DNA from: a virus | Strand: one strand, 5' to 3' | IMG/VR virus record: IMGVR_UViG_3300038312_000168 | Span: 1-64,000 of that record | Length of the DNA: 64,000 nt | Part shown: piece by piece, positions 1-64,000 of the stretch | How the letters are laid out: every line of letters begins with the position of its first letter | Position numbering within the stretch: position 1 is the stretch's first letter | Notes under the pieces: generated by a model | The model's database searches: none | What the model saw: only the letters and a program-made list of their open reading frames with translations | Told to the model about the DNA's origin: nothing | Position numbers and translations under genes: made by a program

Positions 1-33
1 GGGTGGGATTTAAAAAAATATAATATTATATTC

Positions 34-201
34 CTTACACGTGTAAGAATCATGTAAGATGGTCATTACATGAAATGCAATTTCATAAGTACATATGTAC
101 ATTATAATATGTACATAATATCCTTACGTGTAAGGATAATTATATTATCATTACACTATCCCCTTACGTGTAATGAATATCAAAATATCATTACGTGTAA
201 T
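34..201. repeat. AT-rich block with clustered TTAC..GTAA-type palindromes
   Basis: Perfect palindromes CTTACACGTGTAAG (34-47) and GTACATATGTAC (89-100); dyads CCTTAC-gt-GTAAGG (122-135), CTTAC-gt-GTAAT (163-174), ATTAC-gt-GTAAT (190-201) plus half-sites; same motif vocabulary recurs at 15.5-15.93 kb. Confidence 0.75.
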
Positions 202-454
202 AATATCATTACACTGTCTCCTACAAGAAATGTAATACCACAAAACAACGGAATTGATAACGAAAAAAAGAAAGTGTGAATATAGTCATTATTCGCAGAT
301 TTTGAAAAAATCGATAGCACTGGCTATAGTATAATATAATATTCCTTTGCTATTTTATTTATTGTCTTTAATAGTATTTAAAGGTTTCGGTTTTATCTTC
401 AAGATAATATTACACCTTGAGTAATAGTTGTAGAAATGGGGTATGACACATATG

Positions 455-592
455 CTACAATCAAAATATTACCCTATCTCTTTATATAGAAACATACAAA
501 TTCCAGACCTATCTCTGCTAGGATGAATAAATATACCACCGTGAAAAGTAGTGTCTGAAAAGTGATGTTTTACTCGAAGAATTGAGGAGATT
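455..592 (+). repeat. copy A of five-copy ~130-140 nt intergenic element
   Basis: Ordered blocks CTACAATCAAAA / CCAGACCTATCT / ATATACC / GATGTTTTACTCGAAGAATTGAGGAGATT shared with 2415-2545, 16510-16640, 50652-50788 and inverted 39839-39975; ends 8 nt from stop of 601..810(-); internal TTTATATA at 481-488. Confidence 0.8.
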
Positions 593-600
593 AAAAAAGG

Positions 601-810
601 TTACAGGTAGAGATGTTTATTCTGATTCTTGTAGACGTTCACAATCTTGTGTCCCTTGTCACTTTGCGAGTCTACATTAATCAGGTGCAGAAGATCCTCA
701 TAACTTACATAGAGTTTTTTGTTCTCTACGTTGATTTCAACAAACTCTTCACCGTTGATATATTTCTTACTCGCTTCTCCTACCTTTCTAAAATCAGCCA
801 AACTAAACAA
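601..810 (-). CDS. hypothetical protein (69 aa)
   Basis: ORF track; protein-like composition, but only a TTG start (no in-frame ATG) abutting AGAGG, so start is uncertain. Confidence 0.4.
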   Translation of the reverse strand: MFSLADFRKVGEASKKYINGEEFVEINVENKKLYVSYEDLLHLINVDSQSDKGHKIVNVYKNQNKHLYL

Positions 811-848
811 CCTCTGAATAAGAGGTTTGGTGAAAGGGTATAAAATAG

Positions 849-1136
849 TTATTGATTTGACATTTCAACTACACGCGCTTTGTTGTTACGCAAATCAATG
901 TATTTTTGGTGGTCAAAGTTCTTTTGCTCGCTCATACGCTTGTTTCCAAAGGTAAGCATGATGTAAATAAGAACATCATTACTTTCAAGACTTGCTGGAA
1001 CAGAGTAGGTAGCGCGCACTCCATTCATTTCAGATGACTCTGCTGCAAAGATTGATGCAAGTTCGTTCATTCGCTGAAAGCCCTGTTCAAAGACTCTCAA
1101 ATTGCTCTTCGGGATAAGGTATGTTTTGGTTGGCAT
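849..1136 (-). CDS. hypothetical protein (95 aa)
   Basis: ATG at 1136; A/T-rich TATA-like stretch ~30 nt upstream on minus strand; divergent from 1217 gene. Confidence 0.55.
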   Translation of the reverse strand: MPTKTYLIPKSNLRVFEQGFQRMNELASIFAAESSEMNGVRATYSVPASLESNDVLIYIMLTFGNKRMSEQKNFDHQKYIDLRNNKARVVEMSNQ

Positions 1137-1186
1137 AACCGTGTATATATCATGTAAGTATAAATAGTTTTTGTATAGAATAAAAC

Positions 1187-1194
1187 TTTATAAA
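1187..1194 (+). promoter_or_regulatory. archaeal TATA-box-like element for leaderless 1217 gene
   Basis: TTTATAAA centred ~26 nt upstream of the ATG at 1217, the spacing expected between archaeal TATA box and TSS. Confidence 0.4.
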
Positions 1195-1216
1195 CCTACA
1201 AACAAAACAGGTATGT

Positions 1217-1867
1217 ATGACAATCCTAAGTATGAAACATCGTAAGGTAATTGAAGATGAACCTACACTTGACCAGGAATCAGTTGATGCACTCAAGGCG
1301 TTTGTAGAAGAGCGTAAAGGGCCTGATATGGTGCGGATGCTGGAAGATTTAGGTTGGTTTGAATTTATCCGTCCATCGCCTTATATCTTTTTTGGGGTTT
1401 ATCATAGAGATCTTAATCCAAGCACGATTGCATTGATGTTCCGGCACATCTTCATGTATAATCCCAAGGTTCTATTCTACATTGCGCGTAGAGATATTAC
1501 TTACAAGCGTAAAGCGATTGCAAAGAGTGACCTGCTTGAAGTAATTATGGAAGAGTGCCGCGTGTGGAAATACATTTCAGGTGAACTAATCGACATTATG
1601 ATTGGTAGTGAATTTGATATCACTATTGCAGACAAAAATATTCAACTACTTCGCCCACGCTGGATGAGTAAAGAAGAGAAGAGAGATTTCAATAGACGTC
1701 TCACCGAAACACGCATAGAACTCTACGGTAAGGACACTACAAGCACCCATGATGAAGTAGATTTTGCAGATGATAGTATTAAGAATCGTGAAGTGCATGA
1801 GGTGTTTGCACTCTTTGAAGATGAGATTGAAGAGTTAAAGAAGAATCCGAAAAAAACTTTGGATTAA
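1217..1867 (+). CDS. hypothetical protein (216 aa)
   Basis: Long ORF with ATG start and upstream TATA-like box; no recognisable motifs. Confidence 0.6.
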   Translation: MTILSMKHRKVIEDEPTLDQESVDALKAFVEERKGPDMVRMLEDLGWFEFIRPSPYIFFGVYHRDLNPSTIALMFRHIFMYNPKVLFYIARRDITYKRKAIAKSDLLEVIMEECRVWKYISGELIDIMIGSEFDITIADKNIQLLRPRWMSKEEKRDFNRRLTETRIELYGKDTTSTHDEVDFADDSIKNREVHEVFALFEDEIEELKKNPKKTLD

Positions 1868-2414
1868 TACTCTTACTTTTTTAAAAAAACTTTAAAAAAA
1901 CTTTGACTTTCTGATGTGTTACCAGGAGAAAAAAAGGAGGATTAATGAGAATATTTATGAGTATCTTTAACTGTAACGATGTTATATTGTATTGGAATTA
2001 CACGAATTGACGCCAACCAAAACGTGTAATAAATCCCGAACCATGAGGAAGTGAGGCACAGCCGAATTCAAACGACAAGGAGATGCAATGACATTACGAA
2101 TCAGATTTTGTGTAATCACCTCGTAGAAAGTAGTAACATCACGGATGAACGTGTAAGAAAATTCATTGTAAGGAATTGCATGGTAAGTCATGTGAACGTT
2201 GTTCTCCGTGGTGTCCTATATCTTAAGTTGTTGCGTGAATATTTATACCTTTTGGTTTAGATACTTCTCTTACATTGAATGAAAGTTGATTTAATGTGTA
2301 AGGAAGTTATTTTGCGTTACGTGTGTCATTGTGTGTGACTATTTTCTTACGCGATACTTCTTACCCTGAATGTCATGTAGGAAACAGTAGCAGAAACCTA
2401 TGTGAGAACCCATG

Positions 2415-2545
2415 CCACAATCAAAAAAACATGCTGGAAACATGCAGTTTTGATAGGTTTTAGAGGTATAACTTGCAAAAAAGGTATAAACATACCACCG
2501 TGATAGTATAGTCGTTAATTTGCATGTTTTACTCGAAGGAAATCG
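2415..2545 (+). repeat. copy B (most diverged) of five-copy intergenic element
   Basis: CCACAATCAAAAAAAC ... AACATACCACCGTGA ... CATGTTTTACTCGAAGGAAATCG aligns block by block with copy A (AAATATACCACCGTGA ... GATGTTTTACTCGAAGAATTG). Confidence 0.65.
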
Positions 2546-2669
2546 CTTTGTTTTTCTAAACCCACAGAACTTGATTTGAATTTCAAAAACTCCCCAAATA
2601 CCCAAGAAAACGCCCAACTCGGTAAGCCACGCCACGCCTCTCCTTCTTCTCGGTGTCCATGTGTGTCCA

Positions 2670-3140
2670 CTATTGTTTATCTTTGTTCATCAATGCCCCT
2701 TTTTCGACATCAATGTATATATTTGAGCATTGATAACCAGGGATGTTCATTGATGCTAGTTTGTGGTATTTTCGCTCATATGAGTAAAAAACCATGAAAG
2801 GCATCATCTCAATAATGGGATAAAGTTTTGACTTTTTGAATACCTGGCCGTGCAACACATAACCATCTGGCCGTGCAACGTGACCGGTGATTATCACCGT
2901 ATCAGCATAGGGTAATGTGAATAACGCGCGATCATAAACGGTGATTATTCTATCCGTTTTTTGATTCGCATTCCCTTTGTTTTGTGTCTGTTTTTTTAAT
3001 CTCCATAGATTAGCCGTATTTTGTTGTTGGTTACACCCTTGTAGATTGCGTATAATCGACGATCTCACATCAGGTAGGGTAAAAGTATCACCTGTAAAAT
3101 TGATACGCTTAAAACGCTTATAATCAGGTGATAGTATCAT
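2670..3140 (-). CDS. hypothetical protein (156 aa)
   Basis: ORF track, ATG start at 3140; no recognisable motifs. Confidence 0.5.
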   Translation of the reverse strand: MILSPDYKRFKRINFTGDTFTLPDVRSSIIRNLQGCNQQQNTANLWRLKKQTQNKGNANQKTDRIITVYDRALFTLPYADTVIITGHVARPDGYVLHGQVFKKSKLYPIIEMMPFMVFYSYERKYHKLASMNIPGYQCSNIYIDVEKGALMNKDKQ

Positions 3141-3538
3141 TGTATATTAGATAGGGTTTACTTTTACTTAAAGTATAGGAATCCTTATATGTTGGTAACA
3201 TAGGTATATAAACGGAGTATAAGCGTATCAGTTAGAATCTTTTATTTTGGGTTACGTTTATCAATTCAGGGTTATCTAGGTTATTTTTCTGTTTTTCATG
3301 TGACATTTCGATAGGTATAAATACTCTTGAGTATACCTCTATGTATCCCGTGGATACCCTAGCGTGTGGATAGGGTACGACGTAAGCAGAACCGGAGCGA
3401 AAGCCTATTCCAGTCTTTTACTTACCACCATTACATTACTATGTAGGATGCGGAAAGTCTCAAACAAGAGGATAAGGTAAGTAGTGCATGTGTATCTTTA
3501 ATGCGTAATGCAAGCGGATACGCCGGTATACAAATAGT

Positions 3539-3581
3539 GTGCTCCATCGTTTTAGACGTGAGATCAAATCTAATGGAGCAC
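3539..3581 (+). promoter_or_regulatory. intercistronic hairpin module 1
   Basis: Stem GTGCTCCAT/ATGGAGCAC, 25-nt loop containing TTTTAGACGTGAGATCAAAT; followed by CCC-taaat-GGG mini-hairpin and SD GGTAAGGAAGTG of 3610 gene. Confidence 0.6.
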
Positions 3582-3609
3582 ATGCCCTAAATGGGTAAGG
3601 AAGTGTATT

Positions 3610-3801
3610 ATGGGTGATTTAGGTTACTCTGTAAAATGTTATGACTGTGGAAGAGAATTTTTATGTGGTGAGCATTTTTTTTCGTATCCGCCATCAGAAC
3701 GTGTTTGTTATCATTGTGCGTCTAAACGGCAACAATACGCTATAGACGTATCAGAGACATATACTGATGATTTAGAGCCGTGTTTACCCTACTATGATTA
3801 A
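3610..3801 (+). CDS. small zinc-ribbon protein (63 aa)
   Basis: CYDC ... CYHC cysteine pairs; ATG preceded by AAGGAAGTG SD. Confidence 0.6.
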   Translation: MGDLGYSVKCYDCGREFLCGEHFFSYPPSERVCYHCASKRQQYAIDVSETYTDDLEPCLPYYD

Positions 3802-3813
3802 AGAGGTAAGAGA

Positions 3814-4056
3814 ATGCCAAAAATGACACGTAAATCTGTTATGGTATACTACTTTGTGGTTATGAAAAATGGAGGTATCGTTAAGGAAACAGCAAAATAC
3901 ACTGTAATTGATGGAATTTATAAAGATAGGAATGTGTATGTAGGAAACAAGGGAGCTGTTAGAATTGGAAGAACAATTACAGATAGTATTTCAATCACTG
4001 ATACGTTTAATTTTGAAATTATGTTTGATATGGTCGAAAAACATAGGAATAGATAA
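3814..4056 (+). CDS. hypothetical protein (80 aa)
   Basis: ATG preceded by AGAGGTAAGAG; same-strand array. Confidence 0.55.
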   Translation: MPKMTRKSVMVYYFVVMKNGGIVKETAKYTVIDGIYKDRNVYVGNKGAVRIGRTITDSISITDTFNFEIMFDMVEKHRNR

Positions 4057-4095
4057 CCCTATCATTTTAGATGTGGCATCAATGCAAATAGGGTT
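4055..4095 (+). promoter_or_regulatory. intercistronic hairpin module 2
   Basis: Stem AACCCTAT/ATAGGGTT overlapping stop codon, loop with TTTTAGATGTGGCATCAAT, then T5 run, second hairpin CCCTACTA/TAGTAGGG running into SD GGGAGGAAGTG. Confidence 0.6.
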
Positions 4096-4135
4096 TTTAC
4101 CCTACTAGGTATTTAGTAGGGAGGAAGTGTGAAAA

Positions 4136-4564
4136 ATGGAAATCTACGAAAGGAAACTGACAACTGCTAGAGCACTCGAACAACTGGAAAAACTCTTTGT
4201 GTCGCTCAATGAGCGTTTGGAGGAGGATATAGGCAATTTTAATGGTGAGAGAGAGTTTTTTGTAGTAGTTGAACATGATAATGGTTATATGGTCGGTGAT
4301 TACAACAGAAATGACTGGAAAACTGATAGAGCAAAAATCGGATACCGTAATGGAGAGTTTTGTCTGATTTGTCACAATGCAAGTTACGACGAGCAATACC
4401 GGGATTATTTTAAGGTTGATTCCGGTGAGTTTTGGAGGATTAAAAAGATTAATTTCGCTGAAATGTTTAATGCTCTTATAATGGTAGTAGAAACGTATAA
4501 TGTGAAGTCAAAAGCAAAAGATGAAGAGATAGAGCGTTTTCTTGAAATTGCCAAACAATTTTAA
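4136..4564 (+). CDS. hypothetical protein (142 aa)
   Basis: ATG with strong SD GGGAGGAAGTG upstream. Confidence 0.6.
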   Translation: MEIYERKLTTARALEQLEKLFVSLNERLEEDIGNFNGEREFFVVVEHDNGYMVGDYNRNDWKTDRAKIGYRNGEFCLICHNASYDEQYRDYFKVDSGEFWRIKKINFAEMFNALIMVVETYNVKSKAKDEEIERFLEIAKQF

Positions 4565-4606
4565 CCCTTTTTACATCAGGTAATGAGATTCAATTCTCTA
4601 AAGGGT
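4564..4606 (+). promoter_or_regulatory. intercistronic hairpin module 3
   Basis: Stem ACCCTTT/AAAGGGT, 29-nt loop containing GAGATTCAAT; followed by CCCA-aaa-TGGG and SD TAGGAAGTG. Confidence 0.5.
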
Positions 4607-4637
4607 ATTTCCCAAAATGGGATTAGGAAGTGTTTAA

Positions 4638-5123
4638 ATGAATGTTAAAACGGTATTACATGGTATTGTAAAGCGAATAGGCGATGATCTCTATCGTAAT
4701 GAAAATGATAAAGTGGTGCATAAGACTGATGAATTTAGAGATTTGTATTTTAACGCTCATAATGGGTTTATGCCCGACGATATAATCTATGAGCATATCT
4801 ATCATATCATTTCTGAAATTGAGATGTATCTACGGTATAAAGAAGATGATTGTGACGATATAGATGATTTGATAGATGAACTAACAGAAGAGATCAACAT
4901 AGAACCTGATCAGTATACTGGTGCTTTACTTGATTGGTTATCGTCAAATCTTAACAGATACGCTATTGCTGAAGAACTATACCAACAGGATTACAAGTAT
5001 GGTTCATTGTTTGATCTTATGCAAGTAGCACAATCTACAGAGATTGAAGAGGTTAAAATGTCTATACTCAATGATTTAAGGAGTATGGTGGAAGAGGAAG
5101 AGGATAAGGAAGATGAAAGTTAA
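4638..5123 (+). CDS. hypothetical acidic protein (161 aa)
   Basis: ORF track; SD AGGAAGTG upstream; Asp/Glu-rich C-terminus. Confidence 0.6.
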   Translation: MNVKTVLHGIVKRIGDDLYRNENDKVVHKTDEFRDLYFNAHNGFMPDDIIYEHIYHIISEIEMYLRYKEDDCDDIDDLIDELTEEINIEPDQYTGALLDWLSSNLNRYAIAEELYQQDYKYGSLFDLMQVAQSTEIEEVKMSILNDLRSMVEEEEDKEDES

Positions 5124-5274
5124 AGAATTAATTAAAGAGTTACAAAATTGTAACCCTGAAAAAGACGTTATTTATATTGAAGATGGAATATATAAAATGC
5201 TTATTGTAGAAATGAAAGAATGTCGATATTATACGGTTTTATCTGGTGTTCCACTAGATGAATTTAAACCATAA
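5113..5274 (+). CDS. hypothetical small protein (53 aa, below track cutoff)
   Basis: ATG 5113 overlaps the end of the upstream gene (stop 5121-5123); uninterrupted to TAA 5272-5274, which sits at the foot of hairpin module 4. Confidence 0.45.
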   Translation: MKVKELIKELQNCNPEKDVIYIEDGIYKMLIVEMKECRYYTVLSGVPLDEFKP

Positions 5275-5320
5275 ACCCTTTAACTTTTTGAAGTTGTTAA
5301 GTTCATTACTTAAAAGGGTT
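5274..5320 (+). promoter_or_regulatory. intercistronic hairpin module 4
   Basis: Stem AACCCTTTAA/TTAAAAGGGTT (one bulge), 26-nt loop; followed by T-run, CCC-gaaa-GGG and SD GGTGAGG. Confidence 0.5.
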
Positions 5321-5345
5321 TTACCCGAAAGGGTGAGGTAAAACT

Positions 5346-5510
5346 ATGTTACACGTTCTGAAAAGCGAAAACAGAGATGTAGAAAGGTTTTTGTCGAAAT
5401 GCACGATTAGAATACCCTGCAATCATTGTTATGGTGCTGGCTGTGCTCATTGTAGTGGATTTGGGTATACACGTGAAATCATAGACTCACGTAAGGTTAT
5501 AGAGGTTTGA
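5346..5510 (+). CDS. mini-protein with DnaJ-type CxxCxGxG zinc-finger repeat (54 aa, below track cutoff)
   Basis: Translation contains CNHCYGAGCAHCSGFG (two consecutive CxxCxGxG units); SD GGTGAGG ~7 nt upstream of ATG 5346; stop TGA 5508-5510. Confidence 0.5.
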   Translation: MLHVLKSENRDVERFLSKCTIRIPCNHCYGAGCAHCSGFGYTREIIDSRKVIEV

Positions 5511-5512
5511 TT

Positions 5513-5914
5513 ATGGATTATGAACTTTTAAACGAGATCAATGATAATGATGCTAAAGAGATGGAAGAGTATAGGATAGAAGAACCAGAAAGGGATAATC
5601 CTGTAATAGAGGAAGGATGTATCTTTGATGGCGCGAGGGGTATATACATATTCTATCTTGCTGTGCGTTATGCGATTGAAAATGGGTTTAATCCCTCCGA
5701 TGAATGGAAAGAACAAGTAAAAAGAGCACAAGAGAAAGGAGAAGATGAAGAGGATTATCTTACTCATAATTATGAATGGATATTTGACGAAATGGAGAAC
5801 GCCGAAGATTGGTTAAATGCTGAAATAGCAGATGATGAGCATTATTTTGGGACTGTCCTTGATGGAACGGATTGGGGATATTGGGAAGTAGAAGAGGATT
5901 GGTTATCTATTTAA
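5513..5914 (+). CDS. hypothetical acidic protein (133 aa)
   Basis: Track start 5507 is TTG; ATG at 5513 preceded by AGAGG. Confidence 0.6.
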   Translation: MDYELLNEINDNDAKEMEEYRIEEPERDNPVIEEGCIFDGARGIYIFYLAVRYAIENGFNPSDEWKEQVKRAQEKGEDEEDYLTHNYEWIFDEMENAEDWLNAEIADDEHYFGTVLDGTDWGYWEVEEDWLSI

Positions 5915-5920
5915 ATATAC

Positions 5921-5962
5921 ACCCTTTTTCATTTTAGATGTTGGTTCAATCCAGAAAAGGGT
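5921..5962 (+). promoter_or_regulatory. intercistronic hairpin module 5
   Basis: Stem ACCCTTTT/AAAAGGGT, loop with TTTTAGATGTTGGTTCAAT; then T5, CCC-gaaa-GGG and SD GGGAGAGTG. Confidence 0.6.
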
Positions 5963-5987
5963 TTTTCCCGAAAGGGAGAGTGATTAC

Positions 5988-6380
5988 ATGGAAAAATGGG
6001 TATTTCTTACTGGAGATGTAAACTGGAAACAGTTTGGCGCTAAATGGTTTAAGATTGATAGTTATGATAATGATTATTGTTACGTCATTGAGATAATTAA
6101 TTTTGAGGATGCTACAGGAGAAAAAATCAAGGTTGATGAAGGTGAATACCGTTATGTTGGTATTCTCTATACGGTTCTCTTGGATAATGAAAGTGCTATA
6201 AAATCAGCATTATCATCATTTGGTGAAACACTAGAGGATCTTAAGGGATTAACCAAAAAACAAAGGGTAAAACGTATTGCTGAAGCAATTTCTTCTTATG
6301 GTTATCCTATGGATAGGGATGAAGAATTGTATTCTAATAATGCTGATACGCTTTTAGCAGAACTAAAGAATATGAGGTAA
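5988..6380 (+). CDS. hypothetical protein (130 aa)
   Basis: ORF track; SD GGGAGAGTG upstream. Confidence 0.6.
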   Translation: MEKWVFLTGDVNWKQFGAKWFKIDSYDNDYCYVIEIINFEDATGEKIKVDEGEYRYVGILYTVLLDNESAIKSALSSFGETLEDLKGLTKKQRVKRIAEAISSYGYPMDRDEELYSNNADTLLAELKNMR

Positions 6381-6385
6381 GTATA

Positions 6386-6805
6386 ATGGAGTTTTCAGAT
6401 ATTCTTAAAGCGTTATGGCATTCTTCCTATGCAAGTGCATTATCAGAACCGAAAGTGCATGTATTTGTAGGGAATAGTAGGCATATCAGTATTTCACCGT
6501 TCTATAATGCGAATTGTGATACGGGATTTGAAGACGAAAAGAAAATGTTACAAGGGAAATTGAGTAAGATTAACCTAAATTTGTTTAAAAACTTTCATCT
6601 ACTTTGTTTTACGGAATTACTCATTATTCCAAAGTTTAAGGCTGGAAAAGTTATTGTGATTAATGAGTATGGTGATTTCGTAAACGAGATTCACGTAAAA
6701 AACATACAGACTATTATCAGTTTTAATCCGTTAACGGTTTTCAGGGTTAAAACACGTCAAGACGTGGAATTAAAGGGTAATAATGTTAGGATGGTGAGGA
6801 AATGA
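6386..6805 (+). CDS. hypothetical protein (139 aa)
   Basis: ORF track; 5-nt gap to upstream gene, ATGA overlap with next gene. Confidence 0.55.
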   Translation: MEFSDILKALWHSSYASALSEPKVHVFVGNSRHISISPFYNANCDTGFEDEKKMLQGKLSKINLNLFKNFHLLCFTELLIIPKFKAGKVIVINEYGDFVNEIHVKNIQTIISFNPLTVFRVKTRQDVELKGNNVRMVRK

Positions 6806-7029
6806 CCTTTAAAGTTTATATTGTCGCATGGAAAAATGGAAGTAGTCAAATTGGAGTAAAATGCCTAGGTAAAAACTGGGAAAAACGTTTTGCATCAGAG
6901 ATTGATGATATTGATCAGGTTTTTGGCACTCAAATACCGCACAGAGTTATCGCTGATACTCCTGATGGATATAGGATTATGACTCCTTCAGAGGCGAAGA
7001 AAAAGGGATTTGAGTATAGATTTATTTAA
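6802..7029 (+). CDS. hypothetical protein (75 aa)
   Basis: ATGA start/stop overlap with upstream gene (translational coupling). Confidence 0.55.
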   Translation: MTFKVYIVAWKNGSSQIGVKCLGKNWEKRFASEIDDIDQVFGTQIPHRVIADTPDGYRIMTPSEAKKKGFEYRFI

Positions 7030-7100
7030 TTCTCTTTTACTTTTCATAAAGGTTAATGGGATTCATTAACCGTGAAGAAGTGCTAAGGAGATGAAGAAGA

Positions 7101-7412
7101 ATGTCGTTTGAATTGACGAATCAAGGATTTATGGCCAAAGTAGGAAATTATGAGATTGAGCATTACAGTAGTGGAGTGTTTGAAGATGATGTGAAAGTAA
7201 AGCGTAATGGAAAAGAATTGTTTACTATTGCGTTTCCCATCGTCTCACATGATTATAAAATACATCCTGTTATGATCATAGGAGATGAACATATCAATTT
7301 AGATGTTTTTGAAATGAGCAATTATCCCAACGATGATGGAATAGCTCAGGAAATGTATTACAACGAGATTTATGTGTATGTGCTGGAACAAATTATAAAG
7401 GAATTAGAATAA
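7101..7412 (+). CDS. hypothetical protein (103 aa)
   Basis: ORF track; SD TAAGGAGATG upstream. Confidence 0.55.
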   Translation: MSFELTNQGFMAKVGNYEIEHYSSGVFEDDVKVKRNGKELFTIAFPIVSHDYKIHPVMIIGDEHINLDVFEMSNYPNDDGIAQEMYYNEIYVYVLEQIIKELE

Positions 7413-7483
7413 CTTTAAAAAACTTTAATCTTTTCGTGTTGTTAAGTAGATGTGGTTAATGGGATTATTGGAGATGTGAGATT

Positions 7484-7963
7484 ATGAAGGATTACAGAGA
7501 GTTTACAGTATTTGAAAGAGAAACGATTGATGATATTTGTATCGAAATGCACAAACAACGCTTATCACGTTGTAAAATATGTGTAAATATGCATAGGTAT
7601 AACAATGTGGGATTATGGTTTAAATTTGATAATGATCCGTATTATGCATACCCTTTAACCCTTGAAAAAGCGATAGAATCATTTGTAAAAGAAATACCAA
7701 TAGAACTATTCGATTTTAATTATGATGATAGTTATCCTGATTATTCCGACGATGATATTTTTAAGGAGATTGATGAGATTCAGGAATATGAATCTGATAT
7801 GGTTTTACACAATGTAAAACAGATTCTTTATTACCTGTATATTGGTGATTTGGAAACTATCAAAACGGCACTTGATGATATTGATTATTGTTATCAAGCG
7901 GGGAAAGATTATAATGATGAATTAGAGACATTGAAAGAAATTGTAAAGGAATATACAAGTTAA
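7484..7963 (+). CDS. hypothetical acidic protein (159 aa)
   Basis: ORF track; SD GGAGATGTG upstream; last gene of + array. Confidence 0.6.
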   Translation: MKDYREFTVFERETIDDICIEMHKQRLSRCKICVNMHRYNNVGLWFKFDNDPYYAYPLTLEKAIESFVKEIPIELFDFNYDDSYPDYSDDDIFKEIDEIQEYESDMVLHNVKQILYYLYIGDLETIKTALDDIDYCYQAGKDYNDELETLKEIVKEYTS

Positions 7964-7968
7964 GTTTA

Positions 7969-8005
7969 GGTTAAGTCAACTTCGGTTGCCTTAACCACTT
8001 TTTTT
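7969..8005 (+). terminator. hairpin plus T7 run ending the + strand small-gene array
   Basis: GGTTAAG-tCAAC-ttcg-GTTGc-CTTAACC nested stem (7969-7996) followed by T7 (7999-8005), 6 nt after stop of 7484..7963. Confidence 0.5.
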
Positions 8006-8032
8006 ATTCAATTTTGGTGTTGCTACGAAAGT

Positions 8033-8277
8033 GTTGATTAGTGTTACGGGATAATACTTTTCGCTTTGTGGTTGGATGTGGTTACGTGTGTTGATTTTAG
8101 TATCGTGAGTGTTACCAGAGCCACATAGCGTTGATTTGAGACAGTTTAGTATCAGGATGTAGTTTAGTATAGGGAGAAGGGAGATCGTCGATTAGAAGAA
8201 GCATGTTTCTAAGGGTATTTGGTTGATTGAGTTTTGATTTAGGTTTATTTTGGGAATTGTATAATTGTAGGGTTGAT
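8033..8277. repeat. cluster of GTTGAT(T) iteron-like repeats
   Basis: GTTGAT at 8033, 8090, 8130, 8222, 8272 and TTGATT at 8234; accompanied by GTGTTAC (x2) and GTTTAGTAT (x2) direct repeats; ORF-free region. Confidence 0.6.
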
Positions 8278-8500
8278 AATGTTAAATCATTATGGATAGT
8301 GGAAGTGCTACTGTGGTGTGGTAGTGGTGATTATGAGACATAGAGTCATTAATACTTTAAGGTTAATTTGGGTTTGGAATTGATACTAAAGTAGAATAAC
8401 TATCCTCACCTGTCATTACCCTGAACTCGCTATTCGATTTTCAGCATAATCATTTTTGTTATATATTTCTAACATTGTTCATATTAATCCGATCAATAAA

Positions 8501-8560
8501 TCTATATAGTTCTATAGAATCTATATAGTTCTCTATAGTGCTCTATAGGTCACTATAGTT
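8501..8560. repeat. six tandem ~10-bp units each carrying a CTATAG/CTATATAG palindrome
   Basis: tctatatagt|tctatagaat|ctatatagtt|ctctatagtg|ctctataggt|cactatagtt: helical-phase (10 bp) spacing. Confidence 0.75.
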
Positions 8561-9183
8561 ATTGTTAGGTTATCCCTAACTATCACCATATCACCAAACA
8601 TACATGATATCTCACGATATGTATGTTGCTTATCTATCATGATCTATCATGGTTCGAGTTGCGGTAAATGGATATTCCCCGCAATTATGAGGAGATTAGA
8701 GTATTCGACAAATAGTCGATAATCCTTTGAGTATATCGAATGGATACCGCATAGATACGCAATGACGATACCAACATAGCGTCATTATCGTATCACCCTT
8801 CAGACTGCATAGAAAACAGGGCATAATGAGCAGGGATTAGAACGCTATACAATGAGGGATTGATGATAGACACAAGCAAAAATGAGATCAAGTTAATTCA
8901 GTTTTACTTTTACTCTGTCATACCCATATCACTACCCTATGAGACGTACATAGTGCGTCTACAATGCGCGCACTCACCTAGATGATATGCGAGTATCCCT
9001 ATGCTGATATGTGACAGTATAGGGTTACTGTGTGGCTATGTTGTTACCATCTCATGTATGAGATAGACCACCATTATTCACCAATGTTTGTGACCATGTA
9101 TACCTATGTGCATTGATGAACATATGTGAGCATTGATGTATTGATTCGTACATCTACGAAAAGTAGAGACCGGGGGTGCGGTT

Positions 9184-9217
9184 AGACACCTTCGGTTAAG
9201 TGTCTCAAAAATTTTTT
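9184..9217 (+). terminator. hairpin plus T-run in ORF-free region (terminator-like)
   Basis: AGACAC-cttcggttaa-GTGTCT (9184-9205) followed by caaaaaTTTTTT (T6 at 9212-9217); preceded by a G+C-rich stretch GAGACCGGGGGTGCGG. Confidence 0.3.
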
Positions 9218-9319
9218 ATAAAAAAATAACTAAATCTGGGTAAAAACCCCTAAATAAACCTATTTCTCAAAAAAGAGTTAAAACCCATTACTTCTCTATT
9301 CTTCAAAATTGCAACACTA

Positions 9320-9454
9320 TCAACAATACTCATAACGCTCTGCACATTCTGGATTTGAACACCGATACATCTTCATAATATAAACTTCTGTACCAATTTT
9401 AAACCCTTTCTTACCACAATAAACAATCAATGAACCACAACGTGAGCAATACAC
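9320..9454 (-). CDS. small zinc-ribbon protein (44 aa, below track cutoff)
   Basis: Open frame directly downstream of 9488 gene; CSRC ... CSNPEC cysteine pairs; only a GTG start (9454), SD AGGTGG is ~16 nt upstream, so weak. Confidence 0.3.
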   Translation of the reverse strand: MYCSRCGSLIVYCGKKGFKIGTEVYIMKMYRCSNPECAERYEYC

Positions 9455-9487
9455 TTTCTTAATTGTAACACCACCTGATTATCATTT

Positions 9488-9895
9488 TTAATCCTTTTTT
9501 CTTTCATATACCTCATTGTAACACTTCTCTGCATCATATATGCACTTTACAATAACCTCTTCACTTACTTTAGTATACAACATAACTGACAATAACGAAA
9601 TCAAACCAGGAATAGTAGCAACATACTCATCTTTATCTGCATGATACGCTAAAATGCCCGATTCTGCAAGATCTTGTAATTGTACCCTGAATGGTAGAGT
9701 ATCATTAAAAAAAACACCACATAACAACGTAGTAAAGGCATTATTTCCACGATTGGTAAGAATATACTCATCATTATCAGTTTTGGTCATAAACCCATAA
9801 TCAACAAAGGTGGGAAACATGGCAATTACTTGTTTGGTAAGATGCTCATCTTGGTTTCCTAACTTCACATTCAAAAAATCAATAAACGAAATCAT
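9488..9895 (-). CDS. tandem-repeat winged-helix-like protein, paralog 1 (135 aa)
   Basis: Track start 9916 is GTG; ATG 9895 has SD GGAGAG 8 nt upstream. Clear similarity to 9937..10305 (..PT....M.K.....Y..T..G..AF .. DKDEY..T..G....LS). Confidence 0.6.
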   Translation of the reverse strand: MISFIDFLNVKLGNQDEHLTKQVIAMFPTFVDYGFMTKTDNDEYILTNRGNNAFTTLLCGVFFNDTLPFRVQLQDLAESGILAYHADKDEYVATIPGLISLLSVMLYTKVSEEVIVKCIYDAEKCYNEVYERKKD

Positions 9896-9936
9896 AATCT
9901 TACTCTCCAGTAACACGAATCAACATAATCGTAACA

Positions 9937-10305
9937 CTACACCCAATACTCTTTTATAATCCCTATAATATCCTCATTTGTTATTTCATATTGAATCAAA
10001 TAGGACAATGTAGCATAGATACCTTTATTGGTAATCATATATTCATCTTTATCTCTAAACCGAAGCAATTCACATGATTCAAGCACAGAACCTTGATCAA
10101 CACCAACACAGTCCTTTATTATAAGTCTATGCATCAAATAGAAAAATGCCTCACCGCCCTTTTCTGTAAACATATATTTTCCATCGTTAGCCTTAATCAT
10201 GATTCTATGTTCAGCAAGGGTAGGAAGTAAACTGTTAACTTTACTATGAAATTCATGTTTATCATCCTCAAACTCCGTTTCAATAAACGTCTTAAATGTT
10301 ACCAT
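9937..10305 (-). CDS. tandem-repeat winged-helix-like protein, paralog 2 (122 aa)
   Basis: Track start 10326 is TTG; ATG at 10305. Paralog of 9488..9895. Confidence 0.6.
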   Translation of the reverse strand: MVTFKTFIETEFEDDKHEFHSKVNSLLPTLAEHRIMIKANDGKYMFTEKGGEAFFYLMHRLIIKDCVGVDQGSVLESCELLRFRDKDEYMITNKGIYATLSYLIQYEITNEDIIGIIKEYWV

Positions 10306-10438
10306 AACTAATACTTGTAACCCCAATCTATAAAAAGATTACTATTTGCATCTCTTTATAAAATTTTTTCCAAAAAAATTACAAAACATGGGTAAAAACC
10401 CATAAATTAAGCAATTAACCCAAAAAAAGAAGTAAAAA

Positions 10439-10849
10439 TTACTTACTCCACCATTCTACACAATATTTCCCATCTCTTCTTTCCCACATCGACGGATCAA
10501 ATCTAACCTCACATTTATAATCTTCAGCAAGTCTACAAACCTTATCAAAAACTTCATCAGGTGTAATTTCTCTACCAATCATAGACTGATAAAGAGTATC
10601 ATAATACACCTTATTTTCATTTTTATCAACAAATTCCTGTTTCACTTTCGCAAACCAAACACAATGTTCAGTTAGGTCAAAGTCAGCAGTAGCGTAACAA
10701 TTAACGGAGCGAATATCCTTGAAACACTTTGATAACTGTTCAACGTTCTCAACATACTTATTTAAATCGTTAATTACGTGTTTAACATCATAATTTAATG
10801 ATCCAAGCCCAAATAAAACATCTTTATGCAAAATAATCACCATAACCAT
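10439..10849 (-). CDS. hypothetical protein (136 aa)
   Basis: ORF track, ATG start. Confidence 0.55.
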   Translation of the reverse strand: MVMVIILHKDVLFGLGSLNYDVKHVINDLNKYVENVEQLSKCFKDIRSVNCYATADFDLTEHCVWFAKVKQEFVDKNENKVYYDTLYQSMIGREITPDEVFDKVCRLAEDYKCEVRFDPSMWERRDGKYCVEWWSK

Positions 10850-10953
10850 TCTACAAACAAAAACAACAATGCAACCATTCCATATGATATAAACACCAAA
10901 ATTGCTGTTTTAATAAACAAACTACTATGATACTTAATCCATTCCCAATCCAT
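10837..10953 (-). CDS. hypothetical membrane micro-protein (38 aa, below track cutoff)
   Basis: ATG 10953 to TGA 10837-10839 overlapping the start of the next gene; one hydrophobic helix (AILVFISYGMVALLFLFV). Confidence 0.3.
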   Translation of the reverse strand: MDWEWIKYHSSLFIKTAILVFISYGMVALLFLFVEWLW

Positions 10954-10969
10954 TCTCACTCACTATTTC

Positions 10970-11230
10970 CTACCCCAATCTAACAACATAAAGAACTACA
11001 GAATCATATGCATTATTCATTTCAGTGGCAGAAACCACATGATAACATACATCTTCTACTTTAAACACCGTTGGTAAATCTTTCTCAATTAATTCTTCTC
11101 TAAGTTTTCCCTGAATCCAAAGTGTTTCACCAATTCTAGGAACATACGACATTGCGGTGTAAGGTGTAATACATATCTCTTCCTCTTCGGTAAGATATAT
11201 AATCTCAATGCGTTTAAATTTCCAATCCAT
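10970..11230 (-). CDS. hypothetical protein (86 aa)
   Basis: ORF track, ATG start. Confidence 0.55.
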   Translation of the reverse strand: MDWKFKRIEIIYLTEEEEICITPYTAMSYVPRIGETLWIQGKLREELIEKDLPTVFKVEDVCYHVVSATEMNNAYDSVVLYVVRLG

Positions 11231-11273
11231 TTTTATTCCTCAGTAACACTTTCCTGCACAAACGTAACACTAA

Positions 11274-11498
11274 TCAGAAGCACCACTTTAATCCATCATA
11301 AATCAACAGAATCCCAATCCAAAACGCAATCATTAACCCAAATACTATTAATCCTACAAGGATACCAAATCCAATACTTGTAATCCATGTAATACCTGTC
11401 AATAATCCCACGATAAGTAACATAAAAGAACAAAAGAAAATCCACAACCATCCAAGAAATACACTTAACAAATCAATATTATCTATGTCAAAACGCAT
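11274..11498 (-). CDS. small membrane protein (74 aa)
   Basis: Two to three hydrophobic helices; start abuts stop of upstream gene. Confidence 0.55.
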   Translation of the reverse strand: MRFDIDNIDLLSVFLGWLWIFFCSFMLLIVGLLTGITWITSIGFGILVGLIVFGLMIAFWIGILLIYDGLKWCF

Positions 11499-11786
11499 TT
11501 ATTCCCATCCCATAAGTTTTCTATAATCCTTTTTCAATCTAATAAATTGATGCTTTAATAAACAATACTCACTTTCCAAATCTTTATATTTACGAATCAA
11601 CTTTTTATAATCTGTGTCAATTTCCTCAATCACTTTTAAAGCATCGTCAAGTTCTTTTTCCATAATCAAAACTACACTCTTATAGTAATTTATTCCCATT
11701 CCTAACGTGGTATCGGTTCTCTTAAAATATTCTGCTTCGATTTCTTCATCGGAAAATGATGATAATAATTGTTTGACCATTTTCAT
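11499..11786 (-). CDS. hypothetical coiled-coil protein (95 aa)
   Basis: ORF track; ATGA-type overlap with upstream gene. Confidence 0.55.
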   Translation of the reverse strand: MKMVKQLLSSFSDEEIEAEYFKRTDTTLGMGINYYKSVVLIMEKELDDALKVIEEIDTDYKKLIRKYKDLESEYCLLKHQFIRLKKDYRKLMGWE

Positions 11787-11980
11787 TCACCAACACCCAA
11801 TTCCTCTTCTCGCAAAGACAACATCTTATACTCATTAAACTGTAACTCTTCAAACTGTTCTTTCATTTGTTTGAATTTCATCATAAGTGTATGATGATAT
11901 GTCCATCTATCATCTTTATAACATTCAAAGAATAGTTTGGTGTTGATAACATTACCATCGTTACCAATTACGCATGACAT
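11783..11980 (-). CDS. hypothetical protein (65 aa)
   Basis: ORF track, ATG start overlapped by upstream small ORF. Confidence 0.5.
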   Translation of the reverse strand: MSCVIGNDGNVINTKLFFECYKDDRWTYHHTLMMKFKQMKEQFEELQFNEYKMLSLREEELGVGE

Positions 11981-12111
11981 CTCTTACACCTTACCCCATT
12001 ATCAATATACTCTACAAAATCAGGACAAGTGTAACAATATTCAGACAATACTAATTTATCAAAGAACGGACACTTTACACATTGATATTTCTCAAGAATA
12101 CCATATTCCAT
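11968..12111 (-). CDS. cysteine-rich mini-protein (47 aa, below track cutoff)
   Basis: ATG 12111 preceded by AGGTGGA; CVKC, CYTC, CKRC pairs; stop overlaps next gene. Confidence 0.45.
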   Translation of the reverse strand: MEYGILEKYQCVKCPFFDKLVLSEYCYTCPDFVEYIDNGVRCKRCHA

Positions 12112-12278
12112 TATTCCACCTTCAAAGCCTTACCAAACAATCCCCATGCGAGAGTATTCACAATTACTAACATAGTGGGAACAAACCCATCAACAATACC
12201 AAATAAACACACAAGCGAAGTAAATCCTACTATGAAAAGAAATAAACTAAAGTAATTAAGTTGTAATATGGAAGTCAT
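12111..12278 (-). CDS. small membrane protein (55 aa, below track cutoff)
   Basis: ATG 12278 preceded by GAGGAT; two hydrophobic helices; TAATG stop/start overlap with next ORF. Confidence 0.45.
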   Translation of the reverse strand: MTSILQLNYFSLFLFIVGFTSLVCLFGIVDGFVPTMLVIVNTLAWGLFGKALKVE

Positions 12279-12421
12279 CTCTTATCCTCTAAATGATAAA
12301 ATCCATTTTCTGCAAGTTCACGAATGCGAGAAATATGTAAGAAACAATTAGTGCCACGGCTACAATTTAAAGCCATTTCTTCAAGCATACATAAATCTCT
12401 TACAAGTATTTTCTGGTTCAT
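12275..12421 (-). CDS. hypothetical small protein (48 aa, below track cutoff)
   Basis: ATG 12421 preceded by AGGTGA; ATGA overlap with next ORF. Confidence 0.4.
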   Translation of the reverse strand: MNQKILVRDLCMLEEMALNCSRGTNCFLHISRIRELAENGFYHLEDKR

Positions 12422-12431
12422 TACACTTCAC

Positions 12432-12788
12432 CTAATCCGTAACAATAAGAATCGTTGCAGGGCCTACTTCCGATTTAGTTCCACAACCATGATATTCAGA
12501 ATAAATAAGATGTAACAAATATCTGTCCTCAACACCAACTACGAATGTTTCAACACCCATACGCTTCTTCAATTCTTCAACTAAATCTTTTGTTGGTATT
12601 CCACCAATTTCTTCTTTAATTCTAAATGTTTCAGCAATCTTTAATAGACAATCGATTTCATCGGTAACAAGACAATCAATCTCATCAAACAATTTATTCA
12701 TCTTTTCTTTATGTGTCATTCTCTTCTTACAGTCTACATTAATCTCAACATCGTAATACAGTTTACCGATTGATTTACCATTTTCCAT
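12432..12788 (-). CDS. hypothetical protein (118 aa)
   Basis: Track start 12797 is GTG; ATG 12788 has SD GGAGTG 7 nt upstream. Confidence 0.55.
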   Translation of the reverse strand: MENGKSIGKLYYDVEINVDCKKRMTHKEKMNKLFDEIDCLVTDEIDCLLKIAETFRIKEEIGGIPTKDLVEELKKRMGVETFVVGVEDRYLLHLIYSEYHGCGTKSEVGPATILIVTD

Positions 12789-12800
12789 TTTAATCACTCC

Positions 12801-13316
12801 TTACAGATTCCACAAATTCACATGCCCCACAATTTCTGCATTTTCAAATATAATATCATTTCTATAATTGGTATAATATGTTACTTTACAAGATTTATCA
12901 TACCATCGAATATATACGTTTTCGTTTGATACAATTTCTATTAAACCTCTCATTTCATCACGCTCAATTACATCACCAACGCATAAATCCTTCACGTAGA
13001 CTTTCCTACACGGTTTGATTACAAGAGTCTCCCAATTAATAGGACCATTAAATGTCATTCTATATTTCCCTACATAACACGCAATAATAGGATGAAAAAC
13101 ACCACAGTTATGTGTTTCATCGTGATGATAGTCAACACCCACACTGTCAAGTTCATTATCAAGCAATTTACCATCACTCTTTAATGAAATAATAACTTCT
13201 TCAATCATAGTTTCTAATGAACCTTCGATTGTAATACTATTATCATAGACATATGATAATTTTTTAATAATCGCTTCTAATTCTTGATTTGTAAAGTAAA
13301 TATATTCCGATTTCAT
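12801..13316 (-). CDS. hypothetical protein (171 aa)
   Basis: ORF track, ATG start. Confidence 0.6.
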   Translation of the reverse strand: MKSEYIYFTNQELEAIIKKLSYVYDNSITIEGSLETMIEEVIISLKSDGKLLDNELDSVGVDYHHDETHNCGVFHPIIACYVGKYRMTFNGPINWETLVIKPCRKVYVKDLCVGDVIERDEMRGLIEIVSNENVYIRWYDKSCKVTYYTNYRNDIIFENAEIVGHVNLWNL

Positions 13317-13326
13317 TTTTTACACC

Positions 13327-13590
13327 TCACGAATACCATGTTCCTTCATTTACACCATTGTAAAACTTCATATGATACTGAAATTCCCACATATCAATGT
13401 CAGAATCACCACAGCGAATTTCCTTTGACAATTCATGGAATACTTCATTGAGATCAGAATCATTGTCTGTAGAAAATACACTTAGTTTTCTACCAGAATT
13501 TAATGTGATAACAATTTCATTCTGGAATATTTCTACCAGAGAAATGTTTTCAATGCAAATCAGTTTCCTGTCAGTATATAGGTAGCGCAT
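13327..13590 (-). CDS. hypothetical protein (87 aa)
   Basis: First ATG (13599) abuts GGAGG; ATG 13590 has proper spacing. Confidence 0.5.
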   Translation of the reverse strand: MRYLYTDRKLICIENISLVEIFQNEIVITLNSGRKLSVFSTDNDSDLNEVFHELSKEIRCGDSDIDMWEFQYHMKFYNGVNEGTWYS

Positions 13591-13591
13591 G

Positions 13592-13972
13592 TTAATCATC
13601 CTCCACTACAATTTCAGGTAAGGGTTCATGTCCCGTATCCAAAGGAGTACTGAAGTCTACCGTCCATCCACCTTCAGGAAACCGTTTCCAAGCATAAGCG
13701 TGACGAATAACCTGATGAATATCCCATGCCTCTTGTCCGAGTCCTACAACGTCATTGTATATGCTGTAATATTCATTAGACTCTAATTCTGGGAATATCA
13801 TCTCACGTAGACGGTCAAGATAGAAACGCGCATTATCCTGATTGAACTCATGCTCGAATCTAAATTCATCGGAGATTACATGAAATTGTCCCATACGAAC
13901 ACGCGAGTAAAATTCAAGTGCGTTCATTATTACTTGTGCCTGTTTTTCGTTGAAAGTAAGAGTGAATTTCAT
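13592..13972 (-). CDS. hypothetical protein (126 aa)
   Basis: ATG 13972 overlaps TGA of upstream gene; SD GGTGGTGAG. Confidence 0.55.
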   Translation of the reverse strand: MKFTLTFNEKQAQVIMNALEFYSRVRMGQFHVISDEFRFEHEFNQDNARFYLDRLREMIFPELESNEYYSIYNDVVGLGQEAWDIHQVIRHAYAWKRFPEGGWTVDFSTPLDTGHEPLPEIVVEDD

Positions 13973-14415
13973 CACTCACCACCTTCCACAAACTTCCTTA
14001 CAGGTGTTCTCTTCACTTCCACAAGCGCATACTCTACCACTTCAGCATCTTCGGGATATTCCTGGTAGAGATAAATGGATGTGCGCGTTTTACAATTGTA
14101 ACCAGTTCTCTGTTTAAAATGGTTTTTTATTTGCCATCGTTTCATCCAAATTTTACCATTCTTTACAAAGAGAGGATTCAAACCACCACTTGAGAATAAT
14201 CCATCCTTCTCTACGCGAAATACAGTATCGATTACTTCACGTTCAGTAAGAATTTCAGCAAAGTATTCTGCACCACTAGAAAGTAGTTCAAGTTTCGGAT
14301 CAAAATGACATTGACCCCACACTTTACCTTTACAACCCACTGCATCACAATCAGCGCTCATATTTTCACACGGAATTACATCTTCCATGTTACCAATGAA
14401 ACGATACCTTTTCAT
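13972..14415 (-). CDS. hypothetical protein (147 aa)
   Basis: ATG 14415 preceded by GGTGAAAAGGA; dyad CCTTAC-N17-GTAAGG 10-38 nt upstream. Confidence 0.6.
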   Translation of the reverse strand: MKRYRFIGNMEDVIPCENMSADCDAVGCKGKVWGQCHFDPKLELLSSGAEYFAEILTEREVIDTVFRVEKDGLFSSGGLNPLFVKNGKIWMKRWQIKNHFKQRTGYNCKTRTSIYLYQEYPEDAEVVEYALVEVKRTPVRKFVEGGE

Positions 14416-14540
14416 TCCTTTTCACCTTACAGTATACAGTTACAAGTGTAAGGATAAAAAGGTTACGAAATGAAACACAAAAGAGAAAAAGGGTAAGGAA
14501 GATAATACTAATGAAATACTAATATATTTAAAATTAGTAT

Positions 14541-14681
14541 TTAGATTACTGTAATGGTCACTACAACCTTCTTTCCTTCAAATTCTGAAATAGTATTCTC
14601 AATGAAATCCTCATCAACGCACCACAAATCATATTTGTTGTCGTAAGAAACAACCCCTTCAAGAACAATATCAGTAATCAT
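14541..14681 (-). CDS. hypothetical small protein (46 aa, below track cutoff)
   Basis: ATG 14681 preceded by GGGAGGCG; stop inside a 10-bp inverted repeat (14514-14542). Confidence 0.45.
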   Translation of the reverse strand: MITDIVLEGVVSYDNKYDLWCVDEDFIENTISEFEGKKVVVTITVI

Positions 14682-14684
14682 TGT

Positions 14685-14927
14685 TTACGCCTCCCAAATA
14701 TCAGTAATAACTACCATGTTTTTATAAAGTGCAACTCTACCCTTATTCTTTGTCATGGGGTCATCGGTAGAAACCACTGAAACTGCATATCTCTGTTGTC
14801 CATACCAATCATATGGTTCAATGCCGCATACTTTTCTTACTTTCAGTTCACTACTGTTGCCCGATCTTGAAGCGAGACAAACAATGTCACCCACTTTGAT
14901 TTCTCTGCCTAGAATATCTGTAACCAT
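14685..14927 (-). CDS. hypothetical protein (80 aa)
   Basis: Track start 14936 is GTG; ATG 14927 preceded by GGGATGTGA. Confidence 0.5.
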   Translation of the reverse strand: MVTDILGREIKVGDIVCLASRSGNSSELKVRKVCGIEPYDWYGQQRYAVSVVSTDDPMTKNKGRVALYKNMVVITDIWEA

Positions 14928-14950
14928 GTAAGTCACATCCCAAAAAAGGG

Positions 14951-15319
14951 TTACTCCATCTCCTCTGCAAGTTCAGCCGTTGCAAGTGCAAGCCAATCAA
15001 TGAACTCTTCCCTACACGGACAACCGTAGGTAAGGTTGGTGAAGAAGGTAGTGAATCCTTCAATCGTAATGACAAACGATTCATCACCCTGCTCAACAAG
15101 ATCCATCTCCTCCAGGCGATTCAACATAACCTGCTGTGACTCCTCGCTCTTGAACTCGTCCTCACCCGCACCAAGCATCTGCTTACACAGCACCGCATAG
15201 ATGATTGCCGCGCCCACATCTGTAGGGTAATACTGTCCCGATTCTGTGCGCTCAACGATTCCAATTCCCTCAAGGATGTCGTATCCTTCCTTTACTTCAT
15301 TGCTAACTTCGGGTGTCAT
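14951..15319 (-). CDS. acidic tandem-repeat winged-helix-like protein (122 aa), first gene of minus array
   Basis: Two repeats of the L..G.v...(d/e)..Y..T..G pattern as in 9488/9937 proteins (weaker similarity); ATG 15319. Confidence 0.5.
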   Translation of the reverse strand: MTPEVSNEVKEGYDILEGIGIVERTESGQYYPTDVGAAIIYAVLCKQMLGAGEDEFKSEESQQVMLNRLEEMDLVEQGDESFVITIEGFTTFFTNLTYGCPCREEFIDWLALATAELAEEME

Positions 15320-15499
15320 GTTTCTCTTGCACCGAATATTATGTCTACCCTTCGCTATATATGCGTTGTGTAATGCGTTTGGATTGAAAAACGAGTAAAG
15401 AAAGAAAGTTTGAGTTAATTGTAAGGTAAGTGAGTAGACTAATTTAGATTGTGGTTACTTGTAAGAAAGATGGGTCTATCCCATAAGTCATGTAAGGAC

Positions 15500-15930
15500 A
15501 TCTGCATATATATTATTAATATTATTATTACTGATTCATTACACGTAATAGAATACAAAAATAGATGTGAAATAGAATTACGTGTAAGGAGAAGAGAATA
15601 AATATATATTTACTATCATCATTACTGATTTCTTACTGAAAATAGAATACCACATCGATTTGGAATTAGGTTTGGTATGGGTTTTGGCATAAATATAATA
15701 TTTTATAATATATTTATTACATGATTCTTACATGAATATTATTACCAGTAAGAATATAGTATAATATATTATTATAATATTCTTACAAGAAATAGAATAC
15801 AAAATAGAATATCAGTAAGGATAGTAAGTATAATAATCATTATACTATTTCCTTACACTATTCTTACTGGAAATATAATAGGAATAATGATTTCATAATA
15901 TTTGTACATATATATGTACAAGTGTAAGGA
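15500..15930. repeat. second AT-rich palindrome/iteron block
   Basis: ATTAC-ac-GTAAT (15538-15549), TTAC-gt-GTAA (15578-15587), 18-bp perfect palindrome TGTACATATATATGTACA (15903-15920), many CTTAC/GTAAG half-sites, five ATAGAAT(A/T) direct repeats. Confidence 0.75.
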
Positions 15931-16255
15931 GGAGTATTAATATCATTTTAAAAGGAGCGCGAAGCGCGATTGGCGGTAGTCGAGCGTCTCAACGCGAGCG
16001 TAACCGCTGTGACAAAAAAAAAGAAAAACCGGAAAAAAGAAAATGTAATATTGTGTGGCAACTTGCCCCACGGAGGACCCCTTACCCCTTATATTTGAAA
16101 CTCATAGTATATAAAGGTTTCGGTCCATGTTGATATTTTTGGAGTGTCATATATCTTATTAGATATAAAATATATATATAATTATTACTGATAGTAATAT
16201 TGGTAATGTGTATCATGCATTTTTACCTACATTTTTCATACGTGCCGCACTGGAA

Positions 16256-16513
16256 ATGAAGGTTGAAATGACAAAAAATAAGTATTCAGTAATCAAAGTA
16301 ATACGCATGGCAGAAATGTGTCAGTATGTCTTTACGTGCGTTAAGGATGGAATTGTCGAGTATCATTACCTGTATTGCGCTGATCTTCTCGAAGCGGTCA
16401 AGAAGCATGAGATGATTTATGGGTTTGAGTATCATGTGAGGAATGTTGAAGTTCAGGAGGGAAAATCACCCGATAGGTTTCAGTCTAAAATTGAGGATTA
16501 CATCATCTCCTAG
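16256..16513 (+). CDS. hypothetical protein (85 aa)
   Basis: Track start 16208 is GTG; first ATG 16256; stop TAG lies inside block 1 of repeat copy C. Confidence 0.45.
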   Translation: MKVEMTKNKYSVIKVIRMAEMCQYVFTCVKDGIVEYHYLYCADLLEAVKKHEMIYGFEYHVRNVEVQEGKSPDRFQSKIEDYIIS

Positions 16514-16640
16514 AATCAAAAAATTTACCCCTTTCTTTATATAGAAACATGCAAAATCCGACCCTATCTTTCAAAAATGGTATAATGATATGGTTGGAGA
16601 ATGTTGGTGTTTATTTTGCATGTTTTACTCTTCAATTTGG
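16510..16640 (+). repeat. copy C of five-copy intergenic element
   Basis: CTAGAATCAAAAAATTTACCCC / TTTATATAGAAACATGCAAAATCCGACCCTATCT / CATGTTTTACTC; lies between convergent genes 16256..16513(+) and 16654..16893(-). Confidence 0.75.
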
Positions 16641-16653
16641 GCTTATCCCAAAA

Positions 16654-16893
16654 CTACCATGAGAAGAGTGCAATGAGGAACCAAATGAAACCTGATAGTG
16701 CCTCACTTGCCGCACTCAACTTCATGTTCATGGTAGCAAATGTAATAGCGAGAGTGAAGAGTCCAATTGAAGTGAAGAGCGCGGTAAAAATGTTTACAGA
16801 ACCATTGTTGAAGATACAATCGTTCAGTTGAGGAAGAAGAGTAAACGAAAAAGAGAAACCAACGATACTAATGATTTTATCTTGCCATGTCAT
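16654..16893 (-). CDS. three-helix small membrane protein (79 aa), LPQ motif in first helix
   Basis: Three hydrophobic segments; ATG start; LLPQL in helix 1 is reminiscent of PQ-loop/SemiSWEET proteins (weak). Confidence 0.5.
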   Translation of the reverse strand: MTWQDKIISIVGFSFSFTLLPQLNDCIFNNGSVNIFTALFTSIGLFTLAITFATMNMKLSAASEALSGFIWFLIALFSW

Positions 16894-16905
16894 GTTCTAT
16901 TACCA

Positions 16906-17042
16906 TTCTCCCGGCAGGACTCGAACCTGCATTACCGGATTTATTCAGAGTGTGACAGGTGTTACCGCCCGCTTCAGGTTAAATTGTGAGTTTTACCCAC
17001 ACTCTTTCAAATTCCGGCATGATACCATTACACTACGGGAGT
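16906..17042 (-). tRNA. tRNA-Gln: tRNA-Gln(UUG) with ~66-nt intron at position 37/38
   Basis: Minus-strand cloverleaf: T arm GCAGG-UUCGAGU-CCUGC, anticodon stem CCGGA/UCCGG split by an insert (about 16941-17006) with long helix GAGUGUG/CACACUC next to 3-nt bulges; loop AUUUGAA. Acceptor 6 bp plus an A1.A72 mismatch. Confidence 0.75.
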
Positions 17043-17044
17043 GA

Positions 17045-17117
17045 TGACAACGAAGGGATTTGAACCCTCACTTGACAGTTTTGGAGACTGCTGCACTTCC
17101 GATTATGCTACGTTGTC
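17045..17117 (-). tRNA. tRNA-Trp: tRNA-Trp(CCA)
   Basis: Acceptor GACAACG/CGUUGUC, D stem GCAU/GUGC, anticodon stem GCAGU/ACUGU with loop CUCCAAA, T arm GAGGG-UUCAAAU-CCCUU; no encoded CCA. Confidence 0.9.
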
Positions 17118-17120
17118 TAA

Positions 17121-17201
17121 TGTGTCAGACAGGGTTTGAACCTGTGATACCCTTCGGCAAAGGATTTTAAGTCCTCCGTGTTTCCGCTCCACCACTGACA
17201 C
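17121..17201 (-). tRNA. tRNA-Leu: tRNA-Leu(UAA), class II with long variable arm
   Basis: Acceptor GUGUCAG/CUGACAC, anticodon stem GAGGA/UCCUU with loop CUUAAAA, 14-nt variable arm, T arm ACAGG-UUCAAAC-CCUGU. Confidence 0.9.
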
Positions 17202-17303
17202 GCTATTTACTTCATTACACGTTGAACAATAAATAACTTACGTTATATTCCTGATATACAAAAGGAAGGATTTAATTAACTATAATTAAAACACATAAGA
17301 TAT

Positions 17304-17705
17304 ATGATGAGTAATAGTTTATCTGATCTTGCTTATTGTGGTGGATTATTCGACGGTGAGGGATGTGTTACACTTACAAAAGACGGTGATTCAAATTATA
17401 GATTACGATTGAAAATAACATCAACTGATTATTCTGTTCTTGCGTGGTTACAAGAACATTTTGGTGGGTTTATACATCTTTCACATAAGGAAAGTGAATA
17501 CAATAAAGAATCATGGGATTGGTATTGTAAAACTGAAGATCAGATTGTGTTTCTGTTTGGTATTCTCCCTTACACTATAATCAAACGCGCACAAATCATT
17601 GAAGCATTGAATTATCATTTTGAAAAACAGAATGGTGGAAAGTTAACTGAAGATGAATTTGTATTACGAGAAAGATATTACATGAAATTAAAATCAATGA
17701 AATAA
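17304..17705 (+). CDS. free-standing LAGLIDADG homing endonuclease (single-motif type, 133 aa)
   Basis: N-terminal LAYCGGLFDGEGCV matches the LAGLIDADG/dodecapeptide motif; size typical of homodimeric I-CreI-like enzymes. Confidence 0.8.
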   Translation: MMSNSLSDLAYCGGLFDGEGCVTLTKDGDSNYRLRLKITSTDYSVLAWLQEHFGGFIHLSHKESEYNKESWDWYCKTEDQIVFLFGILPYTIIKRAQIIEALNYHFEKQNGGKLTEDEFVLRERYYMKLKSMK

Positions 17706-17842
17706 CCTCAAAATACTCTTCTTTTCTTTCTTCTTTTTATACTTAACCGAAAGGTTTATATAGTAGTAATTAAATATGTATATTATATTATATCTGTTTG
17801 TTAAATAGGTATAATAAACTATACTATACTATAGTTTATTTT

Positions 17843-17850
17843 TTTATATA
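17843..17850 (+). promoter_or_regulatory. TATA-box-like element of the late structural operon
   Basis: TTTATATA; predicted TSS ~17873, leaving a leader of only ~8 nt before ATG 17881. Confidence 0.45.
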
Positions 17851-17880
17851 GAGGGGTGAATAAAAATCGTTTCTGAACGT

Positions 17881-18951
17881 ATGTTTGTGGATGGACCTGT
17901 TTTCCCAATTGCACAGAAGAATAGAAATGGATGGGGTGTTCCTCACGATTCTATTGATTCTGCTATTTCTTCGTTAAAAACATCCGTAGTTCGAATTTGC
18001 CCCTCTATTTTTGGAGAGAGCGAACATCACTGTGATATTACGGGTAGCAGGAAGGATGAAATCGGTAAAATTGTTGATGCTTACCAGAAAGATAATGAGG
18101 TAAGAGCAGTTGTTGAGATTACTGATTCTACCGCTATTTCCAAGTTGAGTGATGGAACATGGGAACCTACATGGTCTGTGTTCGGTGGTGGTGTGCGTGA
18201 TTCTGATGGTTGGATTCATGGGTATACGAATGAATCGTTAACGTTTGTTAAAAAACCTGCATGGGAAACTGCTAAAGGTGAAATATTCTTTTCTGCAAGT
18301 GAAGATGAGCGATCAGAAGTAAAGAATTTAAAATCCTATACAAAACTTGGTTTAAACCAGGATAAAGAAGATAATAGTAAATTTTATGCTTCTCTTTTAA
18401 ATTCTGATGATTTCCTTACAGATAATTCATTTTCTGACACTATTGAAACTTTAAAAGGTGATTTTATGACTGATACTAATATTGAAAACACCCCTACTGA
18501 GGGTGTTGATTTTGAGAAGGTAGTTGCCTCGAAGGAAGAGGAGATTACCAAACTTAAGGAGCAGATTAAAACGATGGAGAAGGTGCAGGCTGCTGCTATT
18601 TTCCCTGACACGTTTGAAACCGTTGTCGCTTCTCGTATTGATGTTGCACTTAAGGCAGAGCGTGAGCGCATTGAAAAGGATCTCGCCCTGACTGATTACA
18701 AGAATGTGTGTGCCTCGCTTGAGATTGCACCCGAAGTAGAGCGGTTCCAGAGTGAGAAGTTTTCCGCTTCGGATGTGCGTATGCACATTGATCTTCTGAA
18801 TAAGGTTGCAGGTAAGCGTGAGAAAGTCGAAGCGGGCGCTCCTCTGTATTCCAATACCTCCGAAAAGAAGGGTGAGACTCCTGAATCGTTCCAGAATGAA
18901 TCTGGTTGGACTGTTGGTTATTACCGTGACGGTCAGTGGTTCGCAGAGTAA
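17881..18951 (+). CDS. putative prohead protease fused to scaffold-like coiled coil (356 aa)
   Basis: Position just upstream of capsid genes; N-terminal ~150 aa with H...IGKIVDA...S pattern reminiscent of HK97-family proteases; C-terminal half charged and coiled-coil (KEEEITKLKEQIKTMEK). Confidence 0.45.
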   Translation: MFVDGPVFPIAQKNRNGWGVPHDSIDSAISSLKTSVVRICPSIFGESEHHCDITGSRKDEIGKIVDAYQKDNEVRAVVEITDSTAISKLSDGTWEPTWSVFGGGVRDSDGWIHGYTNESLTFVKKPAWETAKGEIFFSASEDERSEVKNLKSYTKLGLNQDKEDNSKFYASLLNSDDFLTDNSFSDTIETLKGDFMTDTNIENTPTEGVDFEKVVASKEEEITKLKEQIKTMEKVQAAAIFPDTFETVVASRIDVALKAERERIEKDLALTDYKNVCASLEIAPEVERFQSEKFSASDVRMHIDLLNKVAGKREKVEAGAPLYSNTSEKKGETPESFQNESGWTVGYYRDGQWFAE

Positions 18952-18975
18952 AATAAATAATTGAGGTGAATTTAT

Positions 18976-19926
18976 ATGGGTTACTATGGTTTTGTCGAGC
19001 CGGATAATAAGGTTATTGCGTATGCGCCCAATTCTATTCTGATTCAGGAAGAGAAGGCAGAAGCAGCGACTATTAAGCCGGGCATGGTTGTAATGAAAGG
19101 CACGAATGATGATGATGTTGTCATTTGTGATGGAGTTTCTAAGGCACCGTTTGGTGTTGCAGGTTTCGAGCAGAGTTTCTTAGGCGCTGCATCATCTACG
19201 TCTAACCGCCCTGCTAATGTTAAGACTGCGTTTGCATCCGCTGCTCGCGTTCCTGTGCTTGGTGGTGGCGGTTTCGTTGCCATGATGACGCTTGCCCCTG
19301 GTGTTGGCACTGTTAAGGGCGATTTACTTGCATCTTGGGGTGGTGGAACGGTTGTTCCTGTTGTGCCTATGCCCGGAGGGTTTGGTGTCAGAATTCCGTT
19401 TGTTAAGAATACTTCTGAGACTGATACCGGCGTTGATCTTCCAGAGGGAATGATTGTTTCCGATGTCATTGTTCAGGTGACTAAGGAAGTTGCCGACGCT
19501 ACTATTGATGTTGGGCTTCTGTATGCAGAGGATTCTAATGGTGGTGACGCTGATGGTTTCCTCGATGCTGAATCGTGTGCTGCTGCTGGATTCGTGAAGC
19601 ACAATAATGTTGCTCTTACTTCTGCCGCCGCTGCTCTTACGCTTGGTGCATATCTGGTTGAAGCGGATATTAAAGATGCTACTGCTGAAACTGGAGCGCA
19701 GACTTGTAGGGTTCCCACATATCATGTTGTAAATAGTGGGCAGGTTTCTGTCTCGTATACTACTTCTAATAGTGCCAACCTTGCCGGTAACATTTACGTT
19801 GTGTGTGCTGCTCCTGGATTCCAGATTGTAGGGCGCGCTGAAGAGACTCTTGCACCTGTTACTGTTACTGCTGATAATGTTACGTCTTACGTCAGTCAGG
19901 CCGTTATGTCAAGGGTGTATATTTAA
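18976..19926 (+). CDS. Gly/Ala-rich capsid accessory (decoration-like) protein (316 aa)
   Basis: Between protease/scaffold and major capsid gene; IKPGMVVMKG...VVICDG...FGVAG resembles DUF2190-type head decoration proteins (weak). Confidence 0.35.
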   Translation: MGYYGFVEPDNKVIAYAPNSILIQEEKAEAATIKPGMVVMKGTNDDDVVICDGVSKAPFGVAGFEQSFLGAASSTSNRPANVKTAFASAARVPVLGGGGFVAMMTLAPGVGTVKGDLLASWGGGTVVPVVPMPGGFGVRIPFVKNTSETDTGVDLPEGMIVSDVIVQVTKEVADATIDVGLLYAEDSNGGDADGFLDAESCAAAGFVKHNNVALTSAAAALTLGAYLVEADIKDATAETGAQTCRVPTYHVVNSGQVSVSYTTSNSANLAGNIYVVCAAPGFQIVGRAEETLAPVTVTADNVTSYVSQAVMSRVYI

Positions 19927-19949
19927 ATATTTTTTGAGGTGACTATAAA

Positions 19950-20798
19950 ATGACTTTTCCCGTTGAATATTACAGACAGATAAAGGATGCCATTGTCTTT
20001 ACCGCGCGTAAACAGGCAGTAGCACGTAAGATTATTAATACCCGTAACATTTCCGGTGGCATTGGTGTTCAGCAGTGGACGTATGACACTGCAAATGAAG
20101 TTTCGGATGCTCTGCTTACGTATCAGTTCACTGACACGGCTGAGGATTGGATTGAACTTGCTCGTACTGACATTCCTATTCCGCTTCTGCATAAAGAGTT
20201 CCGTATTTCTCGTCGTGATCTTGCCGCTGCTGCTCGCGGTGGATTTGGTATTTCGACCGCTACTGTTTCGAGTGCTGCCTACAAGGTTATGAATCTTGAG
20301 AACCAGTTAATTCTTAATGGTTTTGCTGCCGATGGAACTAACTATGATATCAGGGGTCTTTACCAGAGTGCAGGTAATTCTTACACTGGTACTAATGACT
20401 TTGGAACTGCCGGAAAGCCGATTGAGGCGGTTGCAGGTGCCATTGATCTGATGCAGGCTGATAATATTACCGGCCCGTATAACCTTGTTCTGAATCCCAC
20501 GCAGTATATGGAACTTGCAATTTCGATTCTTGGTTCTGGTGCAGGTGAGCGTGAGATTGCAATGGTTAAGGAGATTCTTGAGGGTGGAAGTATTTATTCT
20601 ACGTCCTTCCAGACTGCCGGAACGGGTATGCTTCTTGCTGATGCTTCCGCCGGTTTCTTTGAGATGGTTGTCGCGCAGGATATGACCACTGAGACTGAGG
20701 TGCTTCAGAAATCTAAGGATCTTTGGGGTAGAGTTTACGAGTGTGTCATTCCTGTCGTGTATGACTCTAATGCGATTTGTAAGTTAACTACTATCTAA
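19950..20798 (+). CDS. major capsid protein, HK97 fold, encapsulin-like (282 aa)
   Basis: IPIPLLHKEFRISRRDLAAAARGG, AAYKVMNLENQLILNG and GPYNLVLNP match the family-1 encapsulin/HK97 signature; size and position fit. Confidence 0.8.
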   Translation: MTFPVEYYRQIKDAIVFTARKQAVARKIINTRNISGGIGVQQWTYDTANEVSDALLTYQFTDTAEDWIELARTDIPIPLLHKEFRISRRDLAAAARGGFGISTATVSSAAYKVMNLENQLILNGFAADGTNYDIRGLYQSAGNSYTGTNDFGTAGKPIEAVAGAIDLMQADNITGPYNLVLNPTQYMELAISILGSGAGEREIAMVKEILEGGSIYSTSFQTAGTGMLLADASAGFFEMVVAQDMTTETEVLQKSKDLWGRVYECVIPVVYDSNAICKLTTI

Positions 20799-20813
20799 GG
20801 TGGGTGATTTACA

Positions 20814-21203
20814 ATGTCTTGGAGTAATATTACAGAACTACGCGGTTTGGTAGAGACTGAAATATCAGACTCTACTCTCCAAGATATTCTTGATATTGCA
20901 CAGAGATACATTGAATCACGCATTGGCGTTCAATCAAACTCTACATATGAAATCCAAACGGCTCATCTTTTTAAATCAGCCGCACTCACCCTAAAGCGAA
21001 TGAAAACAAACGGCGAATTGCCGTATATGTCAAAATTGGGATCAGCCCAACAATATAATGAAATCGACGATATAATCAAAATGTATGAGAAAGAAACGTC
21101 ATCGTTAATTCGCAAATCAATTTTCAGTGTTCAGAAAGCCTCAACTGGATTACCATATGTTCGGTCAAGATGCAATTACGTTGAGGATGAAGAAAATGGA
21201 TAA
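20814..21203 (+). CDS. head-tail connector (gp6-like adaptor) protein (129 aa)
   Basis: N-terminus SNITELRGLVETEISDSTLQDILDIAQRYIESRIG is typical of the phage gp6-like connector family; follows capsid gene. Confidence 0.55.
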   Translation: MSWSNITELRGLVETEISDSTLQDILDIAQRYIESRIGVQSNSTYEIQTAHLFKSAALTLKRMKTNGELPYMSKLGSAQQYNEIDDIIKMYEKETSSLIRKSIFSVQKASTGLPYVRSRCNYVEDEENG

Positions 21204-21453
21204 TACGGAAACATGCGAATTACAACATTGTCGTTTACGGACTGACATTTTATGTGAAGTTCAGCGTAGGGAAGAGAAGCAGGATGAACGGTTCCTCGCT
21301 CTTATTGAAGAATTAAGACAAGATTGGAAAGAAACAAAGAAGGAAGTAAGTTCAATAAAAGACACAATGATTACGGGTTTTATTACGTTAATCATTACTA
21401 TTATTGGTGTTTTCGCTACTTACATTTTTATGAATGTTATTGGGTTCATTTAA
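21187..21453 (+). CDS. tail-anchored small membrane protein (88 aa)
   Basis: In-frame ATG 21187 overlapping end of upstream gene; charged N-part, single C-terminal TM (ITGFITLIITIIGVFATYIFMNVIGFI). Confidence 0.45.
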   Translation: MKKMDNTETCELQHCRLRTDILCEVQRREEKQDERFLALIEELRQDWKETKKEVSSIKDTMITGFITLIITIIGVFATYIFMNVIGFI

Positions 21454-21462
21454 GGTGGTTTT

Positions 21463-21843
21463 ATGCAACAGAGCGGGTTCAAAATGAATAATATACTGAA
21501 GAAATTGGGCGCTCTACATACTTTTCTTATACAGGAATCTACAACTCCCGCCGACACTTTTTATCAGGAATCCACCACTGAATATGAAGAAGTAAAATAT
21601 TGGGCAGTTGTTCTCCCTGCTCGTGCCTATGATCTTCACTCTAACGTTTTTGCCCGTTTAAATCGTTCTGGTACTGAACAATTTGGTATTATTAATATTT
21701 TCATTAGTATTACTGATGGTGATACGATTGTAATCAATCGAGATTATTATTCTGATTCTGTGGGGCGCTACCAAATTGTAGGAAAGGAAATCTACGGAAC
21801 ATCTTACTATCTTCTTGAGGCACACCTGGAGACTGCATCATGA
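21463..21843 (+). CDS. head-tail joining/head-closure protein (position-based, 126 aa)
   Basis: SD AAGGTGG 4-5 nt upstream; position between connector and gp10-like gene. Confidence 0.35.
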   Translation: MQQSGFKMNNILKKLGALHTFLIQESTTPADTFYQESTTEYEEVKYWAVVLPARAYDLHSNVFARLNRSGTEQFGIINIFISITDGDTIVINRDYYSDSVGRYQIVGKEIYGTSYYLLEAHLETAS

Positions 21844-22262
21844 AAACGGTGGTGTATGGTGTAGAAGAAACCAATGCTAAGATAAGTCAAATTCTTGCTG
21901 TTGTGCAAGATAATGTGGATAACACGCTTGATCTTTTCAGTGGTGATATGACGAAAGAAATCAAGGATTCAGCCCCGTATGATACAGGACGTTATATGAG
22001 TTCTTGGTTTTACGAGCGTAAAGAATCATTGAAGTATGCAATTATAAGTCAAAATTCTTACGTGCCTTACAACACGGTTCTTGTGTTTGGCACAGAGAAA
22101 TTCAAACCGATTGCCAATGAATCACGCTATAAGTATTCTGACTCTGATCGTGGTATTATCCATGATGTAAGACAGATTAAGTTTATATATAGTATTAAAC
22201 TTGGTCAATTAATTAAGCGTGTGAACTTAATAGGTGCAAACATATCATTAGCGGGGTTATAA
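21840..22262 (+). CDS. HK97 gp10-like neck/tail-completion protein (140 aa)
   Basis: KDSAPYDTGRYMSSW ... YVPYNTVLVFGT resembles the gp10 family signature (aP.dTG.L..S ... YA..vefG). Confidence 0.55.
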   Translation: MKTVVYGVEETNAKISQILAVVQDNVDNTLDLFSGDMTKEIKDSAPYDTGRYMSSWFYERKESLKYAIISQNSYVPYNTVLVFGTEKFKPIANESRYKYSDSDRGIIHDVRQIKFIYSIKLGQLIKRVNLIGANISLAGL

Positions 22263-22660
22263 TGGATATAGATGGTGTTTTAAAGGAACTTGCAGATTTT
22301 ATTGAAGAGAAAGTTCCAGAACTTGCAAATAAAGTTACTACCATTTATCCCGAATCAGAACGATTCGCTCCCCCTACTGTTGTAATAGACATTGTAGCAG
22401 GGAGAGCAACCCTAATTATTGATGGAGCAAAGACACATGAATTAGTGCGTATTGCAATCGTCTCTGATAAGAAGAGTGAAATCAATCGCATTTTTAAATT
22501 AATTACAGATGCGTTTTTGGATTATGGACGGGAACTTACATTAAGTGCATATGGCGGTGTAAGTTATATTTCTCCTGTTGCTCCTGCATTTGTAGAAAAG
22601 AATAGTGTTTTGAAACGCGAATTGGATATTATTGTAATTGAATTTAGAAAGAGAGGTTGA
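22262..22660 (+). CDS. tail terminator-like protein (position-based, 132 aa)
   Basis: TAATG overlap with upstream gene; immediately precedes tail tube gene. Confidence 0.3.
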   Translation: MDIDGVLKELADFIEEKVPELANKVTTIYPESERFAPPTVVIDIVAGRATLIIDGAKTHELVRIAIVSDKKSEINRIFKLITDAFLDYGRELTLSAYGGVSYISPVAPAFVEKNSVLKRELDIIVIEFRKRG

Positions 22661-22665
22661 ATTTT

Positions 22666-23589
22666 ATGGGACAAAACGCAGGTTATACTACAACCGTTGA
22701 ATATATTAAAGAGACTTCATTTGGCACAAAGCCTAATAATCCTGAAATGCAGTGGATAGGTATTGTTACTGATGCTAAGTTTACTGATAAACCGAAGTCA
22801 TTTTCCACGCGGTATTTTACGGATGCTGCCTACACTGATCCGAAGTCTGCTGCCTACAAGCACATTAAGACTGTAATGGAAGCGGGCATTGAGATTGAGT
22901 ATGTGCCACAGGACATTCTTGGTGGTTTCATTGGGTTTGCGCTTGGTGGTGATGATACTACTTGCACAGGACTTGCAGATGGTATTAATTCCGCTACGAT
23001 TGGTGCAATCATTACAGGTGGAACGAATAAGTATCTTCTCTACGAGGGATGTGTAGTTGATGAGTTTACGCTCTCGATTCCCGAAGATGATGTTCTGAAA
23101 TGTTCTGCTAAATTTACTGCTGCTGATGCTCCTGCTCCTTCTGCTACGGATTATAAGGGAACGGGTAGTAATGCAACTGAGAGCACCGATGCAATGCTTA
23201 CGTGTGATGATGTAAGTGACATTAAGTTAAGTGTAGACAATGGAACTACTTGGGCAAGTGCTACTGATATTGTGCGTGAGATTGAGTTATCTATCTCGAA
23301 TAAGAACGTTTATCTCAAGGATCTTGCATCTGCAAACAGCACCCACATTGCAGGTGTTGTGAACACGGGTAAGGACGTTAAACTTGGTCTTGAACTATAT
23401 TATGATGATCTTGACCTGCTCACACAGGTTCAGGCACTTACACAGTGTGGATTCAAGTTTACCATTGATGGTAAGACGTTTACGCTTACGGGAATTCAAT
23501 TCCCTGAATATCCCCTTGATGTTAAGCCTGATGAGGTTATTGGGGATAAGATTGAATCGCTGCAAATTACCGGGCTTACAATAGCCTAA
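22666..23589 (+). CDS. major tail (tube) protein (307 aa)
   Basis: Track start 22657 is TTG; ATG 22666 is 9 nt from GAGAGG. Canonical position upstream of chaperone pair and tape measure. Confidence 0.6.
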   Translation: MGQNAGYTTTVEYIKETSFGTKPNNPEMQWIGIVTDAKFTDKPKSFSTRYFTDAAYTDPKSAAYKHIKTVMEAGIEIEYVPQDILGGFIGFALGGDDTTCTGLADGINSATIGAIITGGTNKYLLYEGCVVDEFTLSIPEDDVLKCSAKFTAADAPAPSATDYKGTGSNATESTDAMLTCDDVSDIKLSVDNGTTWASATDIVREIELSISNKNVYLKDLASANSTHIAGVVNTGKDVKLGLELYYDDLDLLTQVQALTQCGFKFTIDGKTFTLTGIQFPEYPLDVKPDEVIGDKIESLQITGLTIA

Positions 23590-23611
23590 ATATTTTTTAT
23601 TACTGATTGTT

Positions 23612-24034
23612 ATGGTTGCAATTTCTATTAATAATGAAACGTATGAACTGTCTGATGAACCTTATCATGGTATTGTGCGTAAGGTTCGGAAGATGCAGAA
23701 AGCGATGCTTATTGAACTTCTATCCAGGTTCAAGGATGAACTTAACGATAGTATGAAAATTGAGGATGCTCTTGCCATGATTGCAAATAAGCATCCCGAT
23801 GAGATTATAGAATATTCAGAGCGTGAGGAAGATTTTATTGTTGTTACTACGATTTCTCTCGCTACCAATAAAATGTGGAATATAGAGGACTTTGACACTG
23901 TTCCTATTGGGAAAATGGATAAGATTTTCCAACAGTGTAAGGATGTTCTTGGCGGCGATGTGAACCGTTTTTTCAGAGGTTACGCGACGAATACACAGGA
24001 AGCGCCGAAGGAACTCAAGTTGAAGAAGAAGTAG
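23612..24034 (+). CDS. tail assembly chaperone (gpG-like, 140 aa)
   Basis: Position between tube and tape-measure genes; contains slippery heptamer near its 3' end. Confidence 0.65.
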   Translation: MVAISINNETYELSDEPYHGIVRKVRKMQKAMLIELLSRFKDELNDSMKIEDALAMIANKHPDEIIEYSEREEDFIVVTTISLATNKMWNIEDFDTVPIGKMDKIFQQCKDVLGGDVNRFFRGYATNTQEAPKELKLKKK

Positions 24035-24342
24035 GACAACTTTCTTTTTCAAGTAATAAAGTAGCAGAAGTGCGTAATAAACTTAAGGGGCGTAAACAGT
24101 TACGCAATCTCCTCGAAGATGATACTTACTACAAGAAAATAGCGCGTTGGAAACATGCATTGCGTAATGGGTCTGACGATGAAGATTTTGCAGACTTTGT
24201 TTTAATTGATGCTTTTGGATGGTCTTGGGAACATTTGAACCAATTACCTGAACAAAAGTATCTTGCTATTTCTAAAATACTCTCTTTAAAGAACGCTGAA
24301 GAAGCAAAACAGGCTAAACGACAGAAGCAAAAGAAAAGGTGA
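23612..24342 (+). CDS. tail assembly chaperone frameshift fusion (gpGT-like; -1 shift at 23968-23974)
   Basis: The -1 frame continues ...FFQRLRDEYTGSAEGTQVEEE... into ORF 24070..24342 of the track (whose listed start is only a GTG); ends 7 nt before the tape-measure ATG. Confidence 0.6.
23968..23974 (+). promoter_or_regulatory. -1 programmed ribosomal frameshift slippery site T_TTT_TTC
   Basis: Zero-frame codons CGT TTT TTC (23966-23974); the -1 frame is open from 23893 to the TGA at 24340-24342. Confidence 0.7.
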
Positions 24343-24348
24343 TGATTG

Positions 24349-27300
24349 ATGCAACTTGGAGATAATGACATTGTAATTTATGTTGGCGGTAATATTACTG
24401 ACTTACAAAATAAGATGAGACAGGCACAAGGTGTTACCGCCGCTACCAGTGCATCAATAGCAGGAACAGTAGGACGTATGGGCGGTTCTATTGAAAGGAC
24501 ATTAAAAACCACAGGTAATACCATTGTTGGTGCTACTGGTGCTGCTTCTGTCGCAATGGTTTATCCTCTTACTCGTATTGCAGGTTCCATTTTTGAAATC
24601 GGTAGTGAACTTGACTCCATGTCACAGAAAACTGTATCAGTCTTTGACTTAATGGGTAGAAGTGTAAACGATGTTAAGAAAGATTTAGAAGATTTTGCTT
24701 TTTCACTTGCCGGTAATGCAATGTTCTCCGCTAATGAAATCATGGAGAGCATGTATGGCATGGCTCAGGCAGGTATGCAGGTTGAAGATATTTACACTTT
24801 AATGCCTGAAGTTATCAACCTTGCAACTGCGCAAAACATGGATCTTGATACCACTTTTAGAATGTTATACGGAACATTGCAGGCATATAAATTAAATGCT
24901 TCTGATGCTACAAAAGTAACTCATGCTATGGCAGCATCAATGAGTGCTTCAGTGCTTGATGCTGAAGATTTAGTTTACGCATTGAAATATATTAATCCTA
25001 CATTTGCTGCACTTGGTTACAGTTATAATGAAGGATTAACAATGATTGCAATGTTACGTGATTTAACTTTCACTGGTCAAAATGGTGGAAGAATTTTACG
25101 TGACGCTTTTACTGATTTAATCGCTCCTACTTCTGAAGCAATAAATATTATGCGTAAGTGGGGCATTTCAGTTTATACAAATAGCGATGAAATAAATGGT
25201 TTAGTTGCTGAGTATTATAGTGCATCTGAAGCACTTGATCAGATGAAGAGTGATACATCTGCATCTAACGAAGAAATACAAAAACATAAAGATTTTATTA
25301 TTCAGTTACAAGGGCAGATGGTAGGTTTAGATAAATCATCTGAGCAATATAAGAGTTTAAAGAAGGCGCTTGATGAAGCACTTTACGCAGAACGTGTAAT
25401 GAAGAATGAAGTCAAGAAATCAAGCACCGAAATTGATAATCAAACTGCAAAAGTAAAAGCCCTTGAAAAACAAGTTAATGATTTTTCTGCTACCGGAATG
25501 AAAGCGCCTGCTGAAATTCTTAATGAGTTGTGGAAGGCGCGTGAAGCGGGTATGACTGAAGGGGAGTTTTCTACCGTTTTCGGTAAACAGTCATATGCCG
25601 CAATGATGCAACTCACCAGAGATAAGGAAAAATACGCTGAAGTTTTAGAGTATGTTACATACACTGAAGGTGAAGTGAATGAAGCGCAAAGACAATCTGA
25701 TATTGTTACCGCTTCTACTGCTGCAAGTTGGACTATTTTAACCAATCATATTTCATCAGCGGCAGGTGAAATTTATAGATCAGTAGCACCTGCATTAAAG
25801 GTTTTATTTGATTCGTTAAATGAAAACTTCGATGGTATCAAAGAGTTTTGTATTCTTGTAGCACAGAACTTTGTTCCTATCTTACAGGATATTGCAAATC
25901 GTGTAATTGGTGTAGTTACATGGTTTAATGGATTAGATGAAGGAACAAAGAATCTTATTGCAAAAATAACAGCAATGGGTGTTGCATTTACACTTATTGC
26001 TGTTCCTCTAATGTTGTTTACTGGTATCATTCTATGGACACTTTCACCTATTGTGGGATTCATCGGTAAGATTGGACTTGCAGTTGAGCGCATTGGTATC
26101 TTACGTGCTGGAATGATTGCATTTAACAAAGATGCAACAATCTTTGGCATGAATATAATGAATATTAAGGGCTCATTAAGTTCTTTTTTAACCACATTAA
26201 CAAAAGGAACTAGCGCGAAAGGTATAACCGCTGTTACTGGTGAAATATTTTCATCAACGAAAGCATTAGAAGCATTAGGTAGTGCAGGAATGATGATCAA
26301 TCCTACACTTGTAACAACTGCCGCAACAACAGCAGGTGTAGGGACTGCTACTGCCGGTTTGGGTGCTACAATAATTTCAACGCTTGGTGCTATTTTACCA
26401 CCAATACTTATAGCAGTTGCAGCAATAACCGCACTCTGGTTTGCCTGGAAGAATAACTGGTTTGGAATCAGAGATATTACTGCAAGTGTTATTGAGTTTA
26501 TTACAGAACATTTCAAGGTTTTCTTTGAATTTATTGATTCTACATTTGGTGTAATCTTTAATAGTATTTCAAATCTTATTGATGCCTTTATTAACGGTGA
26601 TGTTAATGGTCTATTCAGTGCTTTAGGTAGTCTTATTGGTGGAATTGTAAGACTAACACTTGGTTTACCTGAAACGTTTTTAAAAATCGGTAGACAAATG
26701 ATCATTGATCTGATCAGAGGTGTAATTGCTGAAGCACCAAACACTGGACCTGCGTTAATTAGATGGATTGTTGACGGTGGTATTCAAGAGTTTTGTTTAG
26801 CGGCGATTCGTGCTGCCGTTGATGCTGGAATTGCATTTGTCAAAGGTTTTATTGATGGAATAATGGGTAAAGCACCCGAAGTTAAAGATAAATCTAAACC
26901 TACCGGTAAAGCGGTAACTGATGGTATTAAAGAAGGTGCTGAATCTGGATTATCAGACGTTTATAAGACAATGGAAGATGGTGCTGTAAAGAGTGCCAAT
27001 ATTTTTGAGCAGAAATTCAATGATACGTTTAGTAAATTGGATACCAAGAATCTTACTGAAGATGAATTAAATAATTTTAAGGCACTTGAACTTTCAAGAA
27101 AAGTTGTTGATTTAACAGAATTAACAGACGATGATAAACAGTTCATTGGTGAATTACAAACTTTAATTGAAGAAAATGGTGGTGAGATTCCAGAGAAGTT
27201 AAAGAAGAAGATTGATGAACAAGTTAAAGAACAGAAACCGTGGTCTGCGTTCCATGAAGATTTTAGAAAAGAATTTGACTTAATTCTTCATGAATGGAAT

Positions 27301-28434
27301 GCCATGAGTCCTCAAATGGCACAAGAAATGAAAAAAGGATTTAAGGCAGCAGAACCATTTGTTAACCTTTCTGATGGACTTCAGGATGAAGAGAAACAGA
27401 TAATTGGATTCCTTGAATCTATCGCTTCTGAATCTGGTAAACTGCCTGATGATTTACAGAATGCTTTAAACACTAAAATAAAGACAAAACAACCACTTGA
27501 TGAATGGTGGGGTGACTACTATCAAAAGTGGAAGGATACTGATAAATTAGTTGATGAGAAAATAAGTGAAGATTTGATTACTAAAACAGTTACATTGCAG
27601 GTTGAAGTTGCAATGGATGATAATATAGATGTAGAAGATAGTGCAAAAGAAACATCAGAATCTTACGTAGATAATTTTATTAAAACAAATAATGGTGTTT
27701 TAGGCCCATTTGGATTATCAGCAATTATATTTTCTGAAATTGCAAAATCAGTAGAAAAATCAGGAAATGTTGGTAAAGATGCTGCAAATGCATTTGCAAA
27801 TAATTACAATAAAACACTCGAAGAAAAAGAAATTACTTTAACAATTTATCCTACAAGCACCTTTGATAATCTTGATTACTCTGATTTCAATCCTGAAGAT
27901 TATGACACAAGTGTAACACATACTATCGATACTACCATTGAACCTACAACCGATGAAGAGAAGAAAGAACAGGCAAATACTACATCTAAGGAAGAGGGTA
28001 AGGAATTAGTAAATTCTTACAAAGAGGGTGTAGAAGAGAAGAAACCAGAACTTGACGCTACTGTTGAAACAGTGAAAACAACAATCCTCGACAAACTAAA
28101 TCTTGCAGAGAAAGCGTATGATCTTGGTTACACATTTGTTAATTCCTACACAAATGGAATATTAGCAGCAATTCCCGCTTTACAATCTGCAATTAATCAG
28201 ATGAATGGTATTCTCAATAGTGTAGAAGCACCGCCGGTTAGTGTTACGTATAATGTGTCTGCTGCAATGGTTAACTTCGAAGGTTTACCACAACTTCAGG
28301 GTGGTGGAACTACAAACAATTATGACATTGACGTAAATCTGAATAATGCTACAATTCGTAGTGAGCAGGATATAGACAAACTTGCAGATGCCGTGTATGA
28401 ACGTATCAGTAGGAATGCGGGGTTAACAGCATGA
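24349..28434 (+). CDS. tail tape measure protein (1361 aa)
   Basis: Longest ORF downstream of chaperones; helical, Ala/Gly-rich with a central block of TM-like segments; ATG 24349 with AGGTGA 6 nt upstream (track start 24346 is TTG). Confidence 0.85.
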   Translation: MQLGDNDIVIYVGGNITDLQNKMRQAQGVTAATSASIAGTVGRMGGSIERTLKTTGNTIVGATGAASVAMVYPLTRIAGSIFEIGSELDSMSQKTVSVFDLMGRSVNDVKKDLEDFAFSLAGNAMFSANEIMESMYGMAQAGMQVEDIYTLMPEVINLATAQNMDLDTTFRMLYGTLQAYKLNASDATKVTHAMAASMSASVLDAEDLVYALKYINPTFAALGYSYNEGLTMIAMLRDLTFTGQNGGRILRDAFTDLIAPTSEAINIMRKWGISVYTNSDEINGLVAEYYSASEALDQMKSDTSASNEEIQKHKDFIIQLQGQMVGLDKSSEQYKSLKKALDEALYAERVMKNEVKKSSTEIDNQTAKVKALEKQVNDFSATGMKAPAEILNELWKAREAGMTEGEFSTVFGKQSYAAMMQLTRDKEKYAEVLEYVTYTEGEVNEAQRQSDIVTASTAASWTILTNHISSAAGEIYRSVAPALKVLFDSLNENFDGIKEFCILVAQNFVPILQDIANRVIGVVTWFNGLDEGTKNLIAKITAMGVAFTLIAVPLMLFTGIILWTLSPIVGFIGKIGLAVERIGILRAGMIAFNKDATIFGMNIMNIKGSLSSFLTTLTKGTSAKGITAVTGEIFSSTKALEALGSAGMMINPTLVTTAATTAGVGTATAGLGATIISTLGAILPPILIAVAAITALWFAWKNNWFGIRDITASVIEFITEHFKVFFEFIDSTFGVIFNSISNLIDAFINGDVNGLFSALGSLIGGIVRLTLGLPETFLKIGRQMIIDLIRGVIAEAPNTGPALIRWIVDGGIQEFCLAAIRAAVDAGIAFVKGFIDGIMGKAPEVKDKSKPTGKAVTDGIKEGAESGLSDVYKTMEDGAVKSANIFEQKFNDTFSKLDTKNLTEDELNNFKALELSRKVVDLTELTDDDKQFIGELQTLIEENGGEIPEKLKKKIDEQVKEQKPWSAFHEDFRKEFDLILHEWNAMSPQMAQEMKKGFKAAEPFVNLSDGLQDEEKQIIGFLESIASESGKLPDDLQNALNTKIKTKQPLDEWWGDYYQKWKDTDKLVDEKISEDLITKTVTLQVEVAMDDNIDVEDSAKETSESYVDNFIKTNNGVLGPFGLSAIIFSEIAKSVEKSGNVGKDAANAFANNYNKTLEEKEITLTIYPTSTFDNLDYSDFNPEDYDTSVTHTIDTTIEPTTDEEKKEQANTTSKEEGKELVNSYKEGVEEKKPELDATVETVKTTILDKLNLAEKAYDLGYTFVNSYTNGILAAIPALQSAINQMNGILNSVEAPPVSVTYNVSAAMVNFEGLPQLQGGGTTNNYDIDVNLNNATIRSEQDIDKLADAVYERISRNAGLTA

Positions 28435-29480
28435 AGGCAGTTCTCCGTGGATTACGTGATTATAATGTTAATTCATACACGGTTACACTGAAGAGTAATG
28501 AGAAGAAATATTGCGTTGTTACTATTTCTGCAAAGGACTATTACACGCTTCAGAGTGAATCAGAGTTGATGTTAATTGTTGATGGAATGGAAATATTCAC
28601 AGGTATAATCAACAAAATTAACTTTGATTACCTGAATAATAAATACATTATTACCCTAGATGAACTTGCCTACAAATTAGCAATAGACTATGATTTGTTG
28701 AGTAAAAGTGCAAGTTTTGACATCACTTACACTTCAATGACCTCTGATACCATTTTGTCAGAGATCCTCGCTGAAACAGCGTATACAGTGGGCTATGTGC
28801 CGTCACAGACTATTACAGAACTGAAGGGTGATAAACTTAATCGCTATGAATGGTTACGTTTGCTCGCTGATAATTGTGTTTGTGGTATAGATGCAAATGG
28901 TAAGTATACTACTGATTCTGCAAACATTGTCTCGGAACAGACTGCATGTGATGTGTGGACGGTAGGAAATGAGATTTATATTGGTGTAAATGGTTGCACT
29001 CGTAGTAATAAGTCAAGTCATGTTTGGAGTAAGAAAACATGCGATATAACCAATGCAATCATTGACATTCCTGAAATAGAGATTAATGTTCATCCTGTGC
29101 AGAAGGTTATTGTAATTGGTAAGAATAATGTTACTGGAGAGGCAAGTGTAGGCACAAATCCTACTATTGTTATTACAGATGATTCGTGTGTGGATGTAGC
29201 AGCGTGTGAGAAACGTGCAAAGGATGAATTGAGTAAACAGAATAAGTTTGCATCTCTTACCCTAAATGTCAATCCTGATTTGTTCTACTCGAAAGTTATT
29301 GAACTTGGTTGTCATGTTACCATAAGTGAACCTGCATTTGTAGCAGGGACGTATGAGATTATTGAGATGGAAATTTCTATTGATAAATGTAGCATCACAC
29401 TTGATAGACCAAAGAAACGATTAGAAACTATACTTGATGATTTAAAGCGTCGTATGAATTTAATTGAGAGGTGGAGATAA
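28431..29480 (+). CDS. distal-tail/baseplate protein (position-based, 349 aa)
   Basis: ATGA overlap with tape measure stop; the usual Dit position in siphoviruses. Confidence 0.45.
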   Translation: MKAVLRGLRDYNVNSYTVTLKSNEKKYCVVTISAKDYYTLQSESELMLIVDGMEIFTGIINKINFDYLNNKYIITLDELAYKLAIDYDLLSKSASFDITYTSMTSDTILSEILAETAYTVGYVPSQTITELKGDKLNRYEWLRLLADNCVCGIDANGKYTTDSANIVSEQTACDVWTVGNEIYIGVNGCTRSNKSSHVWSKKTCDITNAIIDIPEIEINVHPVQKVIVIGKNNVTGEASVGTNPTIVITDDSCVDVAACEKRAKDELSKQNKFASLTLNVNPDLFYSKVIELGCHVTISEPAFVAGTYEIIEMEISIDKCSITLDRPKKRLETILDDLKRRMNLIERWR

Positions 29481-32372
29481 ATGTATATTGGAGATATTTA
29501 TATTCCGTATGTATCGGAATTTTCAGCAAATAAAACCACCAAAGAGAGTAAAGAAACTAACTTTATCTCCGGCGATGCTGATCTTGATGAGACTGCACCT
29601 AAACTGAAAGAACTTACTATATCGGGTGTTGCAGCAGCGCATGGAAGTAAGACTTCTGATGATTACGCTAATGATCTTGAAGCAGCATTGATACGTAATT
29701 CTGCCTACAATATTGTTGAGTATAATAATAAGAAGGGTTACTTTGTCCTTAATGATGTTGATATTCCTGACACGGTAGAGAATCAGAATGCGCGTGAGTT
29801 TAGTGGAACAGGTAAGTTTCTTCCTTCTGCCCGCTATGAATGTGCTTACCGCGTAGAGACTGATTACATTGAGAGTGATCTTGCAATTCAGTTTCCTCCT
29901 ATCATCGCTCTTCCTACAGGTGCAACCAACGTCAGAATCAAATCACCCTGGGAAATAATGTTTATTGATGAATGGCATGGAACTGTAGGTAGTGATGGTA
30001 AATTATCCATCTTTAAACCGTTCCCTATCTTTGATTCTGATAACTATGTAACTGCAACATCCACGGGCGATAAGACTTTCATGGAGTCTGCTTATGGTTG
30101 TTACGTAACAGTCCTCAATGCACAAGATGAAATAACAAAATGGACTACAGTAGTAGGCACAGATTTACCAAAGGGACGTTATAAGGTTGTATTCCGTTTG
30201 CAGGATTTAAATGTAACAGATGATATTGGCGTAACTGTAACGGGTAGTATAAGTGGTGAATTGATTAATGAAACCTTTACAACGGGTGATACTTATTGGG
30301 TTACAATCGAAACATCAGAGTTTGAAGTTATTACACATGAAACATTAACCATTGACATAAAGAAACTGACTGCAACTGCAAATACTATTGAAGTGAATTA
30401 CGGGTTTGTTCTTCCTACCTATACTGCAAAGGTAGTGTTTGAGAATGATACTGAAGTAGATTGTGGTAATGTCAAGGTGTTTGATTCTAATGGTTCTACA
30501 ATTGAATCAAATTGGAAACAAGTGTTCAATTACAATCATGATTTCTCTACCGGAATAATTATTCAAAATTCATTCTTCCGTTGGCATGTGGATACAAATG
30601 AGATTTGGAACAATACAGGTGAATTAACTAATCTCATTAATGATCAGGTAGGAAGATTATATCCACGCGCATTTAAGAATAATGATGTCAGTTACATTGT
30701 AAAGGAGATTCGACCTGATTTAGTTGAAATAGAGTTTTCCTTGTTTGATGGTGAATCGGATGCAAATGCAACAGATTGTAGAGAGATAGTTCTTGCCCGT
30801 TTCACTCCTTTGTATGTTACCTTTGAATTAATCCGTAATGGAACATTCAAGTGGGATTGGCACGTTGATTTCAGCACTATGCCTTCATGGAAAGCGATTA
30901 GCGCACCATCTGATTTAATGGTAACATCTTCATTGTCTAATACTGAACATACAAGTGAAAATGGTATTTTTACTGTTATATTTGATGAGTGTATTGCGGG
31001 TATTTGTAAATCAAAGAATAGTAGTGCATTAGTGCTTGGTGAAGGTGGAATGTATGTAAACAATACTGCTGAATCAGGTAACTTCATGTTTACACTTTTC
31101 ATGATTTCTGGTTCTTTAGGTTCACAGTATATATTCCAAAATACTACCGATGTTAGTTTAACAAATGTGCAAAAAAATAGAATTTATGATAATTTTTCTA
31201 TTGATTCATCAAGTGAATATATAGTAGAAAATGGTAGTAATTTTACTGAAACATATTCTAATGGATTGTTTATAAGAAGTAACAGTGATACGTTAATTAC
31301 CAAGAAATTAAAGAATTTAAAATTAGGAACAGGTAAATATAAACTTTACTTTACTGTTTTCACACAAAAAACAATTACACGCGAAGTAGGTATTATTATT
31401 GCAGGTGATCCTACTTATGATAATACTTACTATGTGTGCTGTTTAGAACTCGATGCAACACAAGCAAATGGTGGTAATTTATCTAAGATTAAATTACTCA
31501 AATTCAAACAGAATCAAAATAGTCAGGGTTCTTATGGTGTAGATGGATATGGTGAATATGGATATGGTGCAGATGGTAGTGAAGTAGTTGCAGCGTCAAA
31601 AACAATAACTTGTCAGACATATACTTCACAATGGATTGAGTGTGAATATAATAATGAAAATAGAACTTTTGATATTTATTTCTATAATGCAAGTGATTCA
31701 AAACCCACAATACCCACATTGACGTATGTAGGTGATGAATCATTCGAGTATGGTAATATTGGTTTGTTTGCACGTTCTTCGGAAGCAGGAACAGATAATA
31801 TTTACGTGTTTTTTAAACAATTAGAAGTAACCGATTCAATGATATATGAAAAAGCGGGTTATCCATTTATAGCAATCACAGGAACATCACACGGAGGAGC
31901 GGCTGCATCACAGAAAATAACAATATTTGATGGTATTATTGGAGAAGATATAGATGTTGGACGTTATAATTTAATTGTGCAAACAATTTCTACAAGTGCA
32001 ACAAGTGAACTTACATTTTCATTTATAAATGATACAAAATCTACAACATTAGCTATTGATACAGTTGAATCAAGTGAAATTATTGGTGGTGATGCAGTAT
32101 TAACAACATATAATCATGTAATTGAATTTAAAGAATCGGAAATTGGTGATAATGCTATTATTACCATTGATAAAACAATCAGTGGTTATTATCCATTAAA
32201 TTTGATTACATATGCAGCACTTATTCCAATTTCAAATACAGAAAACAGTGAGATTATTACACCAACAAATCTCTCGTTTGCATCGTTAAATGAACAAAAT
32301 TATTACAGAAATCTTGAACCTAAAGAATTTGGTTCAAATCTGTTAAATAGAAAGTATAAATCATATAGGTGA
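29481..32372 (+). CDS. tail-tip/host-recognition protein, paralog 1 (963 aa)
   Basis: N-terminal ~450 aa colinear with 32935..36384 (MYIGDIY.P..S, FPP..ALP.GATNVR.K, VNYGF.LP, QNS.FRW); divergent C-terminal beta-rich part. Confidence 0.6.
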   Translation: MYIGDIYIPYVSEFSANKTTKESKETNFISGDADLDETAPKLKELTISGVAAAHGSKTSDDYANDLEAALIRNSAYNIVEYNNKKGYFVLNDVDIPDTVENQNAREFSGTGKFLPSARYECAYRVETDYIESDLAIQFPPIIALPTGATNVRIKSPWEIMFIDEWHGTVGSDGKLSIFKPFPIFDSDNYVTATSTGDKTFMESAYGCYVTVLNAQDEITKWTTVVGTDLPKGRYKVVFRLQDLNVTDDIGVTVTGSISGELINETFTTGDTYWVTIETSEFEVITHETLTIDIKKLTATANTIEVNYGFVLPTYTAKVVFENDTEVDCGNVKVFDSNGSTIESNWKQVFNYNHDFSTGIIIQNSFFRWHVDTNEIWNNTGELTNLINDQVGRLYPRAFKNNDVSYIVKEIRPDLVEIEFSLFDGESDANATDCREIVLARFTPLYVTFELIRNGTFKWDWHVDFSTMPSWKAISAPSDLMVTSSLSNTEHTSENGIFTVIFDECIAGICKSKNSSALVLGEGGMYVNNTAESGNFMFTLFMISGSLGSQYIFQNTTDVSLTNVQKNRIYDNFSIDSSSEYIVENGSNFTETYSNGLFIRSNSDTLITKKLKNLKLGTGKYKLYFTVFTQKTITREVGIIIAGDPTYDNTYYVCCLELDATQANGGNLSKIKLLKFKQNQNSQGSYGVDGYGEYGYGADGSEVVAASKTITCQTYTSQWIECEYNNENRTFDIYFYNASDSKPTIPTLTYVGDESFEYGNIGLFARSSEAGTDNIYVFFKQLEVTDSMIYEKAGYPFIAITGTSHGGAAASQKITIFDGIIGEDIDVGRYNLIVQTISTSATSELTFSFINDTKSTTLAIDTVESSEIIGGDAVLTTYNHVIEFKESEIGDNAIITIDKTISGYYPLNLITYAALIPISNTENSEIITPTNLSFASLNEQNYYRNLEPKEFGSNLLNRKYKSYR

Positions 32373-32378
32373 TAAAAT

Positions 32379-32921
32379 ATGGCAAATACATATACTACTA
32401 ATTATAATTTAGCAAAACCTGCTAATGGTGATATAAATTGGCATACTCCTATCAATGGTAATTTTGATACCATTGATACTACGATGAAAACTATTTCTGA
32501 TAAAATACCATCAGGGGTTATTCAAATGTATGGTGCAGCAACGGCACCTACTGGTTGGTTGGAATGTGATGGTTCTGCCGTATCAAGAACCACATATAGT
32601 TCTTTATTTGCAATAATTGGAACAGCATTTGGTGTAGGAGATGAATCTACAACTTTTAATTTACCTGATTTACGTGGTGAATTTGTAAGAGGTTGGGATA
32701 ATGAACGTGGTGTAGATTCAGATCGTGTTTTGGGTTCATCACAAGAGGATGAATTAAAAAGACATACACATTTTGTAGGTTCTTATGGTTCTTATGGTTT
32801 ATTATATCCTTATGTTGATAGGTTTGCTAATACTTTATCGTCTGAAGTTACTGTTGGGGCCACTGGCGGCACAGAAACCCGTCCACGTAATATTGCATTG
32901 ATGTATATTATTAAAATTTAA
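32379..32921 (+). CDS. tail fibre protein with phage tail-collar domain (180 aa)
   Basis: PTGWLECDGSAVSRTTYSSLFAIIGTAFGVGDESTTFNLPDLRGEFVRG matches the tail-collar domain consensus (GW..CdG..l....y..Lf..iG..fG.gd..ttF.lPDLRG). Confidence 0.85.
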   Translation: MANTYTTNYNLAKPANGDINWHTPINGNFDTIDTTMKTISDKIPSGVIQMYGAATAPTGWLECDGSAVSRTTYSSLFAIIGTAFGVGDESTTFNLPDLRGEFVRGWDNERGVDSDRVLGSSQEDELKRHTHFVGSYGSYGLLYPYVDRFANTLSSEVTVGATGGTETRPRNIALMYIIKI

Positions 32922-32934
32922 GAGGTGATACAAA

Positions 32935-35900
32935 ATGTATATAGGTGACATTTATTTACCCATTCTTTCTTCCATTGATAAGAAATCTGTCTCGAAAATA
33001 ACAAAAGAGATTGCAGGTATTAACATATCCGACCCTAAGACTATTTCCATACGTCGCAATCTTCAACCTGTTACACTTGATGGTTATCTTTACAATGATG
33101 GAGAAAAGAATGATGCACAATACGCAGAAGATGTAGAGGCATTGCAGTATCGTTCCGCTGGATATTGTTATACAAAGTATGCAGACTTAGATGGTTTCAT
33201 TGAGATTGAAAGTGCTGATGCTCCACAGACTTCAGAAGAGTTAGGTGTAAGGAATTATTCAATCGAAGGCAAGTATCTACCTGCTACAAAATATGAGCGT
33301 GTAGTGGAAGTAGAAACTGAAATGCGTGAGAATGAATTTAACATTGAGTTTCCACCGCATGTTGCACTTCCCATTGGTGCTACCAATGTTAGAGTTAAGA
33401 CTTCGCAAGACAGTGTAAAGTTACCTACACCTGCATTTATGGCAGGAGACTTACCGATTTATAGACCATTTCCCGCATTCTATCCTGACAATGTGATACA
33501 TTCTACCTCTGACACTCCTAAGTATGATAAAACAGCGTATAAGATGTCCTACAATCTACTCGATGCAAAGGATGAATCTATCTCTTACACGATGGTTTCA
33601 GGTGTTGATATTCCGCTTGGTTCTTACCGTGTAGTCTTACGCATTAAAGCAGATTCTACGGTCAATGGTGACGTTAAAATCACTGTTTCTGACGGTACTA
33701 ATAATGTGGTTGATAGTTTACATACCCTGGTAGGAGATGGGGTCTGGAACATAGTGAAAACAGCATCTTTCAGCATACTTCAGAGGGGTTTGACATACAC
33801 TGTAACAGTATCAAAAGCAACTGATAGTGTATCCAATATTGCAGTCAACTATGGTTTCCTCCTACCTGAAAAGAGAGCGAGAGTTGCGTTTGATGTAGCA
33901 GTAGAATATGATGTTGGTGAGTGTAAGGTTTACGACACTGTAACAACCGATGCAGCAGAAGCAGATTGGATACAAGTCTACAATCCTGAACATGATTTTG
34001 CAGGTGACATTGTTGTTCAGAACTCTATGTTCCGGTGGGTAATCAAACAAACTGCCTGGAAGGATGCAACAAAGGTTTACAATGTTACTGGCACTTCTCC
34101 CGTTGAAATTGGTGAACTGTATAACAAGGCGTTTGGCGATGATTCGGTTGCAATCAAGTTTAAGGAGATTAAACCCAATTACCTGAAGTTTACTTTCGAG
34201 TTAGACACAGGTAATGCAACATCAGAGTCTACGAGTGCAAAAGAGATTGATACTGTTGAGATTACACCATTCAATGTTGTAATTGACAAGGATGTAATTG
34301 GAACTTACAAGGATCATTATACCTTCGAGTCTACCCCTGGTGCATTGGTAGAATATGAGAATGGTATCATTGCAGGTATTGATGCTAATAGTGTCTACGG
34401 TTTGATTAAGTCTGTTGATGTTACGAGTAGTATTGATGGAGATATTATTGAGACTACTGGTAGTGAATCGAGTGATTCTTACGTAGTGCCTTTTGTCATT
34501 CCGTGTGAGATTACATCTTACTTGTATAAACAGGCAACAGATTTAGTTATTAGTAAGGACAACAACGACATCGAGCGGAAGTTCTGGAAGGATGATTTCA
34601 GCGTTGATTCATTTCCCTTCTATGATAATGTGGTCGCAAACTCCAAGAATTACTTCACGGTATCCGGGGGAGAACTTGTATTCAATACGAACGGTGAATC
34701 AGTTCAACCAGAAATTGTATCACAATTTGCAGGGTGCAAGTATGGGGAATACGAACTCGTATTCAAAGTCAACGACCCTGAAATCGATACGAAGAAATTA
34801 ATCTCGATCCTTTTCGCTGTGAACGGGGTCAATTATTGGGGGGTTTTACTCACAAGAGAAATTGGAAATACTATTTCAAGATGTTACCTTCATAAGAATA
34901 ATGTGATCGTGTCCGGGAGCGGGAAAACGTATGATTCTATTAACTTTAATGATGGAAACTATCACACCCTAAAAGTGGTCTGGACTACTACCGGGATCAC
35001 GTTCTACCTTGACGGTTCTCTTGGGAATACGTATGCCCCAACATCCAATAATTACCCCAGTATCTCTGATGCTAAAATTGGAGTTGGTATCCCATATATC
35101 CAGTATTCTTGTAATGCGAATATTGCATCAATCACATACCGTCCATCCATCTCCTACACCGACGACTTCACCACCGACACCGTATCTGGTGCAAACGGGC
35201 GGTATCAGGCAGTCACCGGAACAGTTGCCTACGATGACGTAAACAAGCGGATGAATGTCACCACAGCGACAGGAGCGAATGGAAAAGCATCTGGTAGACT
35301 TAAATCCTACAAGTTCACAGAAGGTTCTCAAATCTACGATGTCACTCTACCTACGGGTGCTGATGGCGATTTCATTACTCTTGTAACCCATCCGGCTAAC
35401 GGACTGATGACTGATGGTATCGGTGTAGGATTACAGTCTGATGGAGCAGGGAATTGGAATCTTGCTACTCTCTCTGGAACAACCGTTACAGAAGGTGCAG
35501 ACAGTGGATTAGATGATGGTGATGTCGCAAGGATTGAGATTGAGAAGGATCTTTCAGGTGCGTATTGGTATTACATCTACAATGCTGCTGGAGCGAAACC
35601 TGCAACTCCAACGGGTAAACTGTTCACAACTCTGTCAGAGGGTTACACTGGTTGGTATGCTAACGGTGCAGGAGCAGAAACACAGACGTATGCGATTGAT
35701 AATATCTCCATCCGCGCTGAATCCATCGTTGGCAGAACCAATGTTGAGGTGGAAGAACCGTTCTGGTTCCGCGATGAGTTTAGCGAGAACTCGCTTGGGC
35801 GAGCCGTAACCGTAGTCGGAGGAAGTAGTATGGCGATTGCGGTTGCAGATGGTGCGTTACGATTCACCTCTTCGGGAGATTCGTACCAACACGGGCATAT

Positions 35901-36384
35901 CTATTACCCGTTTATGAAGTTCCGTGATCTGGATCTATCCGTCACTCTTAACGGGACTGCTTCGCTGTATGGAGCGTTCATCCCCCTGTTCAACGCATAC
36001 GGTTCATCATCGGGTAGAATTATCAATTATTACGGGGTTTATCTCAGATCTTCAAATAGCGACATCATCATAACAGCATTTAACTCTGATGGTATGGCGA
36101 CAGGAACGCCCCTCGCTTTAGGTGCAATTACCCCCATATTCCCTGCAACTCTGCGTGTGACGGTAAGTGCATCAGGACTTGTAACAGCGTATTATGGGGG
36201 GGTTGCCATCTGCTCCTGCTCGATACCCGCGCTGGTAACGTCTCCGTTCATGGCTGCTATTGAGGTGATGATTCGGACACAGAATACGAACCTTACATTC
36301 GACAATCTCCAAATCTCCGGCACTAGAGTCTACAACAAACCCATCCACCGAGGAGCAATGCTTGGATTATACTCTACGAGTTGA
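32935..36384 (+). CDS. tail-tip/host-recognition protein, paralog 2, with LamG/concanavalin-like C-terminal domains (1149 aa)
   Basis: N-terminus paralogous to 29481..32372; NDGNYHTLKVVWTTTGITFYLDGSLGNTY is typical of laminin-G/ConA-like lectin folds; 3' third is visibly G+C-richer. Confidence 0.6.
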   Translation: MYIGDIYLPILSSIDKKSVSKITKEIAGINISDPKTISIRRNLQPVTLDGYLYNDGEKNDAQYAEDVEALQYRSAGYCYTKYADLDGFIEIESADAPQTSEELGVRNYSIEGKYLPATKYERVVEVETEMRENEFNIEFPPHVALPIGATNVRVKTSQDSVKLPTPAFMAGDLPIYRPFPAFYPDNVIHSTSDTPKYDKTAYKMSYNLLDAKDESISYTMVSGVDIPLGSYRVVLRIKADSTVNGDVKITVSDGTNNVVDSLHTLVGDGVWNIVKTASFSILQRGLTYTVTVSKATDSVSNIAVNYGFLLPEKRARVAFDVAVEYDVGECKVYDTVTTDAAEADWIQVYNPEHDFAGDIVVQNSMFRWVIKQTAWKDATKVYNVTGTSPVEIGELYNKAFGDDSVAIKFKEIKPNYLKFTFELDTGNATSESTSAKEIDTVEITPFNVVIDKDVIGTYKDHYTFESTPGALVEYENGIIAGIDANSVYGLIKSVDVTSSIDGDIIETTGSESSDSYVVPFVIPCEITSYLYKQATDLVISKDNNDIERKFWKDDFSVDSFPFYDNVVANSKNYFTVSGGELVFNTNGESVQPEIVSQFAGCKYGEYELVFKVNDPEIDTKKLISILFAVNGVNYWGVLLTREIGNTISRCYLHKNNVIVSGSGKTYDSINFNDGNYHTLKVVWTTTGITFYLDGSLGNTYAPTSNNYPSISDAKIGVGIPYIQYSCNANIASITYRPSISYTDDFTTDTVSGANGRYQAVTGTVAYDDVNKRMNVTTATGANGKASGRLKSYKFTEGSQIYDVTLPTGADGDFITLVTHPANGLMTDGIGVGLQSDGAGNWNLATLSGTTVTEGADSGLDDGDVARIEIEKDLSGAYWYYIYNAAGAKPATPTGKLFTTLSEGYTGWYANGAGAETQTYAIDNISIRAESIVGRTNVEVEEPFWFRDEFSENSLGRAVTVVGGSSMAIAVADGALRFTSSGDSYQHGHIYYPFMKFRDLDLSVTLNGTASLYGAFIPLFNAYGSSSGRIINYYGVYLRSSNSDIIITAFNSDGMATGTPLALGAITPIFPATLRVTVSASGLVTAYYGGVAICSCSIPALVTSPFMAAIEVMIRTQNTNLTFDNLQISGTRVYNKPIHRGAMLGLYSTS

Positions 36385-36389
36385 TAATA

Positions 36390-37094
36390 ATGAATACTTT
36401 TAAATTTTATTGTGGAAAAAAAGTATATTTTGATGAAGAAACAAATAGACATTATATTTTAGAGAAAAAAACATCATCAAATAATTACCGTAGAAGATAT
36501 GGTGAGATAAAAACGTGTAAAGAATGTGGCAATGAATTTTTTACAATTCATGACAGTGAATTTTGTTGCAAAGTGTGTATGGGTATATATGTAGAAATAA
36601 TTGATATAAATATTGTTGATGGATTATATGTTTATGTAACTTCAAATCTTGATTATTTTATCTATACAAATGAATATGGTAAATATAGAAAACGATATGG
36701 TTTTCTAAAAAATTGTAAATTTTGTGGGAAATTATTTTTTGCACATAAAGAAAAAACAATGTTTTGTTCAAATTCGTGTAAATTTAGCGGTGAAAACAGT
36801 TATTCTTATGTTGATGGTAATACTGATTTAAAACATTCAATGAGAACATCAACAAAATATAAAACATGGCGTGAAAATGTAATGACACGCGATGAACATA
36901 CTTGTAAAAATTGTGGATGTAAAAGTAATTTAGATGTTCATCATATTGTTACTGTTGAAGATATTTTTGAAACATATGAAATTGAAGATATATTAGATAT
37001 GCGTAACTGTGAATTTCTGTGGGATGAAGATAACGGTATAACTCTTTGCCGTGATTGTCATATTGGAGTGCATAATGGGAGTGTTAGTTTATGA
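36390..37094 (+). CDS. HNH endonuclease with duplicated N-terminal zinc-ribbon units (234 aa)
   Basis: C-terminus CKNCGC..NLDVHHIV....NGITLCRDCHIGVHNG (HNH/beta-beta-alpha-Me); two N-terminal repeats YR(R/K)RYG..K.CK.CG..FF...... (F/M)C...C; ATG 36390 (track start is TTG). Confidence 0.85.
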   Translation: MNTFKFYCGKKVYFDEETNRHYILEKKTSSNNYRRRYGEIKTCKECGNEFFTIHDSEFCCKVCMGIYVEIIDINIVDGLYVYVTSNLDYFIYTNEYGKYRKRYGFLKNCKFCGKLFFAHKEKTMFCSNSCKFSGENSYSYVDGNTDLKHSMRTSTKYKTWRENVMTRDEHTCKNCGCKSNLDVHHIVTVEDIFETYEIEDILDMRNCEFLWDEDNGITLCRDCHIGVHNGSVSL

Positions 37095-38014
37095 CTGAAG
37101 TAACTTGTTCAGCGTTTATCGTTGATTTTAACTGGAATTGTATTGCAGAATTTACAGGTGTAACTTCTTCTGTGGTTGATACTACTAATGGAAGATTAAC
37201 ACTTGCAGATACAACCTATATCTATCCTACCGGATTAACGTTTGGAGAAGGATATTATCAGTTCAAGATTCAGCGTTCTGCTGCATCTGGTAGTATTACA
37301 CTATTGGTAGGTAATAATGAAATAAACATCACTAATGCAGGTGCGATTGCATTTAATGGTGGGACTGCTGAAACATATACTATTGATCCTACCAATGCAG
37401 TTAATGTTGAATTACTTGTAGGCACTACTTCGATTACTGTTTATGCTGACAGGGTTTTGAAGGGAACTAAAACAGGATTAACGATTGCTGCAAGTAATGT
37501 CAAAATGAAAATGGCAACCGCTAACTTCTACGTTTATGATATTATTATCAATGCTGAATCATCTGATACTACAAGTGGTGTAGTTGCATGTGTTGGTGGA
37601 ATCGGAAGTGGTGCGAGATATGGAGTGGAAGAATCTGTTTACAACACATTCACTACTGCAAATGTAGACAAAGGTGTTTACCTTACTTCTGCAAAAGTAA
37701 AAACAACTAATCCTAATGCAGACGAAGTATCGCTTGAATATGTCAACGAAACTACTTCTACTACACTTGATAATACTTCTATTGTAGTAGATGCTGATTA
37801 CACCATTAAAACTACACCAATTACTATCAAAGAAAATGAGACTGATGTTTTAACAGTAGGTGTAAAGAACTCTACCACTTGTAATCAACCTGCTACTTAC
37901 GTGGAATCTCTTTCCCTGATTCCAGTTTCAGGTAACAGTGTTTTATACCCACAAGATTTAGCATTTATCAGTGGTGTGAAACCATCACAGAAGCGTAAGG
38001 TGGAGGTGAAATAA
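37091..38014 (+). CDS. tail fibre/baseplate-associated structural protein (307 aa)
   Basis: ATGA overlap with HNH gene; Thr/Ser/Val-rich beta-type composition. Confidence 0.4.
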   Translation: MTEVTCSAFIVDFNWNCIAEFTGVTSSVVDTTNGRLTLADTTYIYPTGLTFGEGYYQFKIQRSAASGSITLLVGNNEINITNAGAIAFNGGTAETYTIDPTNAVNVELLVGTTSITVYADRVLKGTKTGLTIAASNVKMKMATANFYVYDIIINAESSDTTSGVVACVGGIGSGARYGVEESVYNTFTTANVDKGVYLTSAKVKTTNPNADEVSLEYVNETTSTTLDNTSIVVDADYTIKTTPITIKENETDVLTVGVKNSTTCNQPATYVESLSLIPVSGNSVLYPQDLAFISGVKPSQKRKVEVK

Positions 38015-38641
38015 ATGTTACGTAAGATAGAATATCGGGGTGATTTTCCTACAACGGAAGAACATATTCAATTTTCTGTAATAGAAATTCAAACAAAAGA
38101 AGTAGTCAATGAACTTGAAGAACCTGAAGAGTATAATGTTGCATACCTCGATGTTGCTGAAACTTATCAGGCGATTGTTGATTACGAGACAATCATTTCC
38201 TATGATGAAGAGGGTAATGAAGTAGAAGTGCAGAATCCTATTTACGAGACTGTTGAAGTGGATATGGATTCATTCTCCCTCCCTGCTACGTGGAATGAGA
38301 TTCAGAATGTGTTGCACTTTGACTTCAAGATTAAAGATAGACTCTACACCTTTGGTAACACTCCTGGAGCGATTAAAGTAGGATTACAAGATTCTATTAT
38401 TTGTAGAACTGTGTATGAACCTGTCATGATTAATTATGGTGACAGAGGCAACATTACACAGAAACAGTCTTACATTAAACGTCTTGTAACACCTACTGAA
38501 CCTCCCTTACTTGTAATCAATGGTGTGTTTACTGTGCAAAATAATTATGATGAGTTTGTTGAACAATACACGAAAGAACAGATGACACTTGAAGATATTG
38601 AACTTTACCGTGATGGTGTTTTTATTAAAAATTATAGGTGA
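38015..38641 (+). CDS. hypothetical structural-module protein (208 aa)
   Basis: Start abuts upstream stop; no motifs recognised. Confidence 0.5.
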   Translation: MLRKIEYRGDFPTTEEHIQFSVIEIQTKEVVNELEEPEEYNVAYLDVAETYQAIVDYETIISYDEEGNEVEVQNPIYETVEVDMDSFSLPATWNEIQNVLHFDFKIKDRLYTFGNTPGAIKVGLQDSIICRTVYEPVMINYGDRGNITQKQSYIKRLVTPTEPPLLVINGVFTVQNNYDEFVEQYTKEQMTLEDIELYRDGVFIKNYR

Positions 38642-38647
38642 ATAAAA

Positions 38648-39004
38648 ATGAATGAATTTGGCAATGGATATATAGAAAAGGTTTGGTGTAATTCTGTAAC
38701 AACCCCTCAACCATTAAAAGTGATTCCTTACCTGAAAGATTATAAAGTATTCTTCAGTGTAAGAGGAACGGAAATAGGTAGAATAACAATTGGTGTATTT
38801 GTGGATGATATTCTGGATCAGATGCTTACCACGAATATTCTAGAGAAGAATAAAAGTCTTGCAATTTGGTTCTGGTATCCTTACAAGCATAAACAAAAGG
38901 GTAAGCACGTAATTCAGTTCAAGATTGGTGAAGCAACGGATAGAACAGCTGATTCTGTTACATGGAAATATACATCTGACAAATATATAGTTGAGGTGAT
39001 TTAA
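38648..39004 (+). CDS. hypothetical protein (118 aa)
   Basis: ORF track; tight packing in late operon. Confidence 0.5.
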   Translation: MNEFGNGYIEKVWCNSVTTPQPLKVIPYLKDYKVFFSVRGTEIGRITIGVFVDDILDQMLTTNILEKNKSLAIWFWYPYKHKQKGKHVIQFKIGEATDRTADSVTWKYTSDKYIVEVI

Positions 39005-39262
39005 ATGGATAACATTTTACAGTTTTTAATTGACAGTGGTATTCTCTACATGATTGTTTCTACCCTTCTTACTGTTGGTATTGGATTTATTGTAGGGAAA
39101 GGAGTATCGTTCAAAGAGATTCAGGATATTATTGGTGCGATTGAAGAGAGTTATGAGGATGGATATATCAGTCCCGATGAAGCACGTAAGATTTACAAAG
39201 AGATTGAAGATGTCATTGGACAGGATTGGTATATCCGGTTGTTCAGATTATTCAAGAGGTGA
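39005..39262 (+). CDS. holin-like small membrane protein (85 aa)
   Basis: One N-terminal TM (ILYMIVSTLLTVGIGFIVG) and a charged C-terminal tail; at the end of the late operon, just before the HExxH protein. Confidence 0.4.
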   Translation: MDNILQFLIDSGILYMIVSTLLTVGIGFIVGKGVSFKEIQDIIGAIEESYEDGYISPDEARKIYKEIEDVIGQDWYIRLFRLFKR

Positions 39263-39265
39263 TGT

Positions 39266-39820
39266 ATGAAATTTGATATAAAGAAATTTAAACTCTACTT
39301 CTTTACACTTTTATCTGCTGTGTTTGGAACACCTAAAGAAAGACCAATAAAAATTGATATTTACATTGAAGATAACATTGATCCGGAATTTGTAAAGAAC
39401 TCTCTTTACCTTATTCCTCAATTGTGGAAATTCAACTTCCTTACAGAAGCACCTAAGTATCGTGTAATGAATGGAGAATGGAAGGGATTTCTTATACCTG
39501 AAGCGGATAATACTGTTGTAATCTTCGATGGTAAGGCTCGTAATGCCAAATATGCAGGAGGTTGTGCAGGAAAGAGTGTTGGTGTAACAAAGAACACATG
39601 GGAAACAGATGAATTAGGATTTGGATTACGCATTTGGCATGAACTTCTCCATGCACAGAAGATTGATTCTGATGCAATGTTACGTAGTCCTGAATTTGAA
39701 GAATGGTTAGAATCACAGTTTAAATATATTCTTACCGAAAATAGAACTGCATACCAACATTCTATGCAGTTTCAGATACTTTTCTATAACTTCCTTACGC
39801 GGAAGTTTGTAAGGGGATAA
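39266..39820 (+). CDS. secreted/anchored HExxH zinc-metallopeptidase-like protein (184 aa)
   Basis: N-terminal hydrophobic signal/anchor (LYFFTLLSAVFG) and WHELLHAQ (HExxH); last gene of the late operon. Confidence 0.45.
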   Translation: MKFDIKKFKLYFFTLLSAVFGTPKERPIKIDIYIEDNIDPEFVKNSLYLIPQLWKFNFLTEAPKYRVMNGEWKGFLIPEADNTVVIFDGKARNAKYAGGCAGKSVGVTKNTWETDELGFGLRIWHELLHAQKIDSDAMLRSPEFEEWLESQFKYILTENRTAYQHSMQFQILFYNFLTRKFVRG

Positions 39821-39838
39821 ATCCTCTTACCTTTTTTA

Positions 39839-39975
39839 AATCTCTTCAATTCTTTGAGTAAAACATCACTTTTCGAGCATGATGTTTTGAAGAGGTATAT
39901 TTACTCATCTGAAAAAAGATAGGGTGCGGAAACATATAGTTTTGATATGTTTCAGGGGTAATATTTTGATTCTAG
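39839..39975 (-). repeat. copy E (inverted orientation) of five-copy intergenic element
   Basis: Reverse complement reads CTAGAATCAAAATATTACCCC ... CCGCACCCTATCT ... AAATATACC ... GATGTTTTACTCAAAGAATTGAAGAGATT; starts 18 nt after stop of 39266..39820(+); the other end contains the TAG stop (39972-39974) of the convergent gene. Confidence 0.8.
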
Positions 39976-40214
39976 TTTATGGTTACTCGACCATATGAAT
40001 CAAGAATAAATCCAAGATAAGAGTTAACATTACAACAAGTATCAATTTTACCTGACTGTTTATCAATGTTGCAAATGTTACTACATATCACATGGTTTCC
40101 ATTCTCATCCACAAGTTCAAGCGTAACAAATTTATCATTGTCTACAAGATTAAAGTAGACATTCTCAACCTTACTCTTTTCCGCGTCAAAGACGCCACAA
40201 ACCTTGTAATCCAT
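39972..40214 (-). CDS. hypothetical protein (80 aa)
   Basis: Track start 40289 is TTG; first ATG at 40214. Confidence 0.45.
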   Translation of the reverse strand: MDYKVCGVFDAEKSKVENVYFNLVDNDKFVTLELVDENGNHVICSNICNIDKQSGKIDTCCNVNSYLGFILDSYGRVTIN

Positions 40215-40309
40215 TTTCTTTACACCAAACCTATGTTGTATACAATTAGTTTTACGTTTGTCTATAAAAGGGTTTTGAAATTGATTCAACCTGAACTATT
40301 ATGCAAAAA

Positions 40310-40906
40310 TTATTCTGGATGATAATAACGATACAGGTAATAACGGAGGGTATTTTCCACATTGAAGCAAATATTGTCAACAGAACCATTTGCATCCAGA
40401 ATGAAATATCGATGTTTTCCCTCTTTTGCAAGTTTTATATAATTGTCCTGAATCTTACTTAAACGCTGTATTTCCTCTGTCATGTTGTTTATCTTACGCC
40501 GTTTAGCATTACGTAAGGCGAACATCGATGGATTACCGTAAAGTAAGATGGTTATATCGGGAAAGAGTGTATTACCATCGAAGAAGCGCATAATCTCATC
40601 AGTGTCGCGCGAGAGGACCACACCATAACGCGCAATGATTTCATCCAGGTAAGGATCGGTAATTACAATCTTACCCTCTTCGAGTGCAGGAGTGATGAAT
40701 GAATCAATGTGGTCATAATGATCGAGCAGCGTAAGAAGTAATTGTTTTTCAGGGTTGTCCTTATGCTTCTTAATCAAATCACGCATATCTTCAGCGAATG
40801 GTTCTGCCGTGTAAACAATATCTTCAAAGTCAGTCAGATTTTCACGTAAATAGTTAAGGACAGTGGTTTTTCCACTTCCCTCAACACCTTCAATACTTAT
40901 AATCAT
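40310..40906 (-). CDS. tmk: thymidylate (dTMP) kinase (198 aa)
   Basis: MIISIEGVEGSGKTT P-loop typical of Tmk; ATG 40906 preceded by AGGTGG (track start 40921 lies within the SD). Confidence 0.8.
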   Translation of the reverse strand: MIISIEGVEGSGKTTVLNYLRENLTDFEDIVYTAEPFAEDMRDLIKKHKDNPEKQLLLTLLDHYDHIDSFITPALEEGKIVITDPYLDEIIARYGVVLSRDTDEIMRFFDGNTLFPDITILLYGNPSMFALRNAKRRKINNMTEEIQRLSKIQDNYIKLAKEGKHRYFILDANGSVDNICFNVENTLRYYLYRYYHPE

Positions 40907-40917
40907 TTTATACCACC

Positions 40918-41553
40918 TCATAAAAAGTTGAGTGCTTCAATAGTCTCTTTTGGGAGTTTAATCTTCAATGCACCATTTTTATAATCTGTAATCAAGTCAG
41001 AAAGTTTAGGATACGCTTCAAGTAACTTCTGTGCGCGTCTATCACCCACTCCAGGCAAGGACAAGTAAATGTCATAGAGTGGATTTGTACTTGACTTAAC
41101 TTTCTTATGCTTAACACTCTCTACTTTCTTACCCTTGCCTACCATTTCACGGATCTTAAAGATTGCATGGAATAATTGAGGCGCGGTATCAAATTGAATC
41201 ATCTTTACATTATACCTTGCTGCTACAGAACAGAGGGAACCAACAGTATGTGTGGTTTTCCATTGTTTAGCGTAAGGAATAAAGTAGAGACTCTTGAAAT
41301 TACCGTGTATGAAAAGGTAAGGTTCATCAAACTGTTCAAGGTTGGTAAGTTGAGTTTCTAATCTTCCATCGCGCACCGAATTGACAAAATCAGCAACAGA
41401 TTTACGTTCAATGACAATCTTCTTCTCACCATCAATAACCCAAGCGAAATCACCCGATTCCATATATTCAAAACGGACTTCAACATTTAATGTTTTTGCA
41501 ATGCGAGCAATCTTATTTTGAACAGTTTTGGGTTCTCTTGTATCTACAATCAA
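40918..41553 (-). CDS. xpf: XPF/Mus81-type ERCC4 nuclease with C-terminal HhH2 (211 aa)
   Basis: VDTREP, GDFAWVI, IERKSVADFVNSVRDGRLETQ (ERCC4 GDxn-ERKx3D signature) and LPGVGDRRAQKLLEAY (helix-hairpin-helix); TTG start. Confidence 0.85.
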   Translation of the reverse strand: MIVDTREPKTVQNKIARIAKTLNVEVRFEYMESGDFAWVIDGEKKIVIERKSVADFVNSVRDGRLETQLTNLEQFDEPYLFIHGNFKSLYFIPYAKQWKTTHTVGSLCSVAARYNVKMIQFDTAPQLFHAIFKIREMVGKGKKVESVKHKKVKSSTNPLYDIYLSLPGVGDRRAQKLLEAYPKLSDLITDYKNGALKIKLPKETIEALNFL

Positions 41554-41566
41554 ATATTCTATGGTA

Positions 41567-42646
41567 TCACCTATATATTTTTACTAAATGTTTGTCTATC
41601 GTTCCATACTCTCTTGTAAAGTCACAGTAACCAGGATGAGGACAATAACCATACTGCTTGACAAGTTCACAACGTGGGAAAATAGGTTGGTTGTAAACAT
41701 CAAGCAGTCTATCAAGTTGTCGCTCTTCTACAATGCAATGATACGCCTCTGTGCGTCCATTACGTGTGCTTACAAGATATTTCTCAAGTATATCCTTGAT
41801 CTCGCCATAGAGGAAACCACTATCACGCAGGTAGGAAATAAGCAAGTAGCGCCCTCTAAAACCTACTCGTTTTGACATACTGTTTATCAGTAAGGATGAA
41901 ATGCATGGTGGAAGAGATTTGAGTAGAGAATCATGCGTTATCTGCCTACAAATGGCTTCATCAAACTCAAATCTATAATCTTGTAAGGAGAGTGAATTAC
42001 AGCGATTACAATAGTATTTTCCACCCACATCAAACATTTCCATGTTTAGGTATTTGCTACCGTAAATTACATAATCACATGGATGTGGTTGCACTGTAGC
42101 CTTACGCTGTATGAACTTCAATCCACGCTCAAGATCATCTGTTGTAAGGGGTATGCAGTATCTACCACGACGATTGTTGAATGTTCCGGGAATGGTTGCT
42201 ACACGCGCAATATCTCCCATGACTTTCTCATCCATTGTAGTCAATTTGAACTTCCTTACAAAAAATGTGTGTGCGCTAAAGAGTGCTGCTTTCTTATTCT
42301 TCAAATCCGTGTAATTCTTGGTAAAGAGGTAGAAGTGAAATCCATTACCAGAATAAAGCATCAAGTAGCGCATATTACGCTTATCAAACTCATTTGAGAG
42401 TTTAACTGCATCAACAAATGATTTCTCGCCGTCAAGGTCAAAGAATATCTTATCTACGTTGAGGAATGCATTATCATACACTTCAGAGGACGTATAATTA
42501 TAAATGGTAGCAAACACCCGCTTGTATGATTTATAGCGATTTATCTGCTCGTAAAATTCCTCAGAAGTATTTGTTGTAATCCGGTAAGGAATAGAAATTT
42601 GACGCGGGAATGAATCATAAAGTAACTTGTGAATAGTAGCGCACAC
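41567..42646 (-). CDS. archaeo-eukaryotic primase (PriS-like) with Cys-rich C-terminal extension (359 aa)
   Basis: AEP motifs IFFDLDG (DxD), YSGNGFHFY (sGxGxH), DIARVATIPGTFNNRRG; C-terminal half has CNRC..C, CISS, C...CPHPGYC; GTG start after GGTGGA. Confidence 0.8.
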   Translation of the reverse strand: MCATIHKLLYDSFPRQISIPYRITTNTSEEFYEQINRYKSYKRVFATIYNYTSSEVYDNAFLNVDKIFFDLDGEKSFVDAVKLSNEFDKRNMRYLMLYSGNGFHFYLFTKNYTDLKNKKAALFSAHTFFVRKFKLTTMDEKVMGDIARVATIPGTFNNRRGRYCIPLTTDDLERGLKFIQRKATVQPHPCDYVIYGSKYLNMEMFDVGGKYYCNRCNSLSLQDYRFEFDEAICRQITHDSLLKSLPPCISSLLINSMSKRVGFRGRYLLISYLRDSGFLYGEIKDILEKYLVSTRNGRTEAYHCIVEERQLDRLLDVYNQPIFPRCELVKQYGYCPHPGYCDFTREYGTIDKHLVKIYR

Positions 42647-42697
42647 AATCTTCCACCACTATTCTATATGTAAAAAAGAGTTTAAATAGATTGTTAT

Positions 42698-43384
42698 TTA
42701 GAGGAAGTCATCTTGTGTGGTTTCATCATAAATCATGTCACATATGTAGGCAAATTCACAATAATTGCACAACCATGATGGTTTTGCTTCAAACTTCTTT
42801 TCTTCAATCTTCTTTACTGTATTGTCAAACTTACGTAACACGGATTTAATACGTTTCTGTTCCACATCTTCAATGAAAGAATCATCAGGATAACCAGTAA
42901 AGAATATGCCAACCTGATCAATAGTTATTCCAGTTGTTTTCTGCACTAGGTAGACATACAAGTGTAGTTCATCAAGATAATTCTTGTAATCACTTACACG
43001 ATACTTACCCGTCTTGTAATCAACCAGGATGTTCTTACCATCTTTCTCATAAATTGCATCAATGATTCCTACAAGATTCTTCTCTTCATCATACAATTTA
43101 CGTTCAGCGTAGGTAGCACGATCAAGACCAAACATGGAAAGAATGATGTAGAAGTTACCAATATGTGTCTTGTAGAAATCATCCTTCATTAAGAACTGCT
43201 CGTAGTATTCAAAGTCTGCTGCATTTTTATTGAAAGATTCAAATAGTTCATGCAGAGTGCTACCTTTCTTCGCTGCTTCATTTGAAACGCGGTCCTTACC
43301 ATAAATCGTGTAAGTCTCAATGTAGAACTTGCGAGGACACTTACGGTAAAGATACATTTTACTCTTACTCATGCGGAACTTCAA
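42698..43384 (-). CDS. cas4: Cas4-like PD-(D/E)xK nuclease with 4-Cys cluster (228 aa)
   Basis: YRKCPRKFY at N-terminus, IIDAIYE...LVDYKTGK core, C-terminal CNYCEFAYIC: the Cas4/DUF83 pattern; TTGA overlap with upstream stop, SD GGAGGT 7 nt upstream. Confidence 0.8.
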   Translation of the reverse strand: MKFRMSKSKMYLYRKCPRKFYIETYTIYGKDRVSNEAAKKGSTLHELFESFNKNAADFEYYEQFLMKDDFYKTHIGNFYIILSMFGLDRATYAERKLYDEEKNLVGIIDAIYEKDGKNILVDYKTGKYRVSDYKNYLDELHLYVYLVQKTTGITIDQVGIFFTGYPDDSFIEDVEQKRIKSVLRKFDNTVKKIEEKKFEAKPSWLCNYCEFAYICDMIYDETTQDDFL

Positions 43385-43614
43385 ATCCTTACCTCCTTAC
43401 CGCTCATCCATGCCTGTAACCATCCACGTTCTGCCCAATACTTACACATATCAACAAATTTGTAAGTCTTGTTCTCATACTCTACTTTACGTGGAATATT
43501 CTTACCATTGACAAAATCAAAGAATGCCATTTTCATTACTGATTCAAAAGAATCAAAGGTAATCCATCGTTCATTTTGCATTGTTTCCATGTAGTAATAA
43601 TGTGCAACTGACAT
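43381..43614 (-). CDS. hypothetical protein (77 aa)
   Basis: ORF track, ATG start. Confidence 0.5.
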   Translation of the reverse strand: MSVAHYYYMETMQNERWITFDSFESVMKMAFFDFVNGKNIPRKVEYENKTYKFVDMCKYWAERGWLQAWMSGKEVRI

Positions 43615-43708
43615 TTAATCCAACTCCGAAGTAATACAGTAATCTGAATAGGTTTTTCTCACTGATATACGCTTTAAAATTGATTTAAGGGTAGAAATGA
43701 AATGCACC

Positions 43709-43903
43709 TTACCAACATCCATAGTCTGTTAAATCGATACATTCACCACAATTTTCACATTCCGCTTTATGAACACAACCAATTCCTGTTCCAATAATGT
43801 GTAAGTGAATCGTTAATTCATATTTATTATCATCAAAACAACGCTCATGTCGAGCGATAAACTGATTGAGTTGTGCAAGTTCATTTTCGTTTAGTTCTAA
43901 CAT
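43709..43903 (-). CDS. hypothetical Cys-rich protein (64 aa)
   Basis: ATG 43903 in TAATG overlap with RNR stop (track start is GTG); C-terminal CENCGEC..C. Confidence 0.5.
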   Translation of the reverse strand: MLELNENELAQLNQFIARHERCFDDNKYELTIHLHIIGTGIGCVHKAECENCGECIDLTDYGCW

Positions 43904-46900
43904 TATCCGCACCTACTGTATCCACACGCACAAGTCTTACAACCTTCAACCATACTTAAATGTTCACCACATTCAGGACAGATATTTGATTCAGTCTTTA
44001 TTTCTTCCTTACATGGAATAGAAATTGGTTCTGATTCTTTATCAGGAATCAGACTTTCAATTACTCGACCGATAACATCCGAGCATGATTTTCCATCACA
44101 ATTACCTTCAGAGAATTTCTTGTAAGCGACAGGACAAGTAACATTACGTAAAGTCTTGATTATATCCCAGGTAGGAACATTCCAACGCATTGAAAGAGAA
44201 ATCATCTGTCCCAATGCATCATTCATAGCGGTGCAACCACCTTTGTTGTTTATAATGCATTCATAGGGTTTACCATCTTTTTCTGCAACGGAAATGATAA
44301 GTTTACCACAACCTGAACGTCTCTTACTATTTGTAGCGGGAAGATCAGATGGGCGCTTAGGTAGGATTCTACCATCGGGGAGTGGTGTTGTAGGGGTGGA
44401 ATCTTTCTTGAGTTCCATTACAATATCATCTCTGCTACCTGTTACATAAATGGTAACTCCCTTACATCCTTTCTCATAAGCGTAAAGAATAGCACTTCTA
44501 ATATCGTCTTTAGTAGCGCCTGGAGGCATGTTAATTGTCTTACTGATTGCAGCATGACAATACTGTTGAAACGCTGCCTGCATGTCAATGTGTGACTTCC
44601 AATCGATGTCAAGAGCCGTCTTGAACACAGATTTAAACTCTTTAGGCAACCATGTAATATCTTGAATAGTCCCTGTTTCGTAAGCATGATTGATTACTTC
44701 CTGCTTCTTTTTGTCCCATTGTGAAACCTCAACATGTGATTCAATGTAATTATTCAGTTTTTCTTCAAAGACTGGATCAACCATCAGGTATCCTTTCTTT
44801 TTACCATCTACCCATGTATACCGCTTGTGAACCAGGGAATAAACAGGTTCAATACCATATGAGGTTTCAGAGAGTGTTGCAATACTTCCAGTGGGTGCTA
44901 TACATGTTGTAGTTGCATTACGTATGGGTATATCATGTAGGAACCAATCAGAACCTTCATATGCTGGAAATACACCAAGTTCTTTTGCAAGTTCTCTTGA
45001 TGTTAGAACAGACATATCATTAAGAATGCCCATAACCTTTTTTGCCTGATACAGTGCATCAGAACTATCGTAAGGAATACCCATCTTCATTAGCATGTGA
45101 TGGAATCCCATGTAACCTAATCCAATCTTACGAGTCTTTCTACTCGCTTCTGCAATCTCTTCAATAGGATATTTGTTAAGATCAATAATCTTATCAAGAA
45201 ACTCTGTTGAAAGTTCAATGGTATTTATTAAATCATTTTGCATTAATCCATTATTATTAACAAAGTTAGATAAATTTATACTGCCTAGATTACATGATTC
45301 GCCTGGTAATAGTGGTTGCTCTCCGCAGTTAGAGGCCAATATGCCGTTGAAAATGCCAGTATGGTTCTTAGGCTCGTTGAAACAGTAAACCTTGTCTACA
45401 ATTTCATTGTTCCGTTCAATAGATACAATTTTAATAAACCTTTTTGCATCTCTTTTATTAGTTGTTACAGTGGGGACTCTATATGTTTTAAACCCAAGAT
45501 CAACCAATTTTTTAACATTAGATGCAGGAATTGTAAGTCTATAACAATCAAGACAATAATATTCTTTTTGACCACCATTACCATCGGGCATTAATTTATA
45601 ATCAGATTTTTTCATCAAATTAACAGAAGTATTAATACCAAGTGTATCAAGCATATATTTTACATCCATTAAAAAATCTCTTTTAACAGATGAAATAGCG
45701 ATACTACCTTCACTTGTATTTTTACATCCATCACTGTCAACAATTCCTGCTAACCATTCTAATCTTGATTTAATTGTATATGAACAATTAGGAACAAACA
45801 ATTTTTCATAATCACCCTGTAATGTAACAAGAATTCTATCGTGATCATCACTTTGATTATAATTAACACGTTTTGCATTTAAATATTCTACTAAATCTTT
45901 TTTAATTCCATATAAATATATATACTTTATACCATTTGATTGACATTTATAACCATCACCACTAAAGAAACCATGTGTATATGCAAATTCAAGTTCTTTT
46001 TTACCCTCAATAACGGGGTAATCACACTTGATAAGTTTGTCACCTACTACTAAATCCTTTGCTTCTTTTTTAACAATTTTATTTTTATTACCTTTATAAC
46101 CATATTGTAAAACAAACTTATGATAAGGAGTACATTTTACTTTGTTACCATCACTGAATGTTACTTCCATAACCTCTTGATCGTATCCAGTAACACACGG
46201 AGTAACAACACTCCATTCAAACCCATTCCAGATAGTTGTTTCTTTATCTACACACTCATCAATGCGCTTATATCCTTCATTGGTAAGAATGAGTGTTTCA
46301 CCAACCAAACACGGATTGGTTGCTTCAATATTACCAAGATGTTTGCAAGTATTATCATCATTAATTGTATTGTAGAATAATACCCCTGGTTCACCTGTCT
46401 TGGAAATTCCATCTACAATCTTATCAAAAACTTCTTTCGCTCTGATTGTTTTGTAAACTTTACCATCGAAGTGAAGATTATACTCTTTATCATTCTTTAC
46501 AGCACTAATAAATTCATCATCAATCATTACAGAAATATTGAAGTTAGAAAGATCACCTTCAGTATTCTTACACGCAATGAACTTCTCAATATCTGGATGC
46601 CAAACAGGGAGAACACCCATATTCGCACCCCTTCTTTTAGATCCCTGAACCACAGCACCAGTAGCAGCATTAAACACTTTCATGAAAGAAATGGGGCCTG
46701 ATGCAACACCATCTGTTCCATTTACTTTGTCACCTTCAGGTCGAAGATTACCAAAGGAAAATCCTGTTCCACCTGCTGCCTTATGAATTAATGCGGCATT
46801 TTTAATTGCATCAAAAATACTTTCCATTGAATCATTTACAGGAATTACAAAACATGCAGAAAGTTGTCCTATTTCCGTTCCTGCATTCATAAGTGTAGGC

Positions 46901-47064
46901 GAATTAGGCACAAAATCTTTATTCACCATCATATCATAGTAAATCTCTCGTTCATCGTCCGTATTTCCTACATAGTCTGCAACTCTTCTACAGACATCTT
47001 CCCAGGACGATTCACCTTCACGGAAATAACGAGCAGCAAGAACTTCATTAACAATGTCACTCAT
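43903..47064 (-). CDS. nrdJ: class II (B12-dependent type) ribonucleotide reductase interrupted by an intein (1053 aa precursor)
   Basis: PNSPTLMNAG, LSACFV, GGTGFSFG.LRP, ASGPISFM, KRRGA, ...ATNP[C-intein-N]CGEQPL..ESCNLGSINL; C-terminal Zn-ribbon CPECG...CKTCACG. Confidence 0.9.
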   Translation of the reverse strand: MSDIVNEVLAARYFREGESSWEDVCRRVADYVGNTDDEREIYYDMMVNKDFVPNSPTLMNAGTEIGQLSACFVIPVNDSMESIFDAIKNAALIHKAAGGTGFSFGNLRPEGDKVNGTDGVASGPISFMKVFNAATGAVVQGSKRRGANMGVLPVWHPDIEKFIACKNTEGDLSNFNISVMIDDEFISAVKNDKEYNLHFDGKVYKTIRAKEVFDKIVDGISKTGEPGVLFYNTINDDNTCKHLGNIEATNPCLVGETLILTNEGYKRIDECVDKETTIWNGFEWSVVTPCVTGYDQEVMEVTFSDGNKVKCTPYHKFVLQYGYKGNKNKIVKKEAKDLVVGDKLIKCDYPVIEGKKELEFAYTHGFFSGDGYKCQSNGIKYIYLYGIKKDLVEYLNAKRVNYNQSDDHDRILVTLQGDYEKLFVPNCSYTIKSRLEWLAGIVDSDGCKNTSEGSIAISSVKRDFLMDVKYMLDTLGINTSVNLMKKSDYKLMPDGNGGQKEYYCLDCYRLTIPASNVKKLVDLGFKTYRVPTVTTNKRDAKRFIKIVSIERNNEIVDKVYCFNEPKNHTGIFNGILASNCGEQPLLPGESCNLGSINLSNFVNNNGLMQNDLINTIELSTEFLDKIIDLNKYPIEEIAEASRKTRKIGLGYMGFHHMLMKMGIPYDSSDALYQAKKVMGILNDMSVLTSRELAKELGVFPAYEGSDWFLHDIPIRNATTTCIAPTGSIATLSETSYGIEPVYSLVHKRYTWVDGKKKGYLMVDPVFEEKLNNYIESHVEVSQWDKKKQEVINHAYETGTIQDITWLPKEFKSVFKTALDIDWKSHIDMQAAFQQYCHAAISKTINMPPGATKDDIRSAILYAYEKGCKGVTIYVTGSRDDIVMELKKDSTPTTPLPDGRILPKRPSDLPATNSKRRSGCGKLIISVAEKDGKPYECIINNKGGCTAMNDALGQMISLSMRWNVPTWDIIKTLRNVTCPVAYKKFSEGNCDGKSCSDVIGRVIESLIPDKESEPISIPCKEEIKTESNICPECGEHLSMVEGCKTCACGYSRCG
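45328..46311 (-). mobile_element. intein (328 aa) with LAGLIDADG homing endonuclease domain in the RNR NPCGEQ active-site loop
   Basis: Begins Cys (CLVGETLIL; codon at 46309-46311), ends ...GILASN (45328-45330) followed by +1 Cys of CGEQ; two dodecapeptide motifs YTHGFFSGDGY and LEWLAGIVDSDGC. Confidence 0.9.
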
Positions 47065-47069
47065 AGTAA

Positions 47070-47423
47070 TTACCTCTTGAATAGTTTGTAAGTGTAAGCA
47101 TGTGCATTGAAGTAATCAGCACAACACTTTGCAGTCTTTGGTCCATTGAATGTTTTACAAGAGAATACATCAATATAACAACAATCTGTTTCCTCACTGA
47201 AATGTGCAGTGATGCACGATGTTTCAATAAGTTGTATTACAGAGTAACCATAGAGTTGTGGTTCAGTTCCAAACCGTTCTATAACCATTTCACCATGACG
47301 TTTCATGTCAATAAAGTTACAAAGATCAATCATCCACGCCTTGATATATTCACCATCACAAATCTTTTCATGATTGCACTCAAAAAGATTCATGTGTAAG
47401 GATAAACCAAAATCACCCTTCAA
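47070..47423 (-). CDS. pyruvoyl-type S-adenosylmethionine decarboxylase-like protein (SpeH/AdoMetDC family, ~117 aa)
   Basis: GYSVIQLIETSCITAHFSEETDCCYIDVFSCK aligns by eye with G.tgvvllaESHisiHTwPE.gyaa.DvFtCG; no ATG near 5' end; TTG 47423 sits 6 nt after GGTGGA (alternative ATG 47393). Confidence 0.55.
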   Translation of the reverse strand: MKGDFGLSLHMNLFECNHEKICDGEYIKAWMIDLCNFIDMKRHGEMVIERFGTEPQLYGYSVIQLIETSCITAHFSEETDCCYIDVFSCKTFNGPKTAKCCADYFNAHAYTYKLFKR

Positions 47424-47424
47424 G

Positions 47425-47694
47425 TTATTCCACCTTCTCAAGTCTCATTACCATTTTCTCATACTCATAATACTTATTTGTCTTTTCAATAATACGTGTC
47501 TGTGCATTTTTAATTACGGGTTCATCCATAGCCATTGCAAGAATCTGTCCCGATTCATCGCGGATTACAAATGTAGGATTACCTGAAAGAAAATGAGAGA
47601 ATGTTGCCTTAACATACTGTTCATTCTGTTCTTGTCGTTTCCGTTCTTCATGCATTGCTGCAATCTGTTTTGAATTTTGGGGTTTGTAAACCAT
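47425..47694 (-). CDS. hypothetical protein (89 aa)
   Basis: ATG 47694 with GGAG 9 nt upstream (track start is TTG). Confidence 0.5.
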   Translation of the reverse strand: MVYKPQNSKQIAAMHEERKRQEQNEQYVKATFSHFLSGNPTFVIRDESGQILAMAMDEPVIKNAQTRIIEKTNKYYEYEKMVMRLEKVE

Positions 47695-47695
47695 C

Positions 47696-48361
47696 TTAAT
47701 CAACTCCTACAAGTCTTTCAATATCATTTTCATCTCGCGTTATATAAATGTGTGGAATTAGACTTACGTGTTGATAGCGTCCAATAGGTAATCCAAGTGC
47801 ATCTGCAATGTATTTCTGAAGATGCACAAGTCCAAACGCATTTTGACCGAAGGCAGCGCACATATCGTTGCTACGGAAGGTTACATTCATGCACAACTTT
47901 CCATCTATGATTACACATTGCACATGATTTAAACAGGGACAATTCTCCATATCAAAGTGTAGAGGTGGATTCCACAGAGACATAACCGCTTGACGGGAAG
48001 TAGGATGATCTCTAAGTTCATTGATTACGTAGGCAACCTGATTGAAATGGCTATAAACAAAATCATAACATTCCTCATCACCATACATATAATCAAACAT
48101 CAAATCATGATACGTGTAATCAAAATCTGCCTTAGTTCCATTAAGAATCTGATCTGCATACTGTTCTGCAAATAGTTTACCAAAAGGTGCTCGCTCACTT
48201 ACCATTGGTTCTGTAAACGGATTATCAATTACAATGCAAGAACCATCAATTTCAAGTGTCTTTTCCCCTTTCGTTGTAATACGCCCGTAACCTTTATTGT
48301 ATATTTCCTTTACAATAAGTTCATGTGCGTGTCCAATGCAATACGTATGAATCAGTTTCAT
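47696..48361 (-). CDS. thymidylate synthase (ThyA) family enzyme, short archaeal type (221 aa); TS versus dUMP hydroxymethylase unresolved
   Basis: RQAVMSLWNP, CPCLNHVQCVI (catalytic Cys), FRSNDMCAAFGQNAFG, PHIY: the ordered ThyA-family motifs. Confidence 0.75.
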   Translation of the reverse strand: MKLIHTYCIGHAHELIVKEIYNKGYGRITTKGEKTLEIDGSCIVIDNPFTEPMVSERAPFGKLFAEQYADQILNGTKADFDYTYHDLMFDYMYGDEECYDFVYSHFNQVAYVINELRDHPTSRQAVMSLWNPPLHFDMENCPCLNHVQCVIIDGKLCMNVTFRSNDMCAAFGQNAFGLVHLQKYIADALGLPIGRYQHVSLIPHIYITRDENDIERLVGVD

Positions 48362-48363
48362 TT

Positions 48364-49236
48364 TTACACCAACATCTGTTTCAAGTAAAAGTCAATCTCA
48401 CTCTGCATATAATTAAGCGATAAATTGTTGTTTAATCTACACGTAAACAATTCACTGTCTCTGTGTATCGTAAACATTCCTTCATCTCTCTCTACACGTT
48501 CCTTGCCTACACGTTTAATTCTGGTAGACAAATCAGCGTAGACACGAATGCACTTGATGTCATACACTTCACCGAAGTTCTGCATGAGGTAAATCAATCC
48601 ACGCTCATCAATTACATATGTGTTATAATCCAGCACATCCTTCTTCAAACAACAGTAACGATACCCACCAAACTCTGTGTAGGCAATCATATCATCGCGT
48701 GAGAAGGTATCAAACTCTTCTTTGGTTACAAAAGTATGTCCTGTCTCACCTGGATAACGTATAGGACGATCCGTGTAGGACTCCATCATCTTGATACCAT
48801 GCTCACGCTCAATATACTCTGCAATGGTTGTCTTACCACTTCCTGACTCGCCCACAATACAGATAATAAGGGGTTTACGATTTACCTTACGCATTACATG
48901 GTAGCGAATATCATTCCAACAAATAACCCTGTGTGAGTATTCCTTATCATCAATATAAATATCTGCACCAATCTTTCTACAATCATTACCATATTCCTCA
49001 ATGCGGTAACAAAGATTCTCATTGACATCATTGAACTTGATTTCATTATCAATGAGAAATTCAACCATTTCACGTTCTTCTCTCCCTTGACGACATGAAT
49101 TGATGATAATATCATGTCCCTCATCATATAGTTCATTGATTACCTCTTTAGCATTACGCTTCAGATAACCAATGTCAGGATACTTGTTTGTTACAATAGT
49201 CCCGTCAAAATCTACTGCAATAACTAATTTCTTCAT
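48364..49236 (-). CDS. fusion protein: HAD-family (deoxy)nucleotidase-like phosphatase + guanylate-kinase-like P-loop kinase (290 aa)
   Basis: N-terminus IAVDFDGTIV (DxDGT) ... ADIYIDD; C-terminus IVGESGSGKTT plus SYTDRPIRYPGETGHTFVTKEEF (GK signature s.TtR.pR.gE..G..Y.Fv..eeF); ATG 49236 in TAATG overlap. Confidence 0.7.
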   Translation of the reverse strand: MKKLVIAVDFDGTIVTNKYPDIGYLKRNAKEVINELYDEGHDIIINSCRQGREEREMVEFLIDNEIKFNDVNENLCYRIEEYGNDCRKIGADIYIDDKEYSHRVICWNDIRYHVMRKVNRKPLIICIVGESGSGKTTIAEYIEREHGIKMMESYTDRPIRYPGETGHTFVTKEEFDTFSRDDMIAYTEFGGYRYCCLKKDVLDYNTYVIDERGLIYLMQNFGEVYDIKCIRVYADLSTRIKRVGKERVERDEGMFTIHRDSELFTCRLNNNLSLNYMQSEIDFYLKQMLV

Positions 49237-49664
49237 TAAGTCACCACACATACAATAATAAATCCAATCATAAAACCAATAAGAATACAAACAATGTAAG
49301 AATAATTTTGATCTATTATATTACCAATAGTTCTTTCTTTGACTTGTTCATCAGTAATCAAAACTTCTTCCTCTTCTTCTTCCATATTCTCCAATTCTTC
49401 AATGATCATATCCACATCAATGAATCGTGCTTCTGGTTGTGGATTTACTTCTGCCATTGATTTAAGTGTAAAGAGAGAACGTGTAACAACAACAGCAAGT
49501 TCTTCATCCTCAAATGATGCAATATTCACTGCACCATTGACAAATCCATTAACATCATACATTCCTGTTATGTCATTGTAATGACACTCAAATCCACAGA
49601 AATCGAGGAAATTGTAAGGAGTGTAACATTTACACTCCTCATTGTAAATATCCAGGCAAATCAA
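49236..49664 (-). CDS. Cys-rich, acidic, C-terminally membrane-anchored protein (142 aa)
   Basis: TTG start 5-6 nt after GAAGGTG; N-terminal C..C.C...C..C, poly-Glu stretch, C-terminal TM (YIVCILIGFMIGFIIVCVV). Confidence 0.5.
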   Translation of the reverse strand: MICLDIYNEECKCYTPYNFLDFCGFECHYNDITGMYDVNGFVNGAVNIASFEDEELAVVVTRSLFTLKSMAEVNPQPEARFIDVDMIIEELENMEEEEEEVLITDEQVKERTIGNIIDQNYSYIVCILIGFMIGFIIVCVVT

Positions 49665-50555
49665 TTAAACACCTTCAATCTGAATATCCCTGATTCTCTG
49701 TTGATAATACTGGAAAATGTTTCTAGGTGCACAACAATTATGTTTCTTACATTCTTCATTAATATATTGCGCAACTAACGGCATTGCAACTTTAATATCA
49801 GTAAAGTCATTACCAATGTCTGTTCTTACCTTTTCTATTGCACCGTAAATTTCAGAATCAGGTAATGTAGGTAACTGAATCTTACCTATTTCTTCCATTC
49901 TAGGTATCTTTTCCAGAGAAGGAAGATCCTGTTTCTCTTTGAAATAAACAATACCCCTCTTAGTTCCTGCACCTTCACCACAATTCCAGGGCAATTCAGC
50001 CCAAACTTTACCTACAACACCCTCCATGCTGTTTTCTTTCGCCTTTGTAATCATCTCATCTTTAAATTCATACAGAGATTCAATTGTAGAAACATTGCAC
50101 GTTCCATACAATTCTACAACCGGAATATCAAAGTGATAACAGGTCTGATACACTTTGTTATAATGAAGGAATCTGTTTTGTTTTGCGCTCCAAATATCAA
50201 ACACTACAAAATCATAATCCTCATGCATCTCAATACGTGTAGGTGAACGTCCTTTCATTAACATTTCACCAAAAACAACTAATTCATCACCATAATCACG
50301 CTCATTTAGAATCATGTCACGGATTGCATCAACATGGGATGTCTGATTGAATCCACTGTAAAACATATCAGAGGCATTTGCTAGATTCCTACTGCGTAAA
50401 TGAATGTTATTTTCATCATTTAAACAGATTCCAAGGCAGGAACCATCTCTTTTTACTTGAAAAAAGATTTCCTGACCCAAAAGAATCTCAGGGTTAGGTT
50501 TCAGATTCGCAATCCTTTCAAGTTCTGGATACTTGATCTTGTCTATCTCAATCAT
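49665..50555 (-). CDS. ATP-dependent polynucleotide ligase, RNA-ligase-like motif I (296 aa)
   Basis: Nucleotidyltransferase motifs QVKRDGSC (I, KxDGS without the DNA-ligase Arg), VVFGEM (III), FVVFDI (IV), EGVVGK ... YFKEK (V). Confidence 0.6.
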   Translation of the reverse strand: MIEIDKIKYPELERIANLKPNPEILLGQEIFFQVKRDGSCLGICLNDENNIHLRSRNLANASDMFYSGFNQTSHVDAIRDMILNERDYGDELVVFGEMLMKGRSPTRIEMHEDYDFVVFDIWSAKQNRFLHYNKVYQTCYHFDIPVVELYGTCNVSTIESLYEFKDEMITKAKENSMEGVVGKVWAELPWNCGEGAGTKRGIVYFKEKQDLPSLEKIPRMEEIGKIQLPTLPDSEIYGAIEKVRTDIGNDFTDIKVAMPLVAQYINEECKKHNCCAPRNIFQYYQQRIRDIQIEGV

Positions 50556-50651
50556 CCTTTCACCTGCATAATTAGTTTTCAGTTTGATTATTTATGTCTT
50601 ATGTTTTGAACAGAAAAAAGAATAGTCGCTTTACACGATAACAATGTGCCT

Positions 50652-50788
50652 CTACAATCAAAAAATCATACCGGAATCATATCGTTTTCGTATGTTTCCA
50701 GACCCTATCTTTCTTTGGACGGGTGTTTATACCTTTGAAAAAGATAGGTGTCAGAAATGCACGTTTTACTCAAAGAATTGAAGAGATT
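50652..50788 (+). repeat. copy D of five-copy intergenic element
   Basis: CTACAATCAAAAAATC ... CCAGACCCTATCT ... TTTATACC ... CACGTTTTACTCAAAGAATTGAAGAGATT; ends 10 nt from polB stop; contains hairpin CCTATCTTT/AAAGATAGG. Confidence 0.8.
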
Positions 50789-50798
50789 TTATATTCCT

Positions 50799-53123
50799 CT
50801 ACCAGAAACGTTCTATTCCGTCTAATTCGTGTATATTCCATCCCATGCTCAAGAATATGTAATTGAACTTCTCACGTATCAACTTCTCTTCCATGCGCGC
50901 ATAATCTATAACGAATCCTTCAGGTATTGGTTGTTCATCGGTGAATGATATTGCATGTGTCTTAGGCAGTCCTGGTGGAACATCTTTAACATAGATATAT
51001 TTCATCTTCTCCATTTTGATATTACCATTGCAGTATTTATTGAAATAAATTGCACCATGAATGTGAATAGGCATGTTGGAAGTATATTCGTGAAAATCCT
51101 TTGATACACCTTTTGGAATACCTATTTCATAAGGAGAATAAACACCTGCAATGATCTTGTCCCTTACTTCTTTCACTAATGGAAATATCTCTTCCTTACC
51201 CTTTCCGGTAAGAATCATCTTGAATACATTACTTTGTAACTCTCTGATTACGGTAGGTGTATCACTACGCTTTGCCTCAAATCCTTTGATTTCAAGTTTG
51301 GGATGGTCGGATATATCAGCACCATCCTTGTAGACAATTAGACCGGCATAACGCTTCTTTACCGCATTGTCATATTCATCGCCTACAAAGAATACATTGC
51401 CATAAATCTTTTCAAATTCAATGAACATTTTGTTATAGGTTGAATCACCAAATTCTGATTCACAAAAGTAATCAAGTGAGTTATTAATGTAATCGATTAT
51501 TTCAATGCCCTCATCAATTACGTCCTTAGCATCCTCCTTTTTCAATTTAAACAGAATAGCGTCGGTGTCCCCGCCCACAATCTCATGTTCTCTTTCCTTT
51601 ACCTTTTCCTGCATCCACAAATTAGTTCTCCGTCCAAAGTAAGTAATAGATTTACCAATATCTCTTGTAAACAACCTGAAATGAGGAGCAAGCATCACTC
51701 CATACACTGAATTGAGTAGGAACTTACAAACAGTCTGAATAGTATCCCACATCTCGTAATCATGAGAACCAAGTTCAAATGTGTCACGCTTATTTTTAAA
51801 CTTTTGTCGCAAGTTCCAAAGATCCTCAACAACACGCGGAATGAAACCGCGCTTGTCTAAACTAAAGTAAACATCATCAACGGTAACATAATTGTTACAT
51901 TTTGTTACATCGGTAACAATCGTTTCTGGTGACATATTACACGTAAGAATCGCTGTAGGATACAAAGAGCGCACATCACCTACTGCTACATTCTGATGGA
52001 CTCCTACGGTTGGTGTAATGACAATAGCACCTGTAATCTTTGTGTAATCCTTCTGCTTACGAGTAGTGGGTAAGACAATACCATACTCCTTCGCCTTGAG
52101 TAAAAAGAAACAATCAAGCACCTTACTGTTGTAGAATACATCATACCAACTGCAAAAGGTAAAGCGACGAATAGTATCAAAATATTTGACAATGCCCTTT
52201 GACTCTTCGATCTTTACCATGAGGTAGACATCTTTGATATTATACTCGATGAACTTGTCAAGATTATTGCGCCAAAAGTCCTCAAACTTCTCTTGATGTT
52301 CAATTTTACCTGCACCCAATTCATAACGTGATATATAATCCAGGGAGTATGATTCCATTTCTTGTGTAGACAGTTTCTTGTAGCACACCATTAAATCTAA
52401 CCAAATCCTACAGCGCGGTTTGTCTACAATGTCACCATAACCCTTACCCATCTGTTTAATGGGAGACAACAAACGTGGATTAATCTTCAACGCTTTCATA
52501 CGATTAAATAGGTAAGGATAATCAAATCTATCACCATTCCAGGCAAGGAATAAATCAAAATCAAGTTGTTGCACCAATGCAAGGAATTTATTAAGCATTT
52601 CCTTTTCGGTAACAAACATAAAAACACGCGCTTCAACTTCATTACCATCGAATTGAATCTTACGAGTGTATTTGTCCTTACTGACTACTCCATCAGGTGC
52701 AACCGTAAAACAATAATAGAGATTACGGAAGTTGTCATAGGCAGCAATGGAAGTAATCATAGTGTCTGCCTTCGAGATATTGGGTATTCCATCCGTCTCA
52801 ATATCAAAAAAACATACCCTAATCACCTCACTTTCAATACCTTTCTGGTAGTAATTATCAATCAGGTATCTAATAGTAGGGGGCACATCACCTTCATACG
52901 TAAATTCATGCAGTTTTCTCGATGATTTGAAGTCCTTTTGATTAACGCATGTAATACGCTGTAATGTCTCTCCAAACAGAGAGTAGTAGGTTTCTCCTAC
53001 AATGTTCTGTCGAGGCACATAAAAATAGGGTTGAAAGCGATTGATACGTTGCTCATAACGCTCACCGTGTTCATCTCGACCACGAATGATAATAGAATCC
53101 CCTATTGACTCGGTTATAATCAT
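50799..53123 (-). CDS. polB: family B DNA polymerase (774 aa)
   Basis: Exo I FFDIETD, Exo II NGDRFDYPYL, Exo III YNIKDVYL; Pol A DVRSLYPTAI, Pol B KFLLNSVYG, Pol C GGDTDA, KKRYAG. Confidence 0.95.
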   Translation of the reverse strand: MIITESIGDSIIIRGRDEHGERYEQRINRFQPYFYVPRQNIVGETYYSLFGETLQRITCVNQKDFKSSRKLHEFTYEGDVPPTIRYLIDNYYQKGIESEVIRVCFFDIETDGIPNISKADTMITSIAAYDNFRNLYYCFTVAPDGVVSKDKYTRKIQFDGNEVEARVFMFVTEKEMLNKFLALVQQLDFDLFLAWNGDRFDYPYLFNRMKALKINPRLLSPIKQMGKGYGDIVDKPRCRIWLDLMVCYKKLSTQEMESYSLDYISRYELGAGKIEHQEKFEDFWRNNLDKFIEYNIKDVYLMVKIEESKGIVKYFDTIRRFTFCSWYDVFYNSKVLDCFFLLKAKEYGIVLPTTRKQKDYTKITGAIVITPTVGVHQNVAVGDVRSLYPTAILTCNMSPETIVTDVTKCNNYVTVDDVYFSLDKRGFIPRVVEDLWNLRQKFKNKRDTFELGSHDYEMWDTIQTVCKFLLNSVYGVMLAPHFRLFTRDIGKSITYFGRRTNLWMQEKVKEREHEIVGGDTDAILFKLKKEDAKDVIDEGIEIIDYINNSLDYFCESEFGDSTYNKMFIEFEKIYGNVFFVGDEYDNAVKKRYAGLIVYKDGADISDHPKLEIKGFEAKRSDTPTVIRELQSNVFKMILTGKGKEEIFPLVKEVRDKIIAGVYSPYEIGIPKGVSKDFHEYTSNMPIHIHGAIYFNKYCNGNIKMEKMKYIYVKDVPPGLPKTHAISFTDEQPIPEGFVIDYARMEEKLIREKFNYIFLSMGWNIHELDGIERFW

Positions 53124-53175
53124 GTGTAATGATTATAGTTTGAAGGGTTATAAACTTACTGAAATGAAAAAAGAG

Positions 53176-53682
53176 TTAAAAGAAGTAATCAAGTGAATTG
53201 CATTGATGTGACTTCTTCGATTGTTCAATGCGCGTTTTATCGGGCATTACGAGTGCAACCTTCTGTTTCTTAAACATCTTTTCATCCGCTTGCATTTCTG
53301 CAAGGAATGTTTTCATGTTATCTTTGTCACTGATATACATCTTAATAAGAGGTGAATACTCATCAAACTCTCTTTTACTCATATCAAGCGCACTTGATGT
53401 TTTCTCGTAATAATTATCGAGCAGTGTATCCAACTTGTCTTTCTTCACCTTATCCTTACGAATCCAGATAGGCATACAATACATCTGTTGTGCGTGTAGG
53501 AGAAGTAATCCACGAAAGATTGATGGGTTGATCTTGAATAAATATTGATTAAGTTTATCCGCTTCCTCCAGATACATTACATCCTGTGAAAAGATACGGA
53601 GAAGCATATATTCCTTTCCTACAAGATGTGAAGGGTAGATTTGCTCCTTACTGATGATACGCTTCATTAAATTGAACGGCAT
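53176..53682 (-). CDS. hypothetical protein with C-terminal PIP-like tail (168 aa)
   Basis: ORF track; extreme C-terminus ...QCNSLDYFF; overlaps upstream MTase gene by 16 nt. Confidence 0.55.
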   Translation of the reverse strand: MPFNLMKRIISKEQIYPSHLVGKEYMLLRIFSQDVMYLEEADKLNQYLFKINPSIFRGLLLLHAQQMYCMPIWIRKDKVKKDKLDTLLDNYYEKTSSALDMSKREFDEYSPLIKMYISDKDNMKTFLAEMQADEKMFKKQKVALVMPDKTRIEQSKKSHQCNSLDYFF

Positions 53683-54155
53683 TTAATACACTCCTTACTC
53701 GTTAATCCATTACGTATACGTTCACCAAACACTACAATGCAGGATGGAAATGGTGCTGCCATAGGTTTACGATGAGTAGGATTAGTAAATTTAACTCTAC
53801 CACTGATAAATCTAATCTCATCGGCAAGCATGATATATTTATGCCAATAAGAAGTATCAGTCCGGGCAGGAATGAGACAAACAACAGTAGCACCACATAA
53901 TGCCTCATTGTATGCCTTCTCTACCCATCGTGGTATTTCCTTACCGTAAGGAGGATTCATAAAGACTATATCTTTACTCCAATCTTTGTATAATCCATTT
54001 TCCTCAATAGAGTAATACTTGTAACACTTTGCATTTTGTGATGTTGCACACGGATCAAGCGTAAAATTAAATTCGTCGTTCAATGCATCGAATAAATCAC
54101 GCGGGGTTTCCCATTCCATATCCTTTGAGGAATAATGCACATCCATCTTACTCAT
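53667..54155 (-). CDS. phage Dam-type DNA N6-adenine methyltransferase (162 aa)
   Basis: EWETPRDLFDALNDEFNFTLDPCA, VFMNPPYG (NPPY), LIPARTDTSYWH, GRVKF: the small phage Dam family pattern. Confidence 0.85.
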   Translation of the reverse strand: MSKMDVHYSSKDMEWETPRDLFDALNDEFNFTLDPCATSQNAKCYKYYSIEENGLYKDWSKDIVFMNPPYGKEIPRWVEKAYNEALCGATVVCLIPARTDTSYWHKYIMLADEIRFISGRVKFTNPTHRKPMAAPFPSCIVVFGERIRNGLTSKECIKCRSI

Positions 54156-54438
54156 AGTCTACACCGCACGTTTTAGTGACAAATTCAAGGTTCTCTACCG
54201 TTTCAACAATCTCTGTATGATGCTTTAAATCGTAACCATAATTTTCAAGAAAACCTGATGCAGAACGGATAATACGTTGTTCACGTTCTGTTTCATTGTA
54301 ATCAAAGACTGCAATGAGTTTACCATTCTCATCTTTGTAGACACCATTGAAATTGTCAATGAGGAGTAAGCGTAAGGTAGAGAAACATGCATCGAGAGGG
54401 AACTTGTGAAAGTCAGAATAATTAAAAAGAAGTTTCAT
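54148..54438 (-). CDS. hypothetical protein (96 aa)
   Basis: ATG 54438 after GGTGAT (track start is GTG). Confidence 0.5.
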   Translation of the reverse strand: MKLLFNYSDFHKFPLDACFSTLRLLLIDNFNGVYKDENGKLIAVFDYNETEREQRIIRSASGFLENYGYDLKHHTEIVETVENLEFVTKTCGVDYE

Positions 54439-54443
54439 GAGTA

Positions 54444-55391
54444 TCACCAGAATGTATCCTTACCATAATCTACTTTGATATAATCAAGTATTTCGCCAAG
54501 ACCAAGTTGATTAATACAGAATTTCCATTGTGACGGATGAGTTCTCTTCATACGCTGGAATCTGTTTTCACCCTTAGTCATATGAACCCCAAACATACAG
54601 AACATACAACCCGTTCTCTGTTCTCCTGTGCAGATTAATTCACCATTCTTTTCAATAATATCACCATAAATCTTACTATATGGAATATTATTATCTTTCA
54701 GATAATGTAACACATCTTGTTCTAACCAGAATCCCATTGGTGTTGATTTTGGTGATTTAAGATCATATCCATTACAACCCTGTCTTAAATATGTCTGCAT
54801 CCTCATTCTACTTTCAGCAGCAATTTCACCTGTAAGTGGCACTCGTCCTGTTTCTTTAACATATTTCTTCATTGGCCCCTTCTTCATAACATCACAACAT
54901 TTATCAGATATTTTAAATGGTGCTTCAACTAGGTATCTCCATTTCTTAGAAAGAACCATTGAAGGACAATATTCACCCTTTTGATTCATACCTGTTAAAC
55001 GTAAGTTTCTTGATGCTACATTTTTTTCAGTTGGATTCTGTAAATCATTAATATAACGTGAAATACGCTTACTAATTACTGGATACCCATAAGTTTCAAT
55101 AACTTTCTTAAAATTCATTTCGGGCTTGAGCCATACAACATTATCAATAGACTTAACAAAATCTCTGATCTCTGGATATTCTAATCCAGTATCAACAAAT
55201 ACAGCAGGCACATTAGGATATTGACTTCTTACAATGTCTAAAAGAACGGTGGAATCTTTACCACCACTGAATGCAACATAAACATCACCATAATAGTGAT
55301 TATACCATTCCCTAATTCTTATTTCTGTTTTTCTAATTTTAAGTTCTAAGGGTAATGATTGCATCTGTTGTAATTCATACATCTCTAGCAT
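54444..55391 (-). CDS. PAPS-reductase-family PP-loop protein with C-terminal Cys cluster (315 aa)
   Basis: VAFSGGKDSTVLLDIV (PP-loop SGGxDS), VFVDTGLEYPEIRDF, C-terminal CTGEQRTGCMFCMFG. Confidence 0.8.
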   Translation of the reverse strand: MLEMYELQQMQSLPLELKIRKTEIRIREWYNHYYGDVYVAFSGGKDSTVLLDIVRSQYPNVPAVFVDTGLEYPEIRDFVKSIDNVVWLKPEMNFKKVIETYGYPVISKRISRYINDLQNPTEKNVASRNLRLTGMNQKGEYCPSMVLSKKWRYLVEAPFKISDKCCDVMKKGPMKKYVKETGRVPLTGEIAAESRMRMQTYLRQGCNGYDLKSPKSTPMGFWLEQDVLHYLKDNNIPYSKIYGDIIEKNGELICTGEQRTGCMFCMFGVHMTKGENRFQRMKRTHPSQWKFCINQLGLGEILDYIKVDYGKDTFW

Positions 55392-55945
55392 TATAACACC
55401 TTAGTCAAATGATACCGTGAAAGTGTTGCACCTGTCTGATGCTTGTATTTGGAAGTAGATTTCTCATTATATCCTACCCTACACGTTTCACCCTCAAAAA
55501 ATACTAACTGTGCAATCGGCATACCATTGTAAAGACGAATAGGACGATTATTTACATTGAAGAGTTCAAACGTAAGAGTTCCACCGAAACCTGCATCAAT
55601 CCAACCTCCAGTCTGATGAATGGTAAGACCCAGGCGAGCAAGAGATGATTTCCCTTCACATGCTGCTGCAATGTTTTTAGGTAAGGTAATAGTCTCTTGT
55701 GAAACAGCAAGCACAAACATTCCAGGTTGAATTGTAAAGGTATCTGCTTCAACTACTTCATGTCCGTAGAGAATTGTGTTGCGGTCATACGGATCAATCA
55801 TCTGCCCGTTGTTAATGTAATATTTAAACTGATTTGAGAGGTGTAAGTCATATGAATTGGGGTTTATACTCTCTTCATTGAAAGGGGTAATAATCAGGTT
55901 TCCATAGTCAATACACTGTTTAATCTGATAGTCTACCAGAATCAT
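55391..55945 (-). CDS. dcd: dCTP deaminase/dUTPase-fold enzyme (184 aa)
   Basis: INPNSYDLHL, EGKSSLARLGL, HQTGGWIDAGFGGTLTFELFN, PIAQLVF: Dcd family pattern. Confidence 0.88.
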   Translation of the reverse strand: MILVDYQIKQCIDYGNLIITPFNEESINPNSYDLHLSNQFKYYINNGQMIDPYDRNTILYGHEVVEADTFTIQPGMFVLAVSQETITLPKNIAAACEGKSSLARLGLTIHQTGGWIDAGFGGTLTFELFNVNNRPIRLYNGMPIAQLVFFEGETCRVGYNEKSTSKYKHQTGATLSRYHLTKVL

Positions 55946-56184
55946 TCTTTATCACTCTTATCGATGTTGTATTTGTTGAACTGACTGTAAGAATACAAAG
56001 GACACTGTAACTGCTCACACTCTACTCTACCATCTTCACAATATCCCTGACAATCGTAGCAATAAGCACTTATCGCTTCCTTGCGTGTGATATGTTTACC
56101 TTCAAGAAAATTAATAAGATTGGTTTTACCACTATAACTCTTACCATGTTTCTTGATGAGTTTAATGGTTGATTTGTTATCCAT
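55942..56184 (-). CDS. hypothetical Cys-rich protein (80 aa)
   Basis: CYDCQGYCEDGRVECEQLQC cluster; overlaps both neighbours. Confidence 0.5.
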   Translation of the reverse strand: MDNKSTIKLIKKHGKSYSGKTNLINFLEGKHITRKEAISAYCYDCQGYCEDGRVECEQLQCPLYSYSQFNKYNIDKSDKE

Positions 56185-57110
56185 TACGCACCTCTCTTAC
56201 CAAGAATACGCATGAGTTTGAAGGCCATGTTTGCAAAGGTAATCTCAGCATTAGCACCGTATACCATTCTGTAATCTGATTCTGCAATGATCTCAATGGC
56301 AGTAATCTTATCAGAGGCAGACAGTGTAGTATCATTCCACACTTTCAGGTAGATTTGGAATGTAATGCTCCGGTAATCAACCGTGTTACTATTCCACAGT
56401 TTACGTGCTTCGGTGATTTTCCTACCCTTAATTAACGTGTAAAGTTCATCTGCAACATTGATATTCTTCTTAGTGTCTAATTCACCAAGATTCTTGTAAA
56501 TATCAAGTGCCTTTACCATTGAACGAATATCAGGGTAATTAACATCGATGATCTCATTTAGACTTATATCGTCAATGGTAATGTTCTCTTCGGTGCAGAT
56601 GTGTCTTAATCGTGTAAGAATCTCATTACGTGCAGGTTTACCAAAAGATACAACCTTACACCTGGAACGGAGTGGTTCAATAATCTTACTAATTACATTA
56701 CACGTAAGGATGAATCGACAGCGAGAAGAATACTCCTCCATAATGTTACGAAGAATATTCTGTGCATCAGGTGTAAGTCCATCTGCTTCATCTAAATGCA
56801 CAATCTTAGGCACATCAGACTTGAATGATACAGTAGATGCAAATGCTTTTACCTTTTCACGCACCGTATCAATACCACGCTCATCAGACGCATTAAGATA
56901 AAGTCTATCAGCATCAAGTTCATTGATGATAATTTTAGCAAGTGTGGTCTTACCTGTTCCTGCACTTGACTCGAAAATCAGATTGGGAAGGGAAAAAGGA
57001 TTCTCCCTTACAACTTTGCGTAGTCCAGTAATTACAGTGGTATCATTACCAATGTAATCCTCAAACGTTTGTGGGCGATATTTCTCCACAAAAAGTTTGT
57101 TGGTAATCAT
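56184..57110 (-). CDS. rfc: replication factor C (clamp loader) small-subunit homolog (308 aa)
   Basis: FVEKYRPQTFEDYIGN, SAGTGKTT (Walker A), HLDEADGL (Walker B), EPLRSRC (SRC motif). Confidence 0.92.
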   Translation of the reverse strand: MITNKLFVEKYRPQTFEDYIGNDTTVITGLRKVVRENPFSLPNLIFESSAGTGKTTLAKIIINELDADRLYLNASDERGIDTVREKVKAFASTVSFKSDVPKIVHLDEADGLTPDAQNILRNIMEEYSSRCRFILTCNVISKIIEPLRSRCKVVSFGKPARNEILTRLRHICTEENITIDDISLNEIIDVNYPDIRSMVKALDIYKNLGELDTKKNINVADELYTLIKGRKITEARKLWNSNTVDYRSITFQIYLKVWNDTTLSASDKITAIEIIAESDYRMVYGANAEITFANMAFKLMRILGKRGA

Positions 57111-57115
57111 TTACA

Positions 57116-57898
57116 TCACCACGTAACTTTGTGAGGAATAAGTAAACCAGAGACATCAATTTCCGTGTTCTTACCCGTAATGTAATCAAACGTAACAGGG
57201 TAGAGAACATCATTACCATACTGATCCTTTGTCTGTTCAGTGACAAATCCCATCGTAATATCTAACTGTGCCTCTGCAAACGAATCTTCAAGGGCATTGA
57301 TATCAAATTCAACAGTAAACTCCTCACCATACTTGTTATCAATATCCGCATGAACTTCGAGTTTAGAACGCTTATCAGTGCTTAGATTGATATATTCTCC
57401 CTCTACAGGAATAGTAAATCGCACAATGGTTTCATTAAGATTCTTTGCAACCTTGATAAACTTCTGGATATCGTCTGCATCAAACGCAATAACAATCTCA
57501 CGCGGAGGAATAGATGATTTAATGTTCTCGATACTCTTACCCGGAATACTCCGTGAAGCATACTCGTAATCAATCTGTGGAACATTAACCGTCAGTTTAT
57601 CGTCAGATAGAACAATCAAATCGTCAGTTGTAACAACACCAACATACTCTTCATCGAAGTTTGCAAGATACCGCTTCCTGAAGTCAAGTTCATTGATGCA
57701 CATCTCAACAGACTCGTCAACATCATATTCAACCTGCTTACCATTTGCAATAAAGGCAGTAATCATTACTCGCTTCTCAGTGTTGGTTACACTCGCAATG
57801 ATATTTTCATTGGGCTTACGTGTAATAACCATATCACCATTCATCGCAATTCCAAGCACATTAATAAAATTCTTCAGGGTATTAACAGAAACATGCAT
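57116..57898 (-). CDS. PCNA-like sliding clamp (260 aa)
   Basis: Size, acidic beta-rich two-domain-like composition and position next to RFC; no strict motif; ATG 57898 after GGAGTG. Confidence 0.55.
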   Translation of the reverse strand: MHVSVNTLKNFINVLGIAMNGDMVITRKPNENIIASVTNTEKRVMITAFIANGKQVEYDVDESVEMCINELDFRKRYLANFDEEYVGVVTTDDLIVLSDDKLTVNVPQIDYEYASRSIPGKSIENIKSSIPPREIVIAFDADDIQKFIKVAKNLNETIVRFTIPVEGEYINLSTDKRSKLEVHADIDNKYGEEFTVEFDINALEDSFAEAQLDITMGFVTEQTKDQYGNDVLYPVTFDYITGKNTEIDVSGLLIPHKVTW

Positions 57899-57903
57899 TA
57901 TAA

Positions 57904-58728
57904 TCACTCCTTACCATTAATCAGATTATACAGTGTCGTTCCAGTAACATCATACTTACCAGGAGGATACTTTTTCTCTTTCTTACTCGATTCGATGATT
58001 GCAAAGTAATGAGCATTGTCTTTATTCATTTCCCGCACAGCATGAATAACAATCTGTGATTCAACTGCAACCTTACTAACCCACTTTGGCACTTTCTCTG
58101 ACTCTACAACCTGCCCCATTCTTACAATCGTGGTGTCAGTCTTGGGATACATAATGAAGATTATACCAACTTTAGCAACCTCAACACACTTGTCAAATAG
58201 ATTATCAACATGCATGTTACGAATCTTCCAAAGGTTCTGATTTGCTGTTCCCTGATACTTATCTATTTTAAGTTCAAAGCGTCCTGCATTTTCACCAATT
58301 TCAGTATATCGTTCAATTCCATCTACAATAATCCAATCAGTGTTATCCTTCTTTTTAATAACATCGAGCAGAAACATATTCCAATCGCACACATTCTTTG
58401 ATGTGCGTAACATATCTTCTGCTGTAGAACGGTCATATGGACGTAGAGAATCAAGTGCTTCAATAGTAAGTTCACGATCCTTAATGTAATCAAGATCCAA
58501 TGGTAAAACACTATTTGCATCGAATGACAAAACCTTTACATTAGAACCGGGAGTAATCATACCATATGCAGTAGTTGTCTTACCTTCACCTTTGTTTCCA
58601 TAAATTACAATAATATCTTTACTCTGTGGGGAGAGAATTGCATCATCATAGGAAAATGATGCAGTAGGATCTTCCTTCTGCTGTATCTCTTCTACTGCTT
58701 TATCTAAAGACCTTTTACCAAGTGCCAT
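57904..58728 (-). CDS. RecA-superfamily P-loop ATPase (Sak4/AAA_24-like, ~274 aa)
   Basis: IIVIYGNKGEGKTTTA (Walker A), WIIVDGIE (Walker B-like); two adjacent ATGs (58734, 58728). Confidence 0.5.
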   Translation of the reverse strand: MALGKRSLDKAVEEIQQKEDPTASFSYDDAILSPQSKDIIVIYGNKGEGKTTTAYGMITPGSNVKVLSFDANSVLPLDLDYIKDRELTIEALDSLRPYDRSTAEDMLRTSKNVCDWNMFLLDVIKKKDNTDWIIVDGIERYTEIGENAGRFELKIDKYQGTANQNLWKIRNMHVDNLFDKCVEVAKVGIIFIMYPKTDTTIVRMGQVVESEKVPKWVSKVAVESQIVIHAVREMNKDNAHYFAIIESSKKEKKYPPGKYDVTGTTLYNLINGKE

Positions 58729-58739
58729 AATCATTCCTC

Positions 58740-58949
58740 TTACTTACGAGCAAACACGGAAGGTAGGGATGCAACGAAAATACCAAGAACAATACCACAA
58801 ACAGTCTGCATGAAACCAGTAATACCAATCATACCCAACAAAACATATGCAATGTAGCAAAATGCAGCATACCAAATGATAAGAAGTGCAATACACATTA
58901 TGATTACTACAATAGCGCCAATAGTCTTTAACGCTGTAATATAATCCAT
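58740..58949 (-). CDS. small membrane protein (69 aa, two TM)
   Basis: Two long hydrophobic segments. Confidence 0.5.
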   Translation of the reverse strand: MDYITALKTIGAIVVIIMCIALLIIWYAAFCYIAYVLLGMIGITGFMQTVCGIVLGIFVASLPSVFARK

Positions 58950-58967
58950 AATAATTACCTAAAAATA

Positions 58968-60107
58968 TTAGAGGAAATCATCATCCTCAACAAGTTCATC
59001 AACAGTCTCTACATCCTCTGCAATCTCATACGAATCTTCAGGGCGAGAGAATTTAGGATCGGTGACGAAACCAAACAGACTACCGGATGCCTCACCCTTC
59101 TTATTGAAGTAAGGCTTGAAACATGCAATTCCTACTGCCTGCTCACAAAGACCTGCAACTGTATTCAATTCACAAGAAAGTGTAACATTACCCTCAAATC
59201 CATCATCAAGAGGCGTCACTTCAACATATGCGTAAGTATCAAAAATACTAATCTTGGAAATGATTACCTCTGCAAGTAAGAACATCTGCTCCTTATACTC
59301 TCCATTTACTACCTGATTCGCAACGTCATATACATCCTCAAAAGCAGCACAGTTATCTCCAAGTGAATCCTCTACGAGCGTAACAAATTCATCGTAATCA
59401 AACTCATCATCGAGTTCAACAAGTTTAGATGTGTTAATTCCAGTAGAGATGTTTACGATATCTTTATTCTCATCCTTGCACGTTCCCTTGAACATATAAA
59501 CCTTACCAAATTCAGGAACAAAGTTTACAGGGTCTTTTATAAACACATTTCCCGGTTTAACTTCACCAGAATTGGGCATTTCAAAGAATCCAAATGCTCT
59601 ATTCTCCATTTGAACCTTCGGAACCTTCTTTCCAATTAAGAAAGACTGAAATGTAGTAGTATTCTTCTTAGTGTAAAGCAGATTACCATCTACATCAATC
59701 AGACCATCGGTGATAGCGTTTTCCTTCCACTCATCACCAAACATCTTCTGATGTATTACAACCTGCTCTTCTGCTTCCTTGTAAGCCTTCTCTGTGACAT
59801 TACGTGGTCGAGTATAACCAAAGAAGAAACCCTTAATCGGTGTCATGTTAGAACGCAATGCGGCATTATAAGAACCAACAATCGATTTAATGGTAACAAT
59901 ACTTGCCTTAGACGCGGTAATACCATCCCGCTTCATGTATTCAGCAAAGCGTTTCTTATACTCTGCCATAATAACATCGGGACGCTCTCCGGCCTTTTCT
60001 GCAATCTCATTGATTCTTGCTACAATGCTCTCATCCACATCGGTGGACTTGTCTTTCTTACTTTTCAATGCCAATCTAAGCACCAATATGTTATTGGTGA
60101 GTTCCAC
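58968..60107 (-). CDS. candidate ssDNA-binding protein with acidic C-terminal tail (379 aa)
   Basis: Sits between recombinase-like ATPase and helicase; C-terminus EDVETVDELVEDDDFL resembles the acidic tails of SSB and T7 gp2.5; no OB-fold motif verified. Confidence 0.35.
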   Translation of the reverse strand: MELTNNILVLRLALKSKKDKSTDVDESIVARINEIAEKAGERPDVIMAEYKKRFAEYMKRDGITASKASIVTIKSIVGSYNAALRSNMTPIKGFFFGYTRPRNVTEKAYKEAEEQVVIHQKMFGDEWKENAITDGLIDVDGNLLYTKKNTTTFQSFLIGKKVPKVQMENRAFGFFEMPNSGEVKPGNVFIKDPVNFVPEFGKVYMFKGTCKDENKDIVNISTGINTSKLVELDDEFDYDEFVTLVEDSLGDNCAAFEDVYDVANQVVNGEYKEQMFLLAEVIISKISIFDTYAYVEVTPLDDGFEGNVTLSCELNTVAGLCEQAVGIACFKPYFNKKGEASGSLFGFVTDPKFSRPEDSYEIAEDVETVDELVEDDDFL

Positions 60108-60124
60108 TATAAAAAAGATTTGAT

Positions 60125-61627
60125 TTAAGATAGCATGTATACGGTGGTATCTTCTTCCTTATTCTTTAATACACGCATCTTTCCACTTTCTATGAGTAAT
60201 GCAATGAGTTTTTCAGAAGAACTCTCACCGGCACCAAAATTCTTGAAGAACACTTTTTGCCATTCTTCTTTTGTGTAGCGCATACCAATATATTCCCGAC
60301 GTAAGCGCATAACAAGCCTGTTTAACTTTTCGTTGCGTCCTGTGTTGTTAGAAATGATATAGAACGCTACAGAACGCATGGCAGGGAACAATAAACGTGC
60401 GGCATTGTGTGCATCCTCTCTATCAATATAATTACGATAGTTCATCATAGCGAAGAGTGCAGCCACTTTAATGAAATTAATTGATACACGCGACACCATC
60501 GATTCCCACGCTTCAATTTGTTCAGGATTCAACCCCGGAACAATATTGCGTAATTCTGTAATGTATTCGTTGATAATCTCATCTACACCCGCGCGCATAT
60601 AGATAGTTTCTGTATCCTTATGCATATTTTGTAAGTTTTCTACTTCTTCCTTCAGTTTCTTACGCAGTTTATCTTGTAACCTCTTTTTGTCCTTGCGCTT
60701 CTTTTCTGCCTCAGAAATATCATCTACAAAGGAAGGAATAGCACTTACAATATACTCTGAAGTCTTTGTGCGCTTGATAGGATCTTCCGGCTGCACATAA
60801 ACAATCATGCGCGGGAATAAACCTTTCTTGAACAAGTGGGTATACGTATCCAAATGATAACTTGTAATCACGATAGAACAAGCAGGATTCGAGTGAATGC
60901 GGTTATCTGTAGAAGTAATCATATTACCCTTAGAACCAATGCGATTCATGGTTTTATCAAGTATAGCCTGAATGCGAATCTTCTTATGGTCAAGGACCGC
61001 TTCACCCTCATCAAATACCACATAATCAAAAGATGCTAAAATCCCAGGTTCAATCGGATCAACCCAACCTCTATCTTTCTTACTAAATGCATTGATACGC
61101 ATATTATTGGAAACAATCTTCTTATTGATTTCTCCAATCAATTTATTAATTTTAAATTCACCCACGGAATAATATGATTTATCCGCTATATCAGCAAATT
61201 CAGCAAGTATATCATTAAATTCACTCTTTGCCATACCCGAAGGCATTATAACACACGCATGAAGGCGCAAATCATCTTTTACGCCACGTTCAACACGCAC
61301 ATGATTAAAGAGTTGTGATAGTGCTACAAACCCATAGATGTCACATGCATCTGCATTGAGCACAACGCGCGTATTCCAATATTCACGCCACAAATCAAGG
61401 AAGTTATATCCCTCACGATTACTTGATAAATCTTTGACTAAAATATCACTCTTACGCTGTAAATATTTCATCTGATATATGCGCTGTTCACGCGTATATT
61501 CTTCAAATCCAAAGATTTCAAAATATTCTTCACCATAAACATCAAGGCACAGTTCATTGATTCGTTGCACCAATTCTTCATCATTAAGGTATCCAACCTC
61601 ATCTTCTAACGGTATTTCATAATCCAT
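60125..61627 (-). CDS. mcm: MCM-family AAA+ helicase, short form (500 aa)
   Basis: MPSGMAKSE (MCM Walker A G.AKS), YVVFDEGE (Walker B), ACSIVITS (sensor 1), LFPRMIVY (Arg-finger SRFD-like), VSRVSINFIKVAALFAM (sensor-2 helix). Confidence 0.65.
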   Translation of the reverse strand: MDYEIPLEDEVGYLNDEELVQRINELCLDVYGEEYFEIFGFEEYTREQRIYQMKYLQRKSDILVKDLSSNREGYNFLDLWREYWNTRVVLNADACDIYGFVALSQLFNHVRVERGVKDDLRLHACVIMPSGMAKSEFNDILAEFADIADKSYYSVGEFKINKLIGEINKKIVSNNMRINAFSKKDRGWVDPIEPGILASFDYVVFDEGEAVLDHKKIRIQAILDKTMNRIGSKGNMITSTDNRIHSNPACSIVITSYHLDTYTHLFKKGLFPRMIVYVQPEDPIKRTKTSEYIVSAIPSFVDDISEAEKKRKDKKRLQDKLRKKLKEEVENLQNMHKDTETIYMRAGVDEIINEYITELRNIVPGLNPEQIEAWESMVSRVSINFIKVAALFAMMNYRNYIDREDAHNAARLLFPAMRSVAFYIISNNTGRNEKLNRLVMRLRREYIGMRYTKEEWQKVFFKNFGAGESSSEKLIALLIESGKMRVLKNKEEDTTVYMLS

Positions 61628-61628
61628 T

Positions 61629-62519
61629 TTAAATTCCTCTTACATAAGAATAATCTTCAAATAATAATTCATCGGGCAAAACCCACTGTTGCCTAAATGT
61701 ATTCATTCTCTGTAATTCCTGATTAATAACAGTGGGTGTGATTGCGCTACTAGTGTAAGAACGCATGTTTCCATCATAAAGGGTAGAGAAATTACGATTA
61801 TCATACATCATGCCTGTATTCCTTACTGTGTTCCCCTGAAGTGCGATTAATCGTGTCCTGCACCTATAATGAAGTGGTGGACGATAGTATTGTGCTACAC
61901 TTGCAGGAAAAATAGAACCGTGTAACATGCGGCATATATCTGATGTTCTATGATCAATTACTGCCTGGAACTGAAAATAATTTGTCCCATTATCAATATA
62001 TGTCTGCGTTGTTGCATAATTGTAAATATCATTTACAAGCGTCCTTGCAACAATTCCTGTGCGATGTGCAAATGAATCATTGTAAACATTGAGTAATCGC
62101 TGTTGAACCTGATGCACAGTCATTTTTGCAATTTCATCTATCGTGTAAGTGGCATAGAAACGATTAGAAACATCGCGCATGATATTCTTTCCACTTGACC
62201 AAAAGAGCACAGCAATAAGATATTCTATCAATGCGATATCACGATACTCATCAACTACATCTTCTGCTGCATACACTTGATAATCGCTCTTTTCTACCTC
62301 TGTTATACCAAGTGTAAGGACATCATAAATATTATTGGAAACTTTAACACGCGAAACAGGACGGTTCAACTCTGTAATCAATGCACGTTCAAGTGCATCA
62401 TTGATTTGATACTTGTTTGGAATACTTGTAATAGAACGGGTAAAAAAGGTATTCAGGGTTCTACTCATACGAGTTTCTTGCTGAATTACTTTTCTTTCGT
62501 TGTAATAACTTAAAACCAT
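61629..62519 (-). CDS. minor head morphogenesis protein, Mu F/SPP1 gp7 family (296 aa)
   Basis: FQAVIDHRTSDICRMLHGSIFP....YRPPLHYRCRTRL matches the family signature (D.rT...C..l.G......pP.H..CRC). Confidence 0.8.
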   Translation of the reverse strand: MVLSYYNERKVIQQETRMSRTLNTFFTRSITSIPNKYQINDALERALITELNRPVSRVKVSNNIYDVLTLGITEVEKSDYQVYAAEDVVDEYRDIALIEYLIAVLFWSSGKNIMRDVSNRFYATYTIDEIAKMTVHQVQQRLLNVYNDSFAHRTGIVARTLVNDIYNYATTQTYIDNGTNYFQFQAVIDHRTSDICRMLHGSIFPASVAQYYRPPLHYRCRTRLIALQGNTVRNTGMMYDNRNFSTLYDGNMRSYTSSAITPTVINQELQRMNTFRQQWVLPDELLFEDYSYVRGI

Positions 62520-63262
62520 GTTTCTAATCCTTGTTTACTCTCTTGAATTACAACGGGTTTATGATTCTTAATCCTTTCAAGAATAATATCATAATACCCT
62601 TTATCTAATTCAAATCCAATGTAATTCCTATTTGTGTTCATACAAGCGATTGCAGTAGTACCACTACCCATACAATTATCTAAAACAGTATCACCTTCAT
62701 TTGTATAAGTTTTAATAAGATATTCAAATAATTCAACAGGTTTTTGGGTTGGATGAATAGTTTTACCAACACTTTTAAATTCTAAAATTGAACGTGGATA
62801 ATTAGTTTTTTCTTGAAAATTAACCTTACCACTGTCTCCATAACAATTACCGTTATTACCACGTTTAACAACCTTATTAAAATCAATTACATTTTGTGGA
62901 TTATATGTTGGTTGTTTTTGATAAAATACTAATATTTCTTCATGATTTTTCATAGGCATTCTTTTTGCATTCAAATGACCTGTTGCTGATGTTTTTTTCC
63001 AAACCCATGAATATTTTAACATTTTAATATTGGATGCGCCCAACAATGAAGTAAATGGTTGACTTCCTGTAAGAACAATAGCACCATTATCTTTTATAAT
63101 TCTTTTATATTGTTCCCACAATAAATCAAGGGGTATAACACTATCCCACTTGTTTTGAGTAGTCCCATAAGGAAGATCGCAAAGAATCATATCAACTGAC
63201 TTATCTTCAATCCGATTCATCCCTTCTAAACAATCCTCATTATAAACAACATTCAACTCCAT
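62510..63262 (-). CDS. beta-class N6A/N4C DNA methyltransferase (250 aa)
   Basis: Motif IV CDLPYG precedes HPTQKP and motif I NCMGSGTT (beta permutation, ParB-less N4/N6 MTase family); ATG 63262 (track start is GTG). Confidence 0.88.
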   Translation of the reverse strand: MELNVVYNEDCLEGMNRIEDKSVDMILCDLPYGTTQNKWDSVIPLDLLWEQYKRIIKDNGAIVLTGSQPFTSLLGASNIKMLKYSWVWKKTSATGHLNAKRMPMKNHEEILVFYQKQPTYNPQNVIDFNKVVKRGNNGNCYGDSGKVNFQEKTNYPRSILEFKSVGKTIHPTQKPVELFEYLIKTYTNEGDTVLDNCMGSGTTAIACMNTNRNYIGFELDKGYYDIILERIKNHKPVVIQESKQGLETWF

Positions 63263-63312
63263 GTATATCACTATTTTATTTCCTGTAACAACATTAAAAA
63301 GGTTGTTATATG

Positions 63313-64000
63313 TTATTCTTCACTAGGATATTTCATTCCATTATCAGTAGGTTTTCTACTCTTTCTTCCACGCTTCAGAAGTTCAATGGTGTTATCTCCA
63401 GTGTCGCGCTCATCTTTCTCAATCATTTCTTTTGGGAATCCAAGTGAAATACGCAGTTCAGGTTTATTAATAACAGACATCGTGTAAGCATCAAGTAAAT
63501 CACCCGGCTGCACAGCAGGTTTTGATAACTCTTCAAAGACTACTTTAATATCATCGGGATTCTTACCCATTGCAACCGCGCGTTGTTTGACAATTCCACC
63601 TTCATCATTCAGAATACTCATGATCTTCTTCTGCAACCCTTCGAGCACCACTAACCTATCTGCCTCACTTACATAACCGGCAGCATAAGTTGTCCCTTCC
63701 GCTCTGCCCATTGTAAGAGGAGCCTGCAATAGTCCAACCTGAATATCGGTTTCAAGTGATTCTTTGAATCCAGTAACATTGATGTTACTTCCACCCGAAT
63801 CTAACTGTTTAATGTCAAATCCTGCACCAATAATATCCTGATTCTCTGCAATATACTGATGCTCATCGCTCAATTCCTGCATGATTTCCTGTGCTTCTAC
63901 CATTGAAATATCACCGGAAGCAAGCATATCACCAAGAATACGGTAGTCAATAAAGTAACGTCCAATACCATACTTTTTAATGTAATTAGTGTAACCTTCA
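63313..64000 (-). CDS. portal-like protein, C-terminal part (5' end beyond window)
   Basis: Frame stays open upstream of the listed Met (63927) to the window edge; lies upstream of the Mu F-like gene as portals usually do; no motif verified. Confidence 0.45.
   Translation of the reverse strand, partial: EGYTNYIKKYGIGRYFIDYRILGDMLASGDISMVEAQEIMQELSDEHQYIAENQDIIGAGFDIKQLDSGGSNINVTGFKESLETDIQVGLLQAPLTMGRAEGTTYAAGYVSEADRLVVLEGLQKKIMSILNDEGGIVKQRAVAMGKNPDDIKVVFEELSKPAVQPGDLLDAYTMSVINKPELRISLGFPKEMIEKDERDTGDNTIELLKRGRKSRKPTDNGMKYPSEE

Follow-up and report, generated by a model that had tools for sequence, protein, structure and literature searches.

A repeated non-coding module at gene ends of a tailed virus, probably of methanogens, and in small integrating elements, tentatively read as a transcription-unit boundary

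The stretch of DNA analysed here, referred to below as the window, comprises positions 1 to 64,000 of the IMG/VR virus record IMGVR_UViG_3300038312_000168, the complete genome of which is a circle by assembly, has 69,251 bp and belongs to a tailed virus. The window codes for a family B polymerase, a clamp loader, thymidylate synthase, RNA ligase, an intein-bearing ribonucleotide reductase, a Mu F-like head protein and a long tail module, and the closest named relative of the polymerase is that of Halorubrum tailed virus 25, at 28% identity. Three tRNA genes are clustered, one of which has a 66-nt intron in its anticodon loop. An archaeal host is indicated by this intron, by the TTTATAAA situated 23-30 nt upstream of the ATG at 1217, as for leaderless archaeal genes, and by the GGTGA ribosome-binding site which precedes the RNA ligase gene. 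The relatives of the virus come from anaerobic digester and fermentation metagenomes, and from these habitats the host is probably a methanogen.

Dispersed among these genes are five copies of an oriented, non-coding module of 125-140 bp (Table 1), which an earlier sequence-only reading had described and which were confirmed at the same coordinates and in the same orientations. The 5.25 kb of the genome beyond the window contains no further copy, so that the total for the genome is exactly five. The copies align over ~140 columns, with the block C[TC]A[CG]AATCAAAA at one end, in which C.A.AATCAAAA.A is invariant, and an invariant GTTTTACTC at the other, and 99-100 nt separate AATCAAAA from GTTTTACTC in every copy. 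The end blocks of the ordered series first proposed are indeed shared by every copy, but the inner ones are not universal: ACCCTATCT is missing in copy A, which has GGTATAACTT instead, and ATACC is missing in copy D, which has ATATGG instead. The 25-27/29 identity of the three terminal 29-mers was reproduced.

Table 1. Copies of the module in the window, with the features inside and beside them
Feature	Position	Strand	Parts	Surroundings
Copy E	455..592	+	block 1 (CTACAATCAAAA) 455-466; GTTTTACTC 567-575, then class-1 tail GAAGAATTGAGGAGATT	GTTTTACTC end 8 nt from stop of 601..810 (-); other end faces ~730 nt of non-coding DNA
TATA box in copy E	481..488	+	consensus archaeal TTTATATA; ACCCTATCTC flanks at 471-480	
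Copy A	2415..2558	+	block 1 (CCACAATCAAAA) 2415-2426; GTTTTACTC 2526-2534; class-2 tail GAAGGAAATCGCTTTGTTTTTCTA	stop of 2670..3140 (-) 124 nt onward; other end faces 550 nt of non-coding DNA
Copy D	16510..16640	+	TTTATATA 16536-16543; GTTTTACTC 16622-16630	convergent junction; TAG stop of 16208..16513 (+) within CTAGAATC; stop of 16654..16893 (-) 13 nt off
Copy C	39839..39975	-	inverted	convergent junction of structural block and replication block; TAG stop of 39972..40289 (-) within CTAGAATC; stop of 39266..39820 (+) 18 nt from other end
Perfect 9-bp hairpin in copy C	39929-39953			
T6 run by copy C	39833-39838			directly 3' of structural block
Copy B	50652..50788	+	hairpin 50673-50699	between co-directional polB (50799..53123, -) and RNA ligase gene (49665..50555, -); 10 nt from polB stop

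In each of the five copies the GTTTTACTC end faces the stop codon of the adjacent gene, at the distances given in Table 1, and both the TAG stops embedded in CTAGAATC and the two TTTATATA boxes were found where they had been reported. Copy E has a second GACCTATCTC at 506-515, at the distance from its TATA box expected of a start site, while the segment equivalent to this box forms a hairpin in some other alleles and is neither box nor hairpin in others. The class-2 tail of copy A ends with a T5 run on the + strand. Beyond copy B, on the gene strand, lie 97 nt with a T6 run, a TATA-like CATAAATA and the GGTGA site, followed by the ATG of the ligase. Three of the four convergent gene junctions have a copy; the fourth is served by plain hairpin+T7 terminators, and such terminators lie at 7966-8005 and ~9180-9215. 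As the earlier reading stated, coding does not explain the module, since the open reading frames which run across block 1 use differing frames in orthologues.

The similarity among the copies is well above the AT-rich background, a possible objection to the original description which can be set aside. With at most one mismatch, ATGTTTTACTC occurs five times in the 64 kb, in the copies only, and CTACAATCAAAA occurs nine times against 1.15 expected, five of the nine being the copies; none of 100 shuffles reached nine. The fixed spacing adds to these counts, as do nhmmer searches with each copy alone as the query, in which B and C were linked at 1e-11 to 6e-14, E and C at 3e-10 and E and B at 6e-6, with weaker links for E-D (3e-5), A-B (1e-3) and A-E (8e-3). 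Pairs of copies are 58-71% identical, copy A being the most divergent.

No shared RNA fold accompanies this similarity in sequence. RNAalifold returned zero consensus pairs on both strands, for 21 as well as for 91 sequences, and the consensus folds of the separate types were weak and differed from one another. Single copies folded on either strand gave z values of -0.7 to -2.7, with a different fold in each copy, and a comparison of folding energies between the strands gave results that were inconsistent between types, with neither strand consistently better. Rfam 15 at the gathering threshold yielded three tRNAs only and no match at the element; in E-value mode the best match was snoR21, at E = 4.1 and 23 bits against a cut-off of 45. 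The small-RNA family originally put forward, taken as a structured one, thus finds neither consensus pairs nor covariation on either strand and no match in Rfam, and structured RNA was rejected as an explanation for the whole family. A C/D-box sRNA, considered for the weak snoR21 match and for the GATGA and CTGA boxes of copy E, was rejected, these boxes not being kept in other types or in orthologues, as was a BHB splicing motif joining the two ends, for which the ends could offer no more than an A4:U4 pairing. In the 5' half, the Bw, Bl, C1 and F alleles show a clear hairpin (z of -2.2 to -6.8); since it beats shuffles in these four of 11 alleles and does no better in the other seven, a universal terminator hairpin was also rejected. 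Types D, E and some C have a consensus TATA box in its place, and TATA-like boxes in general are inconsistent between types.

These results bear on the idea that the module is a stand-alone small RNA gene of ~100-130 nt, the ends of which would act as start and stop signals and the interior as a specificity region, and which the mobile elements of a single host would carry, perhaps to take over that host or in conflicts with one another. The conserved ends, variable interior and constant length would suit such a gene, as would its tail-to-tail arrangement with neighbouring genes in the virus, its solitary position in divergent intergenic regions of small integrating elements (described below), with a T-run immediately 3' of the GTTTTACTC tail, the TTAAATAG that one of these contigs (L075) has ~18-25 nt ahead of block 1, and the A-rich, TATA-like runs ahead of the class-1 tail on the gene strand of copies B, C and E. 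Yet the failure to find conserved structure, covariation or an Rfam family is joined by the lack of a consistent upstream TATA box across types in either orientation, and in copies C and D the stop codon of a converging gene and block 1 share bases. A small RNA gene is, on balance, rather unlikely.

The hallmarks of a transposable element were likewise sought. No inverted match of at least 7 nt joins the end regions of copies E, B and C, and copies A and D have only an internal AAACATGCA/TGCATGTTT pair. The flanking direct repeats of the window, of 7 nt at copy B and 6 nt at copy A, are not kept in orthologues, and no Y1 transposase was present in the subset of window ORFs that was scanned. 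The MITE-like origin suggested at first is therefore contradicted, terminal inverted repeats and consistent target-site duplications being absent. The module is not palindromic either, its reverse-strand self-match being marginal (E ~0.006) and block 1 (CTAC) lying 20 nt from any hairpin. Membership of the REP/BIME class, defined by a palindromic unit of ~35 nt, a GTAG end and a RAYT transposase, was consequently rejected, as was an integron attC-like site, the module having neither a palindrome nor core sites. IS200/IS605-type ends (TTAC and TCAA motifs) were dropped as an over-reading, the sub-terminal hairpins not being conserved.

The 3' tail GTTTTACTCAAAGAATTGAAGAG was considered in addition as a solitary mimic of a CRISPR repeat, which would serve as RNA bait for the Cas proteins of the host. 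In favour of this stands a likeness to archaeal repeats that lack structure and end in ATTGAAG or ATTGAAAG. The exact 21-mer of the tail, with two positions degenerate, was scanned against one genome for each of 185,579 species; it gave two single matches, taken as chance, in a Pseudomonadales MAG and a Bacteroidetes MAG, and no array. Viral contigs had no CRISPR array with the tail. Moreover, the tail AAAGAATTGAAGAG is limited to types B, C and E, those of A/G and D/F being different and GTTTTACTC alone being universal, and the conserved unit of ~120 nt is not repeat-sized. On these scans the tail is neither a mini-array nor an evident repeat mimic, and the decoy is extremely improbable.

The family was extended by searching viral and metagenome contigs with an exact two-block pattern and then with an nhmmer profile. 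This recovered 122 full copies, 91 of them distinct, in nine clusters that were grouped as seven types. Types A-E are orthologues of the five positions in the window. Type F marks a sixth position, at which relatives such as L005 have two extra small genes plus the element; the corresponding place in the window is taken up by just 150 nt of a gene that is fused differently. Of the 53 distinct contexts of types B-F, 51 have a converging ORF with its stop codon 5-35 nt from GTTTTACTC, and for type A of the relatives this distance is ~135 nt. The clade which carries the element is narrow, with polB at least 88% identical, and within it the positions are kept: no empty site was observed in close relatives, and type F is present or absent only jointly with the neighbouring genes. 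The element is missing (nhmmer E > 0.3) from viruses in which polB is 50-58% identical, and 22 kb of the distant relatives L148-L151 contain neither a homologous nor an analogous repeat; in two of the three distant lineages examined polB runs straight into the next gene. The element is therefore confined to one narrow clade and to the small elements, and the presence at equivalent gene ends that was expected of relatives holds inside this clade and fails outside it.

Type G is found in DNA unrelated to the tailed virus, on short contigs which code for a D5-like primase-helicase and show weak matches to tyrosine or SSV-type integrases. One of them (L112) has a tRNA-Thr beside an apparent truncated N-terminal piece of an integrase; this ORF overlaps the tRNA gene and begins like the full-length integrase candidate of L081, and the type G copy here is read as an integrated one, the gene adjoining it having no named relatives. 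Type G lies in a divergent intergenic region with a T-run at the end of the element, and neither of its ends has a gene reading into it. A consensus TATA box (TTTAAATA or TTTTATAA) follows ~45-60 nt past the element, and then comes a co-directional gene, which is either the integrase candidate or a gene of 166 aa ahead of an integrase. The claim that the element always abuts the 3' end of a gene thus stands for the tailed virus and the 51 contexts of types B-F and fails for type G, which lies upstream of a promoter; the rule belongs to the virus and does not extend to the family as a whole.

The presence of one element in a virus and in small integrating elements would also be expected if it were, or contained, the recognition site for packaging, the small elements being satellites which borrow it from the tailed virus. 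They do code for an integrase and a D5-like primase-helicase, as known phage satellites do, they have recombined with the virus copies (see below), and the circular assembly of the virus genome is what headful packaging would be expected to give. Five dispersed copies are, however, unprecedented for a pac or cos site and the terminase genes have no adjacent copy, all of which makes packaging very improbable.

The two ends and the interior of the module differ sharply in their rate of change. In comparison with a relative (L021) whose polB third positions are 70% identical, both 20-nt ends are ~100% identical and the interior 40-70%, the whole element coming to 71.5%. The interior thus drifts at or above the synonymous rate, and both ends are under strong purifying selection. 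Length is constant although more than a third of the positions differ between paralogues; this constancy was partly forced by the search pattern, which allowed only 96-103 nt, yet it agrees with the window's own five copies and with those found by the profile only.

The copies are mosaic. Type G joins four different 5' halves (A-like, B-like, C-like and its own) to a single 3' half, and three of these 5' halves match virus types A, Bl and C almost exactly. The 12-nt variants just before GTTTTACTC, namely GAAAAGTGATG, AAAATAATGCTG and TTTTGCATG, are common to paralogues within one genome and differ between orthologues, and at the C position TATA-type and hairpin-type 5' halves alternate. These patterns reflect gene conversion or recombination among the copies, including those of the virus with those of the small elements, and since copies have recombined between them, the virus and the small elements must meet in one cell.

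Gene content changes at the same places. Gains and losses of genes break at the GTTTTACTC edge or within ~36 nt of it: 39266..39820 is missing in L060, with the join directly after GTTTTACTCAAAG; 16654..16893 and a tRNA are missing in L120 and L067; and L134 has 240 extra nt at 601-607. Where the last gene is deleted, as in L060, L120 and L067, the element adjoins the new last feature, which may be a tRNA. Past a common GTTTTACTCTTCAAATTA, type F has two different neighbours, both of which keep an ATTTA-type box after another ~10 nt, and the gene downstream of type G is one of two. The RNA ligase gene by copy B is an indel among relatives, with a breakpoint 93 nt from the element. The comparison of synteny breakpoints that the sequence-only reading had called for, together with the mosaic copies, thus bears out its suggestion of a recombination module which marks module boundaries.

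A selfish, non-autonomous repeat without function for the virus, spread by recombination or an unknown transposase and surviving 3' of genes, where it does least harm, would share several of these properties, being restricted to one narrow clade without reaching the next relatives, occurring in unrelated mobile elements of the same habitats and being free to change in its interior at or above the synonymous rate. The strong purifying selection on both ends is not expected of such a repeat, and neither is the retention of the same five positions, with no empty site seen, in relatives at 70-90% third-position identity. Terminal inverted repeats, consistent target duplications and a transposase nearby in the window are lacking as well, and this explanation is quite unlikely.

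A different property, the distribution of oligo-T and oligo-A, bears on transcription. Runs of at least four A on the + strand, which are U-runs on the gene strand, recur across types at three sets of alignment columns, 9-14 (90-100%), 89-94 (~70%) and 105-110 (50-60%); the last U-run on the gene strand is UUUU(UU)GAUU, at the far end. On the opposite strand GTTTTAC is universal, to which types A and G add a T5-T8 run. Oligo-U is the established signal of intrinsic termination in archaea, and oligo-T is found here where an archaeal terminator has it, on the transcribed strand past the stop codon. The first suggestion of an operon-end module is upheld as regards position, the element following a gene end in 5/5 copies in one fixed orientation. 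Where the next gene is co-directional (copy B, and type F in L005), its TATA-like box and gene start come after the element.

It is therefore possible, and put forward tentatively, that the module is a recombining regulatory boundary at the ends of archaeal transcription units, acting through U-tracts and sequence motifs; a role in termination or 3' processing is the best guess from its position and U-tracts. The RNA polymerase leaving the upstream gene would read GAGUAAAAC ... UUUU(UU)GAUU[G/C]U[A/G]G and meet three conserved U-tracts. U-runs would stop the archaeal polymerase in both directions, and since the U-tracts are on one strand and GUUUUAC and T-runs on the other, the cassette could insulate neighbouring or convergent units both ways. 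The conserved non-U blocks, at their fixed spacing, probably bind a factor or protein or aid 3'-end formation as sequence rather than as fold. In the small elements the type G cassette might shield the integrase promoter against upstream transcription; its location just upstream of the TATA box of the integrase operon, with a T-run at its end, fits an insulator. What the sequences do show is that the copies, being repeated, recombine mutually and with copies of co-resident integrating elements, so that segments are homogenised, halves are swapped, and accessory genes adjacent to the edge can be gained, lost or replaced.

Several observations count against this boundary reading. Oligo-T suffices for archaeal termination, which leaves the non-T blocks and the fixed spacing of 99-100 nt unexplained; a terminator has no need of 120 nt of conserved length; in copies C and E a T6 run already follows the stop codon, ahead of the element; plain terminators serve the fourth convergent junction of the same genome; the hairpin of the 5' half beats shuffles in four of 11 alleles only; type G has no gene reading into either end; and relatives with 50-58% identical polB do without the cassette, which is thus dispensable for the virus family. 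For these reasons the reading is put forward tentatively.

In another reading the module would work as a double-stranded DNA site, its short motifs at fixed spacing (columns 1-12, 52-61, 78-83 and 113-121) being contacted by a protein of the virus or of the host that might act in the organisation of the genome, in its replication or partition, or in recombination. The conservation of sequence blocks and length rather than pairing would be in keeping with such a site, as would the recurrence of ATCAAAA within the 5' half in either orientation, the AT-rich stretch and nearby replication-type protein gene that adjoin type G, and the long non-coding regions full of CCTTACRYGTAAGG palindromes which copies E and A face. 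A pure DNA site would, on the other hand, not be expected to keep a strict orientation to the abutting gene, as seen in 5/5 copies and in 51/53 contexts of the relatives; the probable origin region (7964-9487) has no copy, and no candidate for the binding protein was identified. Such a site is rather unlikely. Still another possibility, that the module acts in trans and is borne by mobile elements, kept in five copies by the virus and shared with unrelated small integrase/primase-helicase elements of the same host, either as a small RNA or as a DNA site that recruits proteins, its halves exchangeable, and serving a common interaction with the host or between elements (a decoy for host defence, the hijacking of a host factor, or a helper-satellite relation) rather than simple termination, is doubtful. 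The weight left over by the readings discussed here falls to something not considered.

Almost nothing is known about the organisation of transcription and the exchange of genes in viruses of methanogens. Should the boundary reading be true, with the copies as insulators at unit ends and as recombination sites, the module would be an archaeal counterpart of the cassettes of T4-type phages described below, and would offer a concrete, testable entry to archaeal termination signals that are more than plain oligo-T. That a 69-kb virus and small integrating elements share the module, and that their copies have recombined, shows directly from the sequence that they meet in one host, and could serve to connect virus, small elements and host with one another. 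Of most interest are the occurrence of the module in those small elements and the exchange of parts, seen as mosaics, with the copies there.

The module belongs with the known intergenic regulatory and recombination repeats of virus genomes; no prior description of it was found in the papers searched. REP/BIME, ERIC and Correia-type repeats are multi-copy non-coding repeats located preferentially 3' of genes or between convergent genes, and can be terminators, mRNA stabilisers or recombination substrates. The module resembles them in being multi-copy and non-coding and in its position; they, however, are chromosomal and have imperfect palindromes or inverted ends, some with a dedicated transposase, whereas the module is not palindromic, has two unlike ends and resides in an archaeal virus and in integrating elements. 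From the oligo-T terminators of archaea, with which it shares conserved runs of T4-T6 shortly after stop codons, on the strand that is transcribed, it differs in having a 120-nt unit, fixed spacing and non-T blocks, none of which such a terminator needs. A solitary CRISPR repeat or RNA anti-CRISPR would likewise be a repeat-like tail in viral non-coding DNA, but no matching array was found for the module, several types lack the tail, and the unit is four times longer. MITEs common to viruses and their hosts (PMC11602168), which like the REP/BIME-type repeats are a looser analogy, are, as the module is, small non-coding intergenic repeats in more than one kind of replicon, yet the module has no terminal inverted repeats, target-site duplications or sign of recent transposition.

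The closest comparison is with the promoter-early stem-loops (PeSLs) of T4-type phages, repeated motifs of a promoter and a stem-loop that begin at the stop codon upstream. PeSLs are concentrated near variable genes and found on either side of the DNA polymerase gene; they act as transcription terminators and bring about the shuffling of modules (PMC2839356, PMC4122927). A motif of TATA box plus inverted repeat in the haloarchaeal virus HGTV-1 has been likened to them (cited in PMC3950731). Like a PeSL, the module is a short repeated intergenic motif that begins at an upstream stop codon, lies by variable genes and the DNA polymerase gene, and shuffles gene cassettes by recombination between copies, as seen in the stops at 5-35 nt in 51/53 contexts, the breakpoints at its edge and its mosaic halves. 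PeSLs are shorter, with a defined promoter and a stem-loop terminator directly ahead of the ribosome-binding site of the next gene; the module, at 125-140 bp, is roughly double their length, its two ends are unlike, and it contains no promoter reading out into a downstream gene. Three of its five copies lie at convergent junctions, three have no downstream gene, the promoters of downstream genes are outside the element, and the stem-loop is not universal, beating shuffles in four of 11 alleles. The functions of PeSLs were demonstrated by experiment and that of the module is deduced from sequence, and on this footing the module appears to work in the manner of PeSLs without being one of them.

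Both the element copies and their neighbourhoods vary among the relatives of the virus. In the related contig L005, nucleotides 6168-6725 hold two extra small genes, encoding a 71-aa product and a 74-aa membrane-type protein, together with a sixth element copy (type F), and at the counterpart in the window (13162-13313) there is instead a gene whose N-terminal part differs. At 40162-40182, within or beside gene 39972..40289, many relatives carry 215-465 extra nt; the two alignment blocks that bound the extra sequence overlap by 20 nt, which is suggestive of sequence gain or loss between short direct repeats. The element itself may also be reduced. In one close relative (L162:1911-2036) the first 15 nt of copy E, i.e., block 1, the conserved end lying away from the adjoining stop codon, are replaced by unrelated sequence, showing that a copy can persist without that end. 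Copies A and E are each present twice in L057, a palindromic metagenome contig of 9,168 nt in which window 2832->133 is joined head-to-head to 133->2832, an arrangement due either to misassembly or to a genuine inverted duplication.

The genes which border the copies are unusual in their stop codons. TAG terminates five of the seven copy-flanking genes (2670..3140, 16208..16513, 16654..16893, 39972..40289 and 50799..53123), two of these stops belonging to the CTAG of the element itself, compared with only 11 of the 86 ORFs in the window overall, and about 4 of some 77 credible ORFs that do not flank copies, once two probably spurious ORFs are excluded. The RNA ligase gene adjoining copy B (see table) exhibits clean presence or absence among close relatives, being missing from L020, L022 and L065, and is followed by a kinase-like P-loop gene; the two genes are suggestive of an RNA-repair pair. 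The tRNA cluster region likewise varies between relatives. According to ARAGORN, the third tRNA of the cluster has its intron at 34/35 and the anticodon tta (ochre suppressor); canonical splicing at 37/38 would give TTG (Gln).

Coordinates of features in the window and in other contigs
Feature	Location	Strand	Remarks
Long non-coding regions (two)	window 1-454 and 1868-2414		dense in CCTTACRYGTAAGG-type palindromes
ORF-free stretch	window 7964-9487		1.5 kb, no ORF of at least 50 aa
Three tRNA genes	window 16906-17201	(-)	Trp(cca), Leu(taa), third with 66-nt intron
Ribonucleotide reductase	window 43903-47064	(-)	intein with LAGLIDADG endonuclease
RNA ligase gene	window 49665-50555	(-)	adjoins copy B
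Large terminase	L166:5322-7844		just beyond window; faint LAGLIDADG match
TnpB gene (OrfB_IS605 / Cas12f-like)	L150/L151:18675-19727	(-)	within replication module
Small elements, one type G copy each	L081, L075, L112, L106, L100, L052, L140, L042		contigs 1.4-7.9 kb, GC 38-43%
D5-like primase-helicase of small elements	L081:499-2016
Integrase candidates of small elements	L081:2659-3966, L075:1766-2599, L112:5066-6439

The CTACAATC ends of copies E and A each face one of the two palindrome-rich non-coding regions, the first of which (L166:2815-3543) runs on for ~274 nt past the window start. Allowing up to 2 mismatches, TTACACGTGTAA is matched 17 times in the window versus 3.8 expected, and the palindromes in these regions probably serve a viral regulator as operator sites. 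Immediately beyond the window start there is a GC-rich hairpin.

The ORF-free stretch contains runs of ctatag-type iterons (8500-8560) as well as gttgatt/tttagta repeats, and coincides with a switch in both gene strand and GC skew; on these grounds it is probably the replication origin. It is bordered by ordinary terminators, each a hairpin with a T-run (7966-8005 and about 9178-9215), and is the sole convergent junction in the window without an element copy.

In addition to the intein of the ribonucleotide reductase, a polB intein is present in some relatives (proteins P0002 and P0009), and the TnpB gene occurs in more distant ones, whose polB is 49% identical. As for the small elements, L112 and L075 have in common, upstream of the element copy, ~250 nt of conserved non-coding sequence together with an AT-rich stretch. 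In L112, a tRNA-Thr (562-633) adjoins an apparent truncated piece of integrase, which suggests that this contig represents an integrated copy of a small element.

Follow-up and report, generated by a model that had tools for sequence, protein, structure and literature searches.

A conserved three-way-junction RNA element between the small early genes of an uncultured phage

Introduction

Intercistronic RNase III sites are known from the early mRNA of phage T7 and from Bacillus phage SP82, the latter with a polypurine 5′ stabiliser, and the 5′ stabilisers of Firmicutes include STAB-SD, cryIIIA and the aprE leader. The duplex of RNase III sites is continuous over about two helical turns, or ~20 bp, with staggered cuts; in B. 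subtilis the range is 10-36 bp (PMC11780869). RNase Y of B. subtilis favours A/U-rich unstructured sites with structure downstream, and a downstream hairpin chiefly protects the cleaved product from RNase J1 (PMC11780869). In T4-type phages, the PeSL elements, in which a stem-loop is followed by SD and a start codon, are located between ORFan genes at the junctions of indels and replacements (PMC4122927).

The DNA analysed here comes from an uncultured phage, in which repeated modules are located between small early genes. A preliminary description made from the sequence alone depicted five of them as hairpins with 25-26 nt loops. These intergenic "hairpins" prove to be repeats of a branched RNA fold that is conserved in evolution and had not been described before.

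Results

All five outer stems were found at the positions given in the preliminary description and, as had been proposed there, they are unlike in sequence yet complementary (Table 1). What was taken for a single loop is actually two further hairpins, P2 and P3, which together with the outer stem, P1, form a three-way junction (3WJ) of 38-60 nt. The helices comprise 6-12 bp (P1; 24 of 67 copies reach 10 bp or more, the others do not), 3-6 bp (P2) and 2-6 bp (P3), while the interior enclosed by P1 measures 24-35 nt, with bulges of 0-2 unpaired nucleotides between P1 and P3. The base of P1 is A/U-rich. The last base of the P2 loop is an invariant G, the P3 loop contains an invariant U-C-R, and P3 has the tRNA T-arm-like form GGWUCR(A)AUCC. 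The loop core TTTTAGAYGTK-N3-5-TCAAT, previously assigned to three sites, occurs at 4065 and 5932 (0 expected by chance), whereas module 1 reads TCAAAT.

The order of parts in a module is as follows: stop codon, 3WJ, A/U-rich linker of 0-6 nt, hairpin 2, strong SD, and AUG; a second hairpin followed by SD was indeed seen in every module. The stop codon is located at P1 in 59 of the 67 copies. In the phage studied it adjoins or overlaps P1 in modules 2-5, in agreement with the earlier placement of the hairpin at the stop codon, which does not apply to module 1, a leader copy with no ORF upstream. Over 67-70 distinct copies, A and U account for 93% of the linker, and no copy lacks hairpin 2, which folds at -8.8 kcal/mol on average; the distance from the end of P1 to the AUG is 24-42 nt, this space being filled by hairpin 2 and the SD. 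The predicted linker is 0 nt long in 19 of the 67 copies, since hairpin 2 is able to reach the base of P1. The SD is mostly AGGAAGUG, a motif confined to the modules; elsewhere in the phage, genes have SDs of the GAGGUGA type. Its predicted pairing with the anti-SD reaches -11.3 kcal/mol (vs. -2.1 for random 12-mers).

Table 1. Positions and components of the modules and of the operon in which they are located
Feature	Positions	Strand	Components	Basis
3WJ copy 1 (leader)	3537..3583	+	P1 3537-3547/3573-3583; P2 3548-3550/3556-3558, loop UUUAG; P3 3561-3564/3568-3571, AGAUCAAAUCU	R3 covariance model, 53 bits, E 1e-9
Module 1, 3′ part	3584..3612	+	hairpin 2 GCCC-UAAAU-GGGU 3584-3596; SD AAGGAAGUG 3597-3605; AUG 3610	
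3WJ copy 2	4055..4095	+	P1 AACCCUAU/AUAGGGUU; P2 CAU-UUUAG-AUG; P3 GCA-UCAA-UGC; stop codon UAA 4054-4056, overlapping P1	R3, 55 bits, E 3e-10
Module 2, 3′ part	4096..4138	+	linker UUUUA; long hairpin 2 4100-4121 (9 bp); SD GGAGGAAGUG 4120-4129; AUG 4136	
3WJ copy 3	4564..4606	+	P1 ACCCUUU/AAAGGGU; P2 UAC-AUCAG-GUA; P3 GAGA-UUCAAU-UCUC; stop codon UAA 4562-4564, adjoining P1	R3, 28 bits, E 5e-4
Module 3, 3′ part	4607..4640	+	linker AUU; hairpin 2 4610-4622 (UCCCA-AAA-UGGGA); SD AGGAAGUG 4625-4632; AUG 4638	
3WJ copy 4	5273..5321	+	P1 AAACCCUUU/AAAGGGUUU; P2 AACUU-UUUG-AAGUU; P3 UAAG-UUCAUUA-CUUA; stop codon UAA 5272-5274, overlapping P1	R3, 21 bits, E 0.02
Module 4, 3′ part	5322..5348	+	hairpin 2 5322-5335 (UACCC-GAAA-GGGUG); SD GAGGUA 5335-5340; AUG 5346	
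3WJ copy 5	5921..5962	+	P1 ACCCUUUUU/GAAAAGGGU; P2 CAU-UUUAG-AUG; P3 UGG-UUCAAU-CCA	R3, 60 bits, E 3e-11
Module 5, 3′ part	5963..5990	+	hairpin 2 5963-5980 (core CCC-GAAA-GGG 5967-5976); SD GGGAGAGUGAU 5974-5984, mostly within hairpin 2; AUG 5988	
Operon of 12 small ORFan genes, modules between	3610..7963	+		ORF list
Canonical intrinsic terminator closing the operon	7969..8006	+	hairpin GGUUAAG-loop-CUUAACC, then U7 run	

Our search of the window (the whole 64-kb stretch of DNA analysed), on both strands and with filters off, with the use of a covariance model trained on relatives only, revealed exactly five sites, all on the + strand, with E from 3e-11 to 0.02. The next-best matches were the reverse complements of the same sites (E>0.4). 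In this search the motif was restricted to the early ORFan operon and absent elsewhere in the genome. Each translational unit, the first gene included, is preceded by one 3WJ copy, and there are five to six modules per operon. In the relatives, the copy 4 subtype is always located upstream of a gene encoding a 54-aa CxxC protein. Pfam and PHROG scans with ten operon proteins per library identified no family.

About 67 distinct copies were found in related metagenomic phages, in the sense strand in every case. All of them come from one narrow phage clade, with neighbouring proteins 64-99% identical, so the independent evolutionary events are fewer than the sequence count. RNAalifold applied to a sequence-only MAFFT alignment of 10 orthologues predicted the 3WJ de novo, with the same fold as that of copy 1; in this alignment 96.7% of cells are paired, the slid controls giving 22-46%, and compensatory changes are seen at 8 of 18 pairs. 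The respective values for 52 distinct model-aligned copies are 93.8% (slid controls, 36-55%) and 13 of 15 pairs, and those for hairpin 2 of the long class are 97.8% (26-48%) and 5 of 9 pairs. Hence, all three 3WJ helices and hairpin 2 covary. Folding energies, which had been expected to be better than those of shuffled controls, show only a modest gain, with z of -3.3, -2.2, -0.7, -2.15 and -2.2 for modules 1-5; the strong evidence for the fold is comparative and does not come from the energy of single sequences. No family of Rfam 15, including self-cleaving ribozymes and riboswitches, came near its gathering threshold, the matches being at chance level (GibS, 24.8 vs. 115 bits; mir-454, 19.6 vs. 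60 bits), and a 56-nt query gave no match at all.

The covarying pairs also bear on the possibility that the repeats serve only as homology in the DNA at which cassettes are shuffled, a role suggested for the PeSLs of T4 (PMC4122927), with no RNA function. Across 13 relatives the gene families occur in shuffled order, the 3WJ being located at the junctions of units of one to three genes. The mutual information of the module subtype with upstream and with downstream genes is about equal (1.26 vs. 1.23 bits), and this similarity implies crossovers on either side of the module or inside it. While this mosaicism and the PeSL precedent are consistent with a role in recombination alone, homology requires identity, whereas the helices exhibit compensatory changes, and the stems are unlike even among paralogues of one genome, which leaves less homology. 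Additionally, G-U pairs, present in P1 of 43 of the 67 copies, are tolerated on the sense strand only: each of the 59-66 model matches is on the + strand, and the reverse complements score ~15 bits vs. ~60 bits for the sense sequences, i.e., ~45 bits lower. A purely recombinational role is therefore very unlikely.

The conservation of both structure and sequence indicates that the modules are more than generic terminators, as the preliminary description had argued; the helices covary, the loop bases are invariant, the T-run is unconserved, and the operon has a terminator of its own. A T-run had been listed as a part of each module. Modules 2, 4 and 5 do contain one, whereas that of module 3 is weak and module 1 has none; in relatives the spacer is often AAU or AUAU. 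We find it extremely unlikely that the modules are leaky intrinsic terminators or attenuators that grade transcript levels downward along the operon. Although GGGUUUUU directly follows P1 in copies 2, 4 and 5, and overlap between stop codon and hairpin is a usual feature of terminators, relatives may have AAUG, AUAU or AUUU in place of the U-run, the stem is A/U-rich at its base with a branched interior of 25 nt, and a terminator scan of positions 2500-9500 gave 0 sites. The actual end of the operon is served by the textbook terminator at 7969-7996, which is also conserved in relatives. Assignment of the modules as intrinsic terminators was rejected, as these are unbranched, G+C-rich hairpins with a short loop (3-8 nt), in contrast to the branched interior of the modules, the U-tract of which is unconserved. 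The suggested anti-termination role does not fit the location of five to six copies per operon between stop codon and SD, which is unlike the put-/EAR-type layout.

The 3′ arm of hairpin 2, said to run into the SD, overlaps it only partially, the mean unpaired probability of the SD being 0.57 (68 copies). This is of significance for a translational-coupling switch, in which a ribosome terminating on the upstream gene would melt P1, the downstream part would refold and a sequestered SD would be freed, so that translation would depend on the neighbouring gene. The stop codon adjoining P1 is compatible with such a switch, as is the 3′ arm of hairpin 2 lying over the SD in some copies (in copy 5 the SD has an unpaired probability of 0.11) and the potential of the P1 3′ arm (UAGGGU) to pair with the hairpin 2 5′ arm (ACCCUA) in copy 2 and its relatives. 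However, the SD is on average half open across the copies, and masking the first 13 nt (the 5′ arm), which mimics a terminating ribosome, gives no gain (0.53). The predicted energy of pairing between the SD and the P1 5′ arm is -5.7 kcal/mol, shuffled arms giving the same value (-5.7 kcal/mol), the alternative hairpin is missing in most subtypes, and upstream of copy 1 there is no ORF from which coupling could proceed. The proposal of an SD-sequestering switch is not supported, and coupling of this kind appears highly improbable.

T4 RegA and RegB act on many early mRNAs. By analogy, the 3WJ might be a shared binding site of a trans-acting RNA-binding protein, from phage or host, through which all early cassettes would be regulated together by translational shut-off or activation, or by targeted decay. 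Invariant bases in two hairpin loops and the junction, on stems that covary freely, are a classic signature of a protein-recognised RNA, and the presence of one copy before every translational unit and the confinement of the motif to the early ORFan operon are also in line with an operator. Nevertheless, no candidate RNA-binding protein, and no Pfam or PHROG family, was found among the operon proteins and neighbouring small proteins, and the 3WJ lies upstream of the AUG by 24-42 nt, with hairpin 2 between it and the SD, so that direct steric control is not obvious. We consider this operator unlikely.

The T-arm of tRNA has the consensus G53-T-Psi-C-R-A-N-N-C61, and RNase P and RNase Z measure a fixed stack of acceptor and T-stem of ~12 bp (7+5). 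The resemblance of P3 to this arm raises the possibility, in our estimation an improbable one, that the 3WJ imitates the half of a tRNA made up of acceptor stem and T-arm and is cut by host tRNA-processing enzymes, by RNase Z just 3′ of P1 or by RNase P just 5′ of it, right after the stop codon, which would convert the operon into monocistronic mRNAs, like t-elements and tRNAs do in mitochondria. GGWUCR(A)AUCC fits the T-arm consensus, with one copy exactly GGUUCAAAUCC, and the phage's own tRNA-Trp carries GGGUUCAAAUCCC. P3 is usually closed by GG/CC (in about 47-49 of 59 copies), its 3′ strand continues directly into that of P1, as in tRNA, and the stop codon adjoins the first P1 pair. Furthermore, the invariant G of the P2 loop and the C of the P3 loop could make an elbow pair like G19:C56, and plant-mitochondrial t-elements provide a precedent (PMC1920247). 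On the other hand, ARAGORN detected only two true tRNAs, at 17045-17201, and no module, while the Rfam models of tRNA, tmRNA and other tRNA-like families gave no match, even at E<=10 with a 56-nt query as the search space. With the lengths of P1 (6-12 bp) and P3 (2-6 bp) and the bulges of 0-2 nt, the 12-bp ruler of both enzymes is lost. The P3 loop has 6 nt (UUCAAU) in half of the copies (29 of 59), and its 7-nt form, in which position 54 is A, can close to a CAA triloop. A discriminator-CCA is absent, and after RNase P cleavage no 3′ structure would remain on the upstream mRNA.

In a broader form, which we regard as quite improbable, the 3WJ would be a minimal T-arm/elbow mimic with which the phage diverts a host enzyme that recognises tRNA, so that early phage mRNA is punctuated or marked; this enzyme could be RNase Z, RNase P, or an enzyme of the T-arm (TruB or TrmA, for instance) in the role of an RNA chaperone. 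If true, bacterial viruses would have their own counterpart of mitochondrial tRNA punctuation in an element of ~45 nt that is invisible to tRNA detectors. The same phage encodes two tRNAs and an Rnl2-type RNA ligase beside a kinase-like gene, so it already handles tRNA biology.

Discussion

Among the functions suggested for the modules in the preliminary description, a recognition site for an RNase or a protein, or a processing signal, seems the most plausible class. That description recognised neither the three-way-junction architecture nor the resemblance to a T-arm, nor the setting of cassette shuffling.

The explanation that we favour, although at somewhat less than even odds, is that the module is an intercistronic cassette for mRNA processing, stability and ribosome binding (RBS), and also a recombination joint. 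It would act on the sense transcript as a standard intercistronic or 5′-UTR RNA cassette, in which P2 and P3 may be docked loop to loop, like the D and T loops in the tRNA elbow. A host endoribonuclease of the RNase Y type would cut the A/U linker, which lies exposed between two structured blocks, or else these blocks may simply halt exonucleases, with no cut. The 3WJ would then, as a 3′ cap, shield the upstream RNA from PNPase and RNase R, and hairpin 2 together with the SD-bound 30S subunit would, as a 5′ cap, shield the downstream cistron from RNase J1. In effect, each ORFan cassette would be translated from a stable start that works autonomously in any context. As DNA, the direct repeats of ~90 bp may provide homology for the gain, loss and exchange of cassettes among related phages.

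Certain features fit such a processing and stability cassette less readily. The copies with a linker of 0 nt offer little single strand to cut, and in copy 1, which lacks an upstream ORF, the 3′ cap would serve a non-coding leader. The invariant loop nucleotides and the T-arm-like hairpin, needless for a mere exonuclease block, point to a specific fold or partner. The presence of RNases Y and J1 in the host is assumed on the basis of Firmicute-like SD usage and one contig of 2 kb binned with a Syntrophomonadaceae MAG.

Like the RNase III sites of T7 and SP82, the modules are structured elements between early cistrons of a phage polycistronic RNA, with an upstream product that would end in a hairpin and a downstream one that would start near a purine-rich, SD-like stabiliser. 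They differ from those sites in P1, which is branched and has just 6-12 bp, and in the lack of sequence similarity, and their cleavage is only predicted. With the maturation sites of RNase Y, such as those of cggR-gapA and glnRA (PMC11780869), they share an A/U-rich unstructured spot with a hairpin directly after it; those sites have no shared motif and no conserved structure upstream of the cut, where the modules have the conserved 3WJ, and the modules are repeated 5-6 times per operon. As in STAB-SD and other 5′ stabilisers, a very strong SD (with the anti-SD pairing given above) and a hairpin are located near the presumed 5′ end, but STAB-SD works with no adjacent start codon, whereas the SD of the modules is a functional RBS. 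Stabilisers of this kind lie within a few nt of the mRNA 5′ end; all copies of the modules have both the strong SD and hairpin 2.

In common with t-elements and the tRNA punctuation of organelles, the modules flank coding regions with a stem that stacks on a T-arm-like hairpin and could define mRNA ends. Unlike t-elements, they are found in a bacterial or phage setting, have stems of variable length and are missed by tRNA models, and their processing is a prediction. Moreover, P2 is far smaller than the D arm or the anticodon arm of tRNA.

The PeSLs (Arbiol 2010, PMC2839356; Comeau 2014, PMC4122927) are likewise short composite regulatory cassettes, arranged as direct repeats among small early genes of the ORFan type; each opens with a stem-loop that follows the preceding gene and closes with SD and start codon, and they occupy the insertion, deletion and replacement junctions of closely related phages. 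In PeSLs, a sigma-70 promoter (-35/-10) lies between the stem-loop and the SD. In the modules only 24-42 nt separate P1 from the AUG, and no promoter-like site was found within any of the five; assignment of the modules as T4 PeSLs was rejected for the lack of a promoter between stem-loop and SD. The stem-loop of PeSLs is a simple terminator-like hairpin, while that of the modules is a covarying 3WJ with invariant loop bases, accompanied by a second hairpin, and the phage lineages and host types are different. The module is a new RNA motif belonging to an already known kind of system.

The three-way-junction element and its genomic setting

Each of the five modules of the operon (listed with the other features in the table) comprises, in 5' to 3' order, a three-way-junction RNA (3WJ) with an outer stem P1 and inner helices P2 and P3, an A/U linker, a second hairpin (hairpin 2), a Shine-Dalgarno sequence (SD) and the AUG of the next gene. 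The five outer inverted repeats lie exactly where the preliminary description had placed them; that observation is real, yet it was mis-described, because the "loop" of 25-26 nt is itself structured. As indicated by folds and by comparison with relatives, the interior of P1 consists of two hairpins: P2 (3-6 bp, with the loops UUUAG, AUUUUG, AUCAG or UUUG) and P3 (with a GG/CC core and the loops UUCAAU, AUCAAAU, UUCGAU or UUCAUUA). Since P1, P2 and P3 are joined by 0-3 unpaired nt, the element is a three-way junction. The conserved loop motif proposed for three sites was matched at two of them (0 expected by chance) and not at the third.

The window covers nearly all of an uncultured phage genome (about 65 kb, 36% G+C). 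Besides tail and structural genes, it encodes a family-B DNA polymerase, a ribonucleotide reductase and methylases, together with two tRNAs and an RNA ligase. In searches of 50,697 cultured phage genomes (megablast and blastn), nothing but a purine-rich low-complexity stretch of the region gave a nucleotide match. Metagenomes from fermentation and from anaerobic digesters contain contigs (62-69 kb) that are identical to it or related, and the host is hinted at solely by the binning of a 2-kb contig with a Syntrophomonadaceae MAG. The ten operon proteins scanned in each library matched no Pfam or PHROG family. The 142-aa protein encoded between modules 2 and 3 (gene A) has 61 homologues of 64-98% identity, whose contigs were collected via exact look-up and pattern scans; the orthologous operons have the same module type in their intergenic spacers, with different stem sequences. 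Early operons of those relatives in which the whole operon is present contain 2-6 copies each, compared with five in the window. All copies originate from a narrow phage clade, the narrowness of which follows from the neighbouring 216-aa protein, with homologues solely at 82-99% identity over the full protein and one partial match at 73%.

Scans of IMG/VR with the originally proposed loop motif, a pattern that is too degenerate, gave single chance matches only. A tighter P2/P3 pattern yielded 8 loci. One belongs to a known relative, and the remaining seven have no P1, reach at most 17 bits with the model, are not tRNA genes and are coding-like. No convincing copy outside the clade was found by these pattern scans.

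Evidence for a selected RNA structure

A generic 3WJ finder that allows G-U pairs returned about 150 chance matches per strand in the window. Such a parse alone is therefore uninformative, and the analysis was based on covariance models and on orthologue alignments built from sequence alone; a hand-made, parse-fitted alignment, the 99.7% pairing of which is circular, was used only descriptively. Folding better than that of shuffled sequences was found to a modest extent only (z = -3.3, -2.2, -0.7, -2.15 and -2.2 for single-sequence folds vs. dinucleotide shuffles), so that thermodynamics alone is insufficient for the claim.

When ten module 1 orthologues are aligned on sequence alone (MAFFT), pairing in the 3WJ reaches 96.7%, vs. 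22-46% when partners are slid by 1-3 columns; changes on both sides occur in 8 of 18 pairs, and RNAalifold recovered exactly the 3WJ de novo from this alignment. A covariance model of the 3WJ, built in three iterations, found 59 and then 66 matches, every one on the + strand, when about 139 kb of related DNA was searched. Among 52 distinct model-aligned copies, 93.8% of cells are paired vs. 36-55% in slid controls and 13 of 15 pairs are compensatory, in an alignment that, being model-fitted, leans towards the structure. When the final model was run with filters off against both strands of the whole window, its only matches were the five modules (E 3e-11 to 0.02). The reverse complements of these modules score about 45 bits lower, and P1 contains G-U pairs in 43/67 copies. 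Together with the + strand location of the matches, this indicates that the folded molecule is sense-strand RNA, and not DNA or an antisense transcript. The long class of hairpin 2, in a sequence-only alignment, is 97.8% paired (26-48% in slid controls), with 5 of 9 pairs compensatory.

A conserved and structured non-coding leader directly precedes the first 3WJ, a leader copy without an upstream ORF. It aligns across six relatives, with 53 pairs predicted by RNAalifold, 10 of them with compensatory changes (e.g., ACCCUA/UAGGGU vs. GCCUGA/UCAGGC), contains the invariant stretch ACGACGUAAGCAGAACCGGAGCGAAAGCCUAUCCAGUCUUUUAC, has no Rfam match and is deleted in the relative L153; it may be an ncRNA or a regulatory leader with the 3WJ as its 3' end. 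A minus-strand 50-aa ORF overlapping this leader and the first 3WJ is probably spurious, as the region is a conserved sense-strand RNA structure. In another related contig, L130, the gene caller set a 57-aa + strand ORF over the same element.

Conserved anatomy and excluded identities

In 59 of 67 copies, the stop codon of the preceding gene is directly next to the first P1 pair or overlaps it; this codon is UAA in 52 copies. Across 67-70 distinct copies, P1 is 6-12 bp long and the whole 3WJ 38-60 nt (about 45 nt), the spacer 5' of hairpin 2 has 0-6 nt and is 93% A/U, and hairpin 2 has 3-13 bp and folds at -8.8 kcal/mol on average. The SD, located 5-7 nt 5' of the AUG, is GGAAGU in 55/68 copies, and 24-42 nt separate the end of P1 from the AUG. 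For the SD, pairing with the canonical anti-SD amounts to -11.3 kcal/mol (random 12-mers, -2.1). The motif AGGAAGUG is module-specific; the other genes of the phage have GAGGUGA-type SDs.

The assignment of the modules as more than terminators is supported by the covariation of the helices, by the U-run that is not kept and by the terminator that the operon itself possesses. Copy 1 lacks the T-run described as a module part, copy 3 has a weak one, and relatives have AAUG or AUAU in its place; the hairpin is branched, and a terminator scan found none at the modules. A switch that couples translation by sequestering the SD, also proposed earlier, does not agree with a mean SD accessibility of 0.57 (0.53 with the first 13 nt masked); a shuffled version of the P1 5' arm pairs with the SD equally well, with no signal beyond base composition. 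The modules are not strict promoter-early stem-loop cassettes (PeSLs) of T4-type phages as defined previously (PMC4122927): no promoter was found within them, and they lack a -35/-10 promoter and the space for one. Searches of Rfam 15 gave chance-level matches only, and none with a 56-nt query. Hammerhead, twister, pistol, hatchet and other ribozymes, as well as riboswitches, were rejected, given the lack of an Rfam match and junction strands of 0-3 nt without a conserved core.

The operon also has an intercistronic element of another type, a long hairpin with imperfect pairing (z = -3.9) that is conserved in the related contigs L125, L128 and L130. It holds in its 3' arm the SD AAGGAG of the gene that follows and, unlike the 3WJ modules, buries it.

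Coordinates of the operon, its modules and other features of the window
Feature	Position	Strand	Remark
Structured non-coding leader	3312-3536	+	
50-aa ORF	3431-3583	-	
Modules 1-5 (starts)	3537, 4055, 4564, 5273, 5921	+	
Operon, 12 small genes	3610-7963	+	Punctuated by the modules
Long imperfect hairpin	7029-7101	+	
Gene following this hairpin	7101-7412		
Operon-end intrinsic terminator	7969-8006	+	Textbook type, GGUUAAG-loop-CUUAACC then U7
Non-coding stretch	8000-9450		
tRNA-Trp(CCA) and tRNA-Leu(UAA) genes	17045-17201	-	
Ribonucleotide reductase alpha subunit	43903-47064	-	1053 aa
Rnl2-type RNA ligase, P-loop kinase-like protein	49665-50555, 48364-49290	-	
PAPS-reductase-domain, dCTP deaminase-like and methyltransferase proteins	54444-55945, 53667-54155, 62510-63271	-	

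Other features of the genome

The operon terminator is followed by a non-coding stretch of ~1.4 kb in which short repeats, both direct and inverted, are clustered (CTATATAG and CTATAGN around 8500-8560, ATCATG at 8603-8651); this stretch may be an origin or terminal region. For the ribonucleotide reductase alpha subunit, the best matches extend over about 80% of the protein, and a hedgehog/Hint domain annotation is given to some of the homologous loci; this suggests an intein. A faint LAGLIDADG match was seen for the terminase on the same contig. The phage, which may modify its own DNA, encodes a PAPS-reductase-domain protein adjacent to a dCTP deaminase-like one, as well as two DNA methyltransferases (Dam and N6_N4). 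The tRNA genes lie just upstream of the structural genes. The Rnl2-type RNA ligase (PF09414, E 5e-15) is encoded beside the P-loop kinase-like protein (AAA_18), and the two resemble a phage RNA or tRNA repair pair.

Shuffling of genes and modules

In 13 related operons, gene families are shuffled, with the 3WJ at the junctions between units of one to three genes. Gene A has seven different neighbours upstream and at least six downstream. The leader-type 3WJ invariably opens the operon, and the module 4 subtype is always 5' of the 54-aa gene B, regardless of the upstream gene. The 3WJ subtype carries 1.26 bits of information on the upstream gene vs. 1.23 bits on the downstream gene; this equal association does not indicate to which side a module belongs, and crossovers seem to occur on both sides of the module or inside it. 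The PeSLs of T4-type phages show the same junction shuffling behaviour (PMC2839356, PMC4122927).

Proposed function and relation to known systems

The elements are likely an RNA recognition or processing signal, one of the options offered in the preliminary description. The order of their parts (structured block, A/U single strand, hairpin, strong SD) agrees with operon maturation in Firmicutes, where RNase Y favours A/U-rich unstructured sites with structure downstream, and the downstream hairpin chiefly shields the cleaved product from RNase J1 (PMC11780869). Based on this agreement we propose a capping model, in which the 3WJ would cap the 3' end of the upstream RNA, hairpin 2 and the SD-bound ribosome would cap the 5' end of the downstream cistron, and each exchangeable ORFan would receive from the cassette a constant, strong and insulated translation start.

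This model does not explain the invariant loop bases and the likeness to the tRNA T-arm. The P2 loop ends in G in 58/59 copies, the P3 loop has U-C-R in all 59, and the bases 3' of P2 and P3 are U and A, respectively, in 52/59 each. P3, with GGWUCR(A)AUCC, matches the T-arm consensus, one copy being exactly GGUUCAAAUCC (the tRNA-Trp of the same phage has GGGUUCAAAUCCC), and its 3' strand runs into that of P1 as the T-stem runs into the acceptor stem. These features suggest a specific tertiary fold, with the P2-loop G docked by a T-loop, or else a specific partner, and keep two other explanations in play. One, which we consider unlikely, is punctuation of a tRNA-like kind by RNase Z or RNase P. 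The other, likewise improbable, is a role of the 3WJ as a protein operator; no RNA-binding protein was identified among the phage proteins as a trans-acting partner.

A strict tRNA mimic was rejected (stem lengths vary, tRNA models fail, and ARAGORN made no tRNA call at the elements), as was extended kissing of the P2 and P3 loops, UUG/CAA pairing being possible for some loop variants only and the key loop bases being invariant. The T-arm resemblance provides a testable route to the question whether bacterial viruses process mRNA via tRNA mimicry.

If the role proposed in the capping model is true, the module would be a plug-and-play expression cassette of natural origin, in which an insulator and two RNA end-caps are combined with a strong RBS, and by which a phage could swap ORFan genes at constant expression. 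RNA-level gene punctuation would then be tied to modular shuffling of the PeSL type, known until now from T4-like phages with Gram-negative hosts. The element could also find use as an operon insulator in Firmicute synthetic biology. The 3WJ is a well-supported structured RNA of ~45 nt, new to Rfam, with three covarying helices and invariant loop bases. It is a new RNA motif in a known kind of system, namely the cassettes for intercistronic processing, stability and shuffling in the early regions of phages.

Follow-up and report, generated by a model that had tools for sequence, protein, structure and literature searches.

The largest coding gap in the 69-kb genome of an uncultured tailed virus, located at positions 7964-9319 of the 64,000-nucleotide stretch of DNA analysed here (the window), appears to be a functional non-coding region rather than a product of drift or a dead gene, since all relatives keep it, it has remained without coding function while they diverged, and some of its blocks do not vary. 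Judged by sequence comparison, parts of it are under purifying selection, because besides these blocks the divergence is 0.25-0.35 over much of the region as compared to 0.47 at four-fold degenerate sites. With respect to its role, we tentatively propose that the region is a cis-acting DNA docking platform for proteins, most likely a replication origin or a comparable nucleoprotein site. To our knowledge, the cis-acting sites of archaeal tailed viruses, origins included, are essentially unmapped, especially in viruses of methanogens. The region is a concrete, conserved and experimentally tractable candidate for such a site, combining a 29-nt invariant block with a swapped cassette of fixed length, the natural alleles of which could be used as specificity mutants.

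The virus, which is present in anaerobic-digester metagenomes such as the samples behind ERZ724025 and JGI 3300009658, 3300009667 and 3300012949, is probably archaeal, judging by genes for an RFC small subunit, for a family B polymerase and for a ThyA of methanogen type, and it encodes a replisome of its own (family B polymerase, RFC, primase and helicase), the genes of which lie about 30 kb away from the gene-free region. A ThyA scan of cellular genomes for the host, probably a methanogen, gave no match, near and distant searches among 50,697 phage records revealed no DNA relatives, and the left-flank protein as query found no relatives; the comparisons are based on about 15 related metagenome copies, with three near-complete genomes (G000, G001 and G002). 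The genome is otherwise tightly packed with genes, and the gap, with an interior of about 1.2 kb, sits at the junction of two convergent gene arrays with end signals on both flanks.

As already stated in the earlier note on this DNA, there is no ORF of at least 60 aa in 7964-9319. The longest have 42 and 41 aa, and none of the lineages shows coding DNA at this place. Substitutions counted by codon position (25/18/18, 11/6/8 and 51/53/56) show no codon periodicity in any pair, as compared to p-values of 1e-5 to 1e-8 in the flanking genes with a test that is independent of the genetic code. Relatives differ by many indels of 1-2 nt across the region, and no conserved ORF was found among them; the idea of a conserved small ORF was rejected, as no frame is kept and periodicity is lacking. 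That the region might have arisen by the decay of one or more genes, a possibility raised in the earlier note, is hardly credible when checked against the relatives. It could draw on minus-strand open frames in the left arm of L003 (127 aa), L020 (140 aa) and L017 (110 aa) and on plus-strand frames of 85-106 codons that are open in some relatives. However, codon periodicity is absent from these frames in every pair compared; they also tolerate 1-nt indels, are shifted or interrupted by stops between relatives, have no plausible starts and are of low complexity, the long minus-strand frames being chance products of base composition. In addition, the best 40 of 700 tblastn matches were all relatives' own frames, with no paralogue from the rest of the genome, and gene callers predicted no gene there in L005 and L006.

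The layout is modular: the left arm is poor in C, the centre is an AT-rich cassette, and the right arm is made of short hairpins. Several blocks of 15-35 nt are nearly invariant amid lineages that differ by 25-35% around them. The left arm (8007-8299, no strand assigned) consists of G/T-rich non-coding DNA with a C content of 7-10% and a GC skew of +0.4 to +0.75; its divergence from G001 is 0.25 versus 0.47 at four-fold sites, its C-poverty is maintained in all lineages, and it includes a conserved block of about 35 nt, GTAGTTTAGTATRGGGAGAAGGGAGATCRTCGATT, at 8160-8194. The earlier note had listed six GTTGAT(T) copies as iterons. The repeats are real and enriched, but exact copies number five (8034, 8091, 8131, 8223 and 8273), to be compared with 0.48 in dinucleotide shuffles of 8007-8400 (P about 0.002, in a post hoc test). 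By the same post hoc comparison, GTGTTAC, correctly reported as repeated (two copies), exceeds the shuffles, as do TTTAGTAT (three copies), GCATTGATG and ATCTATCATG (two copies each). Instead of being a conserved element, the GTTGAT repeats are lineage-specific, with five copies in the window, five in L017 and four in L020, one in L003 and none in L006 and L008. They are also one-directional, as seen from 11 plus-strand copies of TTGAT versus 2 on the minus strand. The adjoining segment 8300-8388 (no strand assigned) is variable according to alignment gaps, a divergence of 0.42 and 6-mer counts; here the window lacks about 100 nt found in relatives, where five to six ACAAGT repeats occur, and has TGTGGT repeats instead.

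The centre of the region has a G + C content of 27-28%. A conserved block at 8389-8500 (divergence 0.27) contains the anchor CTATCCTCACC (8400-8410), which is present in all lineages, and oligo-T runs (8437-8460); the strand composition switches in this part, the sign of the skew changing at 8375-8450. The cassette core follows at 8501-8560 (no strand assigned), where the phased CTATAG array of the earlier note was recovered by TRF as a tandem repeat (period 10, 6.1 copies), comprising six (C)TATAG palindromes, four of the eight CTATAG sites of the genome and both of its CTATATAG sites. Here too, the array is no conserved element but a lineage-specific allele, common to the window, L020 and L038 (in which it is expanded) and replaced in other lineages by unrelated sets of repeats or palindromes, and the divergence of the core from G001 (0.66) is at the level of unrelated sequence. 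At least four alleles with random-level identity exist, each with its own helically phased repeats or palindromes, and in L003 as compared to the cluster a palindrome has changed symmetrically (TTGTTGCAACAA versus TTGTCGCGACAA). The distance from the anchor to the invariant hairpin described below is nonetheless 253-256 nt in seven lineages, and 267 nt in L038, which has one extra repeat unit of 10-11 nt. An interpretation of CTATAG as an avoided restriction site was rejected (8 observed versus 8.3 expected), and CACTATAG and TATAGGGAGA were no longer considered as T7-type promoters, as no candidate single-subunit RNA polymerase was seen among those ORFs of at least 250 aa that were scanned and gave a family match.

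Between the core and the invariant block there are two inverted repeats that the earlier note had also recorded. GTTAGG-N5-CCTAAC (8564-8580; -6.3 kcal, z -3.1) is kept in the window-type lineages with varying loops, namely TTATC in the window, TTGAG in L011, TTAAA in L020 and TTCAA in L017. The AACATAC...GTATGTT hairpin (8597-8627), which had been called strong, does exist as an inverted repeat but is modest in stability (-8.9 kcal, z -2.0); together with the directly repeated ATCTATCATG (8632-8651), which most lineages keep but L011 and L017 have replaced, it occupies 8597-8651.

The best conserved element of the region is the 29-nt block TTGCGG-TAAATGGATATTCC-CCGCAATTA at 8659-8688, which forms a hairpin with a fixed loop (-10.5 kcal, z -2.1). 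It is near-identical in 12 aligned copies, two loop positions (Y) varying in L003, and of its nine alifold pairs seven are unchanged and one is changed in a single copy. The block was found in seven metagenome stretches and is absent from 185,579 cellular genomes. Downstream of it, at 8689-9048, the alignment reveals a mosaic of short conserved blocks (e.g., GAGGGATTGATGATA at 8854-8868) and swapped cassettes, with two alleles at 8690-8745 and different hairpins at the same positions. This mosaic holds the strongest hairpin of the window (8992-9029; -19.9 kcal, z -5.1), which is missing from the hairpin list of the earlier note; the entries of that list are all there as inverted repeats, but most are weak folds. 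A 12-bp G.U-rich helix proposed by RNAalifold at 8857-8897 was discarded as unstable (z +1.0). A conserved right-end block (9049-9165) contains ATTGATG words and two hairpins with a z-score of -1.3 each, i.e., ATCTCA-N4-TGAGAT (9049-9064), the loop of which varies, and TTCGTA-N4-TACGAA (9145-9160), in which one pair reads G.T in L023, G-C in L021 and A-T elsewhere in the alignment. The arm closes at 9166-9229 with a G+C-rich hairpin followed by a palindromic A5-T6-AT-A7 run, which is kept in all lineages and can end transcripts from either direction. The hairpin and T-run noted before at 9184-9217 are indeed present (-17.6 kcal, z -2.4), but the stability of the hairpin varies between lineages from z -3.4 to +0.6, and a conserved plus-strand terminator hairpin was rejected on this ground.

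The main rival to a docking site for proteins, which we regard as possible though rather doubtful, is that the region encodes at least one non-coding RNA, most likely on the plus strand. A C-poor transcript starting at about 8010 would terminate in the oligo-T runs (8437-8460), another RNA, rich in hairpins, would extend from about 8590 to the T6 run at 9212-9217, and the RNA would be recognised through the loop of the invariant hairpin. In favour of this, the region finishes with a second plus-strand end signal (hairpin and T6), even though the end of the gene array is already reached at 7969-8006, several hairpins keep their stems while their loops vary (one having an invariant loop), and lineages have different hairpins at the same positions. 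Furthermore, the excess of G over C and of T over A in the left arm is as expected from heavy plus-strand transcription without coding constraint, and the A-T, G.T, G-C series of the TTCGTA hairpin fits RNA-type compensation on the plus strand, this being a single anecdotal pair (L021). However, Rfam, which the earlier note had proposed as a check for structured ncRNAs, gave no match at E<=1 in 7000-10500 on either strand, and no conserved fold with compensatory changes was detected, as RNAalifold placed 71 pairs in 702 columns with a covariation term of +0.85 and the SCI was low (mostly 0.15-0.6), with an equal hairpin signal on both strands; one large RNA fold was rejected for the same reasons. 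Helices restricted to Watson-Crick pairs are nearly invariant (one G.T and no A.C deviation), so that a comparison of G.T with A.C allows no strand call. Nor was a conserved TATA-type promoter recognised, the stability of the terminal hairpin is not kept, and neither a 10-bp periodic array of palindromes nor a length-constrained swapped cassette makes much sense in RNA. The region thus resembles GOLLD, ROOL and similar large phage RNAs of Rfam in being gene-free, conserved, virus-borne and of the order of 0.5-1 kb, but differs from them in the lack of an Rfam match at that threshold and of a conserved multi-helix fold or covariation. ARAGORN found no tRNA or tmRNA genes in the region. A C/D-box sRNA was dropped by eye, TGATGA being present but CTGA depleted (2 versus 4.5 expected). 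A CRISPR-like mini-array was rejected, since direct repeats reach at most 10-23 nt (exact ones only 8-10 nt) where about 25-40 nt are needed.

On the left flank, the plus-strand array of small genes ends with a GGTTAAGTCAAC-TTCG-GTTGCCTTAACC hairpin followed by T7 (7969-8006, plus strand; -13.2 kcal, z -4.15), the stem and T-run of which are kept in L003, L006 and L008 with varying loops (TTCG, TTAT and TAAA). On the right, the gene-end module of the minus-strand array (9208-9309, minus strand) has a hairpin GGGTAAAAACCC at 9238-9249 and minus-strand T-runs, diverges from G001 by 0.10, and is repeated with 75% identity at 10360-10464, the other copy having been called terminator-like. Two winged-helix-like paralogues are encoded at 9488-10326. 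Given these signals on both sides and the location exactly between convergent arrays, the region could be a passive buffer or termination zone between two operons, a recombination junkyard of module remnants and tandem repeats in which only the end signals would be functional and the apparent conservation would reflect recent recombination; this we consider unlikely. In its favour, the region is highly mosaic, contigs of co-occurring strains end at cassette borders, the neighbouring segment 9428-10363 has clearly been exchanged recently (four-fold divergence 0.03-0.07), and tandem arrays with a 10-bp unit occur widely in the intergenic DNA of viruses. Against a passive role stand the invariant 29-nt block and several nearly invariant blocks of 15-35 nt amid 25-35% difference, the nearly constant spacing across unrelated cassettes, the maintained C-poverty of the left arm, and a length of 1.2 kb that far exceeds the needs of termination in a tightly packed genome. 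Mosaic exchange of short, stem-loop-bounded cassettes in an early-gene region is shared with PeSL-type promoter/stem-loop cassettes and the hyperplastic regions of T4-type phages, as is the presence of repeated gene-end modules, of which 9208-9309 is one; here, by contrast, the cassettes are gene-free and the interior keeps a constant length around invariant blocks.

The docking site that we favour may be pictured as a modular platform for DNA-binding proteins, shielded from the transcription of two convergent early operons by their end signals. A viral protein specific to the allele would bind the cassette repeats, the TTGCGG block and the ATCTATCATG repeat, as invariant flanks, may bind conserved factors or form hairpins once unwound, the fixed spacing would keep the binding partners in register, and the viral replisome would be loaded there. 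As far as can be read from the sequences, such a site is suggested by a region that is non-coding in every lineage and under selection, with a divergence below that of four-fold sites, by cassette alleles swapped at a near-fixed distance between anchor and hairpin, by the 10-bp period of the array and the symmetric palindrome change in L003, and by one-directional, lineage-specific left-arm repeats with a strand bias that ends at the centre. The lack of an RNA family or conserved fold and the possession of a viral replisome are also consistent with it. By analogy, 10-bp phased palindrome arrays in intergenic gaps of other viruses, several of them beside terminase or primase/helicase genes, may point the same way. 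However, a GTATAC control yielded as many phased arrays (58 loci versus 49 for CTATAG), so that CTATAG arrays were rejected as a special widespread element and phased arrays, being generic tandem repeats, say little alone.

Several further observations speak against an origin. The repeat units are short (6-10 bp) and, in the left arm, irregular in spacing. No initiator gene is adjacent, and a comparison of the three near-complete genomes for proteins co-varying with the cassette allele gave no candidate with a DNA-binding domain: the neighbours do not co-vary, and the only gene common to G000 and G002 but absent in G001 has no recognisable domain. Origins are more often found at divergent junctions or beside replication genes, whereas here the arrays converge and the replication genes are about 30 kb away. 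The cumulative GC skew, suggested earlier as a check, does peak at the region but follows gene orientation and is hence confounded. Of the specific roles put forward in the earlier note (origin or terminus, packaging site, structured ncRNA), none was confirmed.

Iteron-type origins are represented by lambda ori, P1 oriR and the ori of the lactococcal phage c2, which is non-coding and transcribed, and have repeat units of 17-22 bp. The region shares with them a gene-free, AT-rich centre, arrays of short direct and inverted repeats, helical phasing, and a specificity that varies among related lineages between conserved flanks; it differs in its units of 6-10 bp, its convergent location distant from the replication genes, an initiator neither adjacent nor found to co-vary, a probably archaeal host and the putative nature of the origin role. 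Archaeal Orc1/Cdc6 origins, in which ORB/mini-ORB repeats (core TTCC...GAA, e.g., TTCCAGTGGAACT) flank an AT-rich unwinding element (PMC1904270), are similar in their archaeal setting, in an AT-rich centre between repeat-bearing arms and in a size of about 1 kb. By contrast, ORB boxes of the TTCC-N4-GAA type (consensus from PMC1904270) number none in the region and three in the whole genome, where they do not cluster, and the scan of proteins turned up no orc1/cdc6 gene, the neighbours being small proteins that lack these domains.

Phased short repeats and palindromes also resemble junction regions, and seven unrelated viruses carry such arrays beside the large terminase gene; a packaging site or physical genome ends (a concatemer junction with short repeat arrays of T7 or rV5 type) are nevertheless very improbable. 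Two independent assemblies of the virus break inside positions 1-113 of the window and not at the region, which assembles through unbroken in G000, G001 and G002, and the head-morphogenesis gene, presumably with the terminase, is located at 61-69 kb (a Mu F-like head gene at 61.6-62.5 kb). The packaging role suggested in the earlier note thus finds both packaging genes and assembly break points elsewhere. Likewise, T7/T3- and rV5-type concatemer junctions and terminal repeats share the gene-poor character, the short phased repeat arrays and the hairpins, but no terminal repeat maps to the region.

A more speculative and quite unlikely proposal is that archaeal viruses possess here a two-part replicator, or a regulatory RNA locus, of a new kind. 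In the former, a C-poor, G-rich transcript of the left arm, forming a stable hybrid with its template, would prime DNA synthesis at the AT-rich allele-specific cassette, with the viral helicase-primase being loaded by the invariant hairpin block; in the latter, the whole right arm would be a novel viral RNA of about 0.6 kb with the invariant loop as its active site. Should the region prove to be an origin, shuttle vectors for use in methanogens could be developed from it; an RNA locus would represent a new class of viral RNA; and if it is neither, the region would still be a clear case of modular evolution of non-coding viral DNA.

Homology of the region to the other non-coding stretch of the genome was rejected, the two having only an excess of short words in common, and an inverted 13-mer pair was set aside, being kept in only two of the three genomes. 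GGATAC is not enriched inside the region itself (one copy, P = 0.3). The GGATAC dyads described in the other long intergenic region are present there, at 3343-3357 and at about 3515-3530.

As the earlier note had stated, not a single ORF of 60 aa or more is found in window 7964-9319, the biggest coding gap of the genome, and the right border at 9319 is reasonable since the 44-aa ORF at 9320-9454, with its zinc-ribbon-like CxxC spacing, lies inside a 110-nt insertion exclusive to this virus. This insertion (9318-9454) is missing from every relative; its ORF (spacing CxxC...CxxxxC) resembles other zinc-ribbon-type mini-proteins of the small-gene arrays and was skipped by gene callers in L005. 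Searches baited first with the 142-aa protein of the flank and then with the invariant hairpin (8659-8688) as a DNA pattern recovered some 15 different copies of the region, residing in two near-complete genomes, G001 (contig L003) and G002 (L020/L042), a 9.7-kb contig (L038), a cluster of short contigs (L006-L015) and the single contigs L017, L021, L022 and L023. They represent at least five lineages with 68-80% identity to the window in this region, and, going by record and sample names, presumably stem mostly from anaerobic digesters or fermentation; among 50,697 phage records neither near nor distant DNA relatives were found. The 2-kb contig L016 carries its homologue of the 142-aa protein twice, and its segment 197-673 (74% identity) matches the recorded protein only when TGA is read as W. 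Contig L022 opens at 1-40 with Illumina adapter sequence (…GTTCAGACGTGTGCTCTTCCGATCT), and its first bases are therefore an artefact.

In comparisons with G001, the neighbouring genes show a strong three-base substitution periodicity (p 1e-5 to 1e-8); by the same test, which is independent of the genetic code, no codon periodicity was found in any of the region's three aligned parts (25/18/18, 11/6/8 and 51/53/56), which also contain many 1-2-nt indels. Open frames in some relatives, including a minus-strand left-arm frame of 127-140 codons, lack periodicity in 15 of 15 pairs, are of low complexity, have no convincing starts and in other relatives are shifted or contain interruptions. As, in addition, none of the 40 strongest of 700 tblastn matches to the region came from translated ORFs elsewhere in the genome, a decayed gene is very unlikely. 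The comparison with relatives proposed earlier for telling conservation from drift came out in favour of the former, short blocks being invariant in all lineages, and by this comparison the region is, in part, under selection. Divergence from G001 is 0.47 at four-fold degenerate sites of neighbouring genes, 0.25-0.27 in the C-poor left arm and the 8389-8500 block, 0.35 in the hairpin-rich right arm, 0.10 in the end module and 0.66, the level of unrelated sequence, in the central cassette, a comparison complicated by mosaic recombination, as the adjacent genes at 9428-10363 differ from G001 by only 0.03-0.07. These two winged-helix-like paralogues (95-97% identity to G001, no DNA match in G002) seem to have been exchanged recently, given their low four-fold divergence when compared to 0.47 elsewhere.

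The region begins with a hairpin and T7 ending the plus-strand array (7969-8006), followed by the left arm (8007-8400), in which plus-strand C makes up just 7-10% in all lineages and no RNA-structure signal was detected. Its repeats are short, one-directional and differ by lineage, GTTGAT occurring in the window, L017 and L020, and ACAAGT in L003, the cluster and L020; a block of about 35 nt (8160-8194) is kept in all lineages. The GTTGAT repeats described earlier are present well above expectation (0.48 copies when the left arm is dinucleotide-shuffled), at five exact copies and not six, and TTTAGTAT (three copies), GTGTTAC, GCATTGATG and ATCTATCATG (two each) likewise exceed shuffles in post hoc tests.

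In seven lineages, a distance of 253-256 nt separates the conserved anchor TCCTCACC (8403) from the invariant hairpin (8659), and the middle 120 nt or so exist in at least four alleles with random-level identity. The window, L020 and L038 carry 10-bp CTATAG repeats, confirmed in the window as a tandem repeat of period 10 and 6.1 copies; L003 and the cluster carry A-tracts, TTGTCGC repeats and the palindrome TTGTCGCGACAA, altered symmetrically to TTGTTGCAACAA in L003; L017 has GTATC/GATAC dyads, and L022, very AT-rich here, has TTCGTTAACGAA and ATTAAT. In L038 the distance is 267, owing to one extra repeat unit, i.e. one more helical turn. The clearest block invariant in all lineages, the 29-nt TTGCGG-TAAATGGATATTCC-CCGCAATTA including its loop, had 0 occurrences in 185,579 cellular genomes. 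In the right arm, conserved blocks alternate with swapped cassettes, and hairpins at the same place often differ between lineages; the region is closed by a palindromic A5-T6-AT-A7 run together with the gene-end module of the minus-strand array, which is a repeated element.

Most hairpins listed in the earlier note are genuine inverted repeats, albeit of modest stability (z -1.3 to -3.1), and the most stable one (8992-9029, z -5.1) was missing from that list. A structured non-coding RNA, ranked second among the readings and somewhat less likely than the first, would be compatible with the A-T, G.T, G-C series of the TTCGTA/TACGAA hairpin in a plus-strand RNA, a single case. The Rfam scan suggested for it returned nothing at E<=1, structure conservation was low in a sliding RNAalifold scan, local hairpin signals being the same for either strand, and the 14-sequence alignment consensus comprised 71 pairs in 702 columns (covariation term +0.85). 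Helices defined by Watson-Crick pairs only are nearly invariant, so that G.T versus A.C asymmetry cannot call the strand, and the G+C-rich hairpin ahead of the T-run is strong in window-type lineages only.

A DNA docking element ranks first, because periodic palindromes (the array being 10-bp periodic), symmetric changes, unit-wise expansion and a spacing fixed across unrelated cassettes are properties of a double-stranded DNA site. The most likely reading is thus a putative origin-type docking site acting in cis, an origin being the likeliest, if still tentative, specific role. Since some phage origins are transcribed, the docking and RNA readings are compatible. GC skew tracks gene orientation genome-wide (cumulative maximum at 39-40 kb, minimum at 68-69 kb), and the local cumulative peak at 8-9 kb, for which an inflection marking an origin or terminus had been envisaged, is therefore no evidence of either; ORB-type boxes are absent from the region, and no protein co-varying with the cassette allele was found. 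Another 49 viral contigs of IMG/VR contain phased CTATAG arrays, all in ORF-free gaps and several adjoining terminase or primase/helicase genes, but as the control palindrome GTATAC gives 58 such loci, all that follows from this survey is that intergenic DNA of viruses commonly contains 10-bp tandem arrays. In the unrelated IMG/VR viral contigs L024-L130, 10-bp tandem units with a palindromic hexamer are common in ORF-free gaps, one sub-family having conserved flanks and several arrays adjoining large terminase genes at contig ends.

The whole viral record comprises 69,364 bases with a 113-base terminal overlap, the window being its first 64 kb, and encodes tape-measure, tail tube, HK97-type capsid and Mu F-like head proteins, a family B DNA polymerase (top match among cultured viruses a Halorubrum tailed virus, 28%), ribonucleotide reductase and a DUF3987 helicase. 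An archaeal host is indicated by the replication factor C (RFC) small subunit at 56184-57110 (-) (E = 5.5e-67) and by the thymidylate synthase, which is of methanogen type (167.6 bits against a cut-off of 174.55). The RFC gene is followed by a 263-aa ORF that is PCNA-like in size and has no family match; this pair, together with the polymerase, suggests an archaeal-type clamp-loader replisome. Judged from sequence, the region is real, conserved and modular non-coding DNA of a presumably archaeal, uncultured virus, and belongs to no known family.

That the region harbours a packaging site or genome ends is unlikely, as two assemblies break within window 1-113 and the genes for the head are located at 61-69 kb. 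The break of an independent ENA assembly (69,306 = 69,251 + 55) falls in the same roughly 100 nt as the 113-nt IMG/VR overlap; this spot is palindrome-rich, and window 1-113 may contain physical genome ends or a packaging start.

Upstream of the plus-strand array, window 2009-3578 has 77-78% identity to G001 with many 1-2-nt indels and no three-base periodicity of substitutions (94/93/107); although it contains ORFs of 98 and 156 aa, it is probably another long non-coding region that has been conserved. No other part of the genome has nearly as many 10-12-mers in common with 7964-9319, without alignable homology between the two. The 13-mer GAGATCGTCGATT, with the dyad core ATCG-N-CGAT, has a single copy in each of the two, at 8181-8193 (+) and 3054-3066 (-), and might represent a binding site common to both or allow 5'-3' pairing of an array transcript; the inverted pair is also found in G001, and G002 has only the copy in the 7964-9319 region.
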